Shown here one piece after another: positions 1-64,000 of a stretch of 64,000 nucleotides of DNA. How positions within the stretch are numbered: position 1 is the first letter of the stretch; each line of letters opens with the position of its first letter. Both the position numbers and the translations under genes were made by a program. Under the pieces are notes generated by a model. It searched no databases and had not been told where the DNA came from. It was given only the letters and a program-made list of their open reading frames with translations. The stretch is from an uncultured Planctomycetales bacterium. GTDB taxonomy: Bacteria; Omnitrophota; Gorgyraeia; Zapsychrales; JANLHA01. The stretch covers positions 26,094 to 90,093 of the forward strand of contig CAZAXH010000005.1 of NCBI GenBank assembly GCA_964489065.1, written 5' to 3'.

Positions 1-1
1 G

Positions 2-244
2 GGGAGCCACGTTGAGTATAACAACCGGCAGCCCGTTGCCCAGTCGAATCGTCCGTCAACCGCGTCTGCCAGTATTCAGCAGAAAAATTACACTGTTCAG
101 GACACCAGAGCCATGCTGGATAGCGCCGCAGAACGCAATTCGGACATCACCACCCAGGCCAGGGAACAAATGCAGCGGCTTAGGGACAAGGCCAGGGATC
201 AAGGTTTTTATGACCGTGCTTTTCCGTCGTCTTTATACCGGTAA
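2..244 (+). CDS. 3' end of an upstream gene (partial CDS); hypothetical Q/R/D-rich C-terminal tail
   Basis: Frame 2 is open from the window edge to TAA at 242-244 (...DITTQAREQMQRLRDKARDQGFYDRAFPSSLYR*). It reads like a protein tail, unlike the Pro/Arg-rich frame-3 ORF 12..347 in the track. Confidence 0.3.
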   Translation, partial: GSHVEYNNRQPVAQSNRPSTASASIQQKNYTVQDTRAMLDSAAERNSDITTQAREQMQRLRDKARDQGFYDRAFPSSLYR

Positions 245-376
245 TATTTTTGTTCAAAAGGCCAGGAAACAGATATCTCGCGGCGGGGCGGAAGCCATAA
301 TCAGCCGGCTGTCTTCGAATATGGGGCCAAGCCGTCCTGCAGCATAATCAGGGGCTTCTGCGGAGAAAGTTTAGGA

Positions 377-994
377 ATGAAAAATAAAATAATTATTTTC
401 TTTGTGATGATTATCCTGTCCTCTTTATTTATCCTGGGGGTTGTTTTTTATAATCACCATAGGTTGGCTTTGCACAAGCCGCTTAGAATGATGGGGATGA
501 GCCGTGACGAATACCAGGCGTATCAGTTGGAACACCAACAGCTTCTTTTTGAAAATGAGCGTTTGGTCAGACAGTTGCAGGCGCTGGAGCAGGCCGCGGC
601 CCGTCAGGGACTCTGGCTGAGCAAGGTGAAAGAAGAAAATTTGCATCTGCGGGATAAAATTCTGCTTATGGACCGGCTTTCCCGTCTGCAACAATCTGTT
701 GCTCAATTGCGAGAACAGGAAAGCCGGGAGAGGGAGGCCCGGGAGAAAAAAACGGCCGATCCGGATGCGCCCTCCGGGACGCTTTCTTGGGCGACCCTGG
801 AGGAAGCGAGGACCGCGCTGGAAAAAGCGAAAATCAAAATCCAGTCTGTGCGGGAAAAAATGGATATCCTTATCAGCGAGGACGAGGGAGAGCGGCTTGC
901 CGATCAGGAAGAGACGGAGCGGGTGCAAGCCCTTTCTGGGAATAAAGGGTATCTTCTTATGAATCGTCCTTCGCTAGCCGAGGAGGCGCTGTAG
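377..994 (+). CDS. Hypothetical membrane-anchored coiled-coil protein
   Basis: The N-terminal hydrophobic segment IIIFFVMIILSSLFILGVVFY is followed by about 170 aa of heptad-like Q/E/R/L-rich sequence. No enzymatic motif is visible. Confidence 0.5.
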   Translation: MKNKIIIFFVMIILSSLFILGVVFYNHHRLALHKPLRMMGMSRDEYQAYQLEHQQLLFENERLVRQLQALEQAAARQGLWLSKVKEENLHLRDKILLMDRLSRLQQSVAQLREQESREREAREKKTADPDAPSGTLSWATLEEARTALEKAKIKIQSVREKMDILISEDEGERLADQEETERVQALSGNKGYLLMNRPSLAEEAL

Positions 995-1036
995 TTTTCC
1001 CCGGATACGGTTATCAATCTGTCAAGCAAAAAGGCT

Positions 1037-1792
1037 ATGGCCACGGAACGGCTTCAAACCATCGACACCAAAGCCGGTGTCATCCCGTATACTCTGTCCC
1101 GCTCTTCCCGGAGAAGGACGATCGGGATCACCGTTTCTGACCGTCTGCAGGTCCGGGTGGCCGCTCCCCGGTCGGTCTTGTTGAAGGACATCCATAATTT
1201 TATTTTTGAGAAAGCCGATTGGATTGTCAACGCGTTGAATGACATGCGTCGTCAACAGGCCGCCTTGCCTCAAAAAGCATTTCAGCCTGGGACGACCTTT
1301 TTTTTCCTCGGCAGGGAGTATCCTTTGTGCGTGCAGTCTGCAGACCGGAAGCGTCCGGGCATATTTTTCGACGGCTGTCAGTGGCGGGTCCGCCTCTCCT
1401 CAGGCCTTCCCGGCCCTGTGCAGGCCGAAGTCATTAAACAGCAGCTCGTGAAATGGTACCGCCGGGAGGCGGAAGAAATTCTCGGGAGCCGTCTGTTTCA
1501 TCTTTCCCGTTTGACCGGCCTGACTCCCAGGAAAATAGCCGTGCGGGCCCACCGGCGCATTTGGGGCAATTGTCACTACCGGACGCAGACGATTCATTTA
1601 AACTGGCAGTTGGTTTTTTTCCCCTTGGCGGTTATTGATTATGTGCTTGTCCATGAGCTCAGTCACCTGGAGATCCCTAACCATTCCCCAAAATTCTGGA
1701 AGAGGGTTGAGCGCATACTGCCGGATTACAGACAGCACCGCCAGTGGTTAAAAGCGAACGCGCCCCGCATGGCTCTCCCCTCGCTGGTTTAA
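1037..1792 (+). CDS. YgjP-like metal-dependent hydrolase (DUF45/WLM family)
   Basis: A zinc-metalloprotease-type motif, YVLVHELSHLEIPNHSPKFW, sits near the C-terminus. Length and architecture are typical of YgjP/DUF45. Confidence 0.7.
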   Translation: MATERLQTIDTKAGVIPYTLSRSSRRRTIGITVSDRLQVRVAAPRSVLLKDIHNFIFEKADWIVNALNDMRRQQAALPQKAFQPGTTFFFLGREYPLCVQSADRKRPGIFFDGCQWRVRLSSGLPGPVQAEVIKQQLVKWYRREAEEILGSRLFHLSRLTGLTPRKIAVRAHRRIWGNCHYRTQTIHLNWQLVFFPLAVIDYVLVHELSHLEIPNHSPKFWKRVERILPDYRQHRQWLKANAPRMALPSLV

Positions 1793-1842
1793 ACTGCGGC
1801 GTGTTTCTTGAGGATTTTAAGTAAACGTAAAAGGAGGATTGC

Positions 1843-2436
1843 ATGAAGTTTTTAATTGTTTACGGACATCCATACCCCCGGAGTTTCAACCATGCGATTA
1901 TGGAAACCTTCCGGGACCGGGTCAAAGAGAACGGGCAGGACGTGGTTGTTCGGGACCTGTATGCCATCCGTTTTGACCCCGTTTTGAAAGCGGAGGAACT
2001 GGAGGGCTTTAAAAAGGATGTTTATCCCGAAGATATCCGCCGGGAACAGGATTATGTCAGATGGGCGGACACGTTTGTCGTTATCAGCCCGGTCTGGTGG
2101 GGGGGGCTGACATCCATTACGCGGGGATACTTTGACCGCGTCTTCAGCCTGAACTTCGCGTACCGGGAAACGGCTGCCGGCCCGCAGGGATTATTGAACG
2201 GCAAGAGAGGATATTTGATTAATACGATTGGCGCTCCGATCCCTGTTTATGAACAGGCCGGCCTTATCGGGAGCATGAAGAAAACAATCGGAGACATCGT
2301 TTTTGATTTTTGTTCGATCACGCTCGCGGGCCATAAATTTTTCGGGGCTGTCGGGAGTTGTTCCGATGCCGAGCGCAAGGGCATGCTGGAGGAAGTCCGC
2401 GGAATCGCCGATGATTTAAGCGGGATAACCGGATGA
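1843..2436 (+). CDS. Flavodoxin-like NAD(P)H dehydrogenase (quinone) family protein (Flavodoxin_2/MdaB-KefG-like)
   Basis: N-terminus MKFLIVYGHPYPRSFNHAIMETF and an internal segment VVISPVWWGGLTSITRGYFDRVF are typical of FMN-dependent NAD(P)H:quinone reductases. AAGGAGG lies 6 nt upstream of the ATG. Confidence 0.7.
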   Translation: MKFLIVYGHPYPRSFNHAIMETFRDRVKENGQDVVVRDLYAIRFDPVLKAEELEGFKKDVYPEDIRREQDYVRWADTFVVISPVWWGGLTSITRGYFDRVFSLNFAYRETAAGPQGLLNGKRGYLINTIGAPIPVYEQAGLIGSMKKTIGDIVFDFCSITLAGHKFFGAVGSCSDAERKGMLEEVRGIADDLSGITG

Positions 2437-2642
2437 CCGCACTGATAGGGAGGAAGTCGTTTTTTTCCGACGCAGCCGTGCCGTGGGGGATGGGTTCTCT
2501 GATGCCCGGCCCCCGGGAAAGCCCCTGTCTTGTGCCGGGCTCCATGGGCCGTGGTTCTTTAAGGGCGGGGAAGAAACAAGAATTTTTAAATAACTATTTG
2601 CATCAGAGTGATTTAATGTAAAATAAATCAAGGAGTTGATTT

Positions 2643-3032
2643 ATGCAGGGAAAAAAGATCCTCATTGTTGACGATGATCCGGAAGTCCTGGAAATCCTTG
2701 AAAGAAAGTTGAAACTCGAGGGATTTGAGGTCGTTACAGCCGCGGAAGGACAGGTGGCGGTTGAACGGGCCGTTAAAGAGCGTCCGGATTTGATCCTGTT
2801 GGATATCGTGCTTCCGGATATTGATGGGTCTGAAGTGGTTCAGCGTATCCTCGCGCATCCTTTTATTGAAAGAAAGATCCCGGTTTTGTTCCTGTCCGGC
2901 ATTGTCACCGGGGAGGAACGGAACAAATACATGGAGCTTACGGTCGGCGGCCAGACTTATCCAGCCCTCCCTAAACCTGTCACCATCACAGACCTGCTGC
3001 AAGGAATCCGCGGCCTCCTCCCGGCATCATGA
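2643..3032 (+). CDS. Stand-alone response regulator receiver (CheY-like) protein
   Basis: KILIVDDDPEVLEIL...DLILLDIVLPDIDG carries the phospho-acceptor Asp context of REC domains. It is only 129 aa and has no output domain. Confidence 0.75.
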   Translation: MQGKKILIVDDDPEVLEILERKLKLEGFEVVTAAEGQVAVERAVKERPDLILLDIVLPDIDGSEVVQRILAHPFIERKIPVLFLSGIVTGEERNKYMELTVGGQTYPALPKPVTITDLLQGIRGLLPAS

Positions 3033-3062
3033 CCCCGGCCTGGAGTTGAGTTTTTTTAGAAT

Positions 3063-3290
3063 TTGAATGCGATGATTATTAACATAAAAGTGATTCCCGG
3101 CGCTAAAAAGAACCTGGTCAAAGAAGAGGACCGCCAGTTCAAGGTTTATCTTACGGCGCCACCGGTTGATGGCAAAGCCAACGACGCTCTGGTGGACGTC
3201 CTCTCGGGGCATTTTCATGTTCGCCCAAAGCAGGTTCGGATTATAAAAGGATTGAAATCGAGGCATAAAACCATTATGATAGACAATTAA
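3063..3290 (+). CDS. DUF167/YggU family protein
   Basis: A 75-aa protein with the KVIPGAKKN...VYLTAPPVDGKANDALVDVLSGHF pattern characteristic of the UPF0235/YggU family. Confidence 0.6.
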   Translation: MNAMIINIKVIPGAKKNLVKEEDRQFKVYLTAPPVDGKANDALVDVLSGHFHVRPKQVRIIKGLKSRHKTIMIDN

Positions 3291-3353
3291 ACTTGTTGCC
3301 GGGTTCAATGTCATCAGGGGGAAGCCCCTGACAAGCCAGAGCAGGAGGGGTGT

Positions 3354-3803
3354 ATGTTAGCAGACACGATCAGCCGGGACTATATTCAGGCTATGAAACA
3401 GAAAGAAAGCGTAAAGGTGTCCACTCTGTCTTTTTTACGGGCCCAGATGAAGAATGTGCAGATCGATTTGAAGGTGGATAAACTGACGGATGAGCAGGTT
3501 CAGGATGTCATTAAAAAGCAGGTGAAACAGCGGCGGGATTCCATCGCCCAATATGAAAAGGGCGGCCGGCCGGAATTGGCCGATAAGGAAACGCAGGAAA
3601 TGAACATTCTTCTGGCGTATTTGCCCGCGCAGTTAGGGGAGGAGCAGTTACGGCCGGTTGTGCAGGAGTCGATACGGGTGACGGGGGCCCAGGGGATGAA
3701 GGATATGGGGCGGGTGATGAAAGAGGTTTTGTCCCGGGTCGGTGACGGCGCCGATAACCGTTTGGTCAGCGAACTGGTTAAGAAAGAATTATCGGAGTTG
3801 TAA
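3354..3803 (+). CDS. GatB/YqeY domain protein
   Basis: ISRDYIQAMKQKESVKVSTLSFLRAQMKN... and LLAYLPAQLGEEQL are typical of the YqeY family. Size is 149 aa. Confidence 0.7.
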   Translation: MLADTISRDYIQAMKQKESVKVSTLSFLRAQMKNVQIDLKVDKLTDEQVQDVIKKQVKQRRDSIAQYEKGGRPELADKETQEMNILLAYLPAQLGEEQLRPVVQESIRVTGAQGMKDMGRVMKEVLSRVGDGADNRLVSELVKKELSEL

Positions 3804-3814
3804 GCGAGGGCGCA

Positions 3815-4605
3815 TGAAAAGTAAAGCGCGTGGCAAGACGTTTCGTTTTTTTGGGGTCTTTGTGTTGGTGGGGGTTTTAGCCGCTGGATGGCTGTGGCTC
3901 GACCGCCACTACACCGTCCCCATTATTATGTATCATAATATTGAGCCGAATCCGGCCGGGAAGGCGGATACCGTCAGTCCGGAAATATTCCTCCGGCAAA
4001 TGGATTTTCTAAAAACGCGCGGCTACCGGGTAATTTCCCTGGATGATCTTGTCCGGGGCATCCAAGCCGGACATCCGCCCGGGAGAAAATCCGTGGTTTT
4101 GACTTTTGACGACGGGTACGAAAATAATTATACGAATGTGTTCCCGCTGTTGAAAAGATACGGGTTCCCCGCCATGATTTTTATTTCCCCGGATTTCTTC
4201 GGGGAGGTCGGTTTCCTGTCTTTAGAGCAGATTTTGGATATGCAGAAGGCCGGCGTTCAATTCGGAAGCCACGGCATGTCCCAGGCGTATTTGCCTGATC
4301 TCCCCGATGACCAGCGGTATCTGGAAGTCTGGGAGAGCCGACGGATTCTTATGGCAGATCTTAACACCAATGTGGATTATTTCTGCTATCCTGTCGGCGG
4401 GTTTAATGACAGGATTAAAGACCTTGTTCGCCGGGCGGGATATCAGGGCGCCCTGGCCACAAACCGCGGCTACGACCGTTTTAACCAGGATGTATATGAA
4501 TTAAAACGCATCCGGTTTAGCGATAAAGATAAGTCACCCATTGTGCTCTGGGCGAAACTTTCCGGGTATTACAACCTTTTTAGAAAATTAAAAAATCCGG
4601 AATAG
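3815..4605 (+). CDS. Polysaccharide deacetylase (NodB-homology domain) with N-terminal membrane anchor
   Basis: An N-terminal TM segment FRFFGVFVLVGVLAAGWLWL is followed by the NodB motif VVLTFDDGYENNYTNVFPLLKRYGFPAMIF. The track ORF (3742) starts inside the upstream gene; the ATG at 3815 is the first start after the yqeY stop. Confidence 0.7.
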
Positions 4606-4657
4606 CCTTTTTACATCATAAAGGACGTCCGGCCTCAGGCAAGGAGAGAAAGGACTG

Positions 4658-7600
4658 ATGAAAAAAAAGACGGCCAAGAAAACAACGGCCTCACCGTATC
4701 GTTTCACGGAAGACGAAGGGTTTGTGATCCAACAGTATAATCAGGCCAAGCCTTTCAGTAATTTTTTCCCGGGAATCGCCGGGCTTTGGGGGATTCCGAT
4801 GTGGGTGTTCTACGTGAACCGGGGGCAGGGCATTTCCAGTCTTGGTATTGAGAGCAAAGATAAAGCGGTCCTGGAATTCCTCCCGGCCAATAAGGCGTAC
4901 CGCTTAACCTCGCTTCAGGGGTTCCGGACATTTTTGAAAATTTTTTCTGGAGCCAAGTCCTGCCTTTGGGAGCCGTTTCAGGACGGGGCTGGCCTTAGGA
5001 CCCGCCAAACGATGAAGATCCGCGCGCATGACCTGACCCTTGAAGATGTCCATCCCGGTTTGGGGTTGCGCGTTACGGTCAATTATTTCACGGTAGCTTC
5101 TGAAAATTATCCGGCGCTGGTCCGCCGGGTCAGCTTGGAGAACATGTCCCGTAAAAATATGCGGATCGAATGCGTGGACGGCCTGCCACTGATTATGCCG
5201 TACGGGATGCGGGATTGGGCGCTCAAAAATATGTCGCGGACCGTGGAAGCCTGGGTGAGGGTGAACAACCTTAAACACAAAGCTCCGTATTATCACTTGA
5301 ATGTCGAGGTGGCGGATTCTCCGCAGGTTCAGCATATTACAGAAGGCCATTTTTATTTTTGTTTTGCCGAAGGCGTGCCGAAACCGGTTTTATTGGACCC
5401 GATTGTGGATCCGGCAGTGGTGTTCGGTTCCAATCTGGATTATGTTTATCCGCACGGGTTTTATGGGCAGAAAAAATTTGAAATCCCGGATGTGCAGCAC
5501 ACGAGCAACCGCACCCCTTCAGCGATGAGCTATGGGGCACTTTCTCTTCCGGCGGGCCGGTCCCGGACCCTCACCGCTTTGATCGGATACGCCTCCAGTG
5601 AGAAGCAGCTCGCTCGGATCGTGCGCCAGGCAACGGCCCAGGGATTTGTGGAAAAGAAAGCCGCTGATAATAAAGCGGTGGTGGATGAGGTCAAACAGTA
5701 CGTGTGGATGAGCAGCGCTTCCCCCGACCTGGATCAGTATGTCGGGCAGACGTTCCTGGATAATGTTCTGCGGGGCGGATTGCCGGTTTCCTTGCCGACA
5801 GCGGAGGGGAACGAGGTCTTCAATGTCTACAGCCGCAAGCATGGCGACCCGGAACGGGATTATAATTATTTTGTGTTGTCTCCCAGCTATTTTTCGCAGG
5901 GGAATGGAAATTACCGCGACGTCAATCAAAACCGCCGGACTGACGTGTGGTTTAACCGGGATGTGAAGGACACGCATATTTTTACCTTTCTTAATTTAAT
6001 TCAGGCGGACGGGTATAATCCCCTGGTCGTCAAAGGGCTGTCGTATGCGATCGCCAAGCCGGATAAACTCAAAGGTGTTTTAAAGAATTGCCTGAAAACT
6101 CCCGCCCGGGATATGCCGGGACTGGAAGCGTTTTTGCAGGAGAGTTTTCAGCCGGGCCAACTGCTTAAAATGATCGTGGATAATGATGTCAGGCTGAGCG
6201 TCGCCCCGGCTGCTTTCCTCGGGGAAATCTTGAGCTTGTGTCAGAAAAACGAGCTCGCCGACCACGGGGAAGGATTCTGGATCGATCATTGGACATATAA
6301 TCTGGACCTGATAGAGAGCTATTTGTCGGTTTACCCGGAAGCTTTAAGGCCGTTGCTGTGGGACAAAAAGGGCTTCAGCTTCTTTTTAAACACGCACTAT
6401 GTTTTGCCCCGTGGGCAGCGGTTCCTTTTGACGCCCCAGGGGGTCCGGCAGTACCACGCGGTCTATAATGATATTAAAAATATTGACGCCGCCGCGAAAG
6501 GGTATAAGCTGCGGGTTCAGGACGGGGAGGGGGATGTTTATTACACCAGTCTTTTTTCAAAGCTGCTTTGTCTTGTCGCGAATAAGTCGGCGACCTTTGA
6601 CCCCAGCGGGATCGGCATTGAAATGGAAGCGGATAAGCCGGGATGGTATGACGCCTTAAACGGGCTGCCCGGACTGATGGGGTCTTCGGTTTGTGAAACC
6701 TTGGAACTCAAACGGCTTTGTCTTTTTCTTGCGAATTCTCTCGACCAGCTGTGTCTTGAGGAAGGAGAAACCTTGTGGGTTTTTGCGGAACTGGGGAATT
6801 TTATCCGTGAACTGCAGGCTCTTTTCACGGGAGAAGACGACCCCCTGCAATTGTGGCACCGGGGCAATGATATCAAGGAACATTACCGGTCGCGGATCCG
6901 CAAAGGGATCGAGGGCGGGGAACATGAATTCAGCGTCGGCCAGATTCGTGTTTTTTTATCTGCGGTTATCAATCGGGTTGACCGGGCCGTGGCTTTAGCG
7001 GCCCCGGGAGAGGAACTCCTGCCAACCTATTTTTATCATGAAGTGACGGATTACGCTCAGCTTGAAAAGACGCATCAGGAGTGGCATTATGTCATGCCGG
7101 TGAATTTCCGCCGTCACGCCCTGCCACTTTTTCTGGAAGGGTTTGTTCACTTGCTGCGGGTTGAGCCGGGTCAGGAGCAAGCCCGGACGTTATACCGGAA
7201 ACTGCGAAAGAGCCCGCTTTATGACAGGAAGCTGAAGATGTATAAAGTCAACGCCGATCTTTCCGGGGAAAGCGAAGAGATCGGCCGCACGCGGATTTTC
7301 CCTCCAGGGTGGCTGGAGAACGAATCGATTTGGCTGCACATGGAGTACAAATATTGCCTGGAGCTTTTGCGCAACGGTTTGTATGATGAATTTTATGAAA
7401 CCTTCCGGGATATCCTGATCCCGTTTCAGAACCCGGATCAATACGGACGCAGTCATCTGGAAAACAGTTCTTTTATCGTCAGCAGCGCTCATCCGGACGA
7501 ATCCCTGCACGGGCAGGGATTCGTGGCCCGGTTATCGGGCAGCACGGCGGAATTCATTCAGATGTGGCTCTGGATGTGCGCCGGCCGTCAGCCGTTTTAT

Positions 7601-7948
7601 GTGGATGAGAACCGGGAATTGAACCTGGAGCTTAAGCCCATATTGCCGGCCTGGCTTTTCAACCCGGAAGCCACCGCGAAGGAGTACGGCCCTCCCGGCA
7701 GCCGGCAACTTGAGACAATCCCTGCTGGCGGGTTTGCTTTTAACCTCCGGGGGCACACGCTTACGGTTTACCATAATCCTAAGATGAAAGGCACTTTTGG
7801 GGCAGACCCCGCCGTCATCCGGGATATGACTCTTCAGTATTACGGCCGGAAAGGCTTTATCGAGATCGAGGGCCCGGTCATTCCTGCCCCTTATGCCGAA
7901 GATGTGAGAGACCATAAAATCAGGCGTATTGATGTTTTTTTTGATTAG
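4658..7948 (+). CDS. Large (1096 aa) conserved hypothetical protein; tentatively glycoside hydrolase/phosphorylase-like (GH94/GT36-like superfamily?)
   Basis: Long clean ORF with GGAGAG 8 nt upstream. The N-terminal pattern FVIQQYNQAKPFSNFFPGIAGLWGIPMWVFYVNRGQGISSLG resembles the N-terminus of cellobiose/chitobiose phosphorylases (…TP.PW.NYLG…), and there is a GFWIDHWTYNLD motif. The family assignment is a guess without a search. Confidence 0.3.
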   Translation: MKKKTAKKTTASPYRFTEDEGFVIQQYNQAKPFSNFFPGIAGLWGIPMWVFYVNRGQGISSLGIESKDKAVLEFLPANKAYRLTSLQGFRTFLKIFSGAKSCLWEPFQDGAGLRTRQTMKIRAHDLTLEDVHPGLGLRVTVNYFTVASENYPALVRRVSLENMSRKNMRIECVDGLPLIMPYGMRDWALKNMSRTVEAWVRVNNLKHKAPYYHLNVEVADSPQVQHITEGHFYFCFAEGVPKPVLLDPIVDPAVVFGSNLDYVYPHGFYGQKKFEIPDVQHTSNRTPSAMSYGALSLPAGRSRTLTALIGYASSEKQLARIVRQATAQGFVEKKAADNKAVVDEVKQYVWMSSASPDLDQYVGQTFLDNVLRGGLPVSLPTAEGNEVFNVYSRKHGDPERDYNYFVLSPSYFSQGNGNYRDVNQNRRTDVWFNRDVKDTHIFTFLNLIQADGYNPLVVKGLSYAIAKPDKLKGVLKNCLKTPARDMPGLEAFLQESFQPGQLLKMIVDNDVRLSVAPAAFLGEILSLCQKNELADHGEGFWIDHWTYNLDLIESYLSVYPEALRPLLWDKKGFSFFLNTHYVLPRGQRFLLTPQGVRQYHAVYNDIKNIDAAAKGYKLRVQDGEGDVYYTSLFSKLLCLVANKSATFDPSGIGIEMEADKPGWYDALNGLPGLMGSSVCETLELKRLCLFLANSLDQLCLEEGETLWVFAELGNFIRELQALFTGEDDPLQLWHRGNDIKEHYRSRIRKGIEGGEHEFSVGQIRVFLSAVINRVDRAVALAAPGEELLPTYFYHEVTDYAQLEKTHQEWHYVMPVNFRRHALPLFLEGFVHLLRVEPGQEQARTLYRKLRKSPLYDRKLKMYKVNADLSGESEEIGRTRIFPPGWLENESIWLHMEYKYCLELLRNGLYDEFYETFRDILIPFQNPDQYGRSHLENSSFIVSSAHPDESLHGQGFVARLSGSTAEFIQMWLWMCAGRQPFYVDENRELNLELKPILPAWLFNPEATAKEYGPPGSRQLETIPAGGFAFNLRGHTLTVYHNPKMKGTFGADPAVIRDMTLQYYGRKGFIEIEGPVIPAPYAEDVRDHKIRRIDVFFD

Positions 7949-7991
7949 GCGGGTTATCCCGGCGGTATCCGGCGTTTATCCATCACGGCTC

Positions 7992-8020
7992 TTGACAATA
8001 AAAGTTTGAATTATTAAAAT
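7992..8020 (+). promoter_or_regulatory. Candidate sigma70 promoter for the moxR-bat operon (TTGACA-17-TAAAAT), followed by a 5' UTR of about 180 nt
   Basis: TTGACA at 7992-7997, a 17-nt spacer, then TAAAAT at 8015-8020. The nearest downstream start is moxR at 8203. Confidence 0.45.
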
Positions 8021-8202
8021 AATATCCTGCCGAAATTTTGTCCTGTTTTTTCGAAAGCTGCGGCTTGGGAGTCCGGCGTACCTTTGAAACGGGATCCCGC
8101 CGGACTCAATGGACATCAACTGTGGTTTTCCCGTTCCGAAAAAGTTCATCTGTTTGGTCAGCAGCGTAGCCACATTTTTAAATTCGTGAGAGGAGGGGCT
8201 GG

Positions 8203-9199
8203 TATGACGGATAATAACATTGCCGCCATCAATGAAAAGGTGAAGAGGGAAAGCAGTTTTGTTGAAGCGATCCTGCTGGAGGTGGGGAAGGTGATCATCG
8301 GACAGCGGGACCTCCTGGAGAGACTGCTGGTCGGCTTGCTCGCCAATGGTCATATCCTGATTGAAGGGGTGCCGGGGTTGGCGAAAACGACCGCGGTCAA
8401 GACTCTTTCGGAAACGATTCGTACCAAATTCCAGCGGCTGCAGTTTACCCCCGACATGCTGCCCGCGGACCTGACGGGCACGCTTATTTATGACCAGCGG
8501 ACCGGGGATTTCTCCATAAAGAAAGGCCCGCTTTTCGCCAACATCATCCTGGCGGATGAAATCAACCGGGCGCCGGCCAAGGTGCAGAGCGCCCTGTTGG
8601 AGGCTATGCAGGAACGCCAGATCACGATCGGGGAAGAGACCCTGAAACTTGACGATCCGTTTTTGGTTTTGGCCACCCAGAACCCTATCGAACAGGAGGG
8701 GACGTATCCTTTGCCGGAGGCGCAGGTCGACCGCTTCATGCTGAAGGTTAAGATCGGGTACCCTTATAAAAGCGAAGAACTTAAGATTCTCAAACGGATG
8801 TCTTTCACCAGTCCGCAGCTTCATGTCCAGCAGGTTGTAACGCCTGCGGACATTATCCGGGCCCGCGCTGTTGTGGACGAGATTTACATGGATGAAAAAA
8901 TTGAACAGTATATCGTTAATCTTGTGGACGCCACCCGCAATCCCGGCGACTACAACATGCCGGAACTGAAAGGGCTCATCCAGTACGGCGCTTCCCCGCG
9001 GGCGACCATTAATCTGGCTTTGGCCTCCAAGGCGTACGCGTTTCTGCTGGGGCGCGGTTATGTGACCCCGCAGGACATTAAGACCATCGGGCTGGATGTC
9101 CTGCGCCATCGTGTTATCATCAGCTATGAAGCGGAAGCCGAAGAACAGACCTCCGAGGACATTATTAAGAAAATATTTGATGAAGTTGAAGTGCCTTAA
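8203..9199 (+). CDS. moxR: MoxR-family AAA+ ATPase
   Basis: Walker A LIEGVPGLAKTTAVK, the DEINRAPAKVQSALLEAMQE sensor region and the LATQNP motif are present. AGGAGGGG precedes the ATG at 8203. The track ORF starts earlier at 8084 without an RBS. Confidence 0.85.
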
Positions 9200-9210
9200 A
9201 GGAAGCAGCC

Positions 9211-10125
9211 ATGATCCCCAAGGAAGTATTGCAAAAAGTCCGGCGCATCCAGATCACTTCGTCCCGTCTGGTGAATGACATTTTCGCCGGCCAATATCAC
9301 AGCGTGTTCAAAGGGCAGGGCATTGAGTTTGATGAGGTCCGGGAGTATCAGTTGGGTGATGACATCCGGACGATCGATTGGAATGTCACGGCCCGCACGG
9401 GGAAGGCGCATGTCAAAAAATTTGTTGAGGAACGGGAATTGACCGTCATGATCTGCGTGGACGTTTCCATGTCCTGCCGTTTCGCCTCTGAGAACGCGCT
9501 GAAGGCCAAGCTGGCGGCGGAAATCGCGGCCGTACTGGCATTTTCGGCCATTCGCAACAAAGATAAAGTCGGCCTGATTATTTTTACGGATCATATTGAG
9601 AAATTTATGCCTCCCCGGAAAGGCGTTAAAAGCGTGCTGAAAGTTATCCGCGAAGTGCTGTATTTCTGCCCGCAGAGCCCGAGGACGGATATCGCCTGGG
9701 CGCTGGAATATTTGAGTAAGGTCACGAACCGCCGCAGCGTGGCTTTTCTTATTTCGGATTTCATGGATCAGGAATGCCTGTCCGGGGAAGAAATCCCGGC
9801 TGATTCCCGGCTTAGAAAGGCGCTCGCCATTGCCAATAAAAAGCATGATGTCATCGCCGTCACCCTTAATGACCGCCGGGAAGATGACGTTCCGGCCTGC
9901 GGGCTTCTGACCCTTGAAGACGCGGAAACCGGGGAAAGGATGGTTGTAGACACAACGAGCCCCGGTGTCCGGGCCCAATACCGCCGGCAAGCCGAGCAGC
10001 GATTGCGGGCCCGGGAAAAGCTTTTCCGTTCTGTCGGGATTGATCATGTCCCGGTTTCGACCGGGGTGCCGTACGCCAATGAGTTGGTGAGGTTTTTTTC
10101 CAGGCGGCGCAGGCGCTTAAAGTGA
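9211..10125 (+). CDS. DUF58 domain protein (MoxR-associated)
   Basis: REYQLGDDIRTIDWNVTARTGKAHVKKF is the DUF58 signature. It lies immediately downstream of moxR, as in Bat operons. Confidence 0.8.
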   Translation: MIPKEVLQKVRRIQITSSRLVNDIFAGQYHSVFKGQGIEFDEVREYQLGDDIRTIDWNVTARTGKAHVKKFVEERELTVMICVDVSMSCRFASENALKAKLAAEIAAVLAFSAIRNKDKVGLIIFTDHIEKFMPPRKGVKSVLKVIREVLYFCPQSPRTDIAWALEYLSKVTNRRSVAFLISDFMDQECLSGEEIPADSRLRKALAIANKKHDVIAVTLNDRREDDVPACGLLTLEDAETGERMVVDTTSPGVRAQYRRQAEQRLRAREKLFRSVGIDHVPVSTGVPYANELVRFFSRRRRRLK

Positions 10126-10145
10126 GGCTGCAATGCGGAAAATTC

Positions 10146-10398
10146 TTTTATTCAATGAGCATTTAGTTTACACGACCGAAGGGAGTGTAAACTAGAAATG
10201 CGAATTGATCCTTCAGGGCGAGAGAGCCCAAGCGAACGAGCCGAAGGATGGTGGTTTCAATACATGACCCAGGGAGTGTAAACTAGAAATGCGAATTGAT
10301 CCTGAGGGCGAGAGAGCCCAAGCGAACGAGCCGAAGGATGGTGGTTTAATCCCCCGCAGCTTGCTACGGGGGATTGGGTCCAGAGCTTGCTGTGGGGG
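10146..10398 (+). repeat. Structured intergenic repeat element, copy A; contains two tandem ~91-nt units (10181-10257 and 10272-10347) and two 3' hairpins with an AGCTTGCT loop
   Basis: This is near-identical to 29047-29220 (ttttattcaatgagcattta[g/a]tttacacgaccgaagggagtgtaaa...gcgaattgatcc...aagcgaacgagccgaaggatgg...ccccgcagcttgct...gagcttgct...gggg). It has internal inverted repeats (tttacac/gtgtaaa; atccttc/gaaggat; gggc-gagaga-gccc). No ORF is conserved between copies. Confidence 0.7.
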
Positions 10399-10468
10399 TC
10401 ATGCCTTTGATTTCCTGATTTTTGGCCTTCTTATTCCGGGGATCGCCCAGGCCGACGACATCCGTGAT

Positions 10469-10993
10469 GTGAAGCCTCCTGTTGCTTTGCCCGGGTCTCA
10501 GGGAATTTGGATCGCGGTGCTGATTCTGCTTTTCCTGGGAGCGTTGGCGTGGGCGTTGCGGACCATGTCGCGCCGGCGTTCGGCCCCGCCCCCGGCTGCC
10601 CCGCCTCCGCCTCCCTGGGAGGTGGCCCTTCAGCGTCTCCAAGCCTTGAAGGATGCGGGGTTCCCCGGGGGGGAGGACGTGAAGACGTTTTACACGGAAT
10701 TATCCGATATCCTTCGCCGGTATATGGAAGGGCGTTTTCAGATTAAGGCCCCGGAGATGACGACCGAAGAGTTTTTGGCTCGTCTGAAGAATACCCCCGC
10801 CCTCGATAATCACCATAAATTATCTTTGCAGGATTTTTTGAATTGTTGTGACAGGGTGAAGTTCGCCAGGTTCTCATCGTCGGTTTCGGAGATGGAGCAC
10901 GGACTGAATTTGGTCTGGTGGCTGGTTTCAGAAACGCAGCCGCCGGCCTCGCACGCCGGGAATGGTGAACAACGCGTGATGGTGTCAACTTAG
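10469..10993 (+). CDS. DUF4381-like membrane protein of the Bat operon (start uncertain)
   Basis: A hydrophobic anchor, IWIAVLILLFLGALAWAL, is followed by a Pro-rich linker and the C-terminal EEFLARLKNTPA...LQDFLNCCDRVKFARF. Its position between DUF58 and BatA matches canonical Bat operons. The track ORF start (10289) lies inside the repeat element and is rejected; the GTG at 10469 is the first plausible start. Confidence 0.5.
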   Translation: MKPPVALPGSQGIWIAVLILLFLGALAWALRTMSRRRSAPPPAAPPPPPWEVALQRLQALKDAGFPGGEDVKTFYTELSDILRRYMEGRFQIKAPEMTTEEFLARLKNTPALDNHHKLSLQDFLNCCDRVKFARFSSSVSEMEHGLNLVWWLVSETQPPASHAGNGEQRVMVST

Positions 10994-11018
10994 GAAGTTC
11001 TGACAGACAGGACGAACT

Positions 11019-12014
11019 ATGATTCTGAAAACGCCGTGGGTTTTGGCCCTTATCCTCGTGATTGTGCCGTTGATGGTCTGGCGGAACCGGAAATCCAAAA
11101 CGCCTTCGGTGCGTTTCCCGTCCGGGCACTTGGTGCGTCACTTGCCCCGCAGCTGGAAAATCCGATTCATGGGGAGTTTGTTTGTCCTGAGGATCCTGAC
11201 GGTCGTGTTGTTCCTTGTGGCCCTGGCCGGGCCGCGCGCCGTGCGGGAAGAAACCAAATACCATTTTGAAGGCATCGATATTATGCTGGCGCTGGACGCT
11301 TCCCGCAGCATGGCCACCGAAGATTTTTCTCTCCTGGGGAAACGCTATAACCGCCTGGATATCAGCAAAAAAGTGGTGGAAGAGTTTATCGACGGGCGCC
11401 AGCATGACCGCATCGGACTCGTGGCTTTTGCCGGTCTGGCTTACACGGTGTGCCCGCTGACCAAGGACTATGTTTGGCTGAAAGAGAATCTTAAACGGAT
11501 TGAGTTTGACCTGATTAAAGACGGCACGGCGATTGGCTCTGCCACCAGTACGGCTTTGATCCGTTTGCGGGAGAGCGAGGCTAAGAGTAAAGTTGTTGTC
11601 CTGCTTACCGATGGGGTTAACAACGCAGGAACGGTGGATCCAGTGGAAGCGGCTCATGCGGCCCAGGCGTACGGGGTAAGAATTTATACAATCGGCGCGG
11701 GCACGAAAGGGTACGCGCCTTATCCCGTGGAGGATATCTTTGGCCGGACGCGGTATCAGAAAGTGATCACGGATGTGGATGAAGACACCCTGCGGGAAAT
11801 GGCCCGTGTTTCCGGGGGAAAGTATTTCCGCGCTACGGACACATCGTCCCTGCGGCAGATTTACAAGGAAATTGATCAAATGGAGAAAACGCCCTTTGAA
11901 GAAACCGGGTACCGGGATTATCAAGAGTTGTTCCCTTATGTCCTGACGGCGGCTTTGATATTGCTGGGGGTGGAATTATTATTAGCCCACACAGTTTGGT
12001 TGAGGGTTCCTTAA
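11019..12014 (+). CDS. batA: BatA (VWA domain membrane protein)
   Basis: N-terminal TM helices precede the VWA MIDAS motif IMLALDASRSMATED and, later, VVLLTDGVNNAG. Confidence 0.8.
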   Translation: MILKTPWVLALILVIVPLMVWRNRKSKTPSVRFPSGHLVRHLPRSWKIRFMGSLFVLRILTVVLFLVALAGPRAVREETKYHFEGIDIMLALDASRSMATEDFSLLGKRYNRLDISKKVVEEFIDGRQHDRIGLVAFAGLAYTVCPLTKDYVWLKENLKRIEFDLIKDGTAIGSATSTALIRLRESEAKSKVVVLLTDGVNNAGTVDPVEAAHAAQAYGVRIYTIGAGTKGYAPYPVEDIFGRTRYQKVITDVDEDTLREMARVSGGKYFRATDTSSLRQIYKEIDQMEKTPFEETGYRDYQELFPYVLTAALILLGVELLLAHTVWLRVP

Positions 12015-12015
12015 A

Positions 12016-13038
12016 ATGCGTTTTGTTATCCCTGAGATTTTTTACGGTCTCTGGGCCGTGGTGCTTTTGGCGGCTTTCCTGAGCTTAGCCAGGCGACGGC
12101 GGGAAAAGTTTTATGAGCGCTTTGCGGACCACGGGCTCTTTTCGGACCTCGCGCCCACGCTGGTTCCCGGCCGCTATGCGTTGAAGCACGGGCTGCTTCT
12201 CGCGGTTTTTGTTTTCAGCCTGGTGGCGCTGGCCAGGCCGCAGTGGGGTTATGAAATGAGGGAAATCAAGATGCAGGGGCTGGATATCCTGTTGGTGATC
12301 GACACCTCCCGCAGTATGCTGGCCGATGACGTGAAGCCGAACCGGCTTGAGCGGGCGAAGCTGGCCGTCCGGGATTTCCTTCGGCATCTGGAGGGGGATC
12401 GTGTCGGACTGATCGCCTTTGCCGGCGATGCGTTTTTGATCTGCCCTCTGACCGTCGATTATGGCGGCTTTCTTCTCAGCCTGGATCATTTGGATAAAAA
12501 GAGTATCCCCCGGGGAGGGACCAATATCGCGCAGGCTCTGCGGGAGGCTTTGCGGGAATATGATAATACCCCCAGTCAATACAAAGTGGTGATTATCATT
12601 ACGGACGGGGAGAATTTGGAAGATGACCCGTGGGCAGCCGTGAAAGAAGCCAAAGACAAAGGGGTTAAAATTTATTGTGTCGGGATCGGGACGCAAGCCG
12701 GGGAGCTGATTAAAGACGCGGATATTTTCGGTCAGACGAGTTATGTCAAGGACGAACAGGGGAATATTGTCAAGTCCCGTCTGAATGAGGATTTGCTTCA
12801 GAGGATCGCTCTGGAGACCGGCGGCGTTTATGTCCGGGCTAGCGGCGCGGAATTCGGGTTGGATGTGATTTATGAAAAACAGCTGGCTAAATTGGAGAAG
12901 CGGGACATGGAAAGCGCAATGGCGAAAAGTTATTTTGAACGTTTTCAGTGGCCGCTCGGGTTGGGGTTGGTCTTTTTGTTATGGGAATTTTTTCTGCCTT
13001 TAAGGAGAGAGAACCGCAATGGCCGGCCGGCGTCATGA
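12016..13038 (+). CDS. batB: BatB (VWA domain membrane protein)
   Basis: TM helices precede ILLVIDTSRSMLADD (DxSxS) and VIIITDGENLEDD. There is a 2-nt gap after batA. Confidence 0.8.
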   Translation: MRFVIPEIFYGLWAVVLLAAFLSLARRRREKFYERFADHGLFSDLAPTLVPGRYALKHGLLLAVFVFSLVALARPQWGYEMREIKMQGLDILLVIDTSRSMLADDVKPNRLERAKLAVRDFLRHLEGDRVGLIAFAGDAFLICPLTVDYGGFLLSLDHLDKKSIPRGGTNIAQALREALREYDNTPSQYKVVIIITDGENLEDDPWAAVKEAKDKGVKIYCVGIGTQAGELIKDADIFGQTSYVKDEQGNIVKSRLNEDLLQRIALETGGVYVRASGAEFGLDVIYEKQLAKLEKRDMESAMAKSYFERFQWPLGLGLVFLLWEFFLPLRRENRNGRPAS

Positions 13039-14008
13039 TAGGATAAAGAGGCTGATAAGGGGGTTCGGCTGTCTGTGCCTGGCCGCCGGGGTTAGTGGGG
13101 CGGTGGCGCCGTCTGCCTTGGCTCTGTCACCCCAAAAAAGCATGCGTTTGGGGAATACCCTTTACGAAGGCGGCCATTATGAGGATGCCGCCGCGCAGTA
13201 TCAGGAGGCCCTGAATCAGGAACCGGAATCTCCGCTGATGAATTATAATCTCGGGACGGCACAATACAAGATGAACCATTATGACCAGGCGCGCAATCAT
13301 TTGCAAAAAGCCCTGCTTGCGGAGGGGGATTCCCTTCGTCAGAAAGCCTATTATAATTTGGGGAATGCTTCTTTCCGGCTAAGCCTTCAGCAGGAACCGG
13401 CTGACCTTCAGCAGGCGGTTTCTTCCATGGAAGAGGCGGTGACTTTTTATGAAAACGCTTTTAAAATAGATGACAAAGACCAGGACGCTCATTATAATTA
13501 TGAAATTGCGCGCAGGGAATTAGAGCGGTTGAAGAAAAAAATGGACGAGCAGGAGACGGAGCAGCAGAAAAAAGGCGGGCAGGAAAAACAGGATCAGAGT
13601 TCTGAAAGCCAGGGACAGGATGAACGCCAGGATGAATCACAGCAGGCGAGCGACAGGCCGTCTTCTCCCCGGCAAAAAGATGAAGAACGGGAAGACACTC
13701 CTAAGGAAAACCAAGGGCAGAGCCACAAGCGGGAGCCGGAAACCCAGGACGACCGCCATTCTGATGAGCAGGAGAGGCGGGAGCCAAACGACCAATTCGG
13801 ACAGGACAAATCGGGAGAAGAGGAATCCCCGTCTTCCCCTCCGCAGACAGGCCAGGGGGAGGCCCAGCCTCCCAAACAGCGCGCGTATTTTACTCCCGAG
13901 GAAGCCCGAATGCTTTTGAACAGATACCAGAGCAATGAAGAACCGCAGATGCTTTTTGATTCCGTGCTCCCGCCGGAGTCAGCAGCGCCGGTGGAGAAAG
14001 ACTGGTAG
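13019..14008 (+). CDS. batC: BatC (TPR-repeat protein with acidic/Gln-rich low-complexity C-terminus)
   Basis: A signal/anchor region is followed by TPR-like repeats (YEDAAAQYQEALNQEPESPLMNYNLGTAQYKMNHYDQARNHLQKAL) and then an E/Q/D/K-rich tail. Confidence 0.7.
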   Translation: MAGRRHDRIKRLIRGFGCLCLAAGVSGAVAPSALALSPQKSMRLGNTLYEGGHYEDAAAQYQEALNQEPESPLMNYNLGTAQYKMNHYDQARNHLQKALLAEGDSLRQKAYYNLGNASFRLSLQQEPADLQQAVSSMEEAVTFYENAFKIDDKDQDAHYNYEIARRELERLKKKMDEQETEQQKKGGQEKQDQSSESQGQDERQDESQQASDRPSSPRQKDEEREDTPKENQGQSHKREPETQDDRHSDEQERREPNDQFGQDKSGEEESPSSPPQTGQGEAQPPKQRAYFTPEEARMLLNRYQSNEEPQMLFDSVLPPESAAPVEKDW

Positions 14009-14015
14009 TCCGCGT

Positions 14016-15839
14016 ATGATTTTTCGAAATGTTATTCGCATGGCCCTTGTCGGCTTTGTGTTGTTGTCCTTCGGCCTGTGTCCGGCCTCGGCGGAAGATA
14101 TTTCTGTTACTGCTGAGGTGGACCGGCGGAGTATTGAATTGGGGTCTTTTTGCCAAATGAGAATCACGGTTCAGGGGGAGCAAAAGGTCGAGCCTGTGGT
14201 CTTGCCGAAAATTGAGGGGATGGAAACGCGTTATCTGGGCCCATCCACCAGCATCACGCTGATCAACGGCCAGTATTCCACCTCCCGGGCTTTTCAGTAT
14301 AACCTTTACCCTCTTTCTGAAGGCCGCTATACTATTCCGGCGGTTGACGTGGTTGTGAACGGCAAAACGTATTCCACGGAACCAATTTATATAGACGTCA
14401 CGGCCTCCCAGACCGCGGGGCAGGACCGGTTGAACGGCCCGAAGGATTCTTTGCAGGATAAAATATTTTTAACCTTGTCCGTGCCGCAGCGGGAATATTA
14501 CGTCAACGAACGGGTTCCGGTGACGATGAGGCTTTACATTCAGAACCTGTCGGTCCGCAATGTTCATTATCCGGAAATGGAGCATGTCGGCTTTATATGG
14601 GAGAACTCTCAGGATATTCAGCAAACGGCCGAGATCCTCGGCGGGCTGAAATATGACGTTATTACGTTTTATGCCCAGATTTATCCTACGAGGCCGGGGC
14701 CTTTGGCCCTGGGGCCGGCCGAGATCGTCTGCGATATTCTGTTCAAGAGGCCCGAGGCCCGGTCTCCTTTCGGCCGTGTGGACGGGTTTCTCAACGACAG
14801 CTTTTTCCGGGGCTTGTTTGACGACTATGATCAGCAGACGATTTCAATCAAATCCGCGGATTTAAAAATTTCCGTCCTGCCGCTGCCGGACGAGGGCCGG
14901 CCGAAAGAATTTTCCGGGGCGGTGGGCCATTATGATTTCGACGCCACAGTCACTCCGACGGAAATTAAGGTCGGCGATCCGCTTACTGTGCGCATGACCG
15001 TGAAAGGGACCGGGAATCCCGACGCGGTGCAGATGCCGGCGCTGGCCGGGGAAGGCGCTTTCAAATTCTACGAGCCGCAGGTGACGGAAAACCCGGGCAC
15101 TAAATCCGTGGAACAGGTGGCTATCCCGACGTCTGAGAATATCAAGGCCTTTCCCGCTTTGAGTTTTTCTTATTTTGACACCGATAGCCGTAAATACCGG
15201 ACGATCACCCGGGGGCCGTTCCCGTTAAAGATTGTGAAGCTTCAGGACGGGGAGAAGCTTAAAATCGTTGGGCTGAACAAAGACCCGGAACAACCTTTGG
15301 TTGAATTGGAACCGCTTGGCCAGGATATCCTTTTTATCAAGGATCGGCCCGGCCCGTTTTATTCCAGGGACCGGTTGTTCCTTTTTCAGCGTTTTGGCTT
15401 CTGGCTTCTGGTCATGGTGCTGATTTTGACCTGGGGCGGTTTGTATAGTTATTATCATTTCCACCGCAAACTGGCCACGGATTCCCGTTTCGCACGGCGG
15501 TTTCGCGCTCCCCGCGCGGCAAGAGAGGGGCTGAAAGAAGCCCAGGGTTTCATGACGCAGGGCGACAGCCGGCGGTTTTATGATATTCTGTTTAAAACTG
15601 TGCAGAATTATTTCAGCAATACTTTCCATATCCCGGGTGGCGCGGTGTCGCTGGACGTTGTTCTGGCTGTTTTAAGGGAGAAAAAAGTTCCGGACCCGGT
15701 CCTGGAACAGGTCCGGGCGTTTTATGCGGAATGTGAAAGTGTCCGCTACGCTCTGGTTCAATTGCCCCGGGAACAGATGGCCGGCAGTTTTTCCCGAGTC
15801 ACCGAGATTATCGAATTTATAGAGAAAAACGGCAAATGA
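14016..15839 (+). CDS. batD: BatD (oxygen-tolerance protein)
   Basis: The N-terminal signal peptide is MIFRNVIRMALVGFVLLSFGLCPASA. There is a single TM near residue 480 (FGFWLLVMVLILTWGGLY), and the size and position match BatD. I prefer the start at 14016 to the track's 13935, which overlaps batC. Confidence 0.75.
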   Translation: MIFRNVIRMALVGFVLLSFGLCPASAEDISVTAEVDRRSIELGSFCQMRITVQGEQKVEPVVLPKIEGMETRYLGPSTSITLINGQYSTSRAFQYNLYPLSEGRYTIPAVDVVVNGKTYSTEPIYIDVTASQTAGQDRLNGPKDSLQDKIFLTLSVPQREYYVNERVPVTMRLYIQNLSVRNVHYPEMEHVGFIWENSQDIQQTAEILGGLKYDVITFYAQIYPTRPGPLALGPAEIVCDILFKRPEARSPFGRVDGFLNDSFFRGLFDDYDQQTISIKSADLKISVLPLPDEGRPKEFSGAVGHYDFDATVTPTEIKVGDPLTVRMTVKGTGNPDAVQMPALAGEGAFKFYEPQVTENPGTKSVEQVAIPTSENIKAFPALSFSYFDTDSRKYRTITRGPFPLKIVKLQDGEKLKIVGLNKDPEQPLVELEPLGQDILFIKDRPGPFYSRDRLFLFQRFGFWLLVMVLILTWGGLYSYYHFHRKLATDSRFARRFRAPRAAREGLKEAQGFMTQGDSRRFYDILFKTVQNYFSNTFHIPGGAVSLDVVLAVLREKKVPDPVLEQVRAFYAECESVRYALVQLPREQMAGSFSRVTEIIEFIEKNGK

Positions 15840-16597
15840 AGACAATGATTGTTTTAATAGCTGTGATAGGTGTGATTTACGTCCTGCCGGTCTCGGCGGC
15901 GGAGGGGCCCCGGGACGAGGCCTGGGCCAGCTTTATTAAGGCGGGTTTTGCGTATCAGGAAGGCCAATATGATAAGGCGATCGTCCAGTATGAACACTTG
16001 CGCCAGCAGGGGCTGGTCAGCGGGGCGCTTTATTATAATTTAGCCAACGCTTATTTTAAAAAGGGGCAGATTGGGAAAGCGATCCTGAATTATGAGCGTG
16101 CCCGGGAGATCCTGCCCCGCGATTCCGACGTGCTGTCCAATCATAAGCTGACGCTTTCCCGTAGAGAACAGAATTTCCCCCTGCCCCGCAAGAGCATGAT
16201 ACAAAGAGGGGTGGAAGGCGCTCTGAATTATTACACGGTGAATGAATTTCTTGTCTTAACGGTTTTGTTTACGGTTATGGCCGGGGGCCTTTTCTTGGCG
16301 GCGCTGTTTCTCAACTGGCCGCGGCGGAAAATATGGCCCGTCATTACAATTTGTTTGACATTAAGTGTGTTATGCGTGACCGGGGTTGTCGTTAGAATGC
16401 ATCTCCGGGCCGGGGCGGGTTTTGCCGTTTCATCCACCGAGGCGTTTTTCGAGCCGCGTCCCGACGCCACCGTCCATTTCACGCTTAAGGAGGGGCAGAC
16501 GGTGAAGGTCCTCAAAAGGGAAGGGGCCTGGCTGAAGATCGAGCGGCCTGATCAAAAGGCGGGTTGGGTTGCGGCGGACACGGTTGAAACTATATAA
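15836..16597 (+). CDS. batE: BatE (TPR + C-terminal SH3b-like domain)
   Basis: A signal peptide precedes TPR-like YQEGQYDKAIVQYEHL...YYNLANAYFKKGQIGKAILNYERA, a TM segment and a C-terminal ...VKVLKREGAWLKIERPDQKAGWVAADTVE (SH3b-like). It overlaps the batD stop by 4 nt. Confidence 0.65.
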   Translation: MKTMIVLIAVIGVIYVLPVSAAEGPRDEAWASFIKAGFAYQEGQYDKAIVQYEHLRQQGLVSGALYYNLANAYFKKGQIGKAILNYERAREILPRDSDVLSNHKLTLSRREQNFPLPRKSMIQRGVEGALNYYTVNEFLVLTVLFTVMAGGLFLAALFLNWPRRKIWPVITICLTLSVLCVTGVVVRMHLRAGAGFAVSSTEAFFEPRPDATVHFTLKEGQTVKVLKREGAWLKIERPDQKAGWVAADTVETI

Positions 16598-16698
16598 AGC
16601 GCAGGGCTTTCGATGATCACAACGCATCACGTTCACGCGGGCAGAGATATCTTATGTCCGTAAAATGGTTTTAAGTCAAAACATTATACCGGACCACG

Positions 16699-17058
16699 GT
16701 GCAGGGCCTGCCGGAGAAACTGGACCTTTCTTTCGATCCCGATGCCACTTTGGTGGAGGAGCGGATCCTGCTGATTAAAGCTCACTATGCCCGGGAAGCC
16801 ATGGATTATGCTCGCAGGCGCAGGTGCGTTAACCCTTATAATCAAAAAATGTGCACAACTTACCTCGGTTTTTATGATATTATTGAATTATCCGGAATTC
16901 CTCAGGATAAAACCGAGGTCTTTTCTGCTGCGCGGTTGGTCAGCCGGAAGGTTTCTGATCAAAAAGTCGCCCGGATTTATATCGGGAAACGGCGTGGTAC
17001 TAAACAGATGATCCATAAAAAATTTGTTAATAAGGAATATAAGATGGAGGAAGAATGA
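16699..17058 (+). CDS. Hypothetical protein (119 aa, GTG start)
   Basis: An ORF with no motif I recognise. It overlaps the next gene by 4 nt (ATGA), which suggests translational coupling. Confidence 0.35.
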   Translation: MQGLPEKLDLSFDPDATLVEERILLIKAHYAREAMDYARRRRCVNPYNQKMCTTYLGFYDIIELSGIPQDKTEVFSAARLVSRKVSDQKVARIYIGKRRGTKQMIHKKFVNKEYKMEEE

Positions 17059-17597
17059 GAAGAATACGTAGGGCCCAATGGCTGGCTATCGTGGGAGTCC
17101 TGGTTGTTTGCGCTGCGCTGTGGATCCCGGGGACGCATGCGGCCGGGAAAAAAACGTTCCAAGAATTCTGTGCCCAGCAACATCAGGAAACAGGGAAATG
17201 CCCGGAAGATATTTGCTGGGAAAAAACGGTTGTCGGGGCTGATGAGAAAGACGAGATCCTGTGCCAGCCCCGGGAATGTCCGGATATTTCCGCGGACGCC
17301 TGCCCCAAAGACTACTGTGCGGTCATGGTTAACTGTTCGAACGAGAAGATTTGTCATTATCAGATGCAGGGGGAGAGGGCCCAGTGCGGGGATTTGGCTT
17401 ACGAGGGACAGGATGTGGAGTGCTGCCCCGGGCTTATCCGCCGTTGCGGGATTGAATTTTTAGACGGGACCTGCGATATGGAAGGGCGGGGGTCTATTTA
17501 TAGCCTGCCGATCTGTATCCCTTGCGGCGACGGTTTTTGTACGAATTTTGAAAGCCGGTGTAATTGCCCGGAAGACTGCGGAGAGCCGTTGAAATAA
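17055..17597 (+). CDS. Secreted cysteine-rich protein (~21 Cys in 180 aa), unknown function
   Basis: The signal peptide is MRRIRRAQWLAIVGVLVVCAALWIPGTHAAG. The mature part is packed with Cys, including a CPED(I)C motif near both ends (GKCPEDICW ... CNCPEDCG). It does not match the 4Fe-4S ferredoxin spacing. Confidence 0.5.
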   Translation: MRRIRRAQWLAIVGVLVVCAALWIPGTHAAGKKTFQEFCAQQHQETGKCPEDICWEKTVVGADEKDEILCQPRECPDISADACPKDYCAVMVNCSNEKICHYQMQGERAQCGDLAYEGQDVECCPGLIRRCGIEFLDGTCDMEGRGSIYSLPICIPCGDGFCTNFESRCNCPEDCGEPLK

Positions 17598-17600
17598 AAG

Positions 17601-18758
17601 TTATCCCGCGGGCGATGTGACGGCGCGCAACACTTCTTCCGCCGCCCGGCCGGTGGCCCCGGATTCCCCCAGCAGCTCTTTAACCCGGGTTAATTCTTTT
17701 TTTATCTGTATGCGCTTTTCCGGATTGCCTAATATTTTTATGGCTTCCTGCGCGATCATACTCGCCGTGGCCTCCTGCTGAACGCATTCCGGAACTATTT
17801 TTTTGCCTGCCACGATGTTCACCAGCCCTATCCATGGAATTTTAATAAACATTTTAGCCAGCAGCCAGGTGAGAAACGCGGTTTTGTAGATAACGATCAT
17901 CGGCGCGTTGAGAATGGCGGTTTCCAGTGTCGCTGTCCCTGAAGCCACGAGGCAAAGGGTGCTGGCCTGTATCCCGTCGTAAATGCCGGTCTCCATGATC
18001 CGGACCGGAAGTTTCTGCTGCCGGATGTGCTTTTCCAGCAGGTCCCGGGAAATAGTGGGCGCTTTAAAAAGCAGGAATTGAACCGGGGCCAGTGTCCGGT
18101 CTGTGATTTCCTGTCCGGCTTTAAGCATAATAGGGAGCAGATTGTTGATCTCGTTGCGGCGGGACCCGGGGAGGAGCCCGATGACGGTGTGCCCTTCCGG
18201 GATGCCGTGGGCGCGAAGGTAATCCCGCGGTTCTTGTTCTGTTTTCACGATGTCAACCAGGGGATGACCGACCAGCGTGACATCAATATTATGCCGTGCG
18301 TAAAAGCCTTTTTCAAAAGGGAACAAGACAAGCATCCGGTCGGTGTAGTTCCGGACTGTTTCGACGCGTTTTTCTTTCCAGGCCCAGACCTGGGGGCTGA
18401 TGTAATAAATGACGCGGATACCCAGTTTTTTGATTTCGGGCGCGAGGCGCAGGTTAAAGCCCGGATAGTCCACGAGGATCACGGCGTCGGGCCGGGTGTC
18501 CCGGACGTGCGCGAGCAGGGTATGAAAAATTTTTTTAAATTCCTGATAGTGTTTCAGGACTTCCACAAATCCCACGACGGCCAGGCGGGTTAAATCGGTC
18601 AGAAGTTCAACGCCGGCTTCCGCCATTTGTTGCCCGCCGACGCCGGAAAAGGCGGTCTGGGGACAGCGTTCTTTTATGGCGCGGACCAGGTGAGCCGCGT
18701 GCATGTCTCCGGAAGCTTCTCCGGCCACGATAATGAAATGGGGTTGAGTTTTAGACAT
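17601..18758 (-). CDS. lpxB: Lipid-A-disaccharide synthase
   Basis: The N-terminus FIIVAGEASGDMHAAHLVRAIKE and overall GT-B organisation (…LPGSRRNEI…, …VASGTATLE…) are canonical for LpxB. Confidence 0.85.
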   Translation of the reverse strand: MSKTQPHFIIVAGEASGDMHAAHLVRAIKERCPQTAFSGVGGQQMAEAGVELLTDLTRLAVVGFVEVLKHYQEFKKIFHTLLAHVRDTRPDAVILVDYPGFNLRLAPEIKKLGIRVIYYISPQVWAWKEKRVETVRNYTDRMLVLFPFEKGFYARHNIDVTLVGHPLVDIVKTEQEPRDYLRAHGIPEGHTVIGLLPGSRRNEINNLLPIMLKAGQEITDRTLAPVQFLLFKAPTISRDLLEKHIRQQKLPVRIMETGIYDGIQASTLCLVASGTATLETAILNAPMIVIYKTAFLTWLLAKMFIKIPWIGLVNIVAGKKIVPECVQQEATASMIAQEAIKILGNPEKRIQIKKELTRVKELLGESGATGRAAEEVLRAVTSPAG

Positions 18759-18791
18759 GAATTGATAAAAACGCCTTCGAGAGATTGGCCT

Positions 18792-19019
18792 TTATTTTAA
18801 TGTGAGTATCTTGGTAGACAGATCTTCGGCTTCTTTTTTTGACAAGATAAGCCCCCCGGAAATCCTTATCCATTTCGCCAGCATCTCCCGGTCGGGATAA
18901 TCAAGGGTTTTCGCTGTTTTATTGATATGGCATTCTATCTGCCGGTCCAAGAACCTTTTTGTGTCTGCCCCGAAATAGACTTCACATTCTTTATAAACTT
19001 TGTCATAAAAAGAGGACAT
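18792..19019 (-). CDS. Small hypothetical protein (75 aa), co-oriented downstream of the V4R protein
   Basis: ORF separated from the upstream gene by 9 nt. No motif I recognise. Confidence 0.35.
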   Translation of the reverse strand: MSSFYDKVYKECEVYFGADTKRFLDRQIECHINKTAKTLDYPDREMLAKWIRISGGLILSKKEAEDLSTKILTLK

Positions 19020-19028
19020 GGCAGAACC

Positions 19029-19709
19029 TTAGCGTTTAATATTGTTTAAAACCCATTCCTCATGATGATCCAATTTATTTTTAACACCCATAACAAAACG
19101 GCAGGTCTTGTCTCCTTTGGCCCGGCACATAATCTCCCGGGCGTCGAGGTCCATATTAAAACTCTCAGAACACCATCCTGCGGAATATCCGGAATTCATG
19201 ATGCAGACCGGCCTTGTGGCATGAGCGCCTTTGGCGGAGATGTGACTGTAGCTTTCGAAAGAATAGGGGTGGTCATAGATGAGAAAATAATTATCGTCTT
19301 GAGAAGGCTTGCTCTCCGGGAAAATATCGACAAAAGCCCACCCCGTATAATTAAAACTGATCGGGCCTGCCGCTAATTTGGCAACCGGGTCGGTCACCCC
19401 CTGCCGGGCCGCAAATTTTTGGGCGTCTGCCCGGCCAATAGACTTAGCTAAAATATATAAAAAATGATCTGCGGCTTCTTCGGCCATAGCATCGTTTAGG
19501 CCCATGGTTTCCCCCAAGTTTTTCGTAAATTCAAGCCGCAACGATTTAGCGTTAATTAAAATATAGCGCTCCCCGCTGATTGTGATCGTGCCTTCCAGCT
19601 TGTTGCAATAAAAGGAATCGAAAAAGTTGTTGACGTATTGCTCGGCCTGTTCAAACACCGGAACCATGGGGGGCGGAACTTTTACGCTTTGTAAAACCAT
19701 AAGCACCAT
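19029..19709 (-). CDS. V4R-domain protein (COG1719-like predicted hydrocarbon/small-ligand binding protein)
   Basis: The C-terminal RPVCIMNSGYSAGWCSESFNMDLDAREIMCRAKGDKTCRFVMG matches the V4R pattern (C..G...G...C.A.GD..C.F). Confidence 0.5.
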   Translation of the reverse strand: MVLMVLQSVKVPPPMVPVFEQAEQYVNNFFDSFYCNKLEGTITISGERYILINAKSLRLEFTKNLGETMGLNDAMAEEAADHFLYILAKSIGRADAQKFAARQGVTDPVAKLAAGPISFNYTGWAFVDIFPESKPSQDDNYFLIYDHPYSFESYSHISAKGAHATRPVCIMNSGYSAGWCSESFNMDLDAREIMCRAKGDKTCRFVMGVKNKLDHHEEWVLNNIKR

Positions 19710-19965
19710 CTCCTTTTTTAAGAAACGCCACGGGGATATCCCGTGAAATGTTTTTTAGCTTGAGAAAGCCATCTGGCTGATTTTAAATTATATAATTTTA
19801 TTTATTATATCGTTTTTTGGGGCTGATTCAAACGCAGATTAAGTAATTTTTTTGAAGATTTTTTATCGTTTTTCATGTTTCTTCCTCCTGCGGGTTATAA
19901 AATAAATTATTAAATGCATTAACCGGAACCGTGGGGCAGGGCGGGGGAAGAATATAATAAAGGCC

Positions 19966-19994
19966 TCGACAGAAGCCAATGGATATGCTAATAT
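19966..19994 (+). promoter_or_regulatory. Candidate sigma70 promoter (TCGACA-17-TAATAT) in the AT-rich divergent region upstream of msbA
   Basis: tcgaca at 19966-19971, a 17-nt spacer, then taatat at 19989-19994. The whole 19710-20041 interval is AT-rich and sits between divergent genes. Confidence 0.3.
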
Positions 19995-20041
19995 CGCAAC
20001 CATTCCGGGTTGTTTCTGAGATTGTCCCCGCAGGCACGCAT

Positions 20042-21835
20042 ATGAAAAATTACCTTAAACTCCTGAAATTTTTGGCTCACTATAAAAAGAAGTTCGGCCT
20101 TGCCGTTGTGGTGATGTTTATTTCCAGGATCTTTGAAGGCTTTCAGATGTCTTTGATCGTGCCGGTCATGGATCGGATTTTCACAAAGAAACCGATCATC
20201 CTCTCCAATAAACTGCCCCCGGCCCTTGAAAACATCATTAACTGGCTCAACAGCATTGAACCGGAAACCATGTTTATGGCGCTTCCTATTGTTGTGCTGG
20301 TTGTGATCATTCTCAAAAACGCTATTATTTATGTTTATTCTTTTTTGATGAACGATATTTCCCAGCTCATCATGAGGGATGTGCGCTTTCAGCTTTATGC
20401 CAAAATCCAAAGCTTTTCCCTGGATTATTTCAGCAAGAAACGCACCGGCGAACTCCTCTCACGCGTGACCCATGACGTTCAGGTTGTCGAAAATGCGGTG
20501 TCTTACAGCGTTACCGACCTGTTTGTCCAATCCTTTACCATCGCCATGTATGTCACCATCGCGTTTACGATTCACCTCAAGGCCGCGGTCCTGATTTTTT
20601 TTGTTTTTCCTTTTATTGTCTGGCCGATCAGCCTGATCGGGAAGAAGCTCCGTAAGCTGTCCCGCAGCACCCAGGAGCGCATGGCCGACATCAACACGAT
20701 TCTGCTGGAAACAATCTCCGGGGTCCGGGTAGTGAAGGCGTTTTGCACCGAGGCTTTTGAAATTGGGCGGTTCCGCGCCAAAAATCATGATTTCTATAAA
20801 CTGCGCATGAAAGCCGTCCGCCGGAATCTTTTAATCGCGCCGATCACGGAGGTCTTTTCCGTGATTTTCGGGGTTTTAATTATTTTTTGGCTCGGCCGGC
20901 AGGTCATGGACGATAAGCTTTCCACCGGGGTTTTTTTTCTTTTCTTTGCGTCTGTCATGTCGATCGTCAGCCCTATGAAGAAACTCGGAAACGTGCATGC
21001 CATGGTGCAGCAGGCCCTGGCCGCCAACGAACGCATTTATGACATCCTTGATAAAGAGCCCACAGTTCAGGAAAAGCCGGATGCGCTTCATCTGGCGACA
21101 ATCCGTAAGGGCGTGGACCTGAACAATGTTTCTTTCCGTTATGACAGCGAGTCTGATCTTGTGTTGAAAAATATCAACCTGTCCCTTAATGTCGGCGAAC
21201 TGGTGGCGATCGTGGGCCCGACCGGGACGGGCAAGTCGACTTTGGCCAACCTGATCCCGCGGTTCTATGACCCCTTGGAAGGGACCGTTTCTATAGACGG
21301 GGTTGATCTTAAGGACGTGAGTTTTTTGTCGCTTCGTCAGCAAATCGGGATCGTGGCGCAGGAAACGTTTTTATTCAACGATACGGTGCGCAATAACATC
21401 GCCTACGGGACGCCTAACGCGACCCAGGCTGATATTGAAACCGCGGCGAAGAGAGCGTACGCCCACCGGTTTATTATTGAGATGCCGCAGGGTTATGAAA
21501 CAATCGTCGGAGACAGGGGGTTCCGGCTCTCCGGGGGGGAGAAGCAGCGGATCGCGATCGCCCGGGCCATTTTGCGCAATCCTCCGATTTTGATCCTGGA
21601 TGAAGCCACCTCCCAGTTGGATTCCGAGTCGGAAAAATTCGTCCAGGAAGCCCTGGACCAGTTGATGCAGGGCCGCACCGTTATCGCCATCGCTCACCGC
21701 CTGTCCACCATTATGAAAGCTCAGAAAATCGTGGTCCTGGACCAGGGACAAATAGTCGGACTGGGGCCCCACGCGGAGCTCCTGAAGACCTGCGGCCTTT
21801 ATAAACGGCTGTACGAAACTCAATTTCAGATTTGA
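20042..21835 (+). CDS. msbA: ABC transporter, fused permease/ATPase (MsbA-like lipid A/lipid exporter)
   Basis: Six predicted TM helices are followed by Walker A GPTGTGKST, ABC signature LSGGEKQR and Walker B ILILDEATS. The start is taken at MKNYLKLLKF (20042); the track begins at 19979. Confidence 0.85.
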   Translation: MKNYLKLLKFLAHYKKKFGLAVVVMFISRIFEGFQMSLIVPVMDRIFTKKPIILSNKLPPALENIINWLNSIEPETMFMALPIVVLVVIILKNAIIYVYSFLMNDISQLIMRDVRFQLYAKIQSFSLDYFSKKRTGELLSRVTHDVQVVENAVSYSVTDLFVQSFTIAMYVTIAFTIHLKAAVLIFFVFPFIVWPISLIGKKLRKLSRSTQERMADINTILLETISGVRVVKAFCTEAFEIGRFRAKNHDFYKLRMKAVRRNLLIAPITEVFSVIFGVLIIFWLGRQVMDDKLSTGVFFLFFASVMSIVSPMKKLGNVHAMVQQALAANERIYDILDKEPTVQEKPDALHLATIRKGVDLNNVSFRYDSESDLVLKNINLSLNVGELVAIVGPTGTGKSTLANLIPRFYDPLEGTVSIDGVDLKDVSFLSLRQQIGIVAQETFLFNDTVRNNIAYGTPNATQADIETAAKRAYAHRFIIEMPQGYETIVGDRGFRLSGGEKQRIAIARAILRNPPILILDEATSQLDSESEKFVQEALDQLMQGRTVIAIAHRLSTIMKAQKIVVLDQGQIVGLGPHAELLKTCGLYKRLYETQFQI

Positions 21836-21888
21836 TGTTCGGCCTTCCGTTAACAGGGAAAAGGAATTTTATTGTTTGACTTTATTCT

Positions 21889-22548
21889 TTGCTGGTGGCA
21901 ATAATAAATTCCATGGAACCATCAGTTCTTAGACTCAATCTCGGCTGCGGAAACAACAAGCTTCCCGGATGGATCAACATAGATTCGGTCTGGGAATTTG
22001 CGCCGGATCTGCTTCATGACATTTCCCAGCCACTTCCTTTCGATGACCAGAGCGTTGATGAAGTTAATGCGGATGGCATTTTGGAGCATTTCGATAAATA
22101 TTCCCGTTATAATGTGATTTATGAATGGGCCAGGGTTTTGAGAATCGGTGGCCGTATTCAGATTGGTGTCCCCAATTTTCAAAAAATTCTCTATCGCTAT
22201 TTCAAATTCAGCTTTTATGATTTTGTTGACACAATTTTTGGCGAGAACATGCTTGCGTCGACGGTCTATACCGGACATTTTGGTAACCATAAGTGGGGGT
22301 ATTCCGTCCAATCGCTCTCGGAGTTTGTTCAGCTTTTCGGGATCAATCCGGTAAAAATTGAAAGACAAGGCTTGATCATCCGGTTATTCGGTGAAAAACG
22401 GCAACATATGACCCAGAGTGAGTTCTCGTCCCTGGAAGTCTATTCTTCTGCCAATGCCCAGGGCATCGGATCCCCGAAAATGACCTTTACAGAGATCGCT
22501 CAGCGAATACAGGATTTTCATCAAAGCAGGTTGCCGCATTCGAATTGA
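21889..22548 (+). CDS. Class I SAM-dependent methyltransferase (Methyltransf_11-like)
   Basis: LRLNLGCGNNKLPGWINID is the glycine-rich SAM-binding motif I, and VDEVNADGILEHF is motif II-like. The alternative start MEPSV at 21913 is equally plausible. Confidence 0.6.
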   Translation: MLVAIINSMEPSVLRLNLGCGNNKLPGWINIDSVWEFAPDLLHDISQPLPFDDQSVDEVNADGILEHFDKYSRYNVIYEWARVLRIGGRIQIGVPNFQKILYRYFKFSFYDFVDTIFGENMLASTVYTGHFGNHKWGYSVQSLSEFVQLFGINPVKIERQGLIIRLFGEKRQHMTQSEFSSLEVYSSANAQGIGSPKMTFTEIAQRIQDFHQSRLPHSN

Positions 22549-22600
22549 ATGTTTGCACCCCGTAATTAAATGGCGTTTCGCTCTACCCGAAGGAGAAACT

Positions 22601-24457
22601 ATGAACGATATTTCTTTTATCCTTTTTCACGCCGCGGTGCTGCTTTTCGGCGTGGTGTGCCTGACCAGAGTCATGAAGCTCGTTAAAATTTTGTCCTTTA
22701 TCATGTTTGCCGTTGGTTTGGCCATTATTGTGCAGGAGTACTCCGCGCGGCACCTGCAGGCCTTGATACAGCAGGAGCAGGGGACGGCGGTATCGTCTCC
22801 GGTTGCCGCGGGGGCGCCCTCCGGGCCGTCCGCGGGAGGCCCGTTGTTTGAGAAAGGCGTGTCCGCTGAAAAATCCGGGCAGTATGATCAGGCCATTCAA
22901 CTGTTCAGTCAGGTGATCGAACAGCATCCGGATTTTTTTGGCGGGTATCATCATCGCGGCGGCTGTTACACGATGAAAAAGGAATTTGAAAAGGCCCTGC
23001 AAGATTATCAGCGGGCGATCGACCTGAAGCCGGAGGAGGCGACGCTTTATTACAATCGCGGTTTGACCTTTTCGTTGATGGGGAAGGCCCCGGAGGCTTT
23101 GGCTGATTACAGCCGGGCGGTCGAATTGAATCCCGCTTACCTTAATGCGTATTTAACCCGGGGGACCCTGTATGCCGAGACCGGCCGCCTTGAGGAGGCG
23201 CTGGAGGACAGGACGAAAGTTATTCAACTCGATCCCCAAAATGCGCAATGGTACGGCGCCCGGGCTGCGGTTTATATTTTTCAGAAAGCTTTTGATAAAG
23301 CCTTGGCCGATTTAAATAAGGCCGTTGAGCTCGCGCCGGAAGATGCGTCTCTCCGTTTTTTTCGCGGGATGATTTACGCTGAAATGGGCCAGAAGGATAA
23401 GGCCTCGGCCGAGTTTAAGGCAGCCGAGACAATGGACGCGCAATATACGGGTATCGGCGAAAAGATGGCCGCATATATTACCCGTCAGAAAGAGGCCCGG
23501 GGAGGCTCCGCTCCGGCGGGGAAAGCAGAAGGGGATCGGGGACTCGTCCCCATGGAACAGGAAAATCTGGAGGTCTTGAAGAAAGAACCGGGCAACCTGG
23601 ATGCTTTGCTTTATCTGGCCACCGCGTATGTCGGGATAGGCAAGGGGGATTTGGCCGCGGAGTACGCCGAAAAAGCTCTTGCCGTAGACCCGGAAGCAGC
23701 GGCCAACCGGGATGCGATTCTGGTGGCGGCGATGGGGTATTATTATTCCGGCAACCTTAAAAAAAGTTACGCGATGGTTGGCCGGGCGCTGGAAAGGGCG
23801 CCGGATGACCGGGCCGCGCTCGACCTGAAACAGACCCTGGAATACGCCCGGGATAATTATTACGGCGGCGATATGCCGGAAGATGCTACTTTTGAAGGGT
23901 TCAAGACTTTATATGACGTGACCCAGGCGGTCGCGAACCTCGGGGTGGGGACCCCGGGCCGGGACGGCGAGCCGGATGAGATCCGTTACCAATCGGTCCG
24001 CATGACTATTAACCCGCCTCTTAACTGGCAGCGGGCCAGGAACACCCGTATGCCCAACGGCACGTACGTGATTTTTCTCTACGCCCAGGATACGGCCAGT
24101 CTGCTTCCTTCCATAGCGGTGACGCGGGACAATTTGCCGGAAGGGATTACGACCGCCCTGGATTTTTCCCGGTATGTGAACAAGATTATGGAAAAAGAGG
24201 TCGGTGGGGAGATGGATATCCCGGAGCCGAAAGCGGTTGATATCAACGGCCTGAAGGCGTCTTATATTGAGATGGGGGACAAGGCCCGCACCCGAAAGAC
24301 CGCGTGGTATCAGTTTTTAATCAGCGGCGCAATCTTCTCTTTCCAGTACACCAATACCGTGGAGAAATTCGAGGAAGGCCGCCGGGTTTTTGAAGATTTG
24401 GTGAGGAGCCTCGCGCTGGAGGAGGGGCAGGAACCAGCCTTTTCTGTGGGGAAATGA
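22601..24457 (+). CDS. Membrane-anchored TPR-repeat protein with uncharacterised C-terminal domain
   Basis: AAGGAG precedes the ATG at 22601. Two N-terminal TM helices are followed by at least six TPR units (YHHRGGCYTMKKEFEKALQDYQRAIDLKPEEATLYYNRGLTF...). The C-terminal roughly 200 aa carry no motif I recognise. Confidence 0.7.
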   Translation: MNDISFILFHAAVLLFGVVCLTRVMKLVKILSFIMFAVGLAIIVQEYSARHLQALIQQEQGTAVSSPVAAGAPSGPSAGGPLFEKGVSAEKSGQYDQAIQLFSQVIEQHPDFFGGYHHRGGCYTMKKEFEKALQDYQRAIDLKPEEATLYYNRGLTFSLMGKAPEALADYSRAVELNPAYLNAYLTRGTLYAETGRLEEALEDRTKVIQLDPQNAQWYGARAAVYIFQKAFDKALADLNKAVELAPEDASLRFFRGMIYAEMGQKDKASAEFKAAETMDAQYTGIGEKMAAYITRQKEARGGSAPAGKAEGDRGLVPMEQENLEVLKKEPGNLDALLYLATAYVGIGKGDLAAEYAEKALAVDPEAAANRDAILVAAMGYYYSGNLKKSYAMVGRALERAPDDRAALDLKQTLEYARDNYYGGDMPEDATFEGFKTLYDVTQAVANLGVGTPGRDGEPDEIRYQSVRMTINPPLNWQRARNTRMPNGTYVIFLYAQDTASLLPSIAVTRDNLPEGITTALDFSRYVNKIMEKEVGGEMDIPEPKAVDINGLKASYIEMGDKARTRKTAWYQFLISGAIFSFQYTNTVEKFEEGRRVFEDLVRSLALEEGQEPAFSVGK

Positions 24458-24563
24458 TTGTTTAGTGGGGCAAGTTCCCGGGAAAAGAATATTTTTGGGG
24501 ATGGGGGGGATGACCGGAATCACGGTATCGGATCCGTGTTGGCCGGTGTTTTGGGAGAACGGC

Positions 24564-27500
24564 TTAACGCGGGTGTTTGAGCGTGTGCATGGCGGGGATG
24601 ATCGTCCGGTTCGGCCGGTTGGTGCCGTCATAAAAAATATCGACGATCGGGATATTAAAATCTTTCTGCATTTTGCGGTAAATCGAAGAGGTTACTGAAC
24701 CCGGGCAGCAGAGGACGGGATTCACGTGGATGACGGCGTCAACGAGTTTGTGCCTGACGTAATAGAGCAGCCGGCAGACGTTGAGCGTGGTTTCCCCAGG
24801 GATGAAATGCTGTATTCCGTACGCGCGCATGAGCGCGACACATTCCTCGACCGGCGGTTCAAACACTTCGTCCAGGAATCCCCGGAAAACATTTTCAAAA
24901 CTTTTTTCATACAGCGTTAATTTGACCAGCGGCATTCTGTCTGCCCCGCTTTCCCGGGCGGCTGCGTCCATGAAATGCGCTCCGGTTTCCATATAGGACG
25001 GGATCAGAATCTCTCCCCCGAGTTCTTCAATCAGGCTGTAAATGTCCTGGTTGAGGACGGGATTATACTTCACATAAAGGTCTCCCACGAGGCCGACCCG
25101 CGGCCTTCTTTTCCCGGCGACAGGGACGTTCTCAAAGAGCGTCCGGATTTTTTTCGACGCGTTGAGCAGGTTTTTGCTGGGATGCAGAAATTCTTTGGCT
25201 TTGTTTAGGAGCGATTTCTGTTGTCCCGGATTTTCCTCCGGCGCTGGGCCCTCGCCGGTTGCGGCCCGGCCGGCCTGCAGAACATGCCGGATATAAAATT
25301 CGCTGATCGGCCCGCTGAGTTTTTGAGCGGAGATTTCCCACAGCGGGAGCTTTTTGTTGAGCTGGTCCTTAATAACCATCATGGCCTGGTCCAGGGCGCG
25401 CTGACTCGCGCCTGGTTCCTGCTCGTAGGGGTGTACCCGGAAATACAGTTTATACAGGAGCGACCCCAACACGCTGGACGCGGTTATGTCCAGGGATAAA
25501 TCCTGGGGCAGCCCCTGGCCCGTAACCCCCATTTTCGGTGAATAGATCCGTAGGTTTTTTATGCCTGCTTTCCGGCAGGCGGCCCAGATCAGGGAGGTGT
25601 ATTGATGGAAATTACACGCCACACACGAGTCCCCCAGATATAAAACACCGTTGGCGGTGTCGAGGCGGTTTTTTTGAAAGAGATCGACGATCGACCCCAC
25701 CACCGCGACGTTCGGCAGACATTCCCCCCCGGAAACATATTTGTACCCGAGCTGAATCATGACCGGGGCAAAGGGCAGGATTTCGGCCCGGTACCCTTTC
25801 GTGGTCAAGGCCGCGATGAGTATCTCATCCAGAATGGGGCTGAGGTAAGGGAAATAGATGATGTCGTTTTTCGTGATGCGGGGTTCATAAACGGGAACGG
25901 ACAGGGCGGACGGGCTTCCCGGGCGCGGCGCTGGCGGCGGCTGGATTTTGCGGTGCTGAAAATCGTTGCGGAAGGCGTCCAGCCCGGCTTCGATCCGGGT
26001 CTGATACCCGATGTCGCTGCAATGTTCGTCGAGCTGTATGACTAGATATGGTTTGCCGGCGGTTTCCATCATCTCTTTGAAGTAGGTCACGATGTAGGCG
26101 TCCGGACTGCAGTGGAAATTCGTTAAGAACACGGGATAGATATTGTCTTGTGTCAGGGCTGTTTCGGCGGCGAGCAGGATTTGCTGGCCGTAATGCCAGT
26201 GCATCCGGTCAAGATAGCGGGAGGAGAACGGGCCCGGCTCACGGGAAAGCTCGAGCATGGATTGGTGGATTAGTTCGCAGCCCAGCGCTTCCAGTTTGCC
26301 GGGAATCCCGCTGTTCAGCGTGCGGTCGAAGATAACATAGGGCCGCCCCAGGAGCAGAATTTTGATGCGGTCCCCGCCGGAATTCAGAATCCGGGTCCCG
26401 GCCTCTCGCCATCGGTTTTTTCTTTTTTCGTCGTTTTCAGACGCTTTCAGGAAAGCGTTGATCATGTCCGGTTCCGGATTCGGGATATGGCCCGCCAGCG
26501 ACCGGGCTATATCCCGCGCGACGTCTTCCTGCGGGCGGTTGTTTATTTTGATTTTAGGCGAAACCAGGATATCTTTGATGTCGAGAGTCACCAGGTTGTT
26601 CATGATCGTCGGCGCGTATTCTGAATAGAAACAAAAATAACAGTCCCGGTTTTTTTTGAGGAAATGCTCTTCCGCTGGCAGGGCGTCCAGACGGCTTTGC
26701 GCGTTGATGAACGCCGGGAAAAAGAGGATGTCGATTTTTCGCCCCGCCAGGGTTTTGACCAACCCGTGCGTGACAAGCATGGGCGAGCAGAAATCCGCGC
26801 GGGCGATGGCTTGGCCCTGCTCAAGGCACCTGGCCGCGTTGCGTTCCAGGACAATATTGAGGCCAAGGTTTTCAAAAAAATCAATAAAGAGCGCGGCGTA
26901 TTCTTTCATGTAAATACTTAAAGGAAGCCCGACTGTTTTCGCGTTTTTGGCCGGGGGGCAGGGCGAGGATTCGAAGATGTTTTGATAATCCTGCTCCAGG
27001 CGGGAGAGGGGGCGGCCCTGGCCCGGCCGGCGCTCGTCATAGTCCCGCCCGCACTTCATGCCCCAGGCCACGCGCGTCCCGTTGACGTCGAATATCGTGA
27101 GGGAGCAATGGTTCGCGCACAGGCCGCACAATTCGGTGCTGGTGCTGAAATTTAAGTTGAGGCCCCGGAAGCGGGAGGCGGCTGTGCCCCGTTCCATCAG
27201 GATAACGGCCGCGCCCAGGGCGCCGGTTAGATGGCAGTATTTGGAAACGAAAATCGGCTTGCCGATTTCGTTTTCGAACGCCGCGACGAGCGCCTTGTTC
27301 CTTGCCGTGGCTCCCTGGAAGTAAATGGTATCCCCCAAGAGGGTCCGCCCGGCCACTTTGGAAAGATAATTGTCTCGCACACTGAAGAGAACGGAGGCCA
27401 GGATTTGCGGTTTGCTCCATCCTTCGGCGATATATGTGTTTAGGTCCCGCTCCATATAGACTGTGCAGCGGCTGGATGTCAACGGCGCTTCCTGCCCCAG

Positions 27501-28874
27501 GGCCATTTCGGAAACCGCGGCGAGCGGGACATCCAGTTTTTTGGCCTGCTCCTCGATGAAGGAGCCGGTGCCCGCCGCGCAGACGTAATTCATGACCGCG
27601 GTGGCGACGTAGCCGTTTTTTAAAAGTGTGAATTTGGAGTCCTGTCCTCCGATCTCGATGATCGTGTCCACGTTCGGGTCCAGAAATGTCGCCCCCTTGG
27701 CATGGGCGGTGATTTCGTTCACGGCGAGATCGGCCTGGATCACTTCCTTGATGATTCTGCGGCCAGACCCGGTGACAGCCGCCCCCCGGATAGGCAGGGC
27801 CTCCGCCACGAAAAGGCGGGAGAGTTCTTTAAACAATTTGGCGACGGCCGCCACCGGGTCTCCGGACGTGCTGGTGTAGAGCCCGCAAAGCACGTCCTGG
27901 CGTTCGTTCAGGAGAATGCATTTTGTGCTGGTCGAGCCTACGTCGATGCCGAGAAACGCGTCCCGGGGTCCCCCCTCAAGGGCGTTGTACAGAGTGAACT
28001 CCACGCCGTCGTTCACGAAGGTCTTGTCCTGGTTAAAGTCCGGATACCGGGTCAATTTGATTTCAAGCTTTTCCCGGCATTGCCGGTTCATGCGGATATG
28101 GGATAGCCCGTCTAAAAGGCGCTGATCCGTTTCGTCTCCCAGCAGGGCGGCTCCCAGGGCGTTGAATGTCAAGGCCCCGTCCGGCACCGTCACCGGGACT
28201 TCAAGCGTTTTTTTTATTTCCGTTATGATTTTCCTGTTGCGGCTGACCCCGCCTATTAAAAGAATTGGCCCGTCTGGTTTGCGGCCGCCCAGGGTGTAGG
28301 CGAGAATGCTCCGGACAACCCCTTCGCAGATCCCGGCCGCAATCGCCTCTTTGGAAAAACCTTCGGCCTGGGAATGAATAATGTCGGATTTGGCGAAGAC
28401 GGAACACCGGGTTGCGATGGCCGGGGCTTTCCCCTGGAAGTGAAACGCTTTTTCCGCGAAATCGTCTGTTGAATATCCAAGCCGTTTGGCCTGTTGGTCC
28501 AGAAAACTGCCGGTGCCGGAGGCGCAGTCGGAGCTGAGGGCATGTTCGAGGTAATTCCCTTCTTCGTCCAGGAAAATGAGCGTGAAGGTTTCACAGCCGA
28601 TCGAGAGAATGTGACGGCAGCCGGTTTGTAATAACTGGTTGGCGCGGATACTGGCGAGAACAGGGTCGATAAGGCGGAACGTGTTTGCGGCGATGTTGCC
28701 GGTGATTCCGCAACTTTCGGCGGCGCCGAAGCGTTGCCGGGTGGCCTGGATTAAGCCCTGAATTTTTCCAAAAATGTCGCCCTGGTGTTCGACGCTTTCC
28801 TGGGCGATGATATTGTTGTTTTCAAGGACAACATAATGGATGTTCCTTGACCCCAAATCAAACCCGATTTTCAT
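24564..28874 (-). CDS. Giant (1436 aa) fusion: two BadF/BadG/BcrA/BcrD-type ATPase (2-hydroxyacyl-CoA dehydratase activase-like) domains plus a C-terminal DUF2229/HgdB-like region
   Basis: The first N-terminal domain is MKIGFDLGSRNIHYVVLE... and the second carries FLGIDVGSTSTKCILL. Both have the ASKHA/acetate-kinase-like phosphate-1 motif of CoA-substrate-specific enzyme activases. A long C-terminal region ends ...VNPVLCCPGSVTSSIYRKMQKDFNIPIVDIFYDGTNRPN, typical of the activase-associated DUF2229. Confidence 0.75.
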   Translation of the reverse strand: MKIGFDLGSRNIHYVVLENNNIIAQESVEHQGDIFGKIQGLIQATRQRFGAAESCGITGNIAANTFRLIDPVLASIRANQLLQTGCRHILSIGCETFTLIFLDEEGNYLEHALSSDCASGTGSFLDQQAKRLGYSTDDFAEKAFHFQGKAPAIATRCSVFAKSDIIHSQAEGFSKEAIAAGICEGVVRSILAYTLGGRKPDGPILLIGGVSRNRKIITEIKKTLEVPVTVPDGALTFNALGAALLGDETDQRLLDGLSHIRMNRQCREKLEIKLTRYPDFNQDKTFVNDGVEFTLYNALEGGPRDAFLGIDVGSTSTKCILLNERQDVLCGLYTSTSGDPVAAVAKLFKELSRLFVAEALPIRGAAVTGSGRRIIKEVIQADLAVNEITAHAKGATFLDPNVDTIIEIGGQDSKFTLLKNGYVATAVMNYVCAAGTGSFIEEQAKKLDVPLAAVSEMALGQEAPLTSSRCTVYMERDLNTYIAEGWSKPQILASVLFSVRDNYLSKVAGRTLLGDTIYFQGATARNKALVAAFENEIGKPIFVSKYCHLTGALGAAVILMERGTAASRFRGLNLNFSTSTELCGLCANHCSLTIFDVNGTRVAWGMKCGRDYDERRPGQGRPLSRLEQDYQNIFESSPCPPAKNAKTVGLPLSIYMKEYAALFIDFFENLGLNIVLERNAARCLEQGQAIARADFCSPMLVTHGLVKTLAGRKIDILFFPAFINAQSRLDALPAEEHFLKKNRDCYFCFYSEYAPTIMNNLVTLDIKDILVSPKIKINNRPQEDVARDIARSLAGHIPNPEPDMINAFLKASENDEKRKNRWREAGTRILNSGGDRIKILLLGRPYVIFDRTLNSGIPGKLEALGCELIHQSMLELSREPGPFSSRYLDRMHWHYGQQILLAAETALTQDNIYPVFLTNFHCSPDAYIVTYFKEMMETAGKPYLVIQLDEHCSDIGYQTRIEAGLDAFRNDFQHRKIQPPPAPRPGSPSALSVPVYEPRITKNDIIYFPYLSPILDEILIAALTTKGYRAEILPFAPVMIQLGYKYVSGGECLPNVAVVGSIVDLFQKNRLDTANGVLYLGDSCVACNFHQYTSLIWAACRKAGIKNLRIYSPKMGVTGQGLPQDLSLDITASSVLGSLLYKLYFRVHPYEQEPGASQRALDQAMMVIKDQLNKKLPLWEISAQKLSGPISEFYIRHVLQAGRAATGEGPAPEENPGQQKSLLNKAKEFLHPSKNLLNASKKIRTLFENVPVAGKRRPRVGLVGDLYVKYNPVLNQDIYSLIEELGGEILIPSYMETGAHFMDAAARESGADRMPLVKLTLYEKSFENVFRGFLDEVFEPPVEECVALMRAYGIQHFIPGETTLNVCRLLYYVRHKLVDAVIHVNPVLCCPGSVTSSIYRKMQKDFNIPIVDIFYDGTNRPNRTIIPAMHTLKHPR

Positions 28875-29046
28875 AATATGTCCTTCTGGCGGATGGATGA
28901 TGCGCTGGCCGGTTTCCGCTCAGGCTGTTTTTTTTGCCGCATAGATTTTTTATTCCCAGGATGGTACTGCTATCTTGGCACAGGTTGCCGCGGTTTAAAA
29001 GGCTTTTTTGGTGTAAATCCAGCCCGGGTGTCCCGGCAAGGGCTGA

Positions 29047-29220
29047 TTTTATTCAATGAGCATTTAATTTACACGACCGAAGGGAGTGTAAATGAGAGAT
29101 GCGAATTGATCCTTCAGCGAGAGAGTAAAAGCGAACGAGCCGAAGGATGGGGGTTGAATCTCTTTGGGTAAATTCCCCGCAGCTTGCTGCAGTTCATTGA
29201 GCCCGGAGCTTGCTCCGGGG
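29047..29220 (+). repeat. Structured intergenic repeat element, copy B (single unit plus two 3' hairpins with AGCTTGCT loops)
   Basis: Near-identical to 10146-10257 plus the 3' hairpin portion of copy A. The hairpin stems differ between copies while the loop AGCTTGCT is conserved (cccgg-AGCTTGCT-ccggg here; cccccg-c-AGCTTGCT-a-cggggg in A). Confidence 0.7.
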
Positions 29221-29393
29221 TTTATACCTTTTATTATGTCTTTGACCGGATGTCCTTTTATAGGGGGCAGGACGGCTTGGGGGGTGTTTCTGCGGTTTTC
29301 TTAATATGTTTTGATCAGGGATGACTTGGATTTTGGCCTTTTTCCCCGGGTGTGCGCCCGAAAACCGGCTGAAAGCCTTTATAAAATAATATG

Positions 29394-29422
29394 TTGAAAA
29401 AAAAAAGATTGTTAGGTATACT
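29394..29422 (+). promoter_or_regulatory. Candidate sigma70 promoter of the rpsB-tsf-pyrH-frr operon (TTGAAA-17-TATACT)
   Basis: ttgaaa at 29394-29399, a 17-nt spacer, then tatact at 29417-29422. The roughly 210-nt leader downstream contains three stable hairpins (see the next feature). Confidence 0.5.
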
Positions 29423-29635
29423 AGGGAAACTATTTTTTGGCCGGAATAACTTTGGGAAAGAAGGGAGAAGAGTTATTCCAGATGGCCAGGAGTCCGGGAA
29501 GGGCCCGGGCCGATACAGCGGCGGGGCGGTTCGGCATCCGCTGTATTGTCAATAACGATAACTTCACTTATGCTCGCTTGATAAAGGGAAGTCCTTTATG
29601 TTTCCCATAAGTGATCAAAGCACGAGGAGGAAAAG
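29423..29635 (+). promoter_or_regulatory. Structured 5' leader of rpsB (possible r-protein autoregulatory element)
   Basis: Inverted repeats ggaataactt/aagagttattcc (29443-29479), atacagcgg/ccgctgtat (29504-29536) and cacttatg/cataagtg lie just upstream of the RBS GAGGAGG and the ATG at 29636. Confidence 0.3.
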
Positions 29636-30478
29636 ATGCCAGATGAAGTTTTGAGAACCTTGTTGGAATGCGGTGTCCATTTTGGACACCAAACCCGCCG
29701 GTGGAATCCCAAAATGAAAAGGTTTATTTTCGGGGAAAGAAGTGGGATTTACATCATTGATTTAGAGAAGACAAAAGAGCAGCTTGCTATTGCCCAGGAC
29801 TTTGTGCATTCTGTCGCGGCTAAGGGCGGGTCTGTGCTCTTTGTGGGGACGAAGAAACAGGCTAAGGATGTGCTTGGACAAATTGCCCAGAAAGCCGGGA
29901 TGCCTTATATTAATAACCGCTGGATGGGCGGTTTGTTGACGAATTTTGAAACAGTCCGCAAGTCTTTGGAAAAGCTGTGTAAGATCGAGAAAATGGAAGA
30001 GGACGGGATGATGGAAAACTTAAAGAAGAAGGAAATTTCCCGTCTTAATAAAGAGAAGGGGAAGCTGTTGCGGGACTTAGGCGGTATCCGTGAAATGCAT
30101 CAGTTGCCGCAGGCGATTTTTGTGGTGGATTCCAAGAGGGAAGAGATCTCGATTCGGGAAGCTAACCGGCTTCGTATCCCGGTTGTGGCTTTGATCGACA
30201 CAAACAGTGATCCGGATTTTATTGATTTCCCTATCCCTGGAAACGATGATGCGTTAAAATCAATCCGGTATATCGCCACGATGATTGCGGATGCCATTAT
30301 CGCGGGACAGAAGGAATACGCGGAAGCCAGGGAAGTGCAGAAAAAGATTGATATCACTGCGGAAGAGCCCCAGGAAGCGCCGGCAAGTCCAGAAGAAGTG
30401 CCGGCTGTTTCTGATGATTTAATGAATATCGTTGAAGAAGGCGATGAAGAGGACGAGGATGAACAAGGTTTGGGATAA
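29636..30478 (+). CDS. rpsB: 30S ribosomal protein S2
   Basis: LLECGVHFGHQTRRWNPKMKRFIFGERSGIYIIDLEKT is canonical S2. There is an acidic C-terminal tail. Confidence 0.95.
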   Translation: MPDEVLRTLLECGVHFGHQTRRWNPKMKRFIFGERSGIYIIDLEKTKEQLAIAQDFVHSVAAKGGSVLFVGTKKQAKDVLGQIAQKAGMPYINNRWMGGLLTNFETVRKSLEKLCKIEKMEEDGMMENLKKKEISRLNKEKGKLLRDLGGIREMHQLPQAIFVVDSKREEISIREANRLRIPVVALIDTNSDPDFIDFPIPGNDDALKSIRYIATMIADAIIAGQKEYAEAREVQKKIDITAEEPQEAPASPEEVPAVSDDLMNIVEEGDEEDEDEQGLG

Positions 30479-30537
30479 TCGCCGGTCTTTTGGTTTTGTT
30501 GAAGAAAAAGAATTTCGCTTGAAAGGAGATTGATATT

Positions 30538-31068
30538 ATGGGGGCTTCATTAGAAGACATCCGGGAATTAAGGGAAATGACGTCTTGCGGTGTGATTGAT
30601 TGTAAGAAAGCTCTGGAAGAAGCCAAGGGAGACATGAAGAAAGCCCAGGAGTTGCTTCAGAAGCGCGGGCTGGAAATTGCGGCCAAGAAAAGCAGCCGTG
30701 CCGCGTTAAATGGACGGGTTGAATCGTATGTGCATATGGGCAATAAAATCGCTGTTTTGGTTCAGGTCAACTGTGAAACGGATTTCGTGGCCAAGAATGC
30801 GGATTTTTGTCAGTTTTCCAAAGACCTCGCGATGCATATCGCCGCCATGAATCCGGCTTATATCCGTGAGCAGGATATCCCTCCCGAAGTATTGGCGCAA
30901 GTGAAAGATCAGAAGGTTTATATTAAGGAAAAGTGTTTATTAAGCCAGCCTTTTGTCAAAGATCCCGGCAAGACGATTCAGGATTGCCTGTCTGCCCTGG
31001 TCGCCAAGATCGGAGAAAATATTGTTATCGGCCGGTTTACCCGGTATGAGGTGGGGGACGTTGCCTAA
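30538..31068 (+). CDS. tsf: Elongation factor Ts (short form, 176 aa)
   Basis: [33 protein letters not shown] (UBA-like N-terminus) and [11 protein letters not shown] are present. It follows rpsB. Confidence 0.85.
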
Positions 31069-31783
31069 GACAAAGACGGTGTATAATCGCATTTTGCTGA
31101 AGCTCAGCGGGGAAGCCATGATGGGCACGCAGGAGCACGGCATAGACGCCGAGATGTGCGCTTCATTGGCGGGGCAGATCAAAGAAGTCTGCGGGCTGGG
31201 GGTTTCTGTGGCGCTGGTGGTGGGCGGCGGCAATATTTTCCGGGGACAGGTCGCCTCCAAGCGGTTTGGTTTGGATCGGTCTGTCGCTGATTACATGGGG
31301 ATGCTGGCCACGGTGCTTAACGGGCTTGCTTTGCAGAACGCTTTGGAGAAAGTCGGGGTCCCCTCCAGAGTCATGTCAGCGATCGCCATGCAGGCGGTTG
31401 CGGAGCCGTACATTCGCAGGCGGGCGTTACGGCATTTGGAAAAAGGGCGGGTGGTCATTTTTGTCGCGGGTACCGGGAATCCGTACTTTACCACGGATAC
31501 GGCCGCGGCCTTAAGAGCTGCGGAAATGGACGCTGACGTTATTATGAAGGCGACGAAAGTGGATGGTGTCTACTCGGCTGATCCTAAAAAGGAGCCCAAT
31601 GCGAGACGATTTACATCCCTGAAGTTTATTGAAGTCTTAAAGAAGAACTTGAAGGTTATGGACGCCACGGCGATCAGTATGTGTATGGATAATAACCTCC
31701 CCATTATAGTTTTCGACTTGACGAAAACCGGAAATATTAAAAAAGTGGTATTGGGTGAAAAAATCGGAACTATTGTTAAATAG
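31061..31783 (+). CDS. pyrH: UMP kinase
   Basis: [15 protein letters not shown] and [10 protein letters not shown] motifs are present. The probable TTG start at 31061 overlaps the tsf stop and has GAGGTGGGGG upstream. The ATG in the track (30953) lies far inside tsf. Confidence 0.85.
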
Positions 31784-31796
31784 CGAGGGATGACCT

Positions 31797-32360
31797 ATGA
31801 ACATGAAGGAAATCCATAAAGAAACCGAATCAAGAATGAGGAAAGCCGTTGAATCGGTGGGGCGCGAGTTTTCCGAAGTCCGTACCGGACGGGCCCACCC
31901 GGGGCTCATTGAAGGGCTGCATGTCAATTACTACGGGACGATGACGTTATTAAAACAAATGGCTTCTATTTCAGTCCCTGATCCCAAGACCGTGGTGATC
32001 CAGCCTTGGGACCCCAGCGCTGTCGTTGAAATTGAAAAGGCGATTATGAATTCAAAGCTGGGGGTTATGCCGCAGAATGACGGGAAAGTGGTTCGTTTGA
32101 ATATCCCACCCCTTTCTACGGAACGGCGGGAGGAGCTGAAGAAGGTTGTGAAGGATATGGCGGAACACGGCCGTGTTTCTCTGCGCACCATCCGCCGGGA
32201 AGCCAATGAAAAGATTAAAAAATTCGAGCATGAACATGTGATCGCCGAAGACGAGTCTTTCCGCGGTCAGGAAGATATTCAAAAGCTGACTGATAAATTT
32301 ATTAAAGAGATTGATGGTATTCTTGCGGGGAAAAGCAAGGAATTGGAAGATTTTAGCTGA
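31797..32360 (+). CDS. frr: Ribosome recycling factor
   Basis: 187 aa, with ...RTGRAHPGLIEGLHVNYYG... and the characteristic charged C-terminal helix. Completes the rpsB-tsf-pyrH-frr order. Confidence 0.9.
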   Translation: MNMKEIHKETESRMRKAVESVGREFSEVRTGRAHPGLIEGLHVNYYGTMTLLKQMASISVPDPKTVVIQPWDPSAVVEIEKAIMNSKLGVMPQNDGKVVRLNIPPLSTERREELKKVVKDMAEHGRVSLRTIRREANEKIKKFEHEHVIAEDESFRGQEDIQKLTDKFIKEIDGILAGKSKELEDFS

Positions 32361-32407
32361 TCCCGGATTATAAATTCAGGGTGTTCTTTCTTAACAGGTG
32401 TGTTTAT

Positions 32408-32480
32408 GACCCACTAGCTCATGTGGTAGAGCACAGCCCTTTTAAGGCTGGTGTGCCGCGTTCGAGTCGCGGGTGGGTCA
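32408..32480 (+). tRNA. tRNA-Lys (anticodon UUU)
   Basis: Manual fold: acceptor GACCCAC/GTGGGTC, D-arm GCTC...GAGC, anticodon stem CAGCC/GGCTG with loop CTTTTAA, T-arm CCGCG-TTCGAGT-CGCGG. Total 73 nt, no encoded CCA. Confidence 0.8.
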
Positions 32481-32715
32481 CTGATTTTTTCCAGTCACGA
32501 AGATGTCCTTTAGATGAAATTTTACGCATGACCTTGCCAGTGCCTGATCTTTTTCAGGCCCGGTCCCCGGCTCCCACGATATGATCGGAATCCTGCGAAG
32601 AGAGTGAGGCTTAGGTGTCCTTGCAGGAAAACATTATGTCGGGATAAACGTGTGGAATTTTTGCGCGGGATCGCGTTTTGGATTTAAAATAAAGCGGGAA
32701 GATAGATCATCTAAA

Positions 32716-32797
32716 GGGCGGATGGCGGAATTGGTAGACGCGCATGCCTTAGGAGCATGTGAGGAAACTCGTGGAGGTTCAAGTCCTCTTCCGCCCA
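32716..32797 (+). tRNA. tRNA-Leu (anticodon UAG), long variable arm
   Basis: Acceptor GGGCGGA/TCCGCCC, anticodon stem CATGC/GCATG with loop CTTAGGA, an extra arm, and T-loop GGTTCAAGTCC. The boundaries are approximate (±2 nt). Confidence 0.7.
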
Positions 32798-32949
32798 TGG
32801 TTTTCATGGCGCGGGGAGGTTGCAACCGCGGTCGGTTTCTCATTTGATGAAAATGAGGCGTTATTGCCGGGTAAGATTTATTTTTCCTTGAATTCTTGAA
32901 GAAATATAAATCTTGGGTTATAATTCAAAACAATAATACTTTATTCTTT

Positions 32950-33023
32950 GCGGCGGTAATTCAGTTGGCTAGAATGCCACCTTGCCAAGGTGGATGTCGT
33001 GGGTTCAAATCCCATCCGCCGCT
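32950..33023 (+). tRNA. tRNA-Gly (anticodon GCC)
   Basis: Acceptor GCGGCGG/CCGCCGC with U73 discriminator, anticodon stem CCACC/GGTGG with loop TTGCCAA, T-loop GGGTTCAAATCCCAT. Followed by a T-run. Confidence 0.8.
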
Positions 33024-33123
33024 CTTTTTTTGTTTGAAGCGGAAGCTAAATAAGTTAACCGTGTTGGCGGCAAAGAGGTTTGGGGATTTTTCATAATGCT
33101 TGGCCGTACGAAGGAGTCCTTAG

Positions 33124-33594
33124 ATGAGAATCAATGAGTTTTTATGTAAAGACGCTGTTTGCTCTGATTTAAAATCACAAACAAAAAAGGAAGTCATAGG
33201 TGAACTTGTTGACCTTTTAGTGAAAGCAGATGCTGTTGAAAAGAAGATCAAATCAAAACTAATTGAAATTCTCCTGGCCCGGGAAGCGCTTGGCTCTACG
33301 GCGATCGGGCAGGGTATCGCGATCCCCCACGGAAAATGTGAGAACGTTACGCAATTAACGGCCGCGTTGGGAATTAGCAGGAGCGGGATAAATTTTGATT
33401 CCCTGGATGGAGAACCGGCGTATATTTTTTTCCTCTTGGTCGCTCCGATTGATTCGGCTGGCCCTCACTTGAAAGCTTTGGCGAAGATCTCCCGGTTGCT
33501 TAAAGACAAGTATTTCCGGGAAAATTTGAAAAGCGCCAAAGATGAAAAATCTATTCTGAAACTCATAGATATTGAAGATAACCAGATGATATAA
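33124..33594 (+). CDS. ptsN: PTS EIIA, fructose/nitrogen-regulatory type (PtsN-like)
   Basis: LGSTAIGQGIAIPHGKC contains the phosphorylatable His of EIIA(Ntr/Fru). Confidence 0.8.
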   Translation: MRINEFLCKDAVCSDLKSQTKKEVIGELVDLLVKADAVEKKIKSKLIEILLAREALGSTAIGQGIAIPHGKCENVTQLTAALGISRSGINFDSLDGEPAYIFFLLVAPIDSAGPHLKALAKISRLLKDKYFRENLKSAKDEKSILKLIDIEDNQMI

Positions 33595-33607
33595 TCTTTT
33601 TCTCCCT

Positions 33608-34846
33608 ATGCCGAATAATTTGATTAAATGGCTTTATCCCGGCATGAAGATCAAGAGGTGGTTCTTTACTTCTGTCCTGGGCGTGGGGGTTGTGGCCGGC
33701 GGGGCCATCGCGTTTGCCTCAAACTTTGTCCTTGTCAGAATTTTCGGCGTTGTGATTATCCTTTGCGGGATTATCCTGATCGTCATGGGCATAGGGAAGA
33801 TGATTGTTTCTTTGATAACGCTGTTTATCCCGAAAGGCGAGAGGGAGCTTGTCAATATCCTTTACCGGAAGCGTTTCCTGGACCGCGGCCCGAAGATCGT
33901 GGCTATCGGCGGGGGGCACGGCCTTTCGCATTTAATTCTCGGATTAAAAGAATACACGTCTAATATCACGGCCATTGTAACGGTGGCTGACAGCGGGGGG
34001 TCTTCCGGGCGGCTTCGGGAGGAATTCAATATTGTCGCCCCGGGGGATATCCGGAATTGCCTGGTCGCTTTAGCGGACGCGCCGGCTTTAATGGGTGAGC
34101 TTTTTCAGTTTCGTTTCCCTAAGGATTCCCAGTTGCAGGGGCATAATTTCGGAAATTTGTTTTTGACGGCGATGGTCCAGGTAACCGGCGATTTTGAAAA
34201 GGCGGTCAAGGAATCCAGCAAAGTTTTGGCGATCCGGGGAAAAGTGATTCCTTCCACGGTGCATAATATCCATCTTGTCGCCGAGTATGAAGATTCTTCC
34301 ATAACGGAAGGGGAGGCGAAAATTCCGCGGAAAGGCGTCAAGATACGGCGTGTTTTCTTGAAACCGCAGGATGCCACGCCAACGGCTGAAGCCCTGGAGG
34401 CGATTCGTGAGGCCGAAATCATTGTGCTGGGGCCGGGGAGTTTGTACACAAGCGTTATTCCTAATCTGCTGATTAAGGAACTGACGAATGCGGTGGTGGG
34501 ATCCAGTGCTTATAAAATTTATGTGTGTAATGTTATGACCCAACAGGGGGAATCGGAAGGGTATACGGCCGCTGACCACGTTGAGGCGATTATTCAACAT
34601 TCGCACAAAAAAGTTATTGATGCCTGCCTGGTGAATTCTGAAGAAGTCCCCTTGGAAGCGCAGGGCCGGTATAAATCCGAAAATTCATTTCCTGTGTCTC
34701 CGGAGGTGGAGCGGATTCGGAATATGGGCATTGAAGTCGTGGCCACAGATTTGCTGAGTATAACGGATTATGTTCGGCATGATTCAACGAAGTTGACGAA
34801 GGCCTTGATTAAGTTGATTGAAAAACACCGTATTCTCAAGCGGTAG
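33608..34846 (+). CDS. YvcK-like gluconeogenesis factor/UPF0052 (CofD-like) protein with N-terminal transmembrane extension
   Basis: The KIVAIGGGHGLSHLILGLKEY...VTVADSGGSSGRLR core is preceded by two hydrophobic helices (VLGVGVVAGGAIAFASNFVLV; VVIILCGIILIVMGIG). Confidence 0.8.
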   Translation: MPNNLIKWLYPGMKIKRWFFTSVLGVGVVAGGAIAFASNFVLVRIFGVVIILCGIILIVMGIGKMIVSLITLFIPKGERELVNILYRKRFLDRGPKIVAIGGGHGLSHLILGLKEYTSNITAIVTVADSGGSSGRLREEFNIVAPGDIRNCLVALADAPALMGELFQFRFPKDSQLQGHNFGNLFLTAMVQVTGDFEKAVKESSKVLAIRGKVIPSTVHNIHLVAEYEDSSITEGEAKIPRKGVKIRRVFLKPQDATPTAEALEAIREAEIIVLGPGSLYTSVIPNLLIKELTNAVVGSSAYKIYVCNVMTQQGESEGYTAADHVEAIIQHSHKKVIDACLVNSEEVPLEAQGRYKSENSFPVSPEVERIRNMGIEVVATDLLSITDYVRHDSTKLTKALIKLIEKHRILKR

Positions 34847-34904
34847 ACGGGGAACTGTTGCCGAAGGCCCTTTGGGCAGATGGGAAAACGGGAGTGTCTT
34901 GTCT

Positions 34905-35168
34905 ATGCCAAGAATTGAAAAAGAGCTTACGGTTTTAAATGAGCAGGGACTGCATGCGCGGCCGGCCGCTTTTTTCGTCCAGATCGCCGCGAAATTTGAT
35001 GCGTCCGTGACAGTCAGCAAAGACGGAGAAAGCGTGAACGGGAAGTCTATTATGGGTATCCTTATGCTCGGCGCGGAGAAGAACAGCAAACTTTTTGTCT
35101 GCGCCGATGGAAATGACGCCGAAAAACTTATGCAGGAATTAGAGGAGTTTCTGTCTAGAAATGAGTGA
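34905..35168 (+). CDS. ptsH: Phosphocarrier protein HPr
   Basis: GLHARPAAFFV contains the active His. Ser46 is also present in GKSIMGILMLG. The track ORF starts upstream at 34818, inside yvcK. Confidence 0.85.
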   Translation: MPRIEKELTVLNEQGLHARPAAFFVQIAAKFDASVTVSKDGESVNGKSIMGILMLGAEKNSKLFVCADGNDAEKLMQELEEFLSRNE

Positions 35169-36924
35169 GATCGTCTTAAAAGGGATTCCGGCTGCGCCGG
35201 GAATCGCGATTGGTCCGGCTTATATTGTCGACAAGCAGGATTTTATCGTGCCTCCCCGCGCCATCATGGATAAAGAAGTCCCTATTGAAATTGCCCGTTT
35301 TGAAGAAGCGCTGATCAAGACGCGGGAAGAAATTTCCGAACTCAAAAAGAAAATCAGCAACGAAATGAACGGCCAGCACGGCCAGATTTTCGACGCTCAC
35401 CTGCTGGTCCTGGAAGACCGCATGCTGATAGAAGAGGTAGTTAAGAGGATTAAAAAGGAGAAGCAGTCGGCGGAATATTCGTTTATGGTGGTCTTAAAGA
35501 AGTATAGTAAAATTTTTTCCAGCATCCAGGACGAATATTTGCGGGAAAGAAGCAGCGATGTGAACGATATCGGGCGAAGGCTTCTTAAAAATCTTACCGA
35601 TGAACAAAAGCTGCATGACCTGGATCATATTGACGAAGAGATGGTTATTATCGCCCATGATCTGTCTCCATCGGACACGGTGACGATGTTCAATAAAAAT
35701 GTTTTGGCTTTTGCGACGGATATCGGAGGGCGAACCTCCCACACCGCGATTATGGCCAAGTCTCTGGGGGTGCCGGCGGTCGTGGGCCTGAAGGACGCGA
35801 CCCTGCGTATCAGCAATCAGGATTTCCTTATCGTGGACGGCCGTATGGGCCTGGTGATCGTGCATCCCACCGAGAAGACTATCGATATTTATAACGCTGA
35901 AAAGAAGCGTATTTCAGCGTTGAGCCACCGTTTTGATGATATTATTGACCTGCCGTCCAAGACCTCTGATGGAAGCCACGTGCCGATTATGGCTAATCTG
36001 GAACTCCCGGAAGAAATCCCGATGATTCAGCAGGCGGGGGCCCATGGGATCGGCTTGTACCGGACGGAGTATTTTTTTATGAACCGGGTTGATCTTCCAT
36101 CGGAAGAGGAACAGTTCGCCGCTTACAAAAAGGTGGCCGAGCAGATGGCGCCCTTGCCGGTGACGATCCGGACCCTGGACTTGGGAGGCGACAAGTTTAT
36201 TTCCAGCGTGCAGATACCCCGGGACATGTCTCCGTTCTTGGGTTGGCGGGCGATTAAATTTTGTCTGGCCCGTCCAGATATTTTTAAATCCCAGCTGCGG
36301 GCGGTGCTCCGGGCTTCGGTTTTCGGCAAGGTCCGGCTTATGTACCCGATGATTTCCGGCCCGAATGAAATGCGGCAGGCCAATGCCATTCTGAATGAAG
36401 TGAAAACCAACCTCCGGGAAGAAGGCATCGCCTTTGACGAAAATCTGGAGGTCGGGGCTATGGTCGAAGTTCCATCGGCCGCGCTGACCGCAGACTTGCT
36501 GGCCAAGGAAGTGCGGTTTTTCAGCATTGGGACGAATGACTTGATTCAATATACCCTGGCGGTGGACCGGAGGAACGAGCAGCTGGCCAATTTTTACGAG
36601 CCGTGCCATCCGGGGATTCTGCGTCTTATTAAAATGGTCGTTGATGCCGCTCACCGGGAGAATATTCCCGTCGGTGTTTGCGGAGAAATGTCTTCCGAGC
36701 CGGTGCAGGCTTTTTTGCTGATCGGGTTGGGGGTGGATGAACTGAGCATGTCTCCTTTAAATATCCTGCAGATCAAGAAATTGATCCGTAGCATTAATCG
36801 CAAAGACGCGCAGGAACTGGCGGAGAGGGCGTTGAACCTTTCTACAGGGCAGGAAGTCGAGGAATTGAGCAAAGCCCGTTTGCAGGAATTAGTCCCGCAG
36901 ATCTATACCGCGGATAAATCTTAA
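35161..36924 (+). CDS. ptsI: Phosphoenolpyruvate-protein phosphotransferase (Enzyme I)
   Basis: GGRTSHTAIMAKSLGVPAVVG contains the phospho-His. The PEP-utilising C-terminal domain ends ...CGEMSSEP. It overlaps the HPr stop. Confidence 0.9.
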   Translation: MSEIVLKGIPAAPGIAIGPAYIVDKQDFIVPPRAIMDKEVPIEIARFEEALIKTREEISELKKKISNEMNGQHGQIFDAHLLVLEDRMLIEEVVKRIKKEKQSAEYSFMVVLKKYSKIFSSIQDEYLRERSSDVNDIGRRLLKNLTDEQKLHDLDHIDEEMVIIAHDLSPSDTVTMFNKNVLAFATDIGGRTSHTAIMAKSLGVPAVVGLKDATLRISNQDFLIVDGRMGLVIVHPTEKTIDIYNAEKKRISALSHRFDDIIDLPSKTSDGSHVPIMANLELPEEIPMIQQAGAHGIGLYRTEYFFMNRVDLPSEEEQFAAYKKVAEQMAPLPVTIRTLDLGGDKFISSVQIPRDMSPFLGWRAIKFCLARPDIFKSQLRAVLRASVFGKVRLMYPMISGPNEMRQANAILNEVKTNLREEGIAFDENLEVGAMVEVPSAALTADLLAKEVRFFSIGTNDLIQYTLAVDRRNEQLANFYEPCHPGILRLIKMVVDAAHRENIPVGVCGEMSSEPVQAFLLIGLGVDELSMSPLNILQIKKLIRSINRKDAQELAERALNLSTGQEVEELSKARLQELVPQIYTADKS

Positions 36925-37000
36925 TTGTTTTTCCGGATATCCGGTCGTCTGGCCCGCCCGGGGGACGGAATTTGGTTTTAACGTAACGGAAGAAACGCGC

Positions 37001-37741
37001 ATGAGAGTTTTAATATTAGCGGCAGGTTACGGCACCAGACTGTATCCCGTCATTAAGGATACGGCGAAATCCCTGCTTCCGGTCGCTTCCCGGCCGATCA
37101 TCGATTATCTTCTGGAAAAAATTCAACCTCTGCCGGATCTTCGGGAACTCGTTGTTGTGACGAATGAAAAATTCCATTCGGATTTCCTGGACTGGGCCGG
37201 GCTTCATAAGGACTTCCCGGTGCCCATCATTGTGATGAATGACGGGACGACGTCTCCGGATGACCGGTTGGGCGCGGTGGGGGATATCCTGTTCGTTTTG
37301 AAGAATTCCCGGGACAAGGATGATCTTTTTGTCCTGGGAGGGGACAATCTTTTTGATTATTCCCTGGGGGAGTTTATCCGTTTTGCCAAGGGGAAGGCCC
37401 CGCACGCGTCTATCGGCCTTTATGATATCGGGGATATCAAAGCGGCCAGCAAGTTCGGCGTGGTGCAGATGAACGCTCAAAGCCGTATCGAGTTTTTTGA
37501 AGAGAAACCTCCCCGTCCGCGGTCAACGCTGATTGCCATGTGTTCTTATTTTTTCCCGGTGCAATCGCAGTCTTTGATGTTTGATTACGTCGCCAAGTCC
37601 AATAAAACGGATAAGTCGGGAGACTACATCCACTGGCTCACCGAGACGGACGAGGTTTTTGGTTTTAAATTCGAGGGGGAATGGTATGATATCGGTAGTA
37701 TAGAAACGTATCGGAGTGCGCAGGAGAGGTTTAAGGTTTAA
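37001..37741 (+). CDS. Sugar-phosphate nucleotidyltransferase (NTP_transferase family)
   Basis: MRVLILAAGYGTRLYP carries the G-x-G-T-R nucleotide-binding signature of glucose-1-P thymidylyl/uridylyltransferase-like enzymes. Confidence 0.6.
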   Translation: MRVLILAAGYGTRLYPVIKDTAKSLLPVASRPIIDYLLEKIQPLPDLRELVVVTNEKFHSDFLDWAGLHKDFPVPIIVMNDGTTSPDDRLGAVGDILFVLKNSRDKDDLFVLGGDNLFDYSLGEFIRFAKGKAPHASIGLYDIGDIKAASKFGVVQMNAQSRIEFFEEKPPRPRSTLIAMCSYFFPVQSQSLMFDYVAKSNKTDKSGDYIHWLTETDEVFGFKFEGEWYDIGSIETYRSAQERFKV

Positions 37742-37849
37742 TAAAGATCGCAAGACAGTAGACAAAAGAAAAAGAACGTGCCGGCCGATTTCAGGCGGGT
37801 TTCGGGCTGCTGTGTTTGTGAGACACATTCAAGAAAGGAAGGGTAAAAG

Positions 37850-39013
37850 GTGAAAGGACAATATTTTTTTACTTCTGAATCCGTTGGGGCAGGACATCCT
37901 GATAAGGTCTGCGATCAAATTTCTGACGCGGTTTTGGACAGCGTGCTTGCAAGTGATCCGGCGGGGCGGGTGGCGTGTGAAACATTTGTTACCACAGGCC
38001 TTGTTATTGTTGGGGGAGAAATTACCACCAAGGCTTATATTGATGTTCAGAAGCTGGTCCGCCGGGTTTTGACGGAAATAGGATATACCCATATTAAATA
38101 CGGGTTCAGCGCGCAGACGTGTTCGATTTTAAATGCGATTAACAGCCAGTCCCCGGATATCGCCCAAGGGGTGGATGCCGGTGGAGCCGGGGATCAGGGG
38201 ATTATGATCGGTTACGCGTGCAATGAAACCCCGGAGCTGATGCCTCTGCCGCTTATGCTGGCGCATCACCTGGTCAGAAGAATTGCGGATGTCCGGGTGA
38301 ACCAGGAACTGGATTATCTGGGGCCGGACTGCAAGAGCCAGGTGACGGTGGAATATCGTGACGGCGTCCCTCAGCGGGTGGACGCGGTTGTGTTGGCCTG
38401 TCAGCACACGGATAAAATCCTTGATAAAACCGGGAAGAGGATCACGGAAGAATCCAAACAGGAAATTATAAAAACCATTGCTTTGCCGGTTTTAAAAGAC
38501 CTGGTTGATCGTAATACAAAATATTACGTGAACGAGACAGGGAAATTTCTGGTCGGCGGGCCGCAGTCGGATACGGGGATGACCGGACGGAAGATCATCG
38601 TGGACACATATGGCGGGATTGTTTCGCATGGCGGTGGCGCTTTCTCCGGTAAGGACCCGACCAAGGTGGACCGGTCTGCGACTTACATGGCGCGTTATGT
38701 GGCTAAGAATATCGTGGCGGCTGAGCTGGCGGAGAAATGCTGGATTCAGGTCGGGTACGCCATCGGTAAGGCGGAGCCGGTTAGCGTTATGGTTGATACG
38801 TTCGGCACGGGAAAAATTCCGGAACAAAAGCTTGTTGAATTGGTCCGTAAACACTTTGATTTGACCCCCCGGGGTATCATTAAAACATTGAATCTGCTGC
38901 AGCCGATTTATCAGAAGACAGCGGCTTACGGACATTTCGGCCGGAAAGAATTTTCCTGGGAGCAGACCGACAAAGCCGCGGTTCTCAAGAAAGAGGCGCT
39001 GGTGGCTGTGTAG
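37850..39013 (+). CDS. metK: S-adenosylmethionine synthetase
   Basis: GTG start; [36 protein letters not shown] and the C-terminal [16 protein letters not shown] are canonical MetK. Confidence 0.95.
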
Positions 39014-39087
39014 CCGTTTCCTGTGCCGGGTTAAGCGTGGTTACTAATGGGGGGTAAGTGGTCTTTTGATAAAGAAGCGAGGGGGTT

Positions 39088-40506
39088 ATGAAACCAATGA
39101 CAGCGATGTTTCAGGATTATAAAGTGAAGGACTTGGGGCTGGCGGCCTGGGGGCACAAAGAAATAGAGCTGGCGGAAGTTGAAATGCCGGGGCTGATGTC
39201 GCTCCGGGCCAAATATGCCAAAGAGCAGCCTCTCAAAGGGGCGCGTATTACCGGTTCTCTGCACATGACGATTCAGACGGCGGTCTTGATCAAGACCCTG
39301 ACGGCTTTAGGCGCGGATGTGCGGTGGGCCAGCTGTAATATTTTTTCAACCCAGGATCACGCCGCGGCGGCGATAGCCGATTTGGGCGTGCCGGTGTTTG
39401 CCTGGAAAGGGGAAAATCTGAAAGACTATTGGTGGTGTACGAAGCAGGCCTTGTCTTTCCCGGATGGTCAGGGCCCCCATATGATCGTTGACGATGGGGG
39501 AGACGCGACGTTGATGGTTCACAAGGGGTATGAGGCGGAGAATGACCCGGCCATTCTTGATAAGGCGGTTGACGCCGAAGATGAGAAGCAACTTCTGGCC
39601 TGTTTGAAAGAGATATTGACCCAGGATCCTCAGAAATGGCACCGGGCGGTCAAGGATATCTGCGGGGTTTCTGAGGAAACCACGACGGGCGTACATCGTC
39701 TTTACCAGATGGTGCAGGAGGGGACGCTGCTTTTCCCCGCTATCAATGTGAATGATTCGGTGACAAAATCCAAGTTTGATAACCTTTACGGCTGCCGGGA
39801 ATCCTTAGCCGACGGCATCAAACGGGCCACGGATATTATGATCGCCGGGAAGATTGTCGTGGTGTGCGGGTACGGTGATGTGGGCAAGGGGTGCGCCCGG
39901 TCTATGCGCAGTTACGGCGCGCGTGTTATCGTGACCGAGGTTGACCCCATTTGCGCTCTGCAGGCCGCTATGGAAGGATTTGAAGTCAAACGGATGGAAA
40001 GCCTCCTGGATATCGGCGATATTTATGTCACGGCCACCGGGAACTGTTGTGTCATTACCGCGGAGCATATGTCCCGCATGAAAGACAAGGCCATTGTGTG
40101 CAATATTGGGCATTTTGACAACGAAATTCAGATGAATAAATTGGAAAAATGGCCGGGGATCAGAAGGGTTAATATTAAGCCCCAGGTTGATCAGTATTGC
40201 TTCCCGACCGGAAAATCCATTATCATTCTGGCGGAAGGGAGGCTGGTGAACCTGGGTTGCGCGACCGGGCATCCGTCTTTTGTTATGAGCAACTCGTTTA
40301 CCAACCAGGTTTTAGCCCAGCTTGATCTTTGGGCCAGCCGTAAACCGGTCGACGTCTATCGGCTTCCTAAATATCTTGATGAAGAAGTCGCCCGTTTGCA
40401 TTTGGCGCATGTGGGAGCCGAGCTGACTGTCCTGACTCCCGAACAGGCGAAATATATAGGTGTTTCACCCGAAGGCCCCTATAAGCCCGAGCATTACAGA
40501 TACTAA
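39088..40506 (+). CDS. ahcY: Adenosylhomocysteinase
   Basis: [28 protein letters not shown] and the NAD-binding [13 protein letters not shown] are present; 472 aa. Confidence 0.95.
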
Positions 40507-40532
40507 GCGGTGTCTTGTTGTCTCCTCATCTC

Positions 40533-40567
40533 AGGCCTTCTTTTTTTGCAAGAAGGCCTCTTCATTT
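40533..40567 (+). terminator. Rho-independent terminator after ahcY
   Basis: Stem aggccttct / agaaggcct (9 bp) with loop ttttttgca, followed by cttcattttc. Confidence 0.55.
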
Positions 40568-40777
40568 TCGGGCGGTCTTGAGGTCAGTGGCGGGTGCAAG
40601 GTTGATCCTGATCGAAAGAATGGTGGCGTCTTGCGTGTCTCCCGGAGAGTCCCGAGACATGCGGATTCCCGGAATTTAAGGACGGAGGCTTGGGTAAGGC
40701 CATAAAGGTGTTAACATTAAAACTAAAATATGATACAATAACGGCAATTTTAAACCAGAAAAGAAGGGAAGAAGGAA

Positions 40778-41770
40778 ATGGCAAAGATTTATTATGACAA
40801 GGATGCAAGCTTGGACAGTATCAAAGACCGCACGATCGCGATTATCGGTTACGGCATTCAGGGGCGGGGGCAGGCACTCAACCTCCGTGACAGCGGGCTG
40901 AAAGTTATTGTGAGCGAACTGGAAGGCACGGAAAATTATAAGACGGCGGTGGCGGATGGTTTCGCGCCGATGGACGCCAAAAAAGCGGCCAAGAAAGCGG
41001 ATATCATTCAGATTTTGACCCAGGATCATATCCAGGCGATGCTTTACCGCAAGGCGATCAAGAAGAATTTAACCGCCGGGAAAGCCCTGGTTTTTTCTCA
41101 CGGTTTTAATATCCATTTTAAACAGATTATTCCGTCTCCGGATGTGGATGTCTGGATGATCGCTCCGAAGGGGCCGGGGGCGTTGGTCCGGCGTCAATAC
41201 GAAGAAGGCAAAGGGGTCCCCTGTCTGGTGGCTATTCAGCAGAATGCGACCGGACACGCTTTGAAGGACGCGTTGGCTTATGCGAAGGGAATTGGAGGCA
41301 CCCGGGCCGGGGTTTTAGAGACGACGTTTAAGGAAGAGACCGAAACGGATTTGTTCGGGGAACAGACGGTTTTGTGCGGGGGCGCCTCGGAACTGGTGAA
41401 GGCCGGGTATGAGACGCTTGTCGAGGCGGGATATCAGCCGGAAATCGCTTATTTTGAATGCCTTCACGAACTTAAACTTATCGTGGATTTGTTTTATGAA
41501 TACGGGATTCAGGGCATGCGCCAGCGGGTTTCTGATACCGCGGAATACGGGGATTACAGCCGCGGTATACGGATTATCAATGACCGCACGCGCAAGGAAA
41601 TGAAGAAAATCCTCAAGGAAATACAGTCAGGGAAATTTGCCCGGGAATGGATGCGGGAAAATAAAAAAGGCCGTCCGAATTTCAACGCGATGCGCAATGA
41701 ATCTAAAAACCATCCGATTGAAAAAGTCGGTGAACGGTTGCGCGCCATGATGCCCTGGATGAAGAAATGA
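40778..41770 (+). CDS. ilvC: Ketol-acid reductoisomerase
   Basis: [21 protein letters not shown] is the Rossmann motif; 330 aa (class I). Confidence 0.95.
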
Positions 41771-41840
41771 GGATGGTCAGGCGGAATGTTGTCAGTGTTC
41801 CGGGGTCCGGGAGGGAGTTCCTGGGATAAGGGGATTTAAT

Positions 41841-43373
41841 ATGAGTAATGCTGATAAAGTATTGATTTTTGATACCACACTGAGGGATGGGGAACAGGCG
41901 CCGGGTGCCAGCATGAATATGGGCGAGAAGCTTGAAGTGGCTCTCCAGTTGGAAAAACTGGGTGTTGACATCATCGAGGCCGGGTTCCCGGTGATTTCTC
42001 CCGGGGATTTTGAGTCGGTAAAGACGGTGGCGAAAAAGGTTAAGAATGCCGTAATTTGCGGCCTGGCCCGATCGATCAAAAAAGATATTGATGCGGCGTA
42101 TGACGCGGTCAAGCTAGCCCGGGCCGGCCGGATCCATGTTTTCTTGGCCACGTCAAAAATTCATATGGAGCACAAGTTAAGAAAAAGCAAGGAAGAGATT
42201 GTCCGGATGGCGGTCGACGCGGTTAAATACGCGAAGACAAAAATTCCGGATATTGAATTCTCCCCTGAGGATGCCTCGCGCACGGAGCGTGAATTTCTGT
42301 TTTGTATTTTGGAACAGGTGATCAAAGCGGGGGCGAAAACCGTTAATATCCCTGATACTGTCGGCTACAGCATGCCTGCGGAATATGGGCAACTGATCGC
42401 GGATATTAAAAAAAATGTGCCGAACATCCATAAAGCGGTTATCTCCGTGCATTGTCACAATGATTTGGGGCTGGGGGTTGCCAATTCGCTGATGGCCGTT
42501 AAGAATGGCGCCCGGCAGGTGGAGTGCACGATCAACGGGATCGGTGAGCGGGCCGGAAATGCCTCGATGGAAGAGATCGTGATGGCGCTGCGGACACGGG
42601 CGGATTTTTACGGGTGTTCCACGAACATTAACACCCGGGAAATCTGCAAGGCCTCCCGGCTAGTCTCCCGGTTTACCGGTTTTCTTGTGCCCCCTAATAA
42701 GGCGATTGTCGGGAGCAACGCGTTCCGGCATGAGGCGGGTATTCATCAGGATGGGATTTTAAAAGACCGGGCGACTTATGAAATTATGAGTCCGGAGGAT
42801 GTCGGCTTCGTGGGAACCGGCCTGGTTCTGGGGAAACATTCCGGCCGGCACGCTTTTAAAGTCCGGCTAAAGTCTCTGGGAATCGAATTGAAAGAGGATC
42901 AAATGGACGCCGCGTTCGAGAGGTTTAAGGTTTTGGCGGATAAGAAAAAACAGGTCTTCGACGAGGATTTGATCGCCATTGTTGAGGAAGAAATCAAAGT
43001 TATGAAGCGGATATGGTTTTTGGATGATCTTGTCACCACCAGCGGGGCGAAGATCACCCCGGAAATTAAGATTGTATTGAAGTCCAAGGGCCGGAAGTAT
43101 ACCAAGGTGTCCTCGGGCGACGGGCCGGTTGATGCCTGTTACAAGGCTATTGACGCCATTACGAAGCTTAAAGGGAAATTGTTGGATTATTCTATTCAGT
43201 CTGTCACTGAGGGGAAAGACGCGTTAGGGGAAGTGACGATCCGGCTGAAAATTAACGATAAGATTGTCATCGCCCGGGGGACCAGTACAGATATTATCGT
43301 CGCCTCCGCGAAAGCGTATATTGAGGCCATCAATAAGGCGCTTGCGCATGGGGATTTGCGCGACGTCCAGTAA
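41841..43373 (+). CDS. leuA: 2-isopropylmalate synthase (or closely related citramalate synthase)
   Basis: [14 protein letters not shown] and [14 protein letters not shown] motifs plus a C-terminal LeuA-dimer regulatory domain. Confidence 0.85.
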
Positions 43374-43450
43374 GGGCAGAAGGTCCGTCCTTTAATTTAA
43401 ATTTGCTTTTCCTGCCCCGGCCGTTAAAGAGGCCGGCCTGAAAATAAATC

Positions 43451-44317
43451 ATGCAACAGCAGAAATCAACATATGGTTTGGTGGGGTATCCTGTTCAGCA
43501 TTCCCTGTCCCCGCTCATGCATAATGCCGCTTTTGCGGAGTTGGGCGTGGACGCTGTCTATAAACTTTTTCCTCTGCGGGAAGAAGAGCTAAGTGATTTT
43601 TTCTCGGATTTAAAGAAGGAGAACAGTCCGATTTTTGGCTTAAACGTGACCATCCCGTATAAAGAAAAAGCACTCGCGTACATGGACAGCCTGTCACCGT
43701 TTGCGGAGAAGGTCGGGGCGGTGAATACGGTGGTGGTGTCTGCCAAAAGGAAATTAACCGGCCATAACACTGACGGTCCGGGTTTCCTGACCCATTTGAC
43801 GGAACTGGGTTTTAACACAGCCGGAAAACGGATCTCCATCCTGGGGGCCGGAGGAGCCACCAGGGCTATTGTTACTGTTTTGTGCCTTGTTCCGGAACAG
43901 CCGGAAGCGGTCCTGATTTATGATATTGACCATAATAAGGCCGAGGCTCTTGTCCAGGATCTTGGACAGCGCTTTGATACCGGGCTGATTAACGTGGTCC
44001 ACAGCCTGGATGACCTTAATGTGGAGATTGCCGATCTTTTGATCAACGCCACTCCGGTCGGGATGAAGGCTTCCGATCCCTGCCTTCTGGAAGGATTTCA
44101 GATCCCGAGGGATATGCTCGTTTATGACCTGATTTATAACCCGGAGGAGACTCGACTTTTAAAATGGGCCAAAGCGCAGGGGGCTAAAGCATCCAACGGG
44201 TTAGGGATGCTTTATTATCAGGGAGTTCTGGCGTTTCAGCATTGGGCGGATGTCCAGTTGGACAAGGCCGTTAAAGACAAGATGTGGGCCAGTTTAAAGA
44301 CAGGATTAAAATCATGA
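43451..44317 (+). CDS. aroE: Shikimate dehydrogenase
   Basis: YGLVGYPVQHSLSPLMHNAAF and ILGAGGATRAI motifs. Confidence 0.85.
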   Translation: MQQQKSTYGLVGYPVQHSLSPLMHNAAFAELGVDAVYKLFPLREEELSDFFSDLKKENSPIFGLNVTIPYKEKALAYMDSLSPFAEKVGAVNTVVVSAKRKLTGHNTDGPGFLTHLTELGFNTAGKRISILGAGGATRAIVTVLCLVPEQPEAVLIYDIDHNKAEALVQDLGQRFDTGLINVVHSLDDLNVEIADLLINATPVGMKASDPCLLEGFQIPRDMLVYDLIYNPEETRLLKWAKAQGAKASNGLGMLYYQGVLAFQHWADVQLDKAVKDKMWASLKTGLKS

Positions 44318-45129
44318 TAGAACATGCAGTCATTTCAGGTTTAGTTTTTATTTTTGGCGCCATTGTCGGCAGTTTTCTGAATGTTTGTATTGTGCGTTTG
44401 CCCCGTGAAGAATCCGTTGTGACTCCCCGATCCCATTGTGTCCATTGCAAAACCCTGATCCCCTGGTATGATAATATCCCGTTTATCAGTTATATCCTTT
44501 TAGGCGGCCGATGCCGGACCTGTAAGAAACCCATTTCTTTTCGTTATGTTTTAGTCGAATTCCTGACGGCGTGTTGTTTCTTTTTCTTCTATCAAATTTA
44601 CGGCTTGACCGCTATTGGGGCAGCCTACTTGGTCATGGTGTGCGGTTTTATCGTTGCTATTTTTGTCGATTTTGAACACCGCATTATCCCGGATGAAATC
44701 AGCGTAGGAGGGATGTTCGCCGGCCTTCTTTTCAGCCTTTTTATTCCGGCCCTGCACGGATATGAAGCCGGACCCGGTCTATGGCCGTTTGTTCAATCTT
44801 TTGGCCAGGCGCTGTTGGGCGTACTCGTGGGAGGAGGGGCTATTTATGCCATGGGGCTTTTAGGTGATTTTATTTTTAAGAAAGAATCCATGGGCGGCGG
44901 TGACGTGAAACTTTTGGCGATGATTGGCGCCTTTTTAGGCTGGAAATCAGCATTGTTGACCTTTTTTATCGCTCCTTTTTTCGGTGCGGTATACGGCATT
45001 GTTGAAAAAATCAGAACTAAAGACAGCGCTATTGCTTACGGCCCTTTTCTGGTCTTGGGGGCCCTTATTAGCATGTTTTACAGAGATGCGATTATTGCCT
45101 GGATTAAAGGCGGCTACGGGTTATACTGA
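44314..45129 (+). CDS. pilD: Prepilin peptidase (A24 family, PilD-like)
   Basis: The N-terminal Zn-binding CVHC...CRTC tetracysteine is present, with multiple TM helices and the catalytic region ...IPDEISVGG.../GGGDVKLLAMIGAFLG. The start overlaps the aroE stop (ATGA). Confidence 0.8.
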   Translation: MIEHAVISGLVFIFGAIVGSFLNVCIVRLPREESVVTPRSHCVHCKTLIPWYDNIPFISYILLGGRCRTCKKPISFRYVLVEFLTACCFFFFYQIYGLTAIGAAYLVMVCGFIVAIFVDFEHRIIPDEISVGGMFAGLLFSLFIPALHGYEAGPGLWPFVQSFGQALLGVLVGGGAIYAMGLLGDFIFKKESMGGGDVKLLAMIGAFLGWKSALLTFFIAPFFGAVYGIVEKIRTKDSAIAYGPFLVLGALISMFYRDAIIAWIKGGYGLY

Positions 45130-45228
45130 TTTTGGGCAGAAGTTATATGTTTTTTTATGACCCAACCCTTCAAGGTTGGGTTTATTTATTAATATTAATA
45201 TTAATCGGTTTGACACCCCATAGGTGTT

Positions 45229-45777
45229 ATGTTAAAATCCAGCGTGAAAAATAATATTGTGCTGATAGGGTTTATGGGAGCCGGTAAGTCTTTGCTTTCC
45301 CAGCGTTTGTCCGTTAGGCTTAATTGGACGGTCCTATCAACGGATGATCTTATTGTCAAAAGAGAAGGCCGGCCTATAACTGACATCTTCGCCCAGTCCG
45401 GGGAACCGTATTTCCGGGCTGTGGAAAAGAAGGTGGTGAGTGATATTGCGAGGAAGGACGAGATCATTATTGATTGCGGGGGAGGGGTTGTTTTGGATCC
45501 GGAGAATCTGGCCGTTCTTAAGCAGAAAGGAGTTGTTTTTTATCTTTCGGCCACGCCTGAAAAAATTTATCAGCGTATTAAAGATCAGACACACAGGCCT
45601 TTATTGAACGTCCCCGACCCCTTGGCCCGTCTTGAAGAATTGTTGGCGAAACGGCAGGCTTTTTATGAACAGGCTGATTATACCATTGACACAAATGATA
45701 ACGACTGGCAAAGAGTTTGTGAAGAGATCGAAATGATCATGAGTGAGCGCGCAAAGAACATGTCCCCTGATAAATGA
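45229..45777 (+). CDS. aroK: Shikimate kinase
   Basis: Walker A IVLIGFMGAGKS; about 180 aa. Confidence 0.85.
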   Translation: MLKSSVKNNIVLIGFMGAGKSLLSQRLSVRLNWTVLSTDDLIVKREGRPITDIFAQSGEPYFRAVEKKVVSDIARKDEIIIDCGGGVVLDPENLAVLKQKGVVFYLSATPEKIYQRIKDQTHRPLLNVPDPLARLEELLAKRQAFYEQADYTIDTNDNDWQRVCEEIEMIMSERAKNMSPDK

Positions 45778-45804
45778 CCCCGTATTTTTTTAGAGAAAGC
45801 GGGC

Positions 45805-46938
45805 ATGACGGAAAAGGAAGCAGTGGTCGTTTTAAACGCAGTCCCGGGACTCTCCAATCGTATGATTTCGCGGTTAGTCGGAGAGTTGGGGACGGCCAAG
45901 GCGGTTTTGGTTGCTGGGCCGAGGACTCTTGCGGCGGTCGGTGACGTTTCTTCTGTTGCGGTTAAAAATATCGGCTGCTTCAGACAGGACGAATTTTTAA
46001 AGGAAGAAACGGCCCTGTGTTCCGCCCTGCAGGTTCGGGTGACTACGCGTTGGGAAGAGTCTTTCCCGAGAATTTTAAAACAGATCCCGGATTGTCCGGT
46101 TGTTCTTTATCATAAAGGTGATATTCAGCCTGCCGACGAAAGATCGGTTGCGATTGTCGGTTCACGCCGCGCGACACTTTACGGACGCCTTATGGCGGAA
46201 CAACTGGCGTCTCGGCTCGCGGATTTGGGGATAACAATTGTGTCCGGGCTGGCCCGGGGGATTGATTCTGCCGCGCATACAGGCAGCTTGAAGGCCCGTG
46301 GCCGGACATTGGCGGTTTTAGGCTGTGGTTTAAATCGGATTTATCCTCCGGAGAATGAAGAGTTACTGGAGGGCATTTCCCGCAACGGCGCGGTTGTGTC
46401 GGAATTCCCGCTTAAAACCCCGCCTTTACGCTACAATTTCCCTAGGAGAAACCGGATTATCAGCGGTTTGTCCTTGGGGGTCATTGTTGTGGAAGCTCAT
46501 CGCAGAAGCGGGGCCTTGATCACCAGCCGTTTCGCCTTGGAGCAGGGCCGGGAGGTTTTTGCCGTCCCGGGGAGAATTGATCAGCCCGCCGCCTGGGGCA
46601 CCAATCAGCTGATTAAGGACGGGGCGAAACTTATCCTGGGGGTTGAAGATGTCCTGGCAGAACTTCAAATCCCTTTAAGAAATTGTCCGAGGCCGGCATT
46701 TATTCTGGAGGGGCACCCCCGCCGCGAAGGTGAAGAGCCTGCGGCGGACGTACGGTTAACGGCTGAGCAACAGCTTATCTATAACACATTGGATAAGACC
46801 CCGCGGCACATTGATGATCTGGCGGTTCAATGCCGGAAGTCAGCGGCGGGCATGATGGAATCGCTTTTGCAGTTGGAATTACGGGGTTTTGTAAAAAGAT
46901 GGCCAGGTCAATATTATTCAAAAATTGAACAGTTATAG
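45805..46938 (+). CDS. dprA: DNA processing protein DprA (Smf)
   Basis: ...VAIVGSRRATLYG...IVSGLARGIDSAAH... is the Rossmann-like DprA core. The gene lies upstream of topA, a conserved pairing. Confidence 0.85.
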   Translation: MTEKEAVVVLNAVPGLSNRMISRLVGELGTAKAVLVAGPRTLAAVGDVSSVAVKNIGCFRQDEFLKEETALCSALQVRVTTRWEESFPRILKQIPDCPVVLYHKGDIQPADERSVAIVGSRRATLYGRLMAEQLASRLADLGITIVSGLARGIDSAAHTGSLKARGRTLAVLGCGLNRIYPPENEELLEGISRNGAVVSEFPLKTPPLRYNFPRRNRIISGLSLGVIVVEAHRRSGALITSRFALEQGREVFAVPGRIDQPAAWGTNQLIKDGAKLILGVEDVLAELQIPLRNCPRPAFILEGHPRREGEEPAADVRLTAEQQLIYNTLDKTPRHIDDLAVQCRKSAAGMMESLLQLELRGFVKRWPGQYYSKIEQL

Positions 46939-46946
46939 GATATTTT

Positions 46947-48929
46947 ATGGCAAAAACCAAACCGCTCGTTATTGTCGAATCTCCGGCCAAGATAAAAACA
47001 ATTAGCCGTATCCTCGGTGATAAATATAAAGTTGTTTCTTCCATGGGACATTTAATTGACCTTCCCAAGTCTACCCTCGGAGTCGACGTTGAAAACGATT
47101 TTGTGCCGCGTTTTATCGTTTTGCGGAATAAACAGAAGATCCTGACCAAGCTCAAGAAAGAAGCGGAAACCAAAAAGGAAATTTATTTCGCGACCGACCC
47201 TGACCGAGAAGGAGAAGCGATCGGCTGGAACCTCATTCCTTACATAGGGGAAGGGAAAAAAGTATACCGTGTCACTTTCCAGGAAATTACCAAAGAGGCG
47301 GTCCTGAGGGCGTTTAAACATCCCCGGGAATTTAACGAGCATCTCATTAAAGCCCAGGTGGCCAGGCGTGTCCTGGACCGGATTGTTGGATATAAAATCA
47401 GCCCCTTGTTATGGAAAAAAGTGGGGTCGCGCCTGAGCGCTGGCCGGGTGCAGTCGGTGGCGTTAAGGCTGATCGTCGACCGGGAACGAGCCATCGCCTC
47501 TTTTGTCCCGCAGGAATACTGGGAAATTGCCGTTGATCTTCAAAAATCCGGCTTGGAAATGGTCCTCACGGCCGCCCTGGAACGCATTGACGGTGAGAAA
47601 CCCGGGCTGACGACCCAGGCCCAGGTGGAGGATATTGTCAGGGACATTCAATCGGCGCATTTTGAGGTCAGCCGGGTGACGAAGAAAAATATTACCCGCA
47701 AATCATCCCCGCCATATATAACCAGTACGCTGCAACAGGATGCGTTTAACAAACTCGGATTCAGCGCCACACGCACGATGACGATTGCCCAGGAGCTTTA
47801 TGAAGGGATTGAAGTCGGGGAAAGTGAGCCGGTCGGGTTAATTACGTACATGAGAACGGACTCGGTTAATGTTTCCAAGGACGCCATCGCCAAAGTCCGG
47901 GATTTTATCGCCGCTTCTTACGGGCCGCCGTATTTGCCGGAGACGCCGAATGTCTTTAAATCCAAAAAGTCGGCCCAGGAAGCTCATGAGGCGATCCGTC
48001 CGACCAGCGTAAGCCGCAAGCCAGGGGACATCCGCTCGTATCTCGAGGAGGATCAGTTTAAACTTTATGATTTGATTTGGAAACGTTTTGTCAGCTCCCA
48101 GATGAGCCCCTCGGTCTATGAAAACAAGAAAATAGAAATTCAGGGGGGGCGTTTTCAACTGGGGGCCTCCGGTTCTTCCCTGCTTTTTGACGGGTATCTG
48201 CTGTTGCAGCAGGAACAGCGGGAGGAAGAGGTGAAAATGGATTTTACGCCCTATCATCAGGGCGATTCCTTGGAGACCCTTGAGGTCAAACCGTCCCAGC
48301 ATTTCACCAAGCCGCCGCCGCGGTTTTCCGATGCCAGCCTGGTGAAGGCCCTGGAAGAGGAAGGGATCGGCCGGCCCAGCACCTACGCATCGATTATTCA
48401 GACCTTGGTGTTCAGAAATTATGTCAACCGCGAACGGGGGTATTTTCGGGCCACAGAGCTGGGCATGCAGATATCTGACCTGCTGGTTGAATATTTTTCG
48501 CGAATCATGGATGTAAAATTTACGGCGGGGATGGAAGAGAGGTTGGATCAGGTTGAAGAAGGGAAGCTGGAGCATGTCGTGCTTTTGCGTGATTTTTACG
48601 AGCCGTTTAAAAAAGAACTAAATCACGCCATGGACACGATTGAGAAGGCGCAAAATTATGTCGATAAACAATGCCCGGAATGCGGGCGGCAGATGGTGGT
48701 GAAGTGGGGGCGGCGGGGCAAATTTTTAAGCTGTTCCGGATTCCCGAACTGCAAGTATGCCCAGCCGTTCACCTCAGGGATCCCCTGTCCGATTCCGGGG
48801 TGCTCCGGGGAATTGATCAAGCGGCGCTCCCGGCGCGGGCAGACATTTTACGGTTGCAGCAATTATCCGGAATGCACGTTTACGGACAGCAAGCTCCCGG
48901 AGAAGGCGGAGAAGGATTCCGGCTCTTAA
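46947..48929 (+). CDS. topA: DNA topoisomerase I
   Basis: The Toprim N-terminus LVIVESPAKIKTI is present, and the active-site Tyr context has the usual length. Two C-terminal C4 zinc ribbons are present (CPECGRQMV...CSGFPNC and CPIPGCSGEL...CSNYPEC). Confidence 0.95.
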   Translation: MAKTKPLVIVESPAKIKTISRILGDKYKVVSSMGHLIDLPKSTLGVDVENDFVPRFIVLRNKQKILTKLKKEAETKKEIYFATDPDREGEAIGWNLIPYIGEGKKVYRVTFQEITKEAVLRAFKHPREFNEHLIKAQVARRVLDRIVGYKISPLLWKKVGSRLSAGRVQSVALRLIVDRERAIASFVPQEYWEIAVDLQKSGLEMVLTAALERIDGEKPGLTTQAQVEDIVRDIQSAHFEVSRVTKKNITRKSSPPYITSTLQQDAFNKLGFSATRTMTIAQELYEGIEVGESEPVGLITYMRTDSVNVSKDAIAKVRDFIAASYGPPYLPETPNVFKSKKSAQEAHEAIRPTSVSRKPGDIRSYLEEDQFKLYDLIWKRFVSSQMSPSVYENKKIEIQGGRFQLGASGSSLLFDGYLLLQQEQREEEVKMDFTPYHQGDSLETLEVKPSQHFTKPPPRFSDASLVKALEEEGIGRPSTYASIIQTLVFRNYVNRERGYFRATELGMQISDLLVEYFSRIMDVKFTAGMEERLDQVEEGKLEHVVLLRDFYEPFKKELNHAMDTIEKAQNYVDKQCPECGRQMVVKWGRRGKFLSCSGFPNCKYAQPFTSGIPCPIPGCSGELIKRRSRRGQTFYGCSNYPECTFTDSKLPEKAEKDSGS

Positions 48930-48965
48930 GGGAACGGTGCCCTGATCCGGACGTCAACGGGGCTC

Positions 48966-49829
48966 TTGATGAACCGTTATATTGATAAATTTATAGCCTA
49001 CCTTCAGATTGAAAAAAATTTTTCTCCACACACCATTACGAACTACAGCCTGGATTTAACCGAGTTTATGGGGTTTATGGAGAACATGGCGGTGGAGCAT
49101 ATCCGCTATCTTCATCTCAGAAAATATCTGGCGCATTTGAGAACGCAGCAATTAAAGCCGCGCAGTATTGCCAGGAAACTTTCCTCTCTGCGGAGTTTTT
49201 TCCGTTTTTTGCAGAGGGAAGGCCTGATTCAGGAAAATCCGGCTGTTTTGCTTATAACGCCGAAGCTCGACAAAACCCTCCCGAAATTCCTATCCGAGAA
49301 AGAAATGGTGGCTCTTATTGAAGCTCCGGCCTTGGAGGCGCGGGCTGGCCGGAGAGACCGTGCCATTTTAGAAACGCTTTACAGTTCTGGCCTGCGGGTT
49401 TCGGAGCTGGTTGGGCTAGATGTCGATCACGTTGATTTTATCAGCAATATGCTTCGGGTCATGGGGAAAGGGAAGAAAGAACGGCTGGTGCCGGTCGGGG
49501 ACAAGGCGTTGGAGGCGTTGAAGGCTTATCTGGACGCCAGGAAAGCCCCTCACCGGGCTTTATTTTTAAATAAAAATGGAACCCGGCTTTCGAGCCGCAG
49601 TGTGCGGAACATTATCAACAAACATATCCTGGCCGCGAGCTTGGGGATGAAGGTTTCTCCTCATGTGCTGCGGCATTCTTTCGCCACGCATCTCCTGGAA
49701 CGGGGGGCAGATTTGCGTTCCGTGCAGGAACTGCTCGGGCATGTGAATTTGTCCACAACGCAGATTTATACGCATATCACAACCGAAAGACTGAAAGACG
49801 TGTATGACCGGGCCCACCCCCGGGCCTAA
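48966..49829 (+). CDS. xerC: Tyrosine recombinase XerC/XerD
   Basis: The catalytic motifs HVLRHSFATHLLERGADLR and LLGH...TTQIYTH (nucleophilic Tyr) are present, with a phage-integrase N-terminal SAM-like domain. The core-genome context favours Xer over a phage integrase. Confidence 0.8.
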   Translation: MMNRYIDKFIAYLQIEKNFSPHTITNYSLDLTEFMGFMENMAVEHIRYLHLRKYLAHLRTQQLKPRSIARKLSSLRSFFRFLQREGLIQENPAVLLITPKLDKTLPKFLSEKEMVALIEAPALEARAGRRDRAILETLYSSGLRVSELVGLDVDHVDFISNMLRVMGKGKKERLVPVGDKALEALKAYLDARKAPHRALFLNKNGTRLSSRSVRNIINKHILAASLGMKVSPHVLRHSFATHLLERGADLRSVQELLGHVNLSTTQIYTHITTERLKDVYDRAHPRA

Positions 49830-49858
49830 GAAGGGTCCCGGATGAGGCCGGGAAAAAT

Positions 49859-51124
49859 ATGATCGCATGGTTTTATAATCTGGTCTTTATCCTAGCGGCA
49901 GTTTTCTACGCGCCGTATTTGTGTGTAAAGGGGAAATGGCACAAGGGGCTTGTTTCCCGGTTGGGGCCGGTGCCGGAGGATGTGACCCGGTTTTGTTCGT
50001 CCGGGCCCGTGGTCTGGATCCACGCGGTGAGTGTCGGGGAGGTTCAGGCCGTCAGCCGATTCATGCGCTTGTTGCCGAGGTATGTCCCCGGCGTCAAGAT
50101 CGTATTGACGACCGTTACGCCGACGGGTTATCATCTGGCGGCCTCCCGGCTGGGCCCGGATTGCCGGCTGCTTTATGCCCCGTTGGATTTGAGTTGGGTG
50201 GTGCGGCATTATGTTCGCCGGATTCGTCCCCGGCTGTATGTCACCGCGGAAACCGAAATTTGGCCCAATCTGTTTATGGAACTCGCCGGACAGAATACCC
50301 CGGTGGCCATTTTTAACGGCCGTATTTCCAATCAGTCTTTCAGGCGTTACCGGGCCGTTGTTGTGTTGACCCGCCAGATCCTTCAGCACGTGACCCTGTC
50401 GTGCGTGCAGACCCGGGAGGATGCTGACCGTATGTGCTGGCTCGGGGCGCCGGCGGACCGCGTGCATGTGCTGGGCAACGTAAAGTTTGACGAGGCTTCC
50501 CTGGAGGAAGGGTATGCCCGGGAGCGCGTGGGTTATGATGGGAAGGATGACATCTGGGTCGCGGGCAGCACTCATCCCGGCGAAGAAGACATTATCCTGA
50601 GATGTTTCACTGCGCTCAGGAAAAAATTCCCCCGCCTGAAATTAATTCTTGCTCCCCGGCATGTCGAGCGGGCTTCCGAGGTTTGCTCTCTGGTGGAAGC
50701 TTATGGTTGGCGGCCGACTTTGTGGAGCCGGCATATGGAGGGCCGGCTGGAGAAGGAGGCCGTGCTTGTCGTGGACACGATCGGTCATTTGAGGAAGATT
50801 TACGCCCTGGCAACGGTCGTCTTTGTCGGCAAGAGCCTGGTGGGCGGAGGGGGACAGAATATCATCGAACCGGCCGCGTACGGGAAACCGGTCATTGTAG
50901 GGCCGGCCATGGATAATTTTGAGCGGGTTGTTGAGGTCTTTAAGAATGCCCAGGCTATCGTGCAGGTCCGCGGGCCGGAAGAGCTGGAAGAAGCCCTGCG
51001 TTCTTTGCTGGAGGATTCGGACCGGCAGACGGCTTTAGGGCGGCGGGCCCGGGCGGTCGTCCTCGCGCAACAGGGCGCTACGGAAAAATCTCTTGCCTTG
51101 ATTTCCCCTTTGCTTGCGAAATAA
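49859..51124 (+). CDS. waaA: 3-deoxy-D-manno-octulosonic acid (Kdo) transferase
   Basis: The N-terminal membrane anchor and WIHAVSVGEV motif are present, with the C-terminal GT-B domain ...GGQNIIEPAAYGKPVIVGP. Confidence 0.9.
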   Translation: MIAWFYNLVFILAAVFYAPYLCVKGKWHKGLVSRLGPVPEDVTRFCSSGPVVWIHAVSVGEVQAVSRFMRLLPRYVPGVKIVLTTVTPTGYHLAASRLGPDCRLLYAPLDLSWVVRHYVRRIRPRLYVTAETEIWPNLFMELAGQNTPVAIFNGRISNQSFRRYRAVVVLTRQILQHVTLSCVQTREDADRMCWLGAPADRVHVLGNVKFDEASLEEGYARERVGYDGKDDIWVAGSTHPGEEDIILRCFTALRKKFPRLKLILAPRHVERASEVCSLVEAYGWRPTLWSRHMEGRLEKEAVLVVDTIGHLRKIYALATVVFVGKSLVGGGGQNIIEPAAYGKPVIVGPAMDNFERVVEVFKNAQAIVQVRGPEELEEALRSLLEDSDRQTALGRRARAVVLAQQGATEKSLALISPLLAK

Positions 51125-51171
51125 TATAAATATTAAAACAAATGTAATGAAACTATAGTAAAATATTTAAA

Positions 51172-52242
51172 ATGTGGCTTCGTCTGTATTTATATGAAGT
51201 GATATTCGGCCGGAAACATGGCTCTTGGGCCGTGGGTGTCCGGGGCGTGTTGTGGTTTTTTTCGATGCTGTACTCTTGGGTGATCCGGATTTGGCTTGCC
51301 GCGTATGACCGGCGGCTCTTGCCGGTGAGAGAATTGGGGAGGCCGGCTGTTAGCGTGGGAAATATTACCTGGGGAGGAGTTGGAAAGACGCCTTTTGTTG
51401 AATGGCTGGTGCAGTATTTTTTAGAATGTAAGGTCCGGCCGGCGATCCTGACGCGGGGATATATGCCCTCTCGAGGCGGCCGGGCGCTGTTCCCTGGCAG
51501 TGATGAAGCGCGGATGCTGCAGAAGAAATTTCCGGCTGTGCCGGTTATCACCGGAAGAGACCGCCGGAAAGGGGCCCGGGAGATTCTTTCTCATCGCGCT
51601 GTAGACGTGTTTATCCTGGATGATGGCTTTCAGCAGCGGGGGGTCAAAAGGGATATGGACATCGTGCTGATTGATGCGGCGAACCCTTTTGGCAACCGGT
51701 TTCTTTTGCCCCGCGGTTCGTTGCGGGAACCCCTGTCGTCTCTTCGACGGGCGGATGTCTTTGTCCTGACCAAGACCGACCAGGCGCCCGGGGCTTTGGA
51801 TGTTTTAAAAGATCAGTTAAAAACCTGGAATCCGTCGGCTGTTTTTGTCGAAACCGTTCATCAACCGGTATCTTTTTCGGCTTCCCATTCCGGGATGGCA
51901 CTCGCAGACATTAAAGGTCAGCCGGTGTGTTTGGTCAGCGGGATCGGAGATCCCCGGTCGTTTGAGAAAATAGTCATCAGGCTGGGAGCCCTTGTCCGGG
52001 ATACAAAATTTTTCCCTGACCATCACTGTTTTTCTGCCGGGGATGTGGAGGATATCGTCCGGAGCTGCCAGACACAAGGGATCCGTGTGATCATTATGAC
52101 GGCCAAAGACGCTGTCAAATGGCCAGAGGATTTTGAATGTTCTTCGTCCGGGCTTAAAGTTTTGGTTTTAAATATGGATATAAAAATAACAAAAGGGAAA
52201 GAGGCGCTTCTTGCTCGACTACGTACTTTACGTTGTTGTTAA
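51172..52242 (+). CDS. lpxK: Tetraacyldisaccharide 4'-kinase
   Basis: The P-loop SVGNITWGGVGKTP is present. It lies immediately after waaA, the canonical order. Confidence 0.85.
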   Translation: MWLRLYLYEVIFGRKHGSWAVGVRGVLWFFSMLYSWVIRIWLAAYDRRLLPVRELGRPAVSVGNITWGGVGKTPFVEWLVQYFLECKVRPAILTRGYMPSRGGRALFPGSDEARMLQKKFPAVPVITGRDRRKGAREILSHRAVDVFILDDGFQQRGVKRDMDIVLIDAANPFGNRFLLPRGSLREPLSSLRRADVFVLTKTDQAPGALDVLKDQLKTWNPSAVFVETVHQPVSFSASHSGMALADIKGQPVCLVSGIGDPRSFEKIVIRLGALVRDTKFFPDHHCFSAGDVEDIVRSCQTQGIRVIIMTAKDAVKWPEDFECSSSGLKVLVLNMDIKITKGKEALLARLRTLRCC

Positions 52243-54181
52243 GGCTTTCGGCGGGCTTGTCCGTCGGCTTCCGCTGGGAGTGGCGTTGATGCTGGGCCGT
52301 TTTCTGGGCCGGGTGGCGTACTATTTTGACAACCGGCACAGGATTCAGGTCTTGCTGAACCTCAAGACGGCTTTTTCCTCCACGAAAACCCCCGAAGAAA
52401 TTCAGGCGACCGCTCAAGCGGTCTTTGTAAATTTTGGGCAGAACATGATCGAGCTTTTGCGGATGCCGGATATGACTCCGGGCGCTTTCAAAGACTATGT
52501 GACCATTGAAGGCCGCGAACACGTTGAAGAAGCGCTGAAAGGGGGGAAGGGGGTTATCCTGCTGGCGATGCATAGTGGCAGCTGGGAATTGGCCAATTTG
52601 GCCAGCTCAACGCTGGGAGGCGTTTATAAAGTCATGGTTAACCCGCAGTCCCGTTTTTCGCGTCTGGATACCCTTCTGAATTCTTACCGCAGCTGTGGGG
52701 GGTCTGTTGTTTTGGAACGGGGGGCCGGAACCCGCGAGATGGTGAAAAGTCTGCTGCGGAATGAAATCGTCGCCATGGTGGTAGACCACGGGGGAAAGTC
52801 CGGGAAGAGGGTCCCGTTCTTTAACCGGGAAGCGAGTTTTTCCGTCGGTGCGGTGCGGCTTGCCCTGAAGTTCGGGACTCCGATTTGTTTTGCCATGATC
52901 AGGAGGGACGGGAGGGCGCACCATCATCTTACGATTCATAAGCCCATGGACCTGTTGGGCTCTGGAGATGTGGAGAAAGATGTCCGGGATAATTTGACGC
53001 GAATTGCCGGGATCATGGAAAAATATGTCCGGGAGAACCCGGCGGAATACATGTGGTTTTATAAAATATGGAAATATGCCACAGTGTCAGAAACTGTTCT
53101 CCTGGACGATGGGCGGACCGGTCATCTGCGGCAGTCTCAGGCCGTGCTGCGGACGCTTGAAGCGCATTTAAAAAAAGGGGGCCGGGACTGCCGGACGAGT
53201 ACCGTGGAGGTGGTTTACCGTAATGCCCTGGCCGCACGGGCGCTGGTGTTTCTCGGCTGTGTGAGCGGAGGGCTTTTGCGGCTGTTCCGCCTGCCGCTTT
53301 TAAAGTGGTGTTTGACTCCGGAATCGTTCCGGTCGCTTTTTAGCATTAAACCTGATTTTGTGATCTCGTGTGGCTCGGCGTCCGCTTACGTTAATTTTCT
53401 GCTCTCCGCCGAGCAGTATGCGGAAAATGTGTCTATTTTAAAACCGGGGGTTTTGAATGTCCGCCGTTTCAGCCTTGTTATTCTTCCCGAACATGATCGG
53501 CGGTGGGATAGCAACAATTATGATGATTCTAATGTGATTTTCACGAAAGGGGCCCTGAACCTGATCAATGCAGAGTATTTGCAGGAAAATGCCGAGAGGC
53601 TGCAGAAACGTTTTTCCCATCTGAAAATAGGGGATAACTTTAAGATAGGGGTCCTGCTGGGGGGGGATACGAAAGAATATGTGTTGTCACTTAAGAAGGT
53701 GAAAATCATGGTTCATCAGCTGACCGAGGCATCGGAGGAAATGAACGCGGATATTTTGCTTACCACATCCCGCCGGACTTCGGAAAAAGTCGAAAATTTT
53801 ATCCAACGGCATTTGAAACATTTTCCCCGCTGCCGTCTTCTGATTCTGGCGAACCGCAATAATGTCCCGGAGGCTGTCGGGGGCATCCTGGGGTTGTCTG
53901 ACATGGTGATCGTTTCCGGAGACAGCGTTTCCATGATTTCCGAGGCGGCTTGTTCCGGGAAACCGACGATCGTTTTCCCGATCCAGAGCCGTTTCCGGTT
54001 GAGAGGAAAAGAATCGAAACATCATCGCTTCATTGATGTCCTGACAGAACAGGGGTATATCCTGTCAACGGACGTCAGGCATATAAAACAGGCCGTATAT
54101 AATCTTGTCAAGAATAAGATCCGGCTTCATCCCCTGGACGACAGTGTCGTTGTTGAGGTGGGCTTGAAGAGGATCCTGTAA
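52211..54181 (+). CDS. Fusion protein: LpxL/HtrB-family lipid A late acyltransferase (N-terminal) + ELM1/DUF1022-like GT-B domain (C-terminal)
   Basis: The N-terminal 300 aa carry the LPLAT acyltransferase pattern (…ILLAMHSGSWEL…; …YKIWKY… at the end of the domain). The C-terminal roughly 350 aa start VLLDDGRTGHLRQSQAVLRTLEA, matching the start of ELM1-family proteins, and contain IVSGDSVSMISEAACSGKPTIVF, a GT-B C-domain-like motif. Confidence 0.65.
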   Translation: MLDYVLYVVVKAFGGLVRRLPLGVALMLGRFLGRVAYYFDNRHRIQVLLNLKTAFSSTKTPEEIQATAQAVFVNFGQNMIELLRMPDMTPGAFKDYVTIEGREHVEEALKGGKGVILLAMHSGSWELANLASSTLGGVYKVMVNPQSRFSRLDTLLNSYRSCGGSVVLERGAGTREMVKSLLRNEIVAMVVDHGGKSGKRVPFFNREASFSVGAVRLALKFGTPICFAMIRRDGRAHHHLTIHKPMDLLGSGDVEKDVRDNLTRIAGIMEKYVRENPAEYMWFYKIWKYATVSETVLLDDGRTGHLRQSQAVLRTLEAHLKKGGRDCRTSTVEVVYRNALAARALVFLGCVSGGLLRLFRLPLLKWCLTPESFRSLFSIKPDFVISCGSASAYVNFLLSAEQYAENVSILKPGVLNVRRFSLVILPEHDRRWDSNNYDDSNVIFTKGALNLINAEYLQENAERLQKRFSHLKIGDNFKIGVLLGGDTKEYVLSLKKVKIMVHQLTEASEEMNADILLTTSRRTSEKVENFIQRHLKHFPRCRLLILANRNNVPEAVGGILGLSDMVIVSGDSVSMISEAACSGKPTIVFPIQSRFRLRGKESKHHRFIDVLTEQGYILSTDVRHIKQAVYNLVKNKIRLHPLDDSVVVEVGLKRIL

Positions 54182-54208
54182 CCATTCGTGGTCTGAATCC
54201 ATCTGAAT

Positions 54209-56314
54209 ATGAATCTGCGGGTGTTACAAATATTGCCGGAACTGAATGTGGGGGGTGTGGAAACCGGGACCGTGGATCTGGCTAAATATCTGCTGGAACA
54301 CGGGCATACGCCGCTTGTGGTTTCCGACGGCGGCGCGTTGGTCCAGAATCTGGAACACATGGGGGTTACGCATTACCAACTCCCGGTTCATAAAAAATCC
54401 CTGATGAGTGCCTGGCGGTGTGTCAGGGCGCTGAAGCGTATTATCATCGAAGAAAAAGTTGACATCGTGCACGCCCGGTCCCGGGTTCCTGCTTGGATTG
54501 CTTTTTGGGCCTGCCGGGGGACAGCGGCCGCCTTTATTACGACCTGCCATGGATATTATTCAACGCATGTTTTCAGCCGGGTGATGGGCTGGGGGAAATA
54601 TGTGATTGTTCCCAGCGAAGTGATCGGCCGGCATATGATCGAAGATTTTGATGTGCCGGCGGACCATATTCGTTGTATTCCCCGCAGCGTCGATCTGGAT
54701 AGATTCAGCCTGCCGCACCAGCCGCAGAAAATGAAAACAAGCTTTAGGATCGTCATCATCGGCAGGCTGACACCCCTGAAAGGGCATACGTATTTCTTGA
54801 AGGCCATGGCGAAAGTCGTGCGTATTATGCCTTATGTTAAGGTTTGGGTCATCGGGGCGGCCCCCCGGGGTAAAGACAGCTACCGTCAGGAACTGGAAGC
54901 TCTCACCCGACGGTTGGGGTTGACGGATACGGTGGAATTCCTGGGAAACCGCCAAGATATCCCGCAGCTGTTGTCGCAGGCGGATGTCCTGGTCCTGTCT
55001 TCAACCGTTCCGGAGGCGTTTGGCCGGGTTATCATTGAGGCGCAGGCGGCCGATGTCCCGGTCGTAGCTACACGCGTCGGGGGAGTGGTGGAGATTATTG
55101 AAAATGAGAAGACTGGGCTTCTGGTCCTTCCGAAAGATCCCGACGCTATGGCGCAGGCGGTTATCCGTCTTTTGCAGGACCGCCCTTTTGCGCAGACAAT
55201 TGTGGAGCAGGCGAAAAAGAAAGTGCTGGCTCAATATACTCTCGCTCACATGGCTAAAAAGACATTGGCGGTTTATAAGGAGTTATTGAAGACAGTTAAT
55301 ATTCTGGTTATAAAAATCAGCGCGGTGGGAGATGTCGTTTTAGCCACGGCGGCCCTTAAGGCGGTGAGGGAGAAATTCCCCCAGGCCAGGATTGTCTGCC
55401 TGGTGGGAGAGGAATCCCGGGTTATCCTGCAGCGGTGCCCTTATGTTGATGAACTGATTGTGATTGATGCCAAACCCCGCCGTCAGCATCCGTGGCGGGT
55501 TCTTCAGTTGGGGAGAAAGCTGGCCCGGAATAAGTTTGATAAGGTGATTGATTTTCAAAACAACCGCTTGAGCCATATTCTGGCCTTTTGCAGTTTTGCC
55601 CGGGAGCGGTATGGGTATAACCGGAAATGGGGGTTCTTGCTGAATCGCCCCGTGGTTTTGCCGGAGACCCCTTTGCCGCCGGTCCCGCATCAATTCCGGA
55701 TTTTGAGCCTTCTGGAGATATGTGTCCCCCAAGAGGGCACAGCCTGTCTCGAACTGTGGCCGGCTGAAAAAGATTATAAACGTATTCAAGAACTTTTTGA
55801 ATCAGAATGGTTGGGGGCTCAGCACAATGTCGTTGGCCTTCATCTGGCTGCGTCAGTGCGGTGGGCGACGAAAAATTGGCCGCTGGAGTATGCGGCACGG
55901 TTGTGTGACCTTTTAGCGGCAAAGAATATCCGGGTTGTTATCACGGGTGTCGGTAAGGATTTTTCCGCCGGCCTAGAACTATTGCGCCTGACGAAATCCA
56001 AACCGGCTAATTTTATAGGCAAGACGGATATTATGGAAATGGCGGCTTTGATCAGCCGCTGCCGCGTGTTCATAACCCCGGATTCGGCCCCGATGCATGT
56101 GGCTGCGGCTATGGGAACGCCGTTTATCGCTTTGTTTGGCCCGACAGCCGCGTTCCGGCACTTGCCTCCGGCGGACCGTTATGTGGTTTTTCAAAAGAAG
56201 CTGCCCTGTTCTCCCTGTTACAGCCCAAAATGCCGTCTTAAAACGCACGCCTGCATGAAGGAGATATCTCCGGAAGAGGTCGCAGAGCAAGTTGTTCGTC
56301 TTATGACGGAGTAA
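54209..56314 (+). CDS. Fusion glycosyltransferase: GT4 (N-terminal) + GT9 heptosyltransferase-like (C-terminal)
   Basis: Residues 1-350 are MNLRVLQILPELNVGGVETGTVDLAKYL... with EAFGRVIIEAQAADVPVVATRVGG, the GT4 E-x7-E region. Residues 360-701 are NILVIKISAVGDVVLATAALKAVREKFPQARIVCLV... and ...FITPDSAPMHVAAAMGTPFIALFGP, the GT9 pattern. Confidence 0.75.
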   Translation: MNLRVLQILPELNVGGVETGTVDLAKYLLEHGHTPLVVSDGGALVQNLEHMGVTHYQLPVHKKSLMSAWRCVRALKRIIIEEKVDIVHARSRVPAWIAFWACRGTAAAFITTCHGYYSTHVFSRVMGWGKYVIVPSEVIGRHMIEDFDVPADHIRCIPRSVDLDRFSLPHQPQKMKTSFRIVIIGRLTPLKGHTYFLKAMAKVVRIMPYVKVWVIGAAPRGKDSYRQELEALTRRLGLTDTVEFLGNRQDIPQLLSQADVLVLSSTVPEAFGRVIIEAQAADVPVVATRVGGVVEIIENEKTGLLVLPKDPDAMAQAVIRLLQDRPFAQTIVEQAKKKVLAQYTLAHMAKKTLAVYKELLKTVNILVIKISAVGDVVLATAALKAVREKFPQARIVCLVGEESRVILQRCPYVDELIVIDAKPRRQHPWRVLQLGRKLARNKFDKVIDFQNNRLSHILAFCSFARERYGYNRKWGFLLNRPVVLPETPLPPVPHQFRILSLLEICVPQEGTACLELWPAEKDYKRIQELFESEWLGAQHNVVGLHLAASVRWATKNWPLEYAARLCDLLAAKNIRVVITGVGKDFSAGLELLRLTKSKPANFIGKTDIMEMAALISRCRVFITPDSAPMHVAAAMGTPFIALFGPTAAFRHLPPADRYVVFQKKLPCSPCYSPKCRLKTHACMKEISPEEVAEQVVRLMTE

Positions 56315-56507
56315 CGTCGCGTTTCTCATGGCAAGAGGGGGGAGGAAATGACGGCGCGATCTTTTTTTGTCCGCCTTCGCAGGAGACCCTGGGCATGCCC
56401 GGGGATGAAGGCGGGAGGTTAATAAGATCTTCTGTTGCGGGGGCTGTTCGCACGTATGTTAAGAAACTGCAGTATTCCGTGAAGGGAATTGTTAGGAAAT
56501 ACTGTGG

Positions 56508-57632
56508 GTGGGGGAGGGGTCTGTGGGAAACCTTAGGAAAGTTTTGTTTTTGACGACGCATTTAAATACCGGGGGGATCACGTCTTACCTGTTTACCTTG
56601 AGCCGCCGTTTTGCGGAGCGGGGGCTGTCCGTCGCGATTGCTTCTTCCGGAGGGGATCGGCAAGAGGAGTTCGCCGCGCTTGGCGTGACCCTGATGACCC
56701 TGAACATCCGGATCAAAAACGAACTGGATCCGCGTTTGTATGCGGCTGTAGTCCGATTGCGGCGGATGATTCGGAAAGAGGCGGTTGATATTGTGCATGC
56801 CCAGACCCGGGTGACGCAGGTGATGGGGACGCTGCTTTCCAGAATGACTCTCGCCACCTATTGTTCAACGTGTCATGGGTTTTTTAAACCGCGCTGGCAC
56901 CGCAGGGTTTTCCCCTGCTGGGGGAAAGCGGTGATCGCGATCAGTCCGGCTGTTCGGGAACATCTTAAAAACGATTTGTGCGTTGCAGAAAATCGGATTT
57001 TTCTCATCTCTAACGGGGTGGACGTTGAGGCGTTCCCTTTGAAGAACGGGGATGAAAAGCGGGCTTTGCGGAAAGCCTGGCAGCTCCCCGAAGGCCCTTT
57101 GCTGGGGATTGTGGCCAGGTTATCCGACGTTAAAGGGCACCCGGTTTTGATCAAGGCCATGCCCGCGATCCTGGCGCGTTTCCCGGACGCCCGTCTTTTG
57201 ATCGTCGGGGAAGGGAAAATGGAAGGGGTATTAAAGAGAGAAGTCGTCAGCCTGGGGCTTGAACAGCGGGTGATTTTTTCTCCGGTTGTCAACCGCACGG
57301 CGGATGTTTTGCCGTTATTGGATGTTTTTGTCCTGCCGTCTTTGCAGGAAGGGTTGGGGTTATCTGTCATGGAAGCGCAGGCCGCTGGACTGCCCGTCGT
57401 CGCCTCCCGCGTGGGGGGCTTGACCAGCCTTATTGAAGACGGCCGGACCGGCCGTCTTGTGGACCCCGGCAACAGCGAACAGCTTGCCGGGGCGATTATT
57501 GATTTGCTGGCGAACCCCCAGGAGGCGCAGGCCATGGGGTGGCAGGCGCGCGTGTTCATTGAACGGGAGTATTCCGCGGAACAGATGGCCCGGCGTACCG
57601 TGGAAATGTATGAGCGAATTTTGCCGGGTTAA
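56508..57632 (+). CDS. GT4 family glycosyltransferase
   Basis: GTG start; KVLFLTTHLNTGGITSYLFTLS and the C-terminal EGLGLSVMEAQAAGLPVVASRVGG (E-x7-E) are present. Confidence 0.8.
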   Translation: MGEGSVGNLRKVLFLTTHLNTGGITSYLFTLSRRFAERGLSVAIASSGGDRQEEFAALGVTLMTLNIRIKNELDPRLYAAVVRLRRMIRKEAVDIVHAQTRVTQVMGTLLSRMTLATYCSTCHGFFKPRWHRRVFPCWGKAVIAISPAVREHLKNDLCVAENRIFLISNGVDVEAFPLKNGDEKRALRKAWQLPEGPLLGIVARLSDVKGHPVLIKAMPAILARFPDARLLIVGEGKMEGVLKREVVSLGLEQRVIFSPVVNRTADVLPLLDVFVLPSLQEGLGLSVMEAQAAGLPVVASRVGGLTSLIEDGRTGRLVDPGNSEQLAGAIIDLLANPQEAQAMGWQARVFIEREYSAEQMARRTVEMYERILPG

Positions 57633-57680
57633 TAAGCCTGGCCCGGGCTGGTTTCAGCCCCGGGGGAAGGTGGAAGAGGC

Positions 57681-58703
57681 ATGAAAAAAGTCCTGGTTGT
57701 GAATGTCAACTGGGTGGGAGATACCGTATTCGCGACTCCGGTTTTTAAAGCCATCAAGGCAGAGTGGCCCGATGCTTTTGTGGCCTGTTTGGCCGTGCCC
57801 AGGGTTAAAGCGGTGCTGGAATGCTGCCCTGATGTGGATGACATCATCCTTTATGATGAACGGGGGCGGCACAGAGGGCTGTTGGGCAAGATTTATATCA
57901 TCTGGACTCTTTGGAGGCGGCGTTTTGATGTCGCGTTTCTTCTGCACCGGTCCTGGACGCGGGCTTTGCTCATTTTTTTGGCGGGGGTCAGGGAACGGGT
58001 GGGGTACGATGTTAAAAACCGGGGGCGGTTTTTGACCCATAGGATCCCATCGCCGTCGGGCCGTCTTCACCGTTCGGATTATTACCTTTCTGTCGTAGAG
58101 CACTTCGGGGTCCCGGTTCCGGACCGGACGTGTGAATTGAGAGTGGACCCCGAGGCACAACGTCAGGTGTGCGACCTTTTATCTTCCCGCCAAGTCGATG
58201 CCCGGGAACGGCTGATCATCGTCAATGTCGGCGCTAACTGGGATTTGAAAAAATGGCCGGCCGAACGTTTTTCCGAACTGATAGGACGTTTGTCACAGGA
58301 GCATTCCGCCCGGATTGTCATTCCCGGCGCGGAAAAAGATGCCGAGGCGGCCCGGGACATCAACCAGAAGGGCGGGGGCAAGGCCATTGTCCTTGCGGGG
58401 GAAACGAATCTTAAGCAGCTGATTGCGCTTATGAAAAGGGCTTCTTTGGTAATATCCGCGGATTCTGGGCCGATGCACATCGCGAGTTCCGTGGGAACTC
58501 CCGGGGTCGCGATTTTCGGCCCCACGCGCCCGGAACTCACGGGGCCGCGGGGGCGGGGAAAATTCCGTGTTTTGCAGAAGGATGTGGTTTGTAATCGTCA
58601 GGCATGTTATTTTTTGGAATGCCCTGACAATGTTTGCATGCAGGCGGTTTCTGTGGATGAGGTGCTGGTTGCTGTCCGGGATCTTCTGGCGGCCCGGGAA
58701 TAG
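57681..58703 (+). CDS. ADP-heptose:LPS heptosyltransferase (GT9)
   Basis: KVLVVNVNWVGDTVFATPVFKAIKAEWPDA and ...VISADSGPMHIASSVGTPGVAIFGPT are present. Confidence 0.8.
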   Translation: MKKVLVVNVNWVGDTVFATPVFKAIKAEWPDAFVACLAVPRVKAVLECCPDVDDIILYDERGRHRGLLGKIYIIWTLWRRRFDVAFLLHRSWTRALLIFLAGVRERVGYDVKNRGRFLTHRIPSPSGRLHRSDYYLSVVEHFGVPVPDRTCELRVDPEAQRQVCDLLSSRQVDARERLIIVNVGANWDLKKWPAERFSELIGRLSQEHSARIVIPGAEKDAEAARDINQKGGGKAIVLAGETNLKQLIALMKRASLVISADSGPMHIASSVGTPGVAIFGPTRPELTGPRGRGKFRVLQKDVVCNRQACYFLECPDNVCMQAVSVDEVLVAVRDLLAARE

Positions 58704-58906
58704 CCGGGCCGTTCTTTATGTCGGGGCGGAAGAGGAGGTCGGCCGTTTTCCCAGGGGTTCCGTAACAATGATGGAAGTTTCATGGACTTCCGTTGAAATC
58801 GTATTACAATGAGGATGATATATCCCCGAGTGAACCAGCGGTTCCCGCTGAGGAGGGTGTCTTCTTGAGGGGGCCGAGGGGCAGGGGGCTCTAAAAAGAA
58901 ATCCCG

Positions 58907-59905
58907 TTGATGAATATTGCTAAATCAGAAATAAAAAAAATTTTGGTTATTTCATTAAGCAACATCGGTGATGTTGTGATGACTTTCCCTGTCATGGACA
59001 TCCTGCATCGGGATTTCCCGAAAGCGAAGCTCTCGGTCGTCGTTGGGCCTAAAGCGGAGCCCCTTTTAAAAGGGAATCCGGATATCCACCGCGTCATCCT
59101 TTATCACAAGAAACAATCTTTCCCGCGGTTGTTCGCCTGGTTATTGCAGTTGCGGAAGGGCAATTATGATCTTGTCGTTGACCTGAAAAACACGATCATC
59201 CCGTTTTTGGTGTCAACGCATTATCTGACATCGCCGTTTTTAAAAAGGAACGCCGGCGAACATATGCGACAGCAGCATCTCCGGCGGCTGAAGGCGGTTT
59301 ACCCGTATAAAGAGGAACCCCGGGAGCGTTGCGCCCTTCATATCCCTCCGCAGGAGCGCTTGTCGGCCACGAATATGATTTGTAGCGAAGTCGGTGACCG
59401 GAAACCTTATGTGGTTATCGCGCCGGGGGCCGCGGATTCCGGGAAACGGTGGCCGGAAGAAAAATTTGCTTTGTTCTCGGACAGTTTGATTAAACGGTTC
59501 GGGGTTCAGGTTGTGTTTATCGGCGATAAAAATGATCGCATCCTGGCGGATGCCATTTGTCAGCGGATGGAGCAACGGGCGGTGAATTTTTGTGGACGCA
59601 TCAGCCTTATTCATTGTGCGGTGGTGCTGGAAAGGAGCTGCGCGGCTTTGGTGAATGACAGTGCCCCGATGCACCTGGCCAGTTATCTTGATGTCCCCAC
59701 CGTAGCGTTGTTCGGCCCCACAGACCCTCGTGTTTACGGCCCGTGGTCCCAGTCTTTCCGCGTTCTGGAACGTAAACGTTCTTGTCCGGCGTGCCAGGAT
59801 CCCCGCCGTCAGGCGAGGCACGGTTGTATGGAGGCTATTTCCGTTGAAGATGTTTTAGGTGTCTTTGAACTGGCGTCGTCAGGAAATGTCGTTTTAAAAG
59901 ATTGA
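58907..59905 (+). CDS. ADP-heptose:LPS heptosyltransferase (GT9) paralog
   Basis: KILVISLSNIGDVVMTFPVMDIL and ...LVNDSAPMHLASYLDVPTVALFGPT are present. Confidence 0.8.
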   Translation: MMNIAKSEIKKILVISLSNIGDVVMTFPVMDILHRDFPKAKLSVVVGPKAEPLLKGNPDIHRVILYHKKQSFPRLFAWLLQLRKGNYDLVVDLKNTIIPFLVSTHYLTSPFLKRNAGEHMRQQHLRRLKAVYPYKEEPRERCALHIPPQERLSATNMICSEVGDRKPYVVIAPGAADSGKRWPEEKFALFSDSLIKRFGVQVVFIGDKNDRILADAICQRMEQRAVNFCGRISLIHCAVVLERSCAALVNDSAPMHLASYLDVPTVALFGPTDPRVYGPWSQSFRVLERKRSCPACQDPRRQARHGCMEAISVEDVLGVFELASSGNVVLKD

Positions 59906-59945
59906 ATATGAATGCTTTATAATTTTTTTAAACCCCTATTGTTCC

Positions 59946-60977
59946 ATGTATCAGAATATTCTTGTGGTCAGAACCGATAGGATCGGCGATGTCGTTTTGA
60001 CAACAGCGGCGTTGCGCGCCCTGCGGCAAAAATTTCCCGAGGCCAAAATCTCCGTGCTTTTATCCCCGGCAACCCGGGACCTTGTCGAAGGGAATCCGGA
60101 TGTTGATGCCGTTCTTGTGGATGACCGGGCCAGGGTTCATAAAGGAATGGGGTATTTGCGGCTGATCCGGGAGATCCGGAGAAGGCACTTTGATTTGGCG
60201 GTTATTTACCATACGAAAAAACGGACCAATTTTCTTTGCTGGGCAGCGGGAATCCCTGTCCGTATGGGATATAAGGACAAGAAGTTCGGGTTTTTGCTGA
60301 ATGTGCCTTTGCCGGATGATCGTCCGCTGGGAAGAAAACACGAGGTTCATTATTGTCTGGAGGTCCTTAAATCGCTTGGCGTTACTGATTCCCCCGTGAC
60401 TTTGCATGTGCCGGTCCAGCCGGATAATGAGGCGTGGGTGAAGAACTGGATGGGTCGCTGCGGGATATCCCAGGCGCAGAATCTGATTGCGGTGTCTCCC
60501 AGCGCGAGCTGCCCAACTCGGCGGTGGCCGGTCAACCGTTTTATTGAGTTGATCCGGGGTTTACAAGGCCGTTTTAAGGCGTCTTTTGTGATTGTAGGCG
60601 GCCCGGAAGGGGCGCCGCTGGCGGAGGAAATTCAACGCGCGTTTTCAGGCCCGGTCTATAACCTGGCCGGCAAAACAACCTTGGGGCAGTTGGTCAGCCT
60701 TTTAAAGCGTTGTAACTTATTGGTTTCTAATGATTCCGGGCCGGTCCATGTCGCGGCGGCTTTGGGTACGCCTGTTGTTTCTATTTTTACCCGGAATCAA
60801 CCGGGAATTAATCCTGAACGCTGGAAACCCCTGGGAGAAAAGAGTGCTTATGTGGCCCCGGATAAAGATTTAAGCATTTCATTCGCCAGGGGTGAAGTTC
60901 CTGATTCGGCCTTTCTTGACACGATCACCCCCCAGGATGTCCTGAGGGCTGTTGACGCGTTATTTAAACTGTGTTAG
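59946..60977 (+). CDS. ADP-heptose:LPS heptosyltransferase (GT9) paralog
   Basis: NILVVRTDRIGDVVLTTAALRALRQKFPEAKI and ...LVSNDSGPVHVAAALGTPVVSIF are present. Confidence 0.8.
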   Translation: MYQNILVVRTDRIGDVVLTTAALRALRQKFPEAKISVLLSPATRDLVEGNPDVDAVLVDDRARVHKGMGYLRLIREIRRRHFDLAVIYHTKKRTNFLCWAAGIPVRMGYKDKKFGFLLNVPLPDDRPLGRKHEVHYCLEVLKSLGVTDSPVTLHVPVQPDNEAWVKNWMGRCGISQAQNLIAVSPSASCPTRRWPVNRFIELIRGLQGRFKASFVIVGGPEGAPLAEEIQRAFSGPVYNLAGKTTLGQLVSLLKRCNLLVSNDSGPVHVAAALGTPVVSIFTRNQPGINPERWKPLGEKSAYVAPDKDLSISFARGEVPDSAFLDTITPQDVLRAVDALFKLC

Positions 60978-61021
60978 AATCAACCTCTTATTAAATCAAT
61001 AATCCATTTAAAATAAAGAAG

Positions 61022-62050
61022 ATGACTCCTTATAAGAAAATTATAAAGGCGTTTAATAGGAAAAAAATTATAGTAATAGGGGATATTATCCTGGATCAAC
61101 ATATACGGGGTTCCGTGTCCCGTATTTCTCCGGAAGCGCCTGTCCCGGTTGTCGTGCAGGAGCAGGACCCGACCTATTCTCCCGGAGGGGCTGCCAACGT
61201 GGCCTGTAATCTGCGGACTCTGGGGGCCAAGGTTTTATTGGTAGGACGGATCGGGGGCGATCTGGAAGGTCGGCTTCTGGACAAGTGCTTGAAAGACTGC
61301 AGGATTTCGACATCGGGGGTGTTTGTCGACCGATGTACGCCGACCATAGTTAAAACCAGGATCATTGCCCAGCATCAGCAGGTTCTGCGTCTTGACCGGG
61401 AGCGGGCCGCGCCTTCGCAGGATAAAAATTTTTACCCAAAGGTTTTGAATTTTTTGACGCGGAATATCCCTAAATTTGACGCGATTATCATGTCTGATTA
61501 CGGGAAAGGGATGATTACCCGGGAAATGGTGGAATCGATTTGCGCTTTGGCCCGGCAGTTTGGCAAGATCCTGACCGTTGACCCGAAAGTGGAACATTTT
61601 GCCTATTATACGGGGGTGACAGCCATTACTCCGAACCGGAAAGAAGCGGAGAATGCGATCCGGAATATAAAAATCACGCATAACGGACGCAAGAAGCTGC
61701 CTTTGACCAGCGACCGCCTGGAAACGCTTCCTGATGTCGAGAAGGCAGGGGCGCAATTATTGAAATTCATGGAACTGGAATCCCTGCTGATCACTTTGGG
61801 GGAACACGGCCTTATGCTGTTTGAGCGGGGGAAGAAACCCGTGCGGATCCCGACCAAGGCCCAGGACGTGTTTGACGTGACCGGTGCTGGGGACACTGTT
61901 ATCTCGGTTTACACCCTTGGTTTGTCGGCAGGCGTTTCCAAATTCCAGGCCGCGGACCTGGCTAATTACGCGGCCGGGATCGTCGTGGGGAAGATGGGGG
62001 CGGTTACCGTTACTCCCGAGGAGTTGCTGGAGGCGACAAGAAATCGCTGA
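61022..62050 (+). CDS. hldE: D-glycero-beta-D-manno-heptose-7-phosphate kinase (HldE domain I / HldA; pfkB family) - kinase domain only
   Basis: KIIVIGDIILDQHIRGSVSRISPEAPVPVV is the RfaE-I N-terminus, and DVTGAGDTV is the pfkB ATP-binding motif. No C-terminal cytidylyltransferase-like domain II is present. Confidence 0.8.
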   Translation: MTPYKKIIKAFNRKKIIVIGDIILDQHIRGSVSRISPEAPVPVVVQEQDPTYSPGGAANVACNLRTLGAKVLLVGRIGGDLEGRLLDKCLKDCRISTSGVFVDRCTPTIVKTRIIAQHQQVLRLDRERAAPSQDKNFYPKVLNFLTRNIPKFDAIIMSDYGKGMITREMVESICALARQFGKILTVDPKVEHFAYYTGVTAITPNRKEAENAIRNIKITHNGRKKLPLTSDRLETLPDVEKAGAQLLKFMELESLLITLGEHGLMLFERGKKPVRIPTKAQDVFDVTGAGDTVISVYTLGLSAGVSKFQAADLANYAAGIVVGKMGAVTVTPEELLEATRNR

Positions 62051-62093
62051 GGCGGATACCCCGCGTAGGGCAACGGATAAGGAGCACCTTGTT

Positions 62094-62843
62094 ATGAAAA
62101 TAATCGGCATTATCCCGGCCCGTTACGGCTCGACCCGTTTCCCGGGAAAAGTCCTGGCCCTGATCCAGGGGCGGCCCATGATCGAACACGTTTACCGGCA
62201 GGCGAAGAAGAGCCGTTCTTGTGATGAAATTCTGATTGCCTGTGATGATCCATGTGTTATGGATGCGGCCGCCGGGTTCGGCGCCAGCGTTGTGATGACG
62301 TCTCCTGACCACCCGTCTGGGACGGACCGGGTCGCCCAGGCCGTGCAAAACGTCCCGGCGGATATTGTCATCAATATCCAGGGCGACGAGCCTTTGATCG
62401 CTCCGGACATGATCGATGCCCTTGCCGCGGCGATACGGACGGACGCCTCCTGCGTTATGGCTACAGTCGCCCGTAAGATCACCGACCCAGCGGAGGTGGC
62501 CGATCCGAATGTCGTCAAAGTTGTCCTGGATGGGCAGGGGAACGCCCTGTACTTTTCGCGTTCGGTGGTTCCGTTTAACCGCGATAAAATTTTTTTTGAA
62601 GAGATGCAATATTTAAAGCATTTTGGCCTGTATGCCTACCGGAAAGATTTTCTTATGAAACTCAAGACACTGCCTCCGTCCGCGCTGGAAGAGAGTGAAC
62701 GCCTGGAACAGCTCCGGGTTCTGCAGGCCGGTTATAAAATTAAGGTGGTTTTGACGAACCACGATACGATCAGCGTGGATACGCCTGAAGATCTTCGCCG
62801 GGTGGAAGCGGTCCTCGCTGGAGAAAAGGCGGGGCGGGTATGA
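62094..62843 (+). CDS. kdsB: 3-deoxy-manno-octulosonate cytidylyltransferase (CMP-Kdo synthetase)
   Basis: MKIIGIIPARYGSTRFPGKVLA with AAGGAG 10 nt upstream. The track ORF (61884) starts inside hldE. Confidence 0.9.
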   Translation: MKIIGIIPARYGSTRFPGKVLALIQGRPMIEHVYRQAKKSRSCDEILIACDDPCVMDAAAGFGASVVMTSPDHPSGTDRVAQAVQNVPADIVINIQGDEPLIAPDMIDALAAAIRTDASCVMATVARKITDPAEVADPNVVKVVLDGQGNALYFSRSVVPFNRDKIFFEEMQYLKHFGLYAYRKDFLMKLKTLPPSALEESERLEQLRVLQAGYKIKVVLTNHDTISVDTPEDLRRVEAVLAGEKAGRV

Positions 62844-63736
62844 AACCACTGGTCTTGAGGGATATGCCTATCGGAGGCGGGGCTCCGTTTGTGCTGATCG
62901 CCGGCCCTTGCGTGATCGAGGAGGAGGGGACGGTGTTTCGCATTGCCGAAGCGCTGAAAGATATAACCGGACGCTTGAAAGTCCCGTTTGTTTTTAAGGC
63001 CAGCTACGATAAAGCCAACCGGACGTCGATTCGGTCCTTTCGCGGGCCCGGCCTGCAGAAAGGATTGAGGATTCTCGCCCGGGTCCGGGACGAGTTTGAT
63101 GTGCCGGTGACCAGCGATGTCCATGAGCGGGAAGAAGTCGGGCCGGCCGCCGAAGTCCTGGATATTTTGCAGATTCCGGCTTTCCTTTGCCGGCAGACCG
63201 ACCTTTTGGTGGAGGCGGCCGGGACCGGGAAAATAGTTAATATTAAAAAAGGGCAGTTTCTGGCGCCCTGGGACATGAAATCAGTCGCCGAGAAGGTGAA
63301 GGAAAGCGGGAATGACCGCATTATGCTCACCGAGCGGGGGGTGACTTTTGGTTATAATAATTTGGTGACGGATTTCCGTTCCCTGGCGGTGATGCGCGAG
63401 CTCGGATATCCCGTTTGTTTCGATGCGTCCCACAGCGTCCAGCAGCCCGGGGGATTGGGCTCTGCCTCCGGAGGGAAGAAGGAATATATCCCGCTGTTGG
63501 CCCGTTGCGGCGTCGCCGCCGGCTGTGATGCCGTGTTCATGGAGGTTCATCTTAAGCCCGAAAAGGCTTTATCCGACGGGCCTAATATGCTTCCCGTGAG
63601 CGCGCTGGAGGACCTACTGGTTGATTTGTTGGCAATTGATATGGTGGTGAAAAGGAAAAAATGTCCCGGCTCCGCTGGTCAAACGGGAGGAAAGAAACAG
63701 GAGATATGTCGCTCAGCAAAGCCAAAGAAGTTATAG
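62840..63736 (+). CDS. kdsA: 2-dehydro-3-deoxyphosphooctonate aldolase (Kdo-8-phosphate synthase)
   Basis: FVLIAGPCVIEEE...KASYDKANRTS is the DAHP/KDO8P synthase family. The C-terminal roughly 10 aa overlap the kdsD start. Confidence 0.9.
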   Translation: MKPLVLRDMPIGGGAPFVLIAGPCVIEEEGTVFRIAEALKDITGRLKVPFVFKASYDKANRTSIRSFRGPGLQKGLRILARVRDEFDVPVTSDVHEREEVGPAAEVLDILQIPAFLCRQTDLLVEAAGTGKIVNIKKGQFLAPWDMKSVAEKVKESGNDRIMLTERGVTFGYNNLVTDFRSLAVMRELGYPVCFDASHSVQQPGGLGSASGGKKEYIPLLARCGVAAGCDAVFMEVHLKPEKALSDGPNMLPVSALEDLLVDLLAIDMVVKRKKCPGSAGQTGGKKQEICRSAKPKKL

Positions 63737-64000
63737 AGATCGAAGCCGCGGCTATCCGCGGCCTGAAAAAACATCTTGATCAGAATTTCACCCGGGCGGT
63801 GGAGTTGATTCTCGGTTGCCAGGGCCGGGTGATTGTGACGGGAATGGGCAAAACCGGGATTGTCGGGCGTAAGATCGCGGCCACTTTGTCCTCGACGGGC
63901 ACGCCGAGCATCTTTTTACACAGTGCGGAAGCCGTACACGGGGATTTGGGGCAGGTGACCCGCGCGGATGTTCTGATTGTGATCTCCAACAGCGGCGAGA
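63706..64000 (+). CDS. kdsD: Arabinose-5-phosphate isomerase (KdsD/GutQ), N-terminal SIS domain; partial, runs off the window end
   Basis: AVELILGCQGRVIVTGMGKTGIVGRKIAATLSSTGTPSIFLHSAEAVHGDLG matches the KdsD SIS pattern rather than GmhA. No stop occurs before 64000. Confidence 0.8.
   Translation, partial: MSLSKAKEVIEIEAAAIRGLKKHLDQNFTRAVELILGCQGRVIVTGMGKTGIVGRKIAATLSSTGTPSIFLHSAEAVHGDLGQVTRADVLIVISNSGE

Follow-up and report, generated by a model that had tools for sequence, protein, structure and literature searches.

The repeat found at two loci of the window (the whole 64,000-nucleotide stretch of DNA that was analysed) is a small non-coding, multi-copy sequence. Rather than being a new RNA gene, it most likely belongs to a general kind of selfish mobile element that is already known. 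In the reading that we favor and hold to be fairly probable, it is a lineage-restricted, non-coding, non-autonomous mobile DNA repeat of composite build that spreads in trans, likeliest by a single-strand route. It is a new lineage-restricted family among the small interspersed bacterial repeats, in which two known themes are combined slightly unusually, and it has spread recently within a single uncultured species of Omnitrophota. Beyond the cultured model bacteria, the cataloguing of small interspersed repeats is poor, and our literature search found no report of one from Omnitrophota.

Composite build of the repeat

The original prediction had described a stretch shared by two loci on the same strand, and a repeat search in the window bore this out: copies A and B share long blocks at 76-92% identity in the same orientation (families D3 and D7), and for the 22-mer AAGCGAACGAGCCGAAGGATGG the window has three occurrences where 0 are expected. 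The extents given there, 10146-10398 and 29047-29220, were correct as to location and a little too short at the right-hand ends, since the similarity reaches 10412 and 29235 (D7). According to the family alignment, the element proper occupies 10152-10411 (copy A, two units) and 29053-29234 (copy B, one unit), both on the plus strand. The tandem unit proposed for locus A was recovered as the block pairs 10180-10212/10271-10303 and 10215-10257/10305-10347, with a period of 90-91 nt (D1, D6). The gene context had also been read correctly, with the order MoxR-DUF58-element-DUF4381-BatA-BatB at locus A and activase-element-rpsB promoter-rpsB at locus B. The features of the two loci are as follows.

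10133..10195, plus strand: stranded ancestral start of the DUF4381 gene; ATG at 10133, 7 nt past the DUF58 stop, reading into the element as far as TAG 10193-10195 (20 codons)
10147..10151, plus strand: 5' flanking (target-adjacent) motif TTTAT of copy A, part of the ancestral T-rich sequence in the empty site
10152..10166, plus strand: head of copy A (TCAATGAGCATTTAG), conserved across almost all copies
10167..10261, plus strand: unit 1 of copy A; S1 TTTACAC 10167-10173 / GTGTAAA 10185-10191, ATGCGAATTGATCC, S2 GATCCTTC/GAAGGATG, AAGCGAACGAGCC
10262..10350, plus strand: unit 2 of copy A (tandem duplicate); ATG 10289 opens a 234-codon frame into the DUF4381 body
10351..10411, plus strand: tail of copy A; hairpin 1 at 10351-10372 and hairpin 2 at 10380-10395, both with CTTG loops; end TTGAT 10407-10411
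29048..29052, plus strand: 5' flanking motif TTTAT of copy B, from the family alignment
29053..29067, plus strand: head of copy B, from family conservation
29068..29160, plus strand: single unit of copy B; S1 29068-29092, ATG 29099, S2 29108-29115 / 29142-29148; the orthologous copy in the related metagenome-assembled genome (MAG) has 5 units
29161..29234, plus strand: tail of copy B; hairpin 1 at 29177-29192 and hairpin 2 at 29202-29219; end TTTAT 29230-29234
29394..29422, plus strand: rpsB promoter-like site TTGAAA-17-TATACT downstream of copy B, conserved in element-free relatives

All reasonably complete copies are built of a head, 1-7 tandem units of 89-95 nt and a tail. The head comprises 15 nt, and the tail is about 60-70 nt long and terminates in ...GGGGTTTATACCTTTGAT. 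Within each unit, hairpin S1 consists of TTTACAC, GA, CC, a hypervariable 3-4-nt loop, GG, GA and GTGTAAA; it is followed by the invariant ATGCGAATTGATCC and by stem S2 (GATCCTTC ... GAAGGATG), which encloses about 28 nt with GCGAG(A/T)GAG, followed by three variable bases and then by the invariant AAGCGAACGAGCC. In the tail there are two CTTG-loop hairpins with GTTCATTGA between them, and GTTCATTGA is complementary to TCAATGAGC of the head. Among the inverted repeats originally listed, tttacac/gtgtaaa and atccttc/gaaggat proved to be conserved throughout the family, while gggc-gagaga-gccc is specific to locus A and not conserved.

Some copies lack a tail or carry another 3' sequence. A different 3' module, AAACCC(G/A)AA(G/C)AGAAGAATTC..., replaces or precedes the usual tail in L015 (about 4380-4405) and L024 (about 2640-2750), and L011 and L013 have an alternative junction, ATACCCCACTCCC, in common; the family is somewhat mosaic. 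Two near-identical elements are fused tail-to-head in L021 (3196-3488), with a TTTTATT common to both (...ACCTTTTATTCAATGAGC...). The members of this fused pair carry identical rare variants, which indicates a local duplication of the whole element.

The expectation that no open reading frame would be conserved was confirmed. The array periods are 89, 90, 91, 92 and 95 nt, not all of which are multiples of 3, and the frames differ between copies; a protein-coding repeat was therefore rejected, and the element encodes no protein. A translated 7-unit array, compared with a protein database in a search for spurious ORFs on related repeats in other genomes, gave no match. No terminator was consistently detected by scanning (copy A has a single weak site across its end, copy B has none), and a promoter scan at set spacing rules found none in the element; by eye only, TTTACA-15 nt-TAAACT spans S1.

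Copies, empty sites and strand preference

The distribution of the repeat was determined by scanning 185,579 representative genomes, at the species level, with a pattern of two blocks drawn from those conserved parts that are unpaired. Of the 24 matching stretches, 22 came from one MAG, Candidatus Omnitrophota Go_SlDig_bin_317, where they occur on both strands and frequently form arrays of 2-5 hits spaced by about 90 nt; the other two had longer gaps and no further similarity and are chance matches. A metagenome scan yielded true copies from three sources only, an activated-sludge assembly and two JGI samples, and the contigs carrying them were about 100% identical to Go_SlDig_bin_317. Viral contigs scanned with the element pattern gave chance matches only. 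The related MAG and the source metagenomes together hold at least 40 distinct copies, and after deduplication 48 element records and 78 distinct units were obtained. Within the two very large collections scanned with the exact pattern and the five relatives scanned with a profile, the repeat is known only from one species-level lineage.

The original prediction had left room for the case that only the two loci of the window exist, and the copy count speaks otherwise. A simple segmental duplication, which the presence of just two loci within the window might suggest, was rejected because the sister genome has at least 40 dispersed copies. Together with a protein-coding tandem repeat, against which the 89-95 nt periods, the varying frames and the empty protein-database search all argue, this explanation can be given next to no weight.

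The flanking DNA of the window genome is 94-95% identical to that of Go_SlDig_bin_317, which marks the two as sister strains or species. The number of units at locus B is 1 in the window versus 5 in the MAG, and at locus A it is 2 in both; unit number might be of use as a strain marker. Walking outward in the window genome revealed a further orthologous copy to the left and no further one to the right. This third copy, about 1.6 kb left of the window start (L092 1-120, compared with L062), sits between a stop codon and the terminator hairpin of that gene. Its tail is complete in the MAG population, while the window genome lacks it together with 16 nt of flank; the short-read contig of the window genome stops within the copy, an example of how the element breaks short-read assemblies. 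The two strains were not seen to differ in which sites carry the element: the three that can be compared are occupied in both, a point against the mobile-element reading.

To see the sites as they are in relatives, we used about 120 kb of orthologous regions from five relatives, with 76-80% identity to the window in the activase and 79-92% in the DUF58 protein. A search of this DNA with nhmmer --max found no copy and no diverged copy, and self-comparison of the relatives' loci detected no other interspersed repeat family. The activase-rpsB spacer of the relatives is without the element, with conserved blocks on both sides, and the empty site at locus A, TTTTTTTTAT/TTTTGATTTCGGGC (the slash marks the insertion point), is compatible with insertion after TTTAT without duplication. 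The element is an insertion, and both orthologous sites are empty in relatives. With at least 40 dispersed copies, empty orthologous sites and a strain-variable unit number, the earlier proposal of a lineage-specific miniature mobile or repetitive element is supported, and the family is the trace of a mobile-DNA burst that took place very recently in one species-level lineage.

The boundaries are defined by short motifs. The 5 nt before TCAATGAG read TTTAT in 22 of 32 heads and are unrelated or partly related in the rest; conservation sets in with TCAATGAG and continues inward. Of 28 tails, 18 terminate in TTGAT and 7 in TTTAT, and the next base is T in 27 of the 28. Since left flank and right end differ at one position (T versus G) in most copies, they do not represent a per-site duplication. 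Neither the flanks of the copies nor the empty site of locus A gave evidence of a target-site duplication, though a duplication of 1-3 T at the insertion site is possible given the unstable lengths of the T-runs. There are no terminal inverted repeats, the ends TCAATGAGCATT... and ...TATACCTTTGAT not being inverted, and head and tail are complementary only over 9 nt, in a segment that lies about 45 nt away from the 3' end. Insertion took place in T-rich DNA, immediately 3' of TTTAT. Several heads adjoin a terminator-like hairpin with its T-run or the 3' end of a tRNA gene, which a preference for T-rich targets would explain. The window itself has a cluster of three tRNA genes (32408-33023), and in the MAG one 7-unit copy directly follows a tRNA 3' end (L012).

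The copies also show a pronounced strand preference. When the elements were masked, 38 of 42 copies lay on the G-rich strand of their own locus (p = 6e-8), and the element keeps to the skew even at loci L002, L017 and L057, whose coding sequence is mostly on the opposite strand. Among 15 copies between co-directional ORFs (heuristic ORF calls), 12 are in sense and 3 in antisense orientation. The GC skew of the genome is large, about 0.10-0.15, and within the window (1-64000) it is unusually strong and uniform, with values of +0.07 to +0.17 in every 8-kb block. It is positive even across an 8-kb block dominated by the minus-strand activase and is therefore not simply a coding-strand effect. We infer that the skew reflects replication, and the whole window appears to lie on one replichore.

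Known repeats, route of spread and competing readings

The boxB module of the pneumococcal BOX repeats is about 45 nt long, compared with about 90 nt for the unit described here. The BOXA1R primer sequence had no match within 3 mismatches, a limited test of homology that covers this primer and not the full box consensuses. In its architecture, the element resembles BOX. BOX elements are composite repeats of the form boxA-(boxB)n-boxC, in which the number of boxB modules varies between strains, and several further likenesses are described for them (PMC3049150): a fixed 5' module, variable tandem internal modules and a fixed 3' module; predicted RNA stem-loops with a self-folding internal module; no clear target duplication; copies that can modify or create reading frames; and a lineage-restricted distribution with some tens to about a hundred copies. 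BOX is reported to carry terminal inverted repeats similar to those of ISSpn2, whereas the Omnitrophota element has none, and neither a TTTAT flank nor a GC-skew strand bias is among the BOX features described in that paper (PMC3049150).

The ends and the orientation point to another group. As outlined in PMC10055086, the insertion point of IS200/IS605 elements is 3' of a short motif (TTTAT for ISGst2), and a related motif is found at the right end (TAM/TEM); the elements carry subterminal palindromes on the active strand, and protein-less derivatives, the PATEs, are mobilised in trans. Their preference for the lagging-strand template leads to an orientation bias (PMC5027513). The Omnitrophota element has the same left-flank pentanucleotide as the ISGst2 TAM and a similar right end (TTGAT/TTTAT), it is without terminal inverted repeats or evident target duplication, and it has subterminal hairpins on one strand and a non-coding, multi-copy form, all as described for that family (PMC10055086); its orientation bias is likewise consistent with one replication strand (PMC5027513). 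An internal array of tandem units, present here, is not mentioned for PATEs in that paper (PMC10055086).

The distance of the subterminal hairpins from the end is 15 nt on the left and 16 nt on the right. In IS608, the left and right subterminal hairpins are similar to each other, whereas in our element the left hairpin, TTTACAC...GTGTAAA, is unlike the right one, CCAGAG CTTG CTCTGG. Neither a Y1 transposase nor TnpB was found in the sampled DNA: tblastn with IS200 TnpA and ISDra2 TnpB queries gave no match in the fetched sequence, which amounts to about 0.9 Mb and covers the genome in part and with bias. Because the hairpins are dissimilar and the enzyme was not found, we do not file the element as a member of the IS200/IS605 family.

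Other small repeats resemble it in part. Like a classical MITE, the element is small, non-coding, multi-copy and absent at the orthologous sites of relatives; the terminal inverted repeats and site-variable target duplication of that class are not found in it. Mycobacterial MIRUs are tandem units of 40-100 bp in operons, with a strain-variable number and short frames that abut the stop or start codons of their neighbors. The abutting of short frames and neighboring stop and start codons is seen at locus A as well, but MIRUs are without a defined head and tail and their sequences are unrelated. The BrickBuilt MITE of Porphyromonas gingivalis has a similar leader-repeats-tail organization, is intergenic and species-restricted and occurs in tens of copies, but it is composed of a 23-nt repeat with small inverted-repeat ends in place of a structured unit of about 90 nt without inverted termini (PMC4596501). 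The bcr repeats of the Bacillus cereus group are also small, lineage-specific and mobile with TTTAT at the insertion site (PMC6542083); their sequence is unrelated, and a tandem-unit build is not described for them in that paper.

Our preferred account of how the repeat spreads is built on these comparisons. Copies would be moved in trans by an enzyme encoded elsewhere, and the most likely route would be the strand-specific 'peel-and-paste' of single-stranded DNA, as in IS200/IS605 and the protein-less PATEs. A Y1/HUH transposase would read the subterminal hairpins on one strand, cut after the flanking pentanucleotide and after the similar pentanucleotide at the right end, and insert the element into the lagging-strand template. 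The number of units would drift by slippage or unequal recombination, as for boxB in pneumococcal BOX, and effects on the host would be side effects, such as mRNA hairpins when a copy is co-transcribed or, at locus A, a gene parted from its start codon. If this signature of single-strand transposition holds, BOX-like composite repeats would be extended to that mechanism.

A structured RNA family, consisting of discrete small RNAs or cis-acting mRNA modules whose unit hairpins show invariant loops to a partner and which are kept by the host, has part of the evidence on its side. RNA folds of both regions are stabler than those of shuffled sequences (z = -3.6 and -5.1), and when S1 and S2 were imposed on the units, 85% of cells paired and 23 double-change cells were counted versus 9.3 in shuffles, a value that none of 500 shuffles reached. 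All of this covariation comes from two pairs, the base of S1 (columns 2-29: GC 23, AU 11, GU 6) and a pair of S2 (columns 50-81: UA 45, GC 7, AU 1), and the shuffle control is generous and overstates it because the copies are related paralogs that fall into subfamilies. The RNAalifold consensus of 63 distinct units is weak (-2.46 kcal/mol, 10 pairs). The original prediction of an RNA family had rested on covarying stems of the tail hairpins. The two hairpins and their CTTG loops are indeed present, and the CUUG loop on both would suit an RNA, but covariation of the stems received no support across 27 distinct tails: 89% of cells pair, and the single double-change cell, which is copy B of the window itself and thus not a property of the family, is reached by 241 of 500 shuffles. 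In the 9-bp head-tail helix, 89% paired, every departure breaks the pairing. Both G.U-type and A.C-type mismatches occur in the stems, so that no strand-specific RNA signal is evident. The element matches no Rfam family: at gathering thresholds the whole window gave three tRNAs only, and at E up to 10 nothing was hit at locus A and three chance-level hits were obtained at locus B.

It also counts for an RNA that the differences between orthologs cluster at the usual variable positions while the invariant blocks are unchanged. This very uneven variation, with invariant blocks beside a hypervariable S1 loop, is seen among the copies as well; it suggests constraint beyond the decay of dead copies and is a point against the mobile-element reading. 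On the other hand, orthologous copies are 88% identical versus 91% for flanking intergenic DNA and 95-97% for flanking genes, and thus diverge about as much as the intergenic DNA around them. The sense orientation of 12 of the 15 copies between co-directional ORFs would agree with transcription as RNA, but three copies are antisense to both neighbors, copy B lies upstream of the rpsB promoter, and the element is absent at both orthologous sites in relatives, one of them inside coding sequence. In our reading, the hairpins and sequence blocks are under real constraint, but this does not suffice to place the constraint on RNA, and we regard a structured RNA family as an unlikely explanation. Still less likely is an array of protein-binding DNA sites (for a regulator, a recombinase or a nucleoid-associated protein, for example), with the number of units tuning occupancy and with three GCGA-type boxes per unit (GCGAATTGA, GCGAGTGAG, GCGAACGAG) and a GATC site as the functional parts. 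The invariant blocks are mostly outside the stems, the unit alignment contains three similar 9-mers per unit at 15-17-nt spacing, and the hairpins at the element ends, which are stable as single-stranded DNA, form equally on either strand, all of which would be in keeping with such sites. However, no known binding motif was recognised, the 38/42 strand bias is unexpected for double-stranded binding, the conserved flank and end motifs are left unexplained, and the element is absent from close relatives and inserted into a coding region.

A bolder form of the preferred mobile-element reading takes the copies to be IS200/IS605-type protein-less elements whose units and tail are transcribed as an omega-RNA-like scaffold that guides a TnpB/IscB-type nuclease to the 3' flank. 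Flank and end motifs, compared with the bases 5' of the hairpins, revealed no consistent guide-pairing co-variation by eye, and we consider this extension improbable; if true, a tandem scaffold of variable number would be an architecture not described before. A CsrA sponge based on AAGGAUG motifs was dropped, the GGA motifs being inside stems and the only CsrA-like tblastn match being weak. That match, at 3313-3405 of L015, is to the conserved CsrA core (E = 0.02, 48% over 31 residues).

Genes next to the two copies

At locus A the element separates a gene of the Bat operon from its start. In relatives, the DUF4381 gene begins 4-8 nt past the DUF58 stop, and its protein starts with MQEFFLFLISGFFVPAMAWADDIRDV. 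The ancestral ATG (window 10133) is retained to the left of the insertion in both the window and the MAG, and the element is inserted after about the seventh DUF4381 codon, within TTTTTTTTAT/TTTTGATTTC. The body of the gene downstream of the element (gene coordinates 10133-10993) is intact and the DUF4381 domain is present; just past the junction, the changes between window and MAG are mostly synonymous. From the element to the conserved DDIRDV there is no canonical start codon, and the only in-frame starts, ATG 10289 in unit 2 and a TTG near 10361 in the tail, are both inside the element. ATG 10289 is preceded by GGGAG 12 nt upstream. The 20-codon frame from the ancestral start (10133-10195) stops 2 nt before the ATG of unit 1, and the 27-codon frame from that ATG (10198-10281) stops 7 nt before the ATG of unit 2. 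The same arrangement is found in the related MAG (L016).

Judged from these reading frames, the DUF4381 gene probably survives by a translation start inside the element, and the chain of short frames would offer re-initiation of translation as a possible route. An insertion of this kind can sever a gene from its start codon without destroying the gene. In a milder version of a functional role than the omega-RNA scaffold, the conserved GGGAG-12 nt-ATG of the unit may serve as a portable translation start; if so, the element could land in the 5' ends of genes without killing them, as at DUF4381.

At locus B, the promoter-like site of rpsB is downstream of copy B, which therefore lies outside the rpsB leader. 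The block CTATCTTGGCACAGGTTGCCGCGGTTTAAAAGGCTTTTTTGGTGTAAA (28957-29010), located in the intergenic DNA that separates the activase gene from copy B, is almost invariant in the relatives with 76-80% identical activase. The sigma-54 consensus has a spacing two bases longer than TGGCAC...TTGC in this block, and a sigma-54 reading of it was dropped for that reason. Rfam has no family for the rpsB leader (29394-29635), and in this region the promoter-like site and the leader of about 210 nt are strongly conserved across relatives.

Follow-up and report, generated by a model that had tools for sequence, protein, structure and literature searches.

Gene and genomic context

The DNA stretch analysed here, called the window, comprises 64,000 nucleotides from an uncultured Omnitrophota bacterium. 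Its minus strand carries at positions 24564-28874 an uninterrupted reading frame for a fused PlsA-PlsR/Ger-type protein of 1436 amino acids, with an ATG start and a stop codon at 24564-24566. Direct reading of the upstream sequence reveals a Shine-Dalgarno-like AGAAGGA on the same strand (28881-28887), 6 nt ahead of the ATG. An identical protein, P0001, is present in public data on a 162-kb contig. The first-pass annotation had described the gene product as a single-polypeptide fusion in which two HgdC-like ATPase protomers are covalently linked to an acceptor-like DUF2229/dehydratase-like domain; the covalent fusion is confirmed, the acceptor part being dehydratase- or reductase-like. The motifs quoted there, both those from the N-terminal part and the C-terminal ...NPVLCCPG... 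and ...IVDIFYDGT..., are present, and 116 full-length homologs show little or no variation in them.

The gene is monocistronic and stands alone. No CoA-pathway, catabolic or aromatic-degradation genes adjoin it in the window, in agreement with the earlier remark that CoA-transferase and acyl-CoA dehydrogenase genes are missing nearby, and across 71 related loci no neighbour is conserved beyond the genus level. The absence of these two genes is expected because the known substrates of the enzyme family discussed below are membrane glycerolipids, not CoA esters. Phospholipid-synthesis and Mss genes were not found nearby among the window ORFs scanned, a point against a role as a lipid enzyme. Genes for envelope lipids (lpxB, msbA, waaA, lpxK, an lpxL-like acyltransferase gene, kdsA and kdsB) abound in the chromosome around it, which weakly favours such a role.

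ATPase modules

Profile matches and an alignment with MbdP place a first ATPase module with the HgdC/BcrAD-type ASKHA fold at residues 1-260 (28095-28874, minus strand), including C117 and C157. A connector (residues 261-305; 27960-28094, minus), delimited by secondary structure and pLDDT in the AF2 model, joins it to module 2 (residues 306-562; 27189-27959, minus), a canonical archerase by its matches to HgdC, HadI and MbdQ, which contains C432 and C470 as well as the clade-specific C547. The Pfam family PF01869 (BcrAD_BadFG) matches in two stretches with E 1.9e-56 and 192 bits, where the cut-off is 31.5, as does the NCBIfam model TIGR00241, 'acyl-CoA dehydratase activase' (264 bits, cut-off 125), confirming the proposed pair of BcrAD_BadFG modules. 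A sugar-kinase/ROK identity, named earlier as the competing assignment, was rejected because those models reach only E 1e-5 or worse. Aligned with one another, the two modules share 25% identity (E 3e-18). Module 2 matches HgdC, HadI and MbdQ with E values of about 1e-33 to 1e-34, the best matches of modules 1 and 2 are MbdP and MbdQ, respectively, and DCCP-R also matches the ATPase modules. In the model of the N-terminal part (residues 1-640), one module-sized region, either module 1 or module 2, superposes on MbdQ, HadI and HgdC with TM 0.85-0.90 and rmsd 2.1-2.2 Å.

An alignment with HgdC had been suggested as a check for two cluster cysteines in each ATPase domain. C432 and C470 of module 2 align with the cysteines of HgdC, HadI and MbdQ, C117 and C157 of module 1 align with both MbdP cysteines, and all four are invariant in the 116 homologs. 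The nucleotide sites of the two modules differ. Compared to the canonical archerase motifs DxGSTxxK (phosphate-1) and DIGGQD (phosphate-2), module 2 has GIDVGSTSTK and EIGGQDSK, in which every motif residue is invariant, whereas the phosphate-binding motifs of module 1 are degenerate (DLGSRNIH and SIGCET). Lys at residue 13 is retained in only 10 of the 116 homologs. At residue 91 the acidic residue is replaced, most often by Ser, and the four most frequent residues in a sample of 20 members include no acidic one; at residue 96, Thr or Ser is found in 98 of the 116, and Asp does not rank among the five most frequent residues.

Acceptor region

The roughly 800 C-terminal residues had been annotated as a DUF2229/dehydratase-like domain. 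The DUF2229 part of this description stands (PF09989, residues 647-873, E 1.6e-35), but the region is not one domain: it consists of a 4-Cys mini-domain followed by two HAD-fold domains (about residues 645-975 and 1000-1436). The mini-domain, recognized from cysteine conservation and modelled β-strands, is a β-hairpin (residues 576-612; 27039-27149, minus) with the pattern C583-x2-C586-x3-C590 ... C608. Its four cysteines are invariant in the 116 homologs and conserved also in the Pls-type clade, and it is a probable Zn or Fe-S site.

Reductase domain 1 (residues 645-975; 25950-26942, minus), defined by Pfam, the AF2 model and conservation, has the HAD/BCR/DCCP fold and corresponds to the end of PlsA. 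It combines DUF2229 with a weak HGD-D match (PF06050, residues 915-963, 18.9 bits, below the cut-off of 28.4) and holds C696, C748 and C922. A Pro-rich linker with a dip in pLDDT (residues 976-999; 25878-25949, minus) lies where two-gene systems split, as in the Fusobacterium operon for proteins of 975 and 404 aa. The PlsR-equivalent reductase domain 2 follows (residues 1000-1436; 24567-25877, minus); by the AF2 model and conservation it has the universal C1052, C1087 and C1389 next to the clade-specific C1084, C1345 and C1390. Homolog alignment reveals within it a 58-aa helical insertion of lower pLDDT (residues 1176-1233; 25176-25349, minus), which is common to the closest relatives P0001-P0007, all Omnitrophota where the taxon is known (P0002, P0005), and occurs in partial form in three others (P0038, P0049, P0057).

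The confident AF2 model of residues 567-1436 (pLDDT 90.8, pTM 0.90) displays the two-lobed α/β fold of HAD, class I BCR and DCCP acceptor subunits. Significant fold matches in the PDB are limited to DCCP, BzdO/MbdO and HadC (prob 1.00), the best Foldseek match being DCCP (7yyl_A, 6eno; E 1e-5). Single-sequence and profile searches with the same residues gave no PDB sequence match, including to HgdA/B and HadB/C chains; as judged from the model, kinship to HAD/BCR chains is visible at the fold level only. Each acceptor subunit is expected to have a 3-Cys motif that binds a [4Fe-4S] cluster in which one Fe site stays open. The sets C696/C748/C922 and C1052/C1087/C1389 show no variation within the clade, and every other group compared conserves them as well.

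Comparison with known ATP-driven reductases

Like HgdAB with HgdC and HadBC with HadI, the protein pairs archerase ATPases, in which two cysteines per protomer (Cys127 and Cys166 in HgdC) would bridge a cluster, with acceptor units of the same fold carrying predicted 3-Cys [4Fe-4S] sites (PMC7317905). In 2-hydroxyacyl-CoA dehydratases, however, the activator is a homodimer of its own that works catalytically on a distinct heterodimer, and a CoA thioester serves as substrate, whereas the window protein unites four modules in one chain and its gene has no CoA-pathway genes nearby. Class I benzoyl-CoA reductases (BzdNOPQ, MbdONPQ) likewise possess a heterodimeric ATPase pair and two HAD-fold subunits, with stoichiometric, ATP-coupled electron transfer, and in typical members the domain 2 cysteines are spaced by 35 and about 250 residues, similar to Cys95/128/380 of BzdO (PMC11971306). 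The 6-Cys double-cubane site of BzdN has no counterpart in the window protein, and the identity to class I BCRs of about 11-13% indicates a relation at fold level only. DCCP with DCCP-R (E. coli YjiM/YjiL) is close in acceptor fold and ATPase, but DCCP is a homodimer of 420-aa subunits served by a separate ATPase, in contrast to the single fused chain. A DCCP identity was rejected, as its 7-Cys motif CX19CX18-19CX29CX166-170CX32-34CX32C (PMC7317905) is absent by regex search.

The closest architecture is that of PlsA/PlsR, the plasmalogen synthase described in 2021, and its homolog Ger, a glycerol ester reductase described in 2022. In anaerobes, this family converts membrane lipids from the ester-linked to the ether form. 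E. coli gains ether lipids from the enzyme genes alone, be it one fused gene or C. perfringens plsA plus plsR, and a single gene for Ger or fused PlsA suffices (PMC13159169, PMC12838417). PlsA/PlsR is encoded by CPE1194/1195 in C. perfringens, and single-gene forms occur in Enterococcus, Lactococcus, Bifidobacterium and Listeria; fusions of archerase ATPases with dehydratase-type subunits were already noted in a 2020 review (PMC7317905). The published PlsA/Ger architecture comprises two PF01869 modules, PF09989 and an HGD-D-like part (PMC13159169). In view of this, the earlier statement that the family is widespread but biochemically uncharacterised, with its substrate open, does not hold: the 1436-aa protein belongs to a family with known lipid activity.

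Homologs from Listeria, Collinsella and Fusobacterium were aligned as Pls-type stand-ins, the verified PlsA and Ger enzymes being compared by description only. All three are colinear with the window protein, at only 24-28% identity. The sole chromosomal homolog of L. monocytogenes aligns over residues 4-1292 (E 1e-114, 27% identity) and the Collinsella protein over residues 1-1416 (E 5.6e-96); of the two Fusobacterium proteins, the PlsA-like one covers residues 2-956 (E 4.6e-90) and the PlsR-like one residues 1000-1288 (E 3e-12). The order of two archerase modules, 4-Cys linker, reductase domain 1 with DUF2229 and, as the PlsR part, reductase domain 2 is the same over nearly the full length, the gene is likewise stand-alone, and the 14 clade-invariant cysteines, among them all shared metal ligands, are conserved in the three organisms. 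There are also differences. Module 1 of the Pls-type proteins has canonical GSTTAK and ELGGED where the window protein has GSRNIH and SIGCET, and the Pls-type group lacks C547, C1084, C1345 and C1390, which the window clade has. A TetR gene lies upstream of pls genes, as found directly upstream of the Collinsella gene, but not upstream of the window gene.

Ger, or 'modified PlsA' (T. maritima Tmari_0479/AGL49404; D. alkenivorans SHJ90043, 1458 aa), is by its description also one chain of ~1400 aa with two PF01869 modules, PF09989 and HGD-D-like fragments (PMC13159169). The literature uses E ≤ 1e-50 and coverage ≥ 30% against T. maritima Ger as operational cut-off for the family, which the window protein would very probably pass, judging from its Pls-type scores. 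Ger and PlsA are at present indistinguishable by sequence according to three papers from the group that defined Ger (PMC13274423, PMC11868695, PMC13159169), and the present comparison yielded no sequence diagnostic separating them either.

The window protein lies in a deep clade apart from the Pls-type clade, to which it has only 23-27% identity, with members in Omnitrophota, Spirochaetota, Desulfobacterales, Elusimicrobiota and also Planctomycetota, and marked by the degenerate module 1 motifs and the four extra cysteines. All named hosts of the clade come from lineages regarded here as mainly anaerobic, and Ger hosts are anaerobes as well. The 116 full-length homologs, which span several phyla, share 15 invariant cysteines and have 238 positions with conservation of at least 97%. 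The superfamily is larger (2425 representatives after 50% clustering at E ≤ 1e-3) and divides into no fewer than four sequence groups. Of the clade-invariant cysteines, the wider groups g1 and g2 conserve all except C547, and the branch of a P. bifermentans plasmid protein has neither the linker cysteines nor those of domain 2. Homologs in Spirochaetota and Desulfobacterota are counted as Ger homologs in published surveys (PMC11868695), and 'modified plsA' was reported in other species of Desulfobacterales and Planctomycetota (PMC8788747). D. alkenivorans is absent from the best 80 genome loci while other Desulfobacterales are present; therefore its Ger probably lies outside the narrow window clade.

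Proposed mechanism and alternative functions

The comparison makes it reasonably likely that the protein uses ATP to reduce glycerolipid esters, with vinyl or alkyl ethers as the products. It would be a self-contained, oxygen-sensitive reductase of the PlsA-PlsR/Ger family acting on the sn-1, possibly also the sn-2, acyl ester of membrane glycerophospholipids. The two ASKHA modules may form an intramolecular pseudo-dimer with one [4Fe-4S] cluster held between C117/C157 and C432/C470, as in the HgdC homodimer; the ligands are conserved and the cluster is predicted from them. ATP binding and hydrolysis could lower the potential of this cluster and inject single electrons into the acceptor domains, by analogy with HgdC, BCR and DCCP-R. 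Probably only module 2 would use ATP, since the canonical phosphate-binding residues are missing from module 1 in this clade. The two HAD-fold domains would pair as a pseudo-heterodimer, and each would carry a 3-Cys site of the [4Fe-4S] type in which one Fe remains available. At such a free Fe, the ester carbonyl may bind and be reduced through a ketyl-type radical. Two electrons and dehydration would give the alk-1-enyl (plasmalogen) ether, and two further electrons the saturated alkyl ether, as in Ger chemistry. Dedicated partner genes would not be needed, which fits the stand-alone position; a monocistronic gene with no neighbour conserved beyond the genus level agrees with the formation of ether lipids in E. 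coli by single-gene Ger or fused PlsA.

Within this lipid reading, the product could be specifically a plasmalogen, as with PlsA, or specifically a saturated alkyl ether, as with Ger, and we give such a specification an even chance. The choice changes the biological meaning of the reaction. Two ATPase modules per chain were correlated with alkyl-ether producers (PMC13274423), but this correlation is weak since the Listeria, Collinsella and Fusobacterium Pls-type proteins also have two. The clade includes Desulfobacterales and Planctomycetota, other members of which were reported to make alkyl ethers and not plasmalogens (PMC8788747), and one may speculate that the extra cysteines donate hydrogen in the second two-electron step. 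No positive evidence was found for the vinyl product, and the inseparability of Ger and PlsA by sequence weighs against either specific assignment.

A less likely option, though one to be taken seriously, is that the same machine serves another substrate, the clade being a paralogous fused archerase-HAD branch that carries out a reduction or dehydration of, for instance, a CoA thioester, an aromatic compound or, like DCCP, a small molecule. The deep separation from the Pls-type proteins, the loss of module 1 motifs together with the four additional cysteines, the size and heterogeneity of the superfamily and the cysteine-poor P. bifermentans branch are all consistent with such a divergence. 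Moreover, Ger2 of D. alkenivorans, a close paralog, is reported to have formed no ether lipids when assayed in the same way (PMC11150832), so homology within the family does not guarantee lipid activity. Yet the entire domain order and all shared metal ligands agree with the lipid enzymes, and both verified activities of this architecture, PlsA and Ger, act on glycerolipids. The absence of the DCCP motif, of adjoining CoA-pathway or catabolic genes in the window and of a recurring neighbour in the 71 loci also speaks against this option.

That the gene is only a relic of such an enzyme, in decay or no longer functional, as the missing nucleotide-binding residues of module 1 might suggest, is highly improbable and effectively ruled out by the conservation pattern described above, together with the intact frame and ribosome binding site and the synteny kept in Omnitrophota relatives at 64-80% identity; the degeneration of module 1 is common to the whole clade and thus represents an old, selected state.

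Domain architecture, conserved cysteines and predicted folds

The gene at 24564-28874 (minus strand) is an uninterrupted open reading frame for 1436 amino acids, with an ATG start preceded at 6 nt by an AGAAGGA ribosome-binding site. Pfam detects BcrAD_BadFG in two stretches (E 1.9e-56) and DUF2229 at residues 647-873 (E 1.6e-35), with a sub-threshold HGD-D match at residues 915-963. In NCBIfam, the model TIGR00241 'acyl-CoA dehydratase activase' also matches in two stretches, its score of 264 bits exceeding the cut-off of 125. The profile matches thus agree with the first-pass annotation, which described two BcrAD_BadFG-type ATPase modules fused to a DUF2229 region. The modules share 25% identity with each other (E 3e-18). 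A sugar-kinase or ROK identity was ruled out, since kinase-type models gave negligible matches (E 1e-5 or worse, versus 1e-56 to 1e-78 for archerase models).

Each module carries the pair of cysteines expected from HgdC-type activases, which the annotation had singled out for comparison: C432 and C470 of module 2 align to the cysteines that bridge the cluster in HgdC, HadI and MbdQ, and C117 and C157 of module 1 to those of MbdP. An alignment of 116 full-length homologs (39-80% identity) shows 238 positions with conservation of 97% or more and 15 invariant cysteines. The cysteines scored as invariant are C117 and C157 in module 1, C432, C470 and C547 in module 2, C583-x2-C586-x3-C590 and C608 in the linker, C696, C748 and C922 in domain 1, and C1052, C1087, C1389 and C1390 in domain 2. 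C1084 (112 of 116 homologs) and C1345 (108 of 116) are nearly invariant.

AlphaFold2 models were built from the 116-sequence alignment in two pieces, residues 1-640 (pLDDT 88.8, pTM 0.81) and 567-1436 (pLDDT 90.8, pTM 0.90). In the N-terminal model one region of about 260 residues overlays MbdQ, HadI and HgdC with TM-scores of 0.85-0.90 and an rmsd of 2.1-2.2 Å. The C-terminal 870 residues form a small four-cysteine beta domain and two HAD-fold domains, domains 1 and 2, which are connected by a proline-rich linker (residues 976-999). A Foldseek search of the PDB with the C-terminal model returned DCCP (7yyl, 6eno), BzdO/MbdO and HadC at probability 1.00 and 11-13% identity, and no other fold at E <= 1e-3. 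No sequence-profile link between domains 1 or 2 and solved HAD/BCR chains was found even at E <= 10. A double cubane of the DCCP type is ruled out by the absence of the seven-cysteine motif. No transmembrane helix is predicted.

Relationship to plasmalogen synthase and glycerol ester reductase

A literature search for 'DUF2229' returned only work on bacterial ether lipids. Ger, a glycerol ester reductase known from Thermotoga maritima and Desulfatibacillum alkenivorans, is described with the same architecture, in which two PF01869 modules are combined with PF09989 and with small HGD-D/DUF2229 fragments; when expressed alone in anaerobic E. coli it leads to 1-O-alkylglycerols (PMC13159169) and to small amounts of diethers (PMC11150832). 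In Clostridium perfringens plasmalogens are made anaerobically by the synthase PlsA/PlsR, of which Ger is a 'modified' homolog; Enterococcus, Lactococcus, Bifidobacterium and Listeria carry PlsA/PlsR as one fused gene (PMC8788747, PMC9702350, PMC12838417). Accessions are AGL49404 for T. maritima Ger, SHJ90043 for D. alkenivorans Ger and SHK01260 for its paralog Ger2, Q8XL48/Q8XL47 for C. perfringens PlsA/PlsR and Q835P9 for E. faecalis PlsA. The proposed chemistry is reduction of the sn-1 ester in two one-electron steps, followed by protonation and dehydration. Fusions of 420-1800 amino acids joining dehydratase/reductase subunits to 'archerase' ATPases were already covered in a 2020 review of the FldB/C family (PMC7317905). 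The annotation was right about the architecture and, in view of this literature, out of date in calling the family biochemically uncharacterised. According to the authors who defined Ger, sequence does not discriminate it from PlsA (PMC13274423, PMC11868695), and our comparisons likewise gave no sequence diagnostic.

The Pls-type proteins used for comparison were stand-ins obtained by tblastn of PLSDB, not experimentally verified enzymes; they come from misfiled chromosomes, several 'plasmid' records of 2-5 Mb (e.g., NZ_CP030101.1, NZ_CP154629.1 and NZ_CP084075.1) being evidently whole chromosomes. The single homolog of L. monocytogenes (1475 aa) is colinear with residues 4-1292 at 27% identity (E 1e-114); anaerobic plasmalogens formed via a pls ortholog have been reported in Listeria (PMC9702350). 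A Collinsella protein aligns with residues 1-1416 (E 5.6e-96), and its gene has a TetR gene immediately upstream, as described for pls loci. Fusobacterium has a two-gene version of 975 and 404 amino acids, similar in size to the C. perfringens operon, of which the products align with residues 2-956 and 1000-1288; the split point coincides with the proline-rich linker. These colinear alignments and the position of the split indicate that PlsA is represented by residues 1 to about 975, and PlsR by the part from about 1000 to 1436.

Fourteen cysteines (C117, C157, C432, C470, C583, C586, C590, C608, C696, C748, C922, C1052, C1087 and C1389) are kept in every protein aligned from the window clade, i.e., the target and its close homologs, and from the Pls-type group; only an outlier from Paraclostridium bifermentans lacks some of them. 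In typical members the domain 2 cysteines of this set are spaced by 35 and about 250 residues, which is near the arrangement of the catalytic [4Fe-4S] ligands Cys95/128/380 of BzdO (PMC11971306), the likeness being one of spacing only.

The outlier, a 1282-aa relative encoded on plasmid pHD0315_2-2 (L082:3995-7843), has two ATPase modules and DUF2229 and is followed by ABC-transporter genes. It lacks the four-cysteine linker site and every cluster cysteine of domain 2, and probably has a different function.

Divergence of the window clade

A distance tree and identity matrix separate two deep clades. Clade A holds the Pls-type proteins of Listeria, Paenibacillus, Collinsella and Fusobacterium (43-68% internal identity). 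Clade B, the window clade (36-64%), comprises proteins from Omnitrophota, Spirochaetota, Desulfobacterales (including the cultured Desulfoluna and Desulforegula), Elusimicrobiota and Planctomycetota. Identity between the clades is only 23-27%. Public data contain a protein identical to the target, and Candidatus Omnitrophota MAGs encode relatives at 76-80% and 64% identity, so that the window almost certainly belongs to Omnitrophota. Complete genomes with a window-type gene include Omnitrophota OY759724.1 and Desulfoluna limicola AP024488.1. The clade extends over at least 80 GTDB species, and at most over the 214 that matched a scan with the patterns RCTVYMER and HxNPxxCCPG, which are specific to this narrow clade.

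The C-terminal 870 residues, searched against 1.84 billion cluster representatives, matched 2425 at E <= 1e-3 and 381 at E <= 1e-30. The full-length proteins among the best 150 of these 2425 fall into two further groups: a 'halo', which chains of at least 38% identity connect with the window clade and whose named members are MAGs of Myxococcota, Acidobacteriota/Thermoanaerobaculales, Aminicenantia and Syntrophales, and a group termed g2, about 28% identical to the target. Verified Ger enzymes may lie in the halo, a group of 30-40% identity. Since the scan patterns are specific to the narrow clade, Ger sequences seated in the halo would escape them, which weakens the proposition that the D. alkenivorans Ger is necessarily far from the window clade.

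In the window clade the canonical phosphate-binding residues of module 1 are gone. Of 116 homologs, 10 retain the lysine at residue 13; the acidic residue at position 91 has given way to other residues, most commonly serine (13 of a 20-member sample), and at residue 96 aspartate is not among the five commonest residues, Thr or Ser being found in 98 of 116. The equivalents of all three are present in each of the 11 Pls-type proteins examined, and in module 2 every one of these motifs is invariant. The clade also has four extra conserved cysteines, C547, C1084, C1345 and C1390, the last three located in the PlsR-like domain beside the universal cluster ligands. A 58-aa insertion (residues 1176-1233) is found in the closest relatives (P0001-P0007), which are Omnitrophota where named.

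The asymmetry is reversed in g2 (e.g., P0345-P0389), where module 1 keeps the canonical motifs and 15 of 21 proteins have Asn in place of the phosphate-1 lysine of module 2. Judged from these sequences, the fused proteins may repeatedly have lost one of their two ATP sites.

Possible function

The architecture, ligand conservation, fold, Pls-type homology and stand-alone genomic context of the protein make it probable that it is an ATP-driven, oxygen-sensitive glycerolipid ester reductase. In such a mechanism the ATPase pair would act as a pseudo-dimer holding one bridging [4Fe-4S] cluster, and ATP turnover, probably by module 2 alone, would energise single electrons. These would pass to two three-cysteine clusters in the pseudo-heterodimer of HAD-fold domains, where the ester carbonyl would be bound and reduced. 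The product could be a vinyl ether, formed with two electrons and dehydration, or reduction could proceed to an alkyl ether with four electrons.

The main alternative is that the window clade acts on a different substrate. The deep divergence from the Pls-type proteins speaks for it, as does the reported failure of D. alkenivorans Ger2 to yield ether lipids although its close paralog Ger is active (PMC11150832); we consider this the less likely reading. A more specific proposal is that the clade is a functionally distinct branch in which module 1 would be a non-hydrolysing scaffold, and the extra cysteines would set the alkyl (Ger) versus vinyl (PlsA) outcome or mark a non-lipid substrate. This seems rather improbable to us. 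The degenerate first ATPase site of the clade and its extra cysteines beside the cluster ligands provide a natural contrast with the Pls-type proteins, useful for examining the ATP spent per electron and what decides between vinyl and alkyl ether. Such contrasts refine a known system and do not establish a new one.

The Omnitrophota, uncultured and in many cases ultra-small, occur widely in anoxic habitats. Palaeoclimate proxies include bacterial alkyl ethers and branched GDGTs, whose anoxic producers are still debated. If the assignment as a glycerolipid ester reductase is true, an Omnitrophota lineage would be able to make ether-linked membrane lipids without oxygen. Mss and ElbD homologs in Omnitrophota are known from published surveys in which the phylum is absent from the Ger carriers listed (PMC11868695); it would thus become an added candidate source of bacterial ether lipids. 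The target is in this sense a candidate, by homology, for a family member in a phylum without prior listing among the carriers.

Genomic context

The target gene is monocistronic, convergent with a TPR gene and divergent from rpsB-tsf-pyrH-frr, and this placement is preserved in two Omnitrophota relatives. Among 71 related loci no neighbouring family recurs beyond genus-level synteny, which is consistent with an enzyme working without a dedicated partner. The lack of CoA-pathway genes nearby, as remarked in the annotation, was borne out and is to be expected for a family of PlsA/PlsR/Ger lipid enzymes. The window ORFs scanned included no Mss-like radical SAM gene.

The non-coding spacer between the target and rpsB (28875-29635, about 761 bp) is unusually long. 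Searches for Rfam families (E <= 0.1) and for direct or inverted repeats found none in it; the 'repeat element' said to flank the gene was not recovered there. Sigma-70-like hexamers at 29394-29422 (+), 29546-29574 (+) and 29415-29386 (-) do not exceed chance expectation.

The window is rich in lipid A/LPS genes (lpxB, msbA, waaA, lpxK, an lpxL-like acyltransferase, GT9 heptosyltransferases, kdsB and kdsA), which weakly supports a lipid role of the target. lpxB and msbA lie immediately left of the target gene. A lipid A/LPS-core run on the plus strand (49859-63736) contains waaA (49859-51124), lpxK (51172-52242), an LpxL-like acyltransferase fused to an ELM1-like domain (52211-54181), a GT4-GT9 fusion (54209-56314), and further one GT4, three GT9 heptosyltransferase-like genes, a PfkB kinase, kdsB and kdsA. 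Between lpxB and msbA lies the gene (19029-19709, minus strand) of a 226-aa protein that has a V4R domain and weakly matches XylR_N; this gene is also kept at the related Omnitrophota locus L002. Adjoining lpxB is a gene for a 180-aa protein with an N-terminal hydrophobic segment, more than 20 cysteines and no Pfam match (17055-17597, plus strand). Elsewhere on the plus strand are a 1096-aa ORF without a Pfam match at E <= 1e-5 (4658-7948) and a set of Bat-like (aerotolerance-type) genes (13019-16597), whose products are a TPR/acidic protein, a BatD-domain protein (13935-15839) and a TPR+SH3 protein (15836-16597).

G+C content is raised in the target gene, at 0.55-0.57 over 24001-28000 versus 0.47-0.53 in the flanking 2-kb bins; the synteny in related Omnitrophota argues against a recent transfer of the gene.
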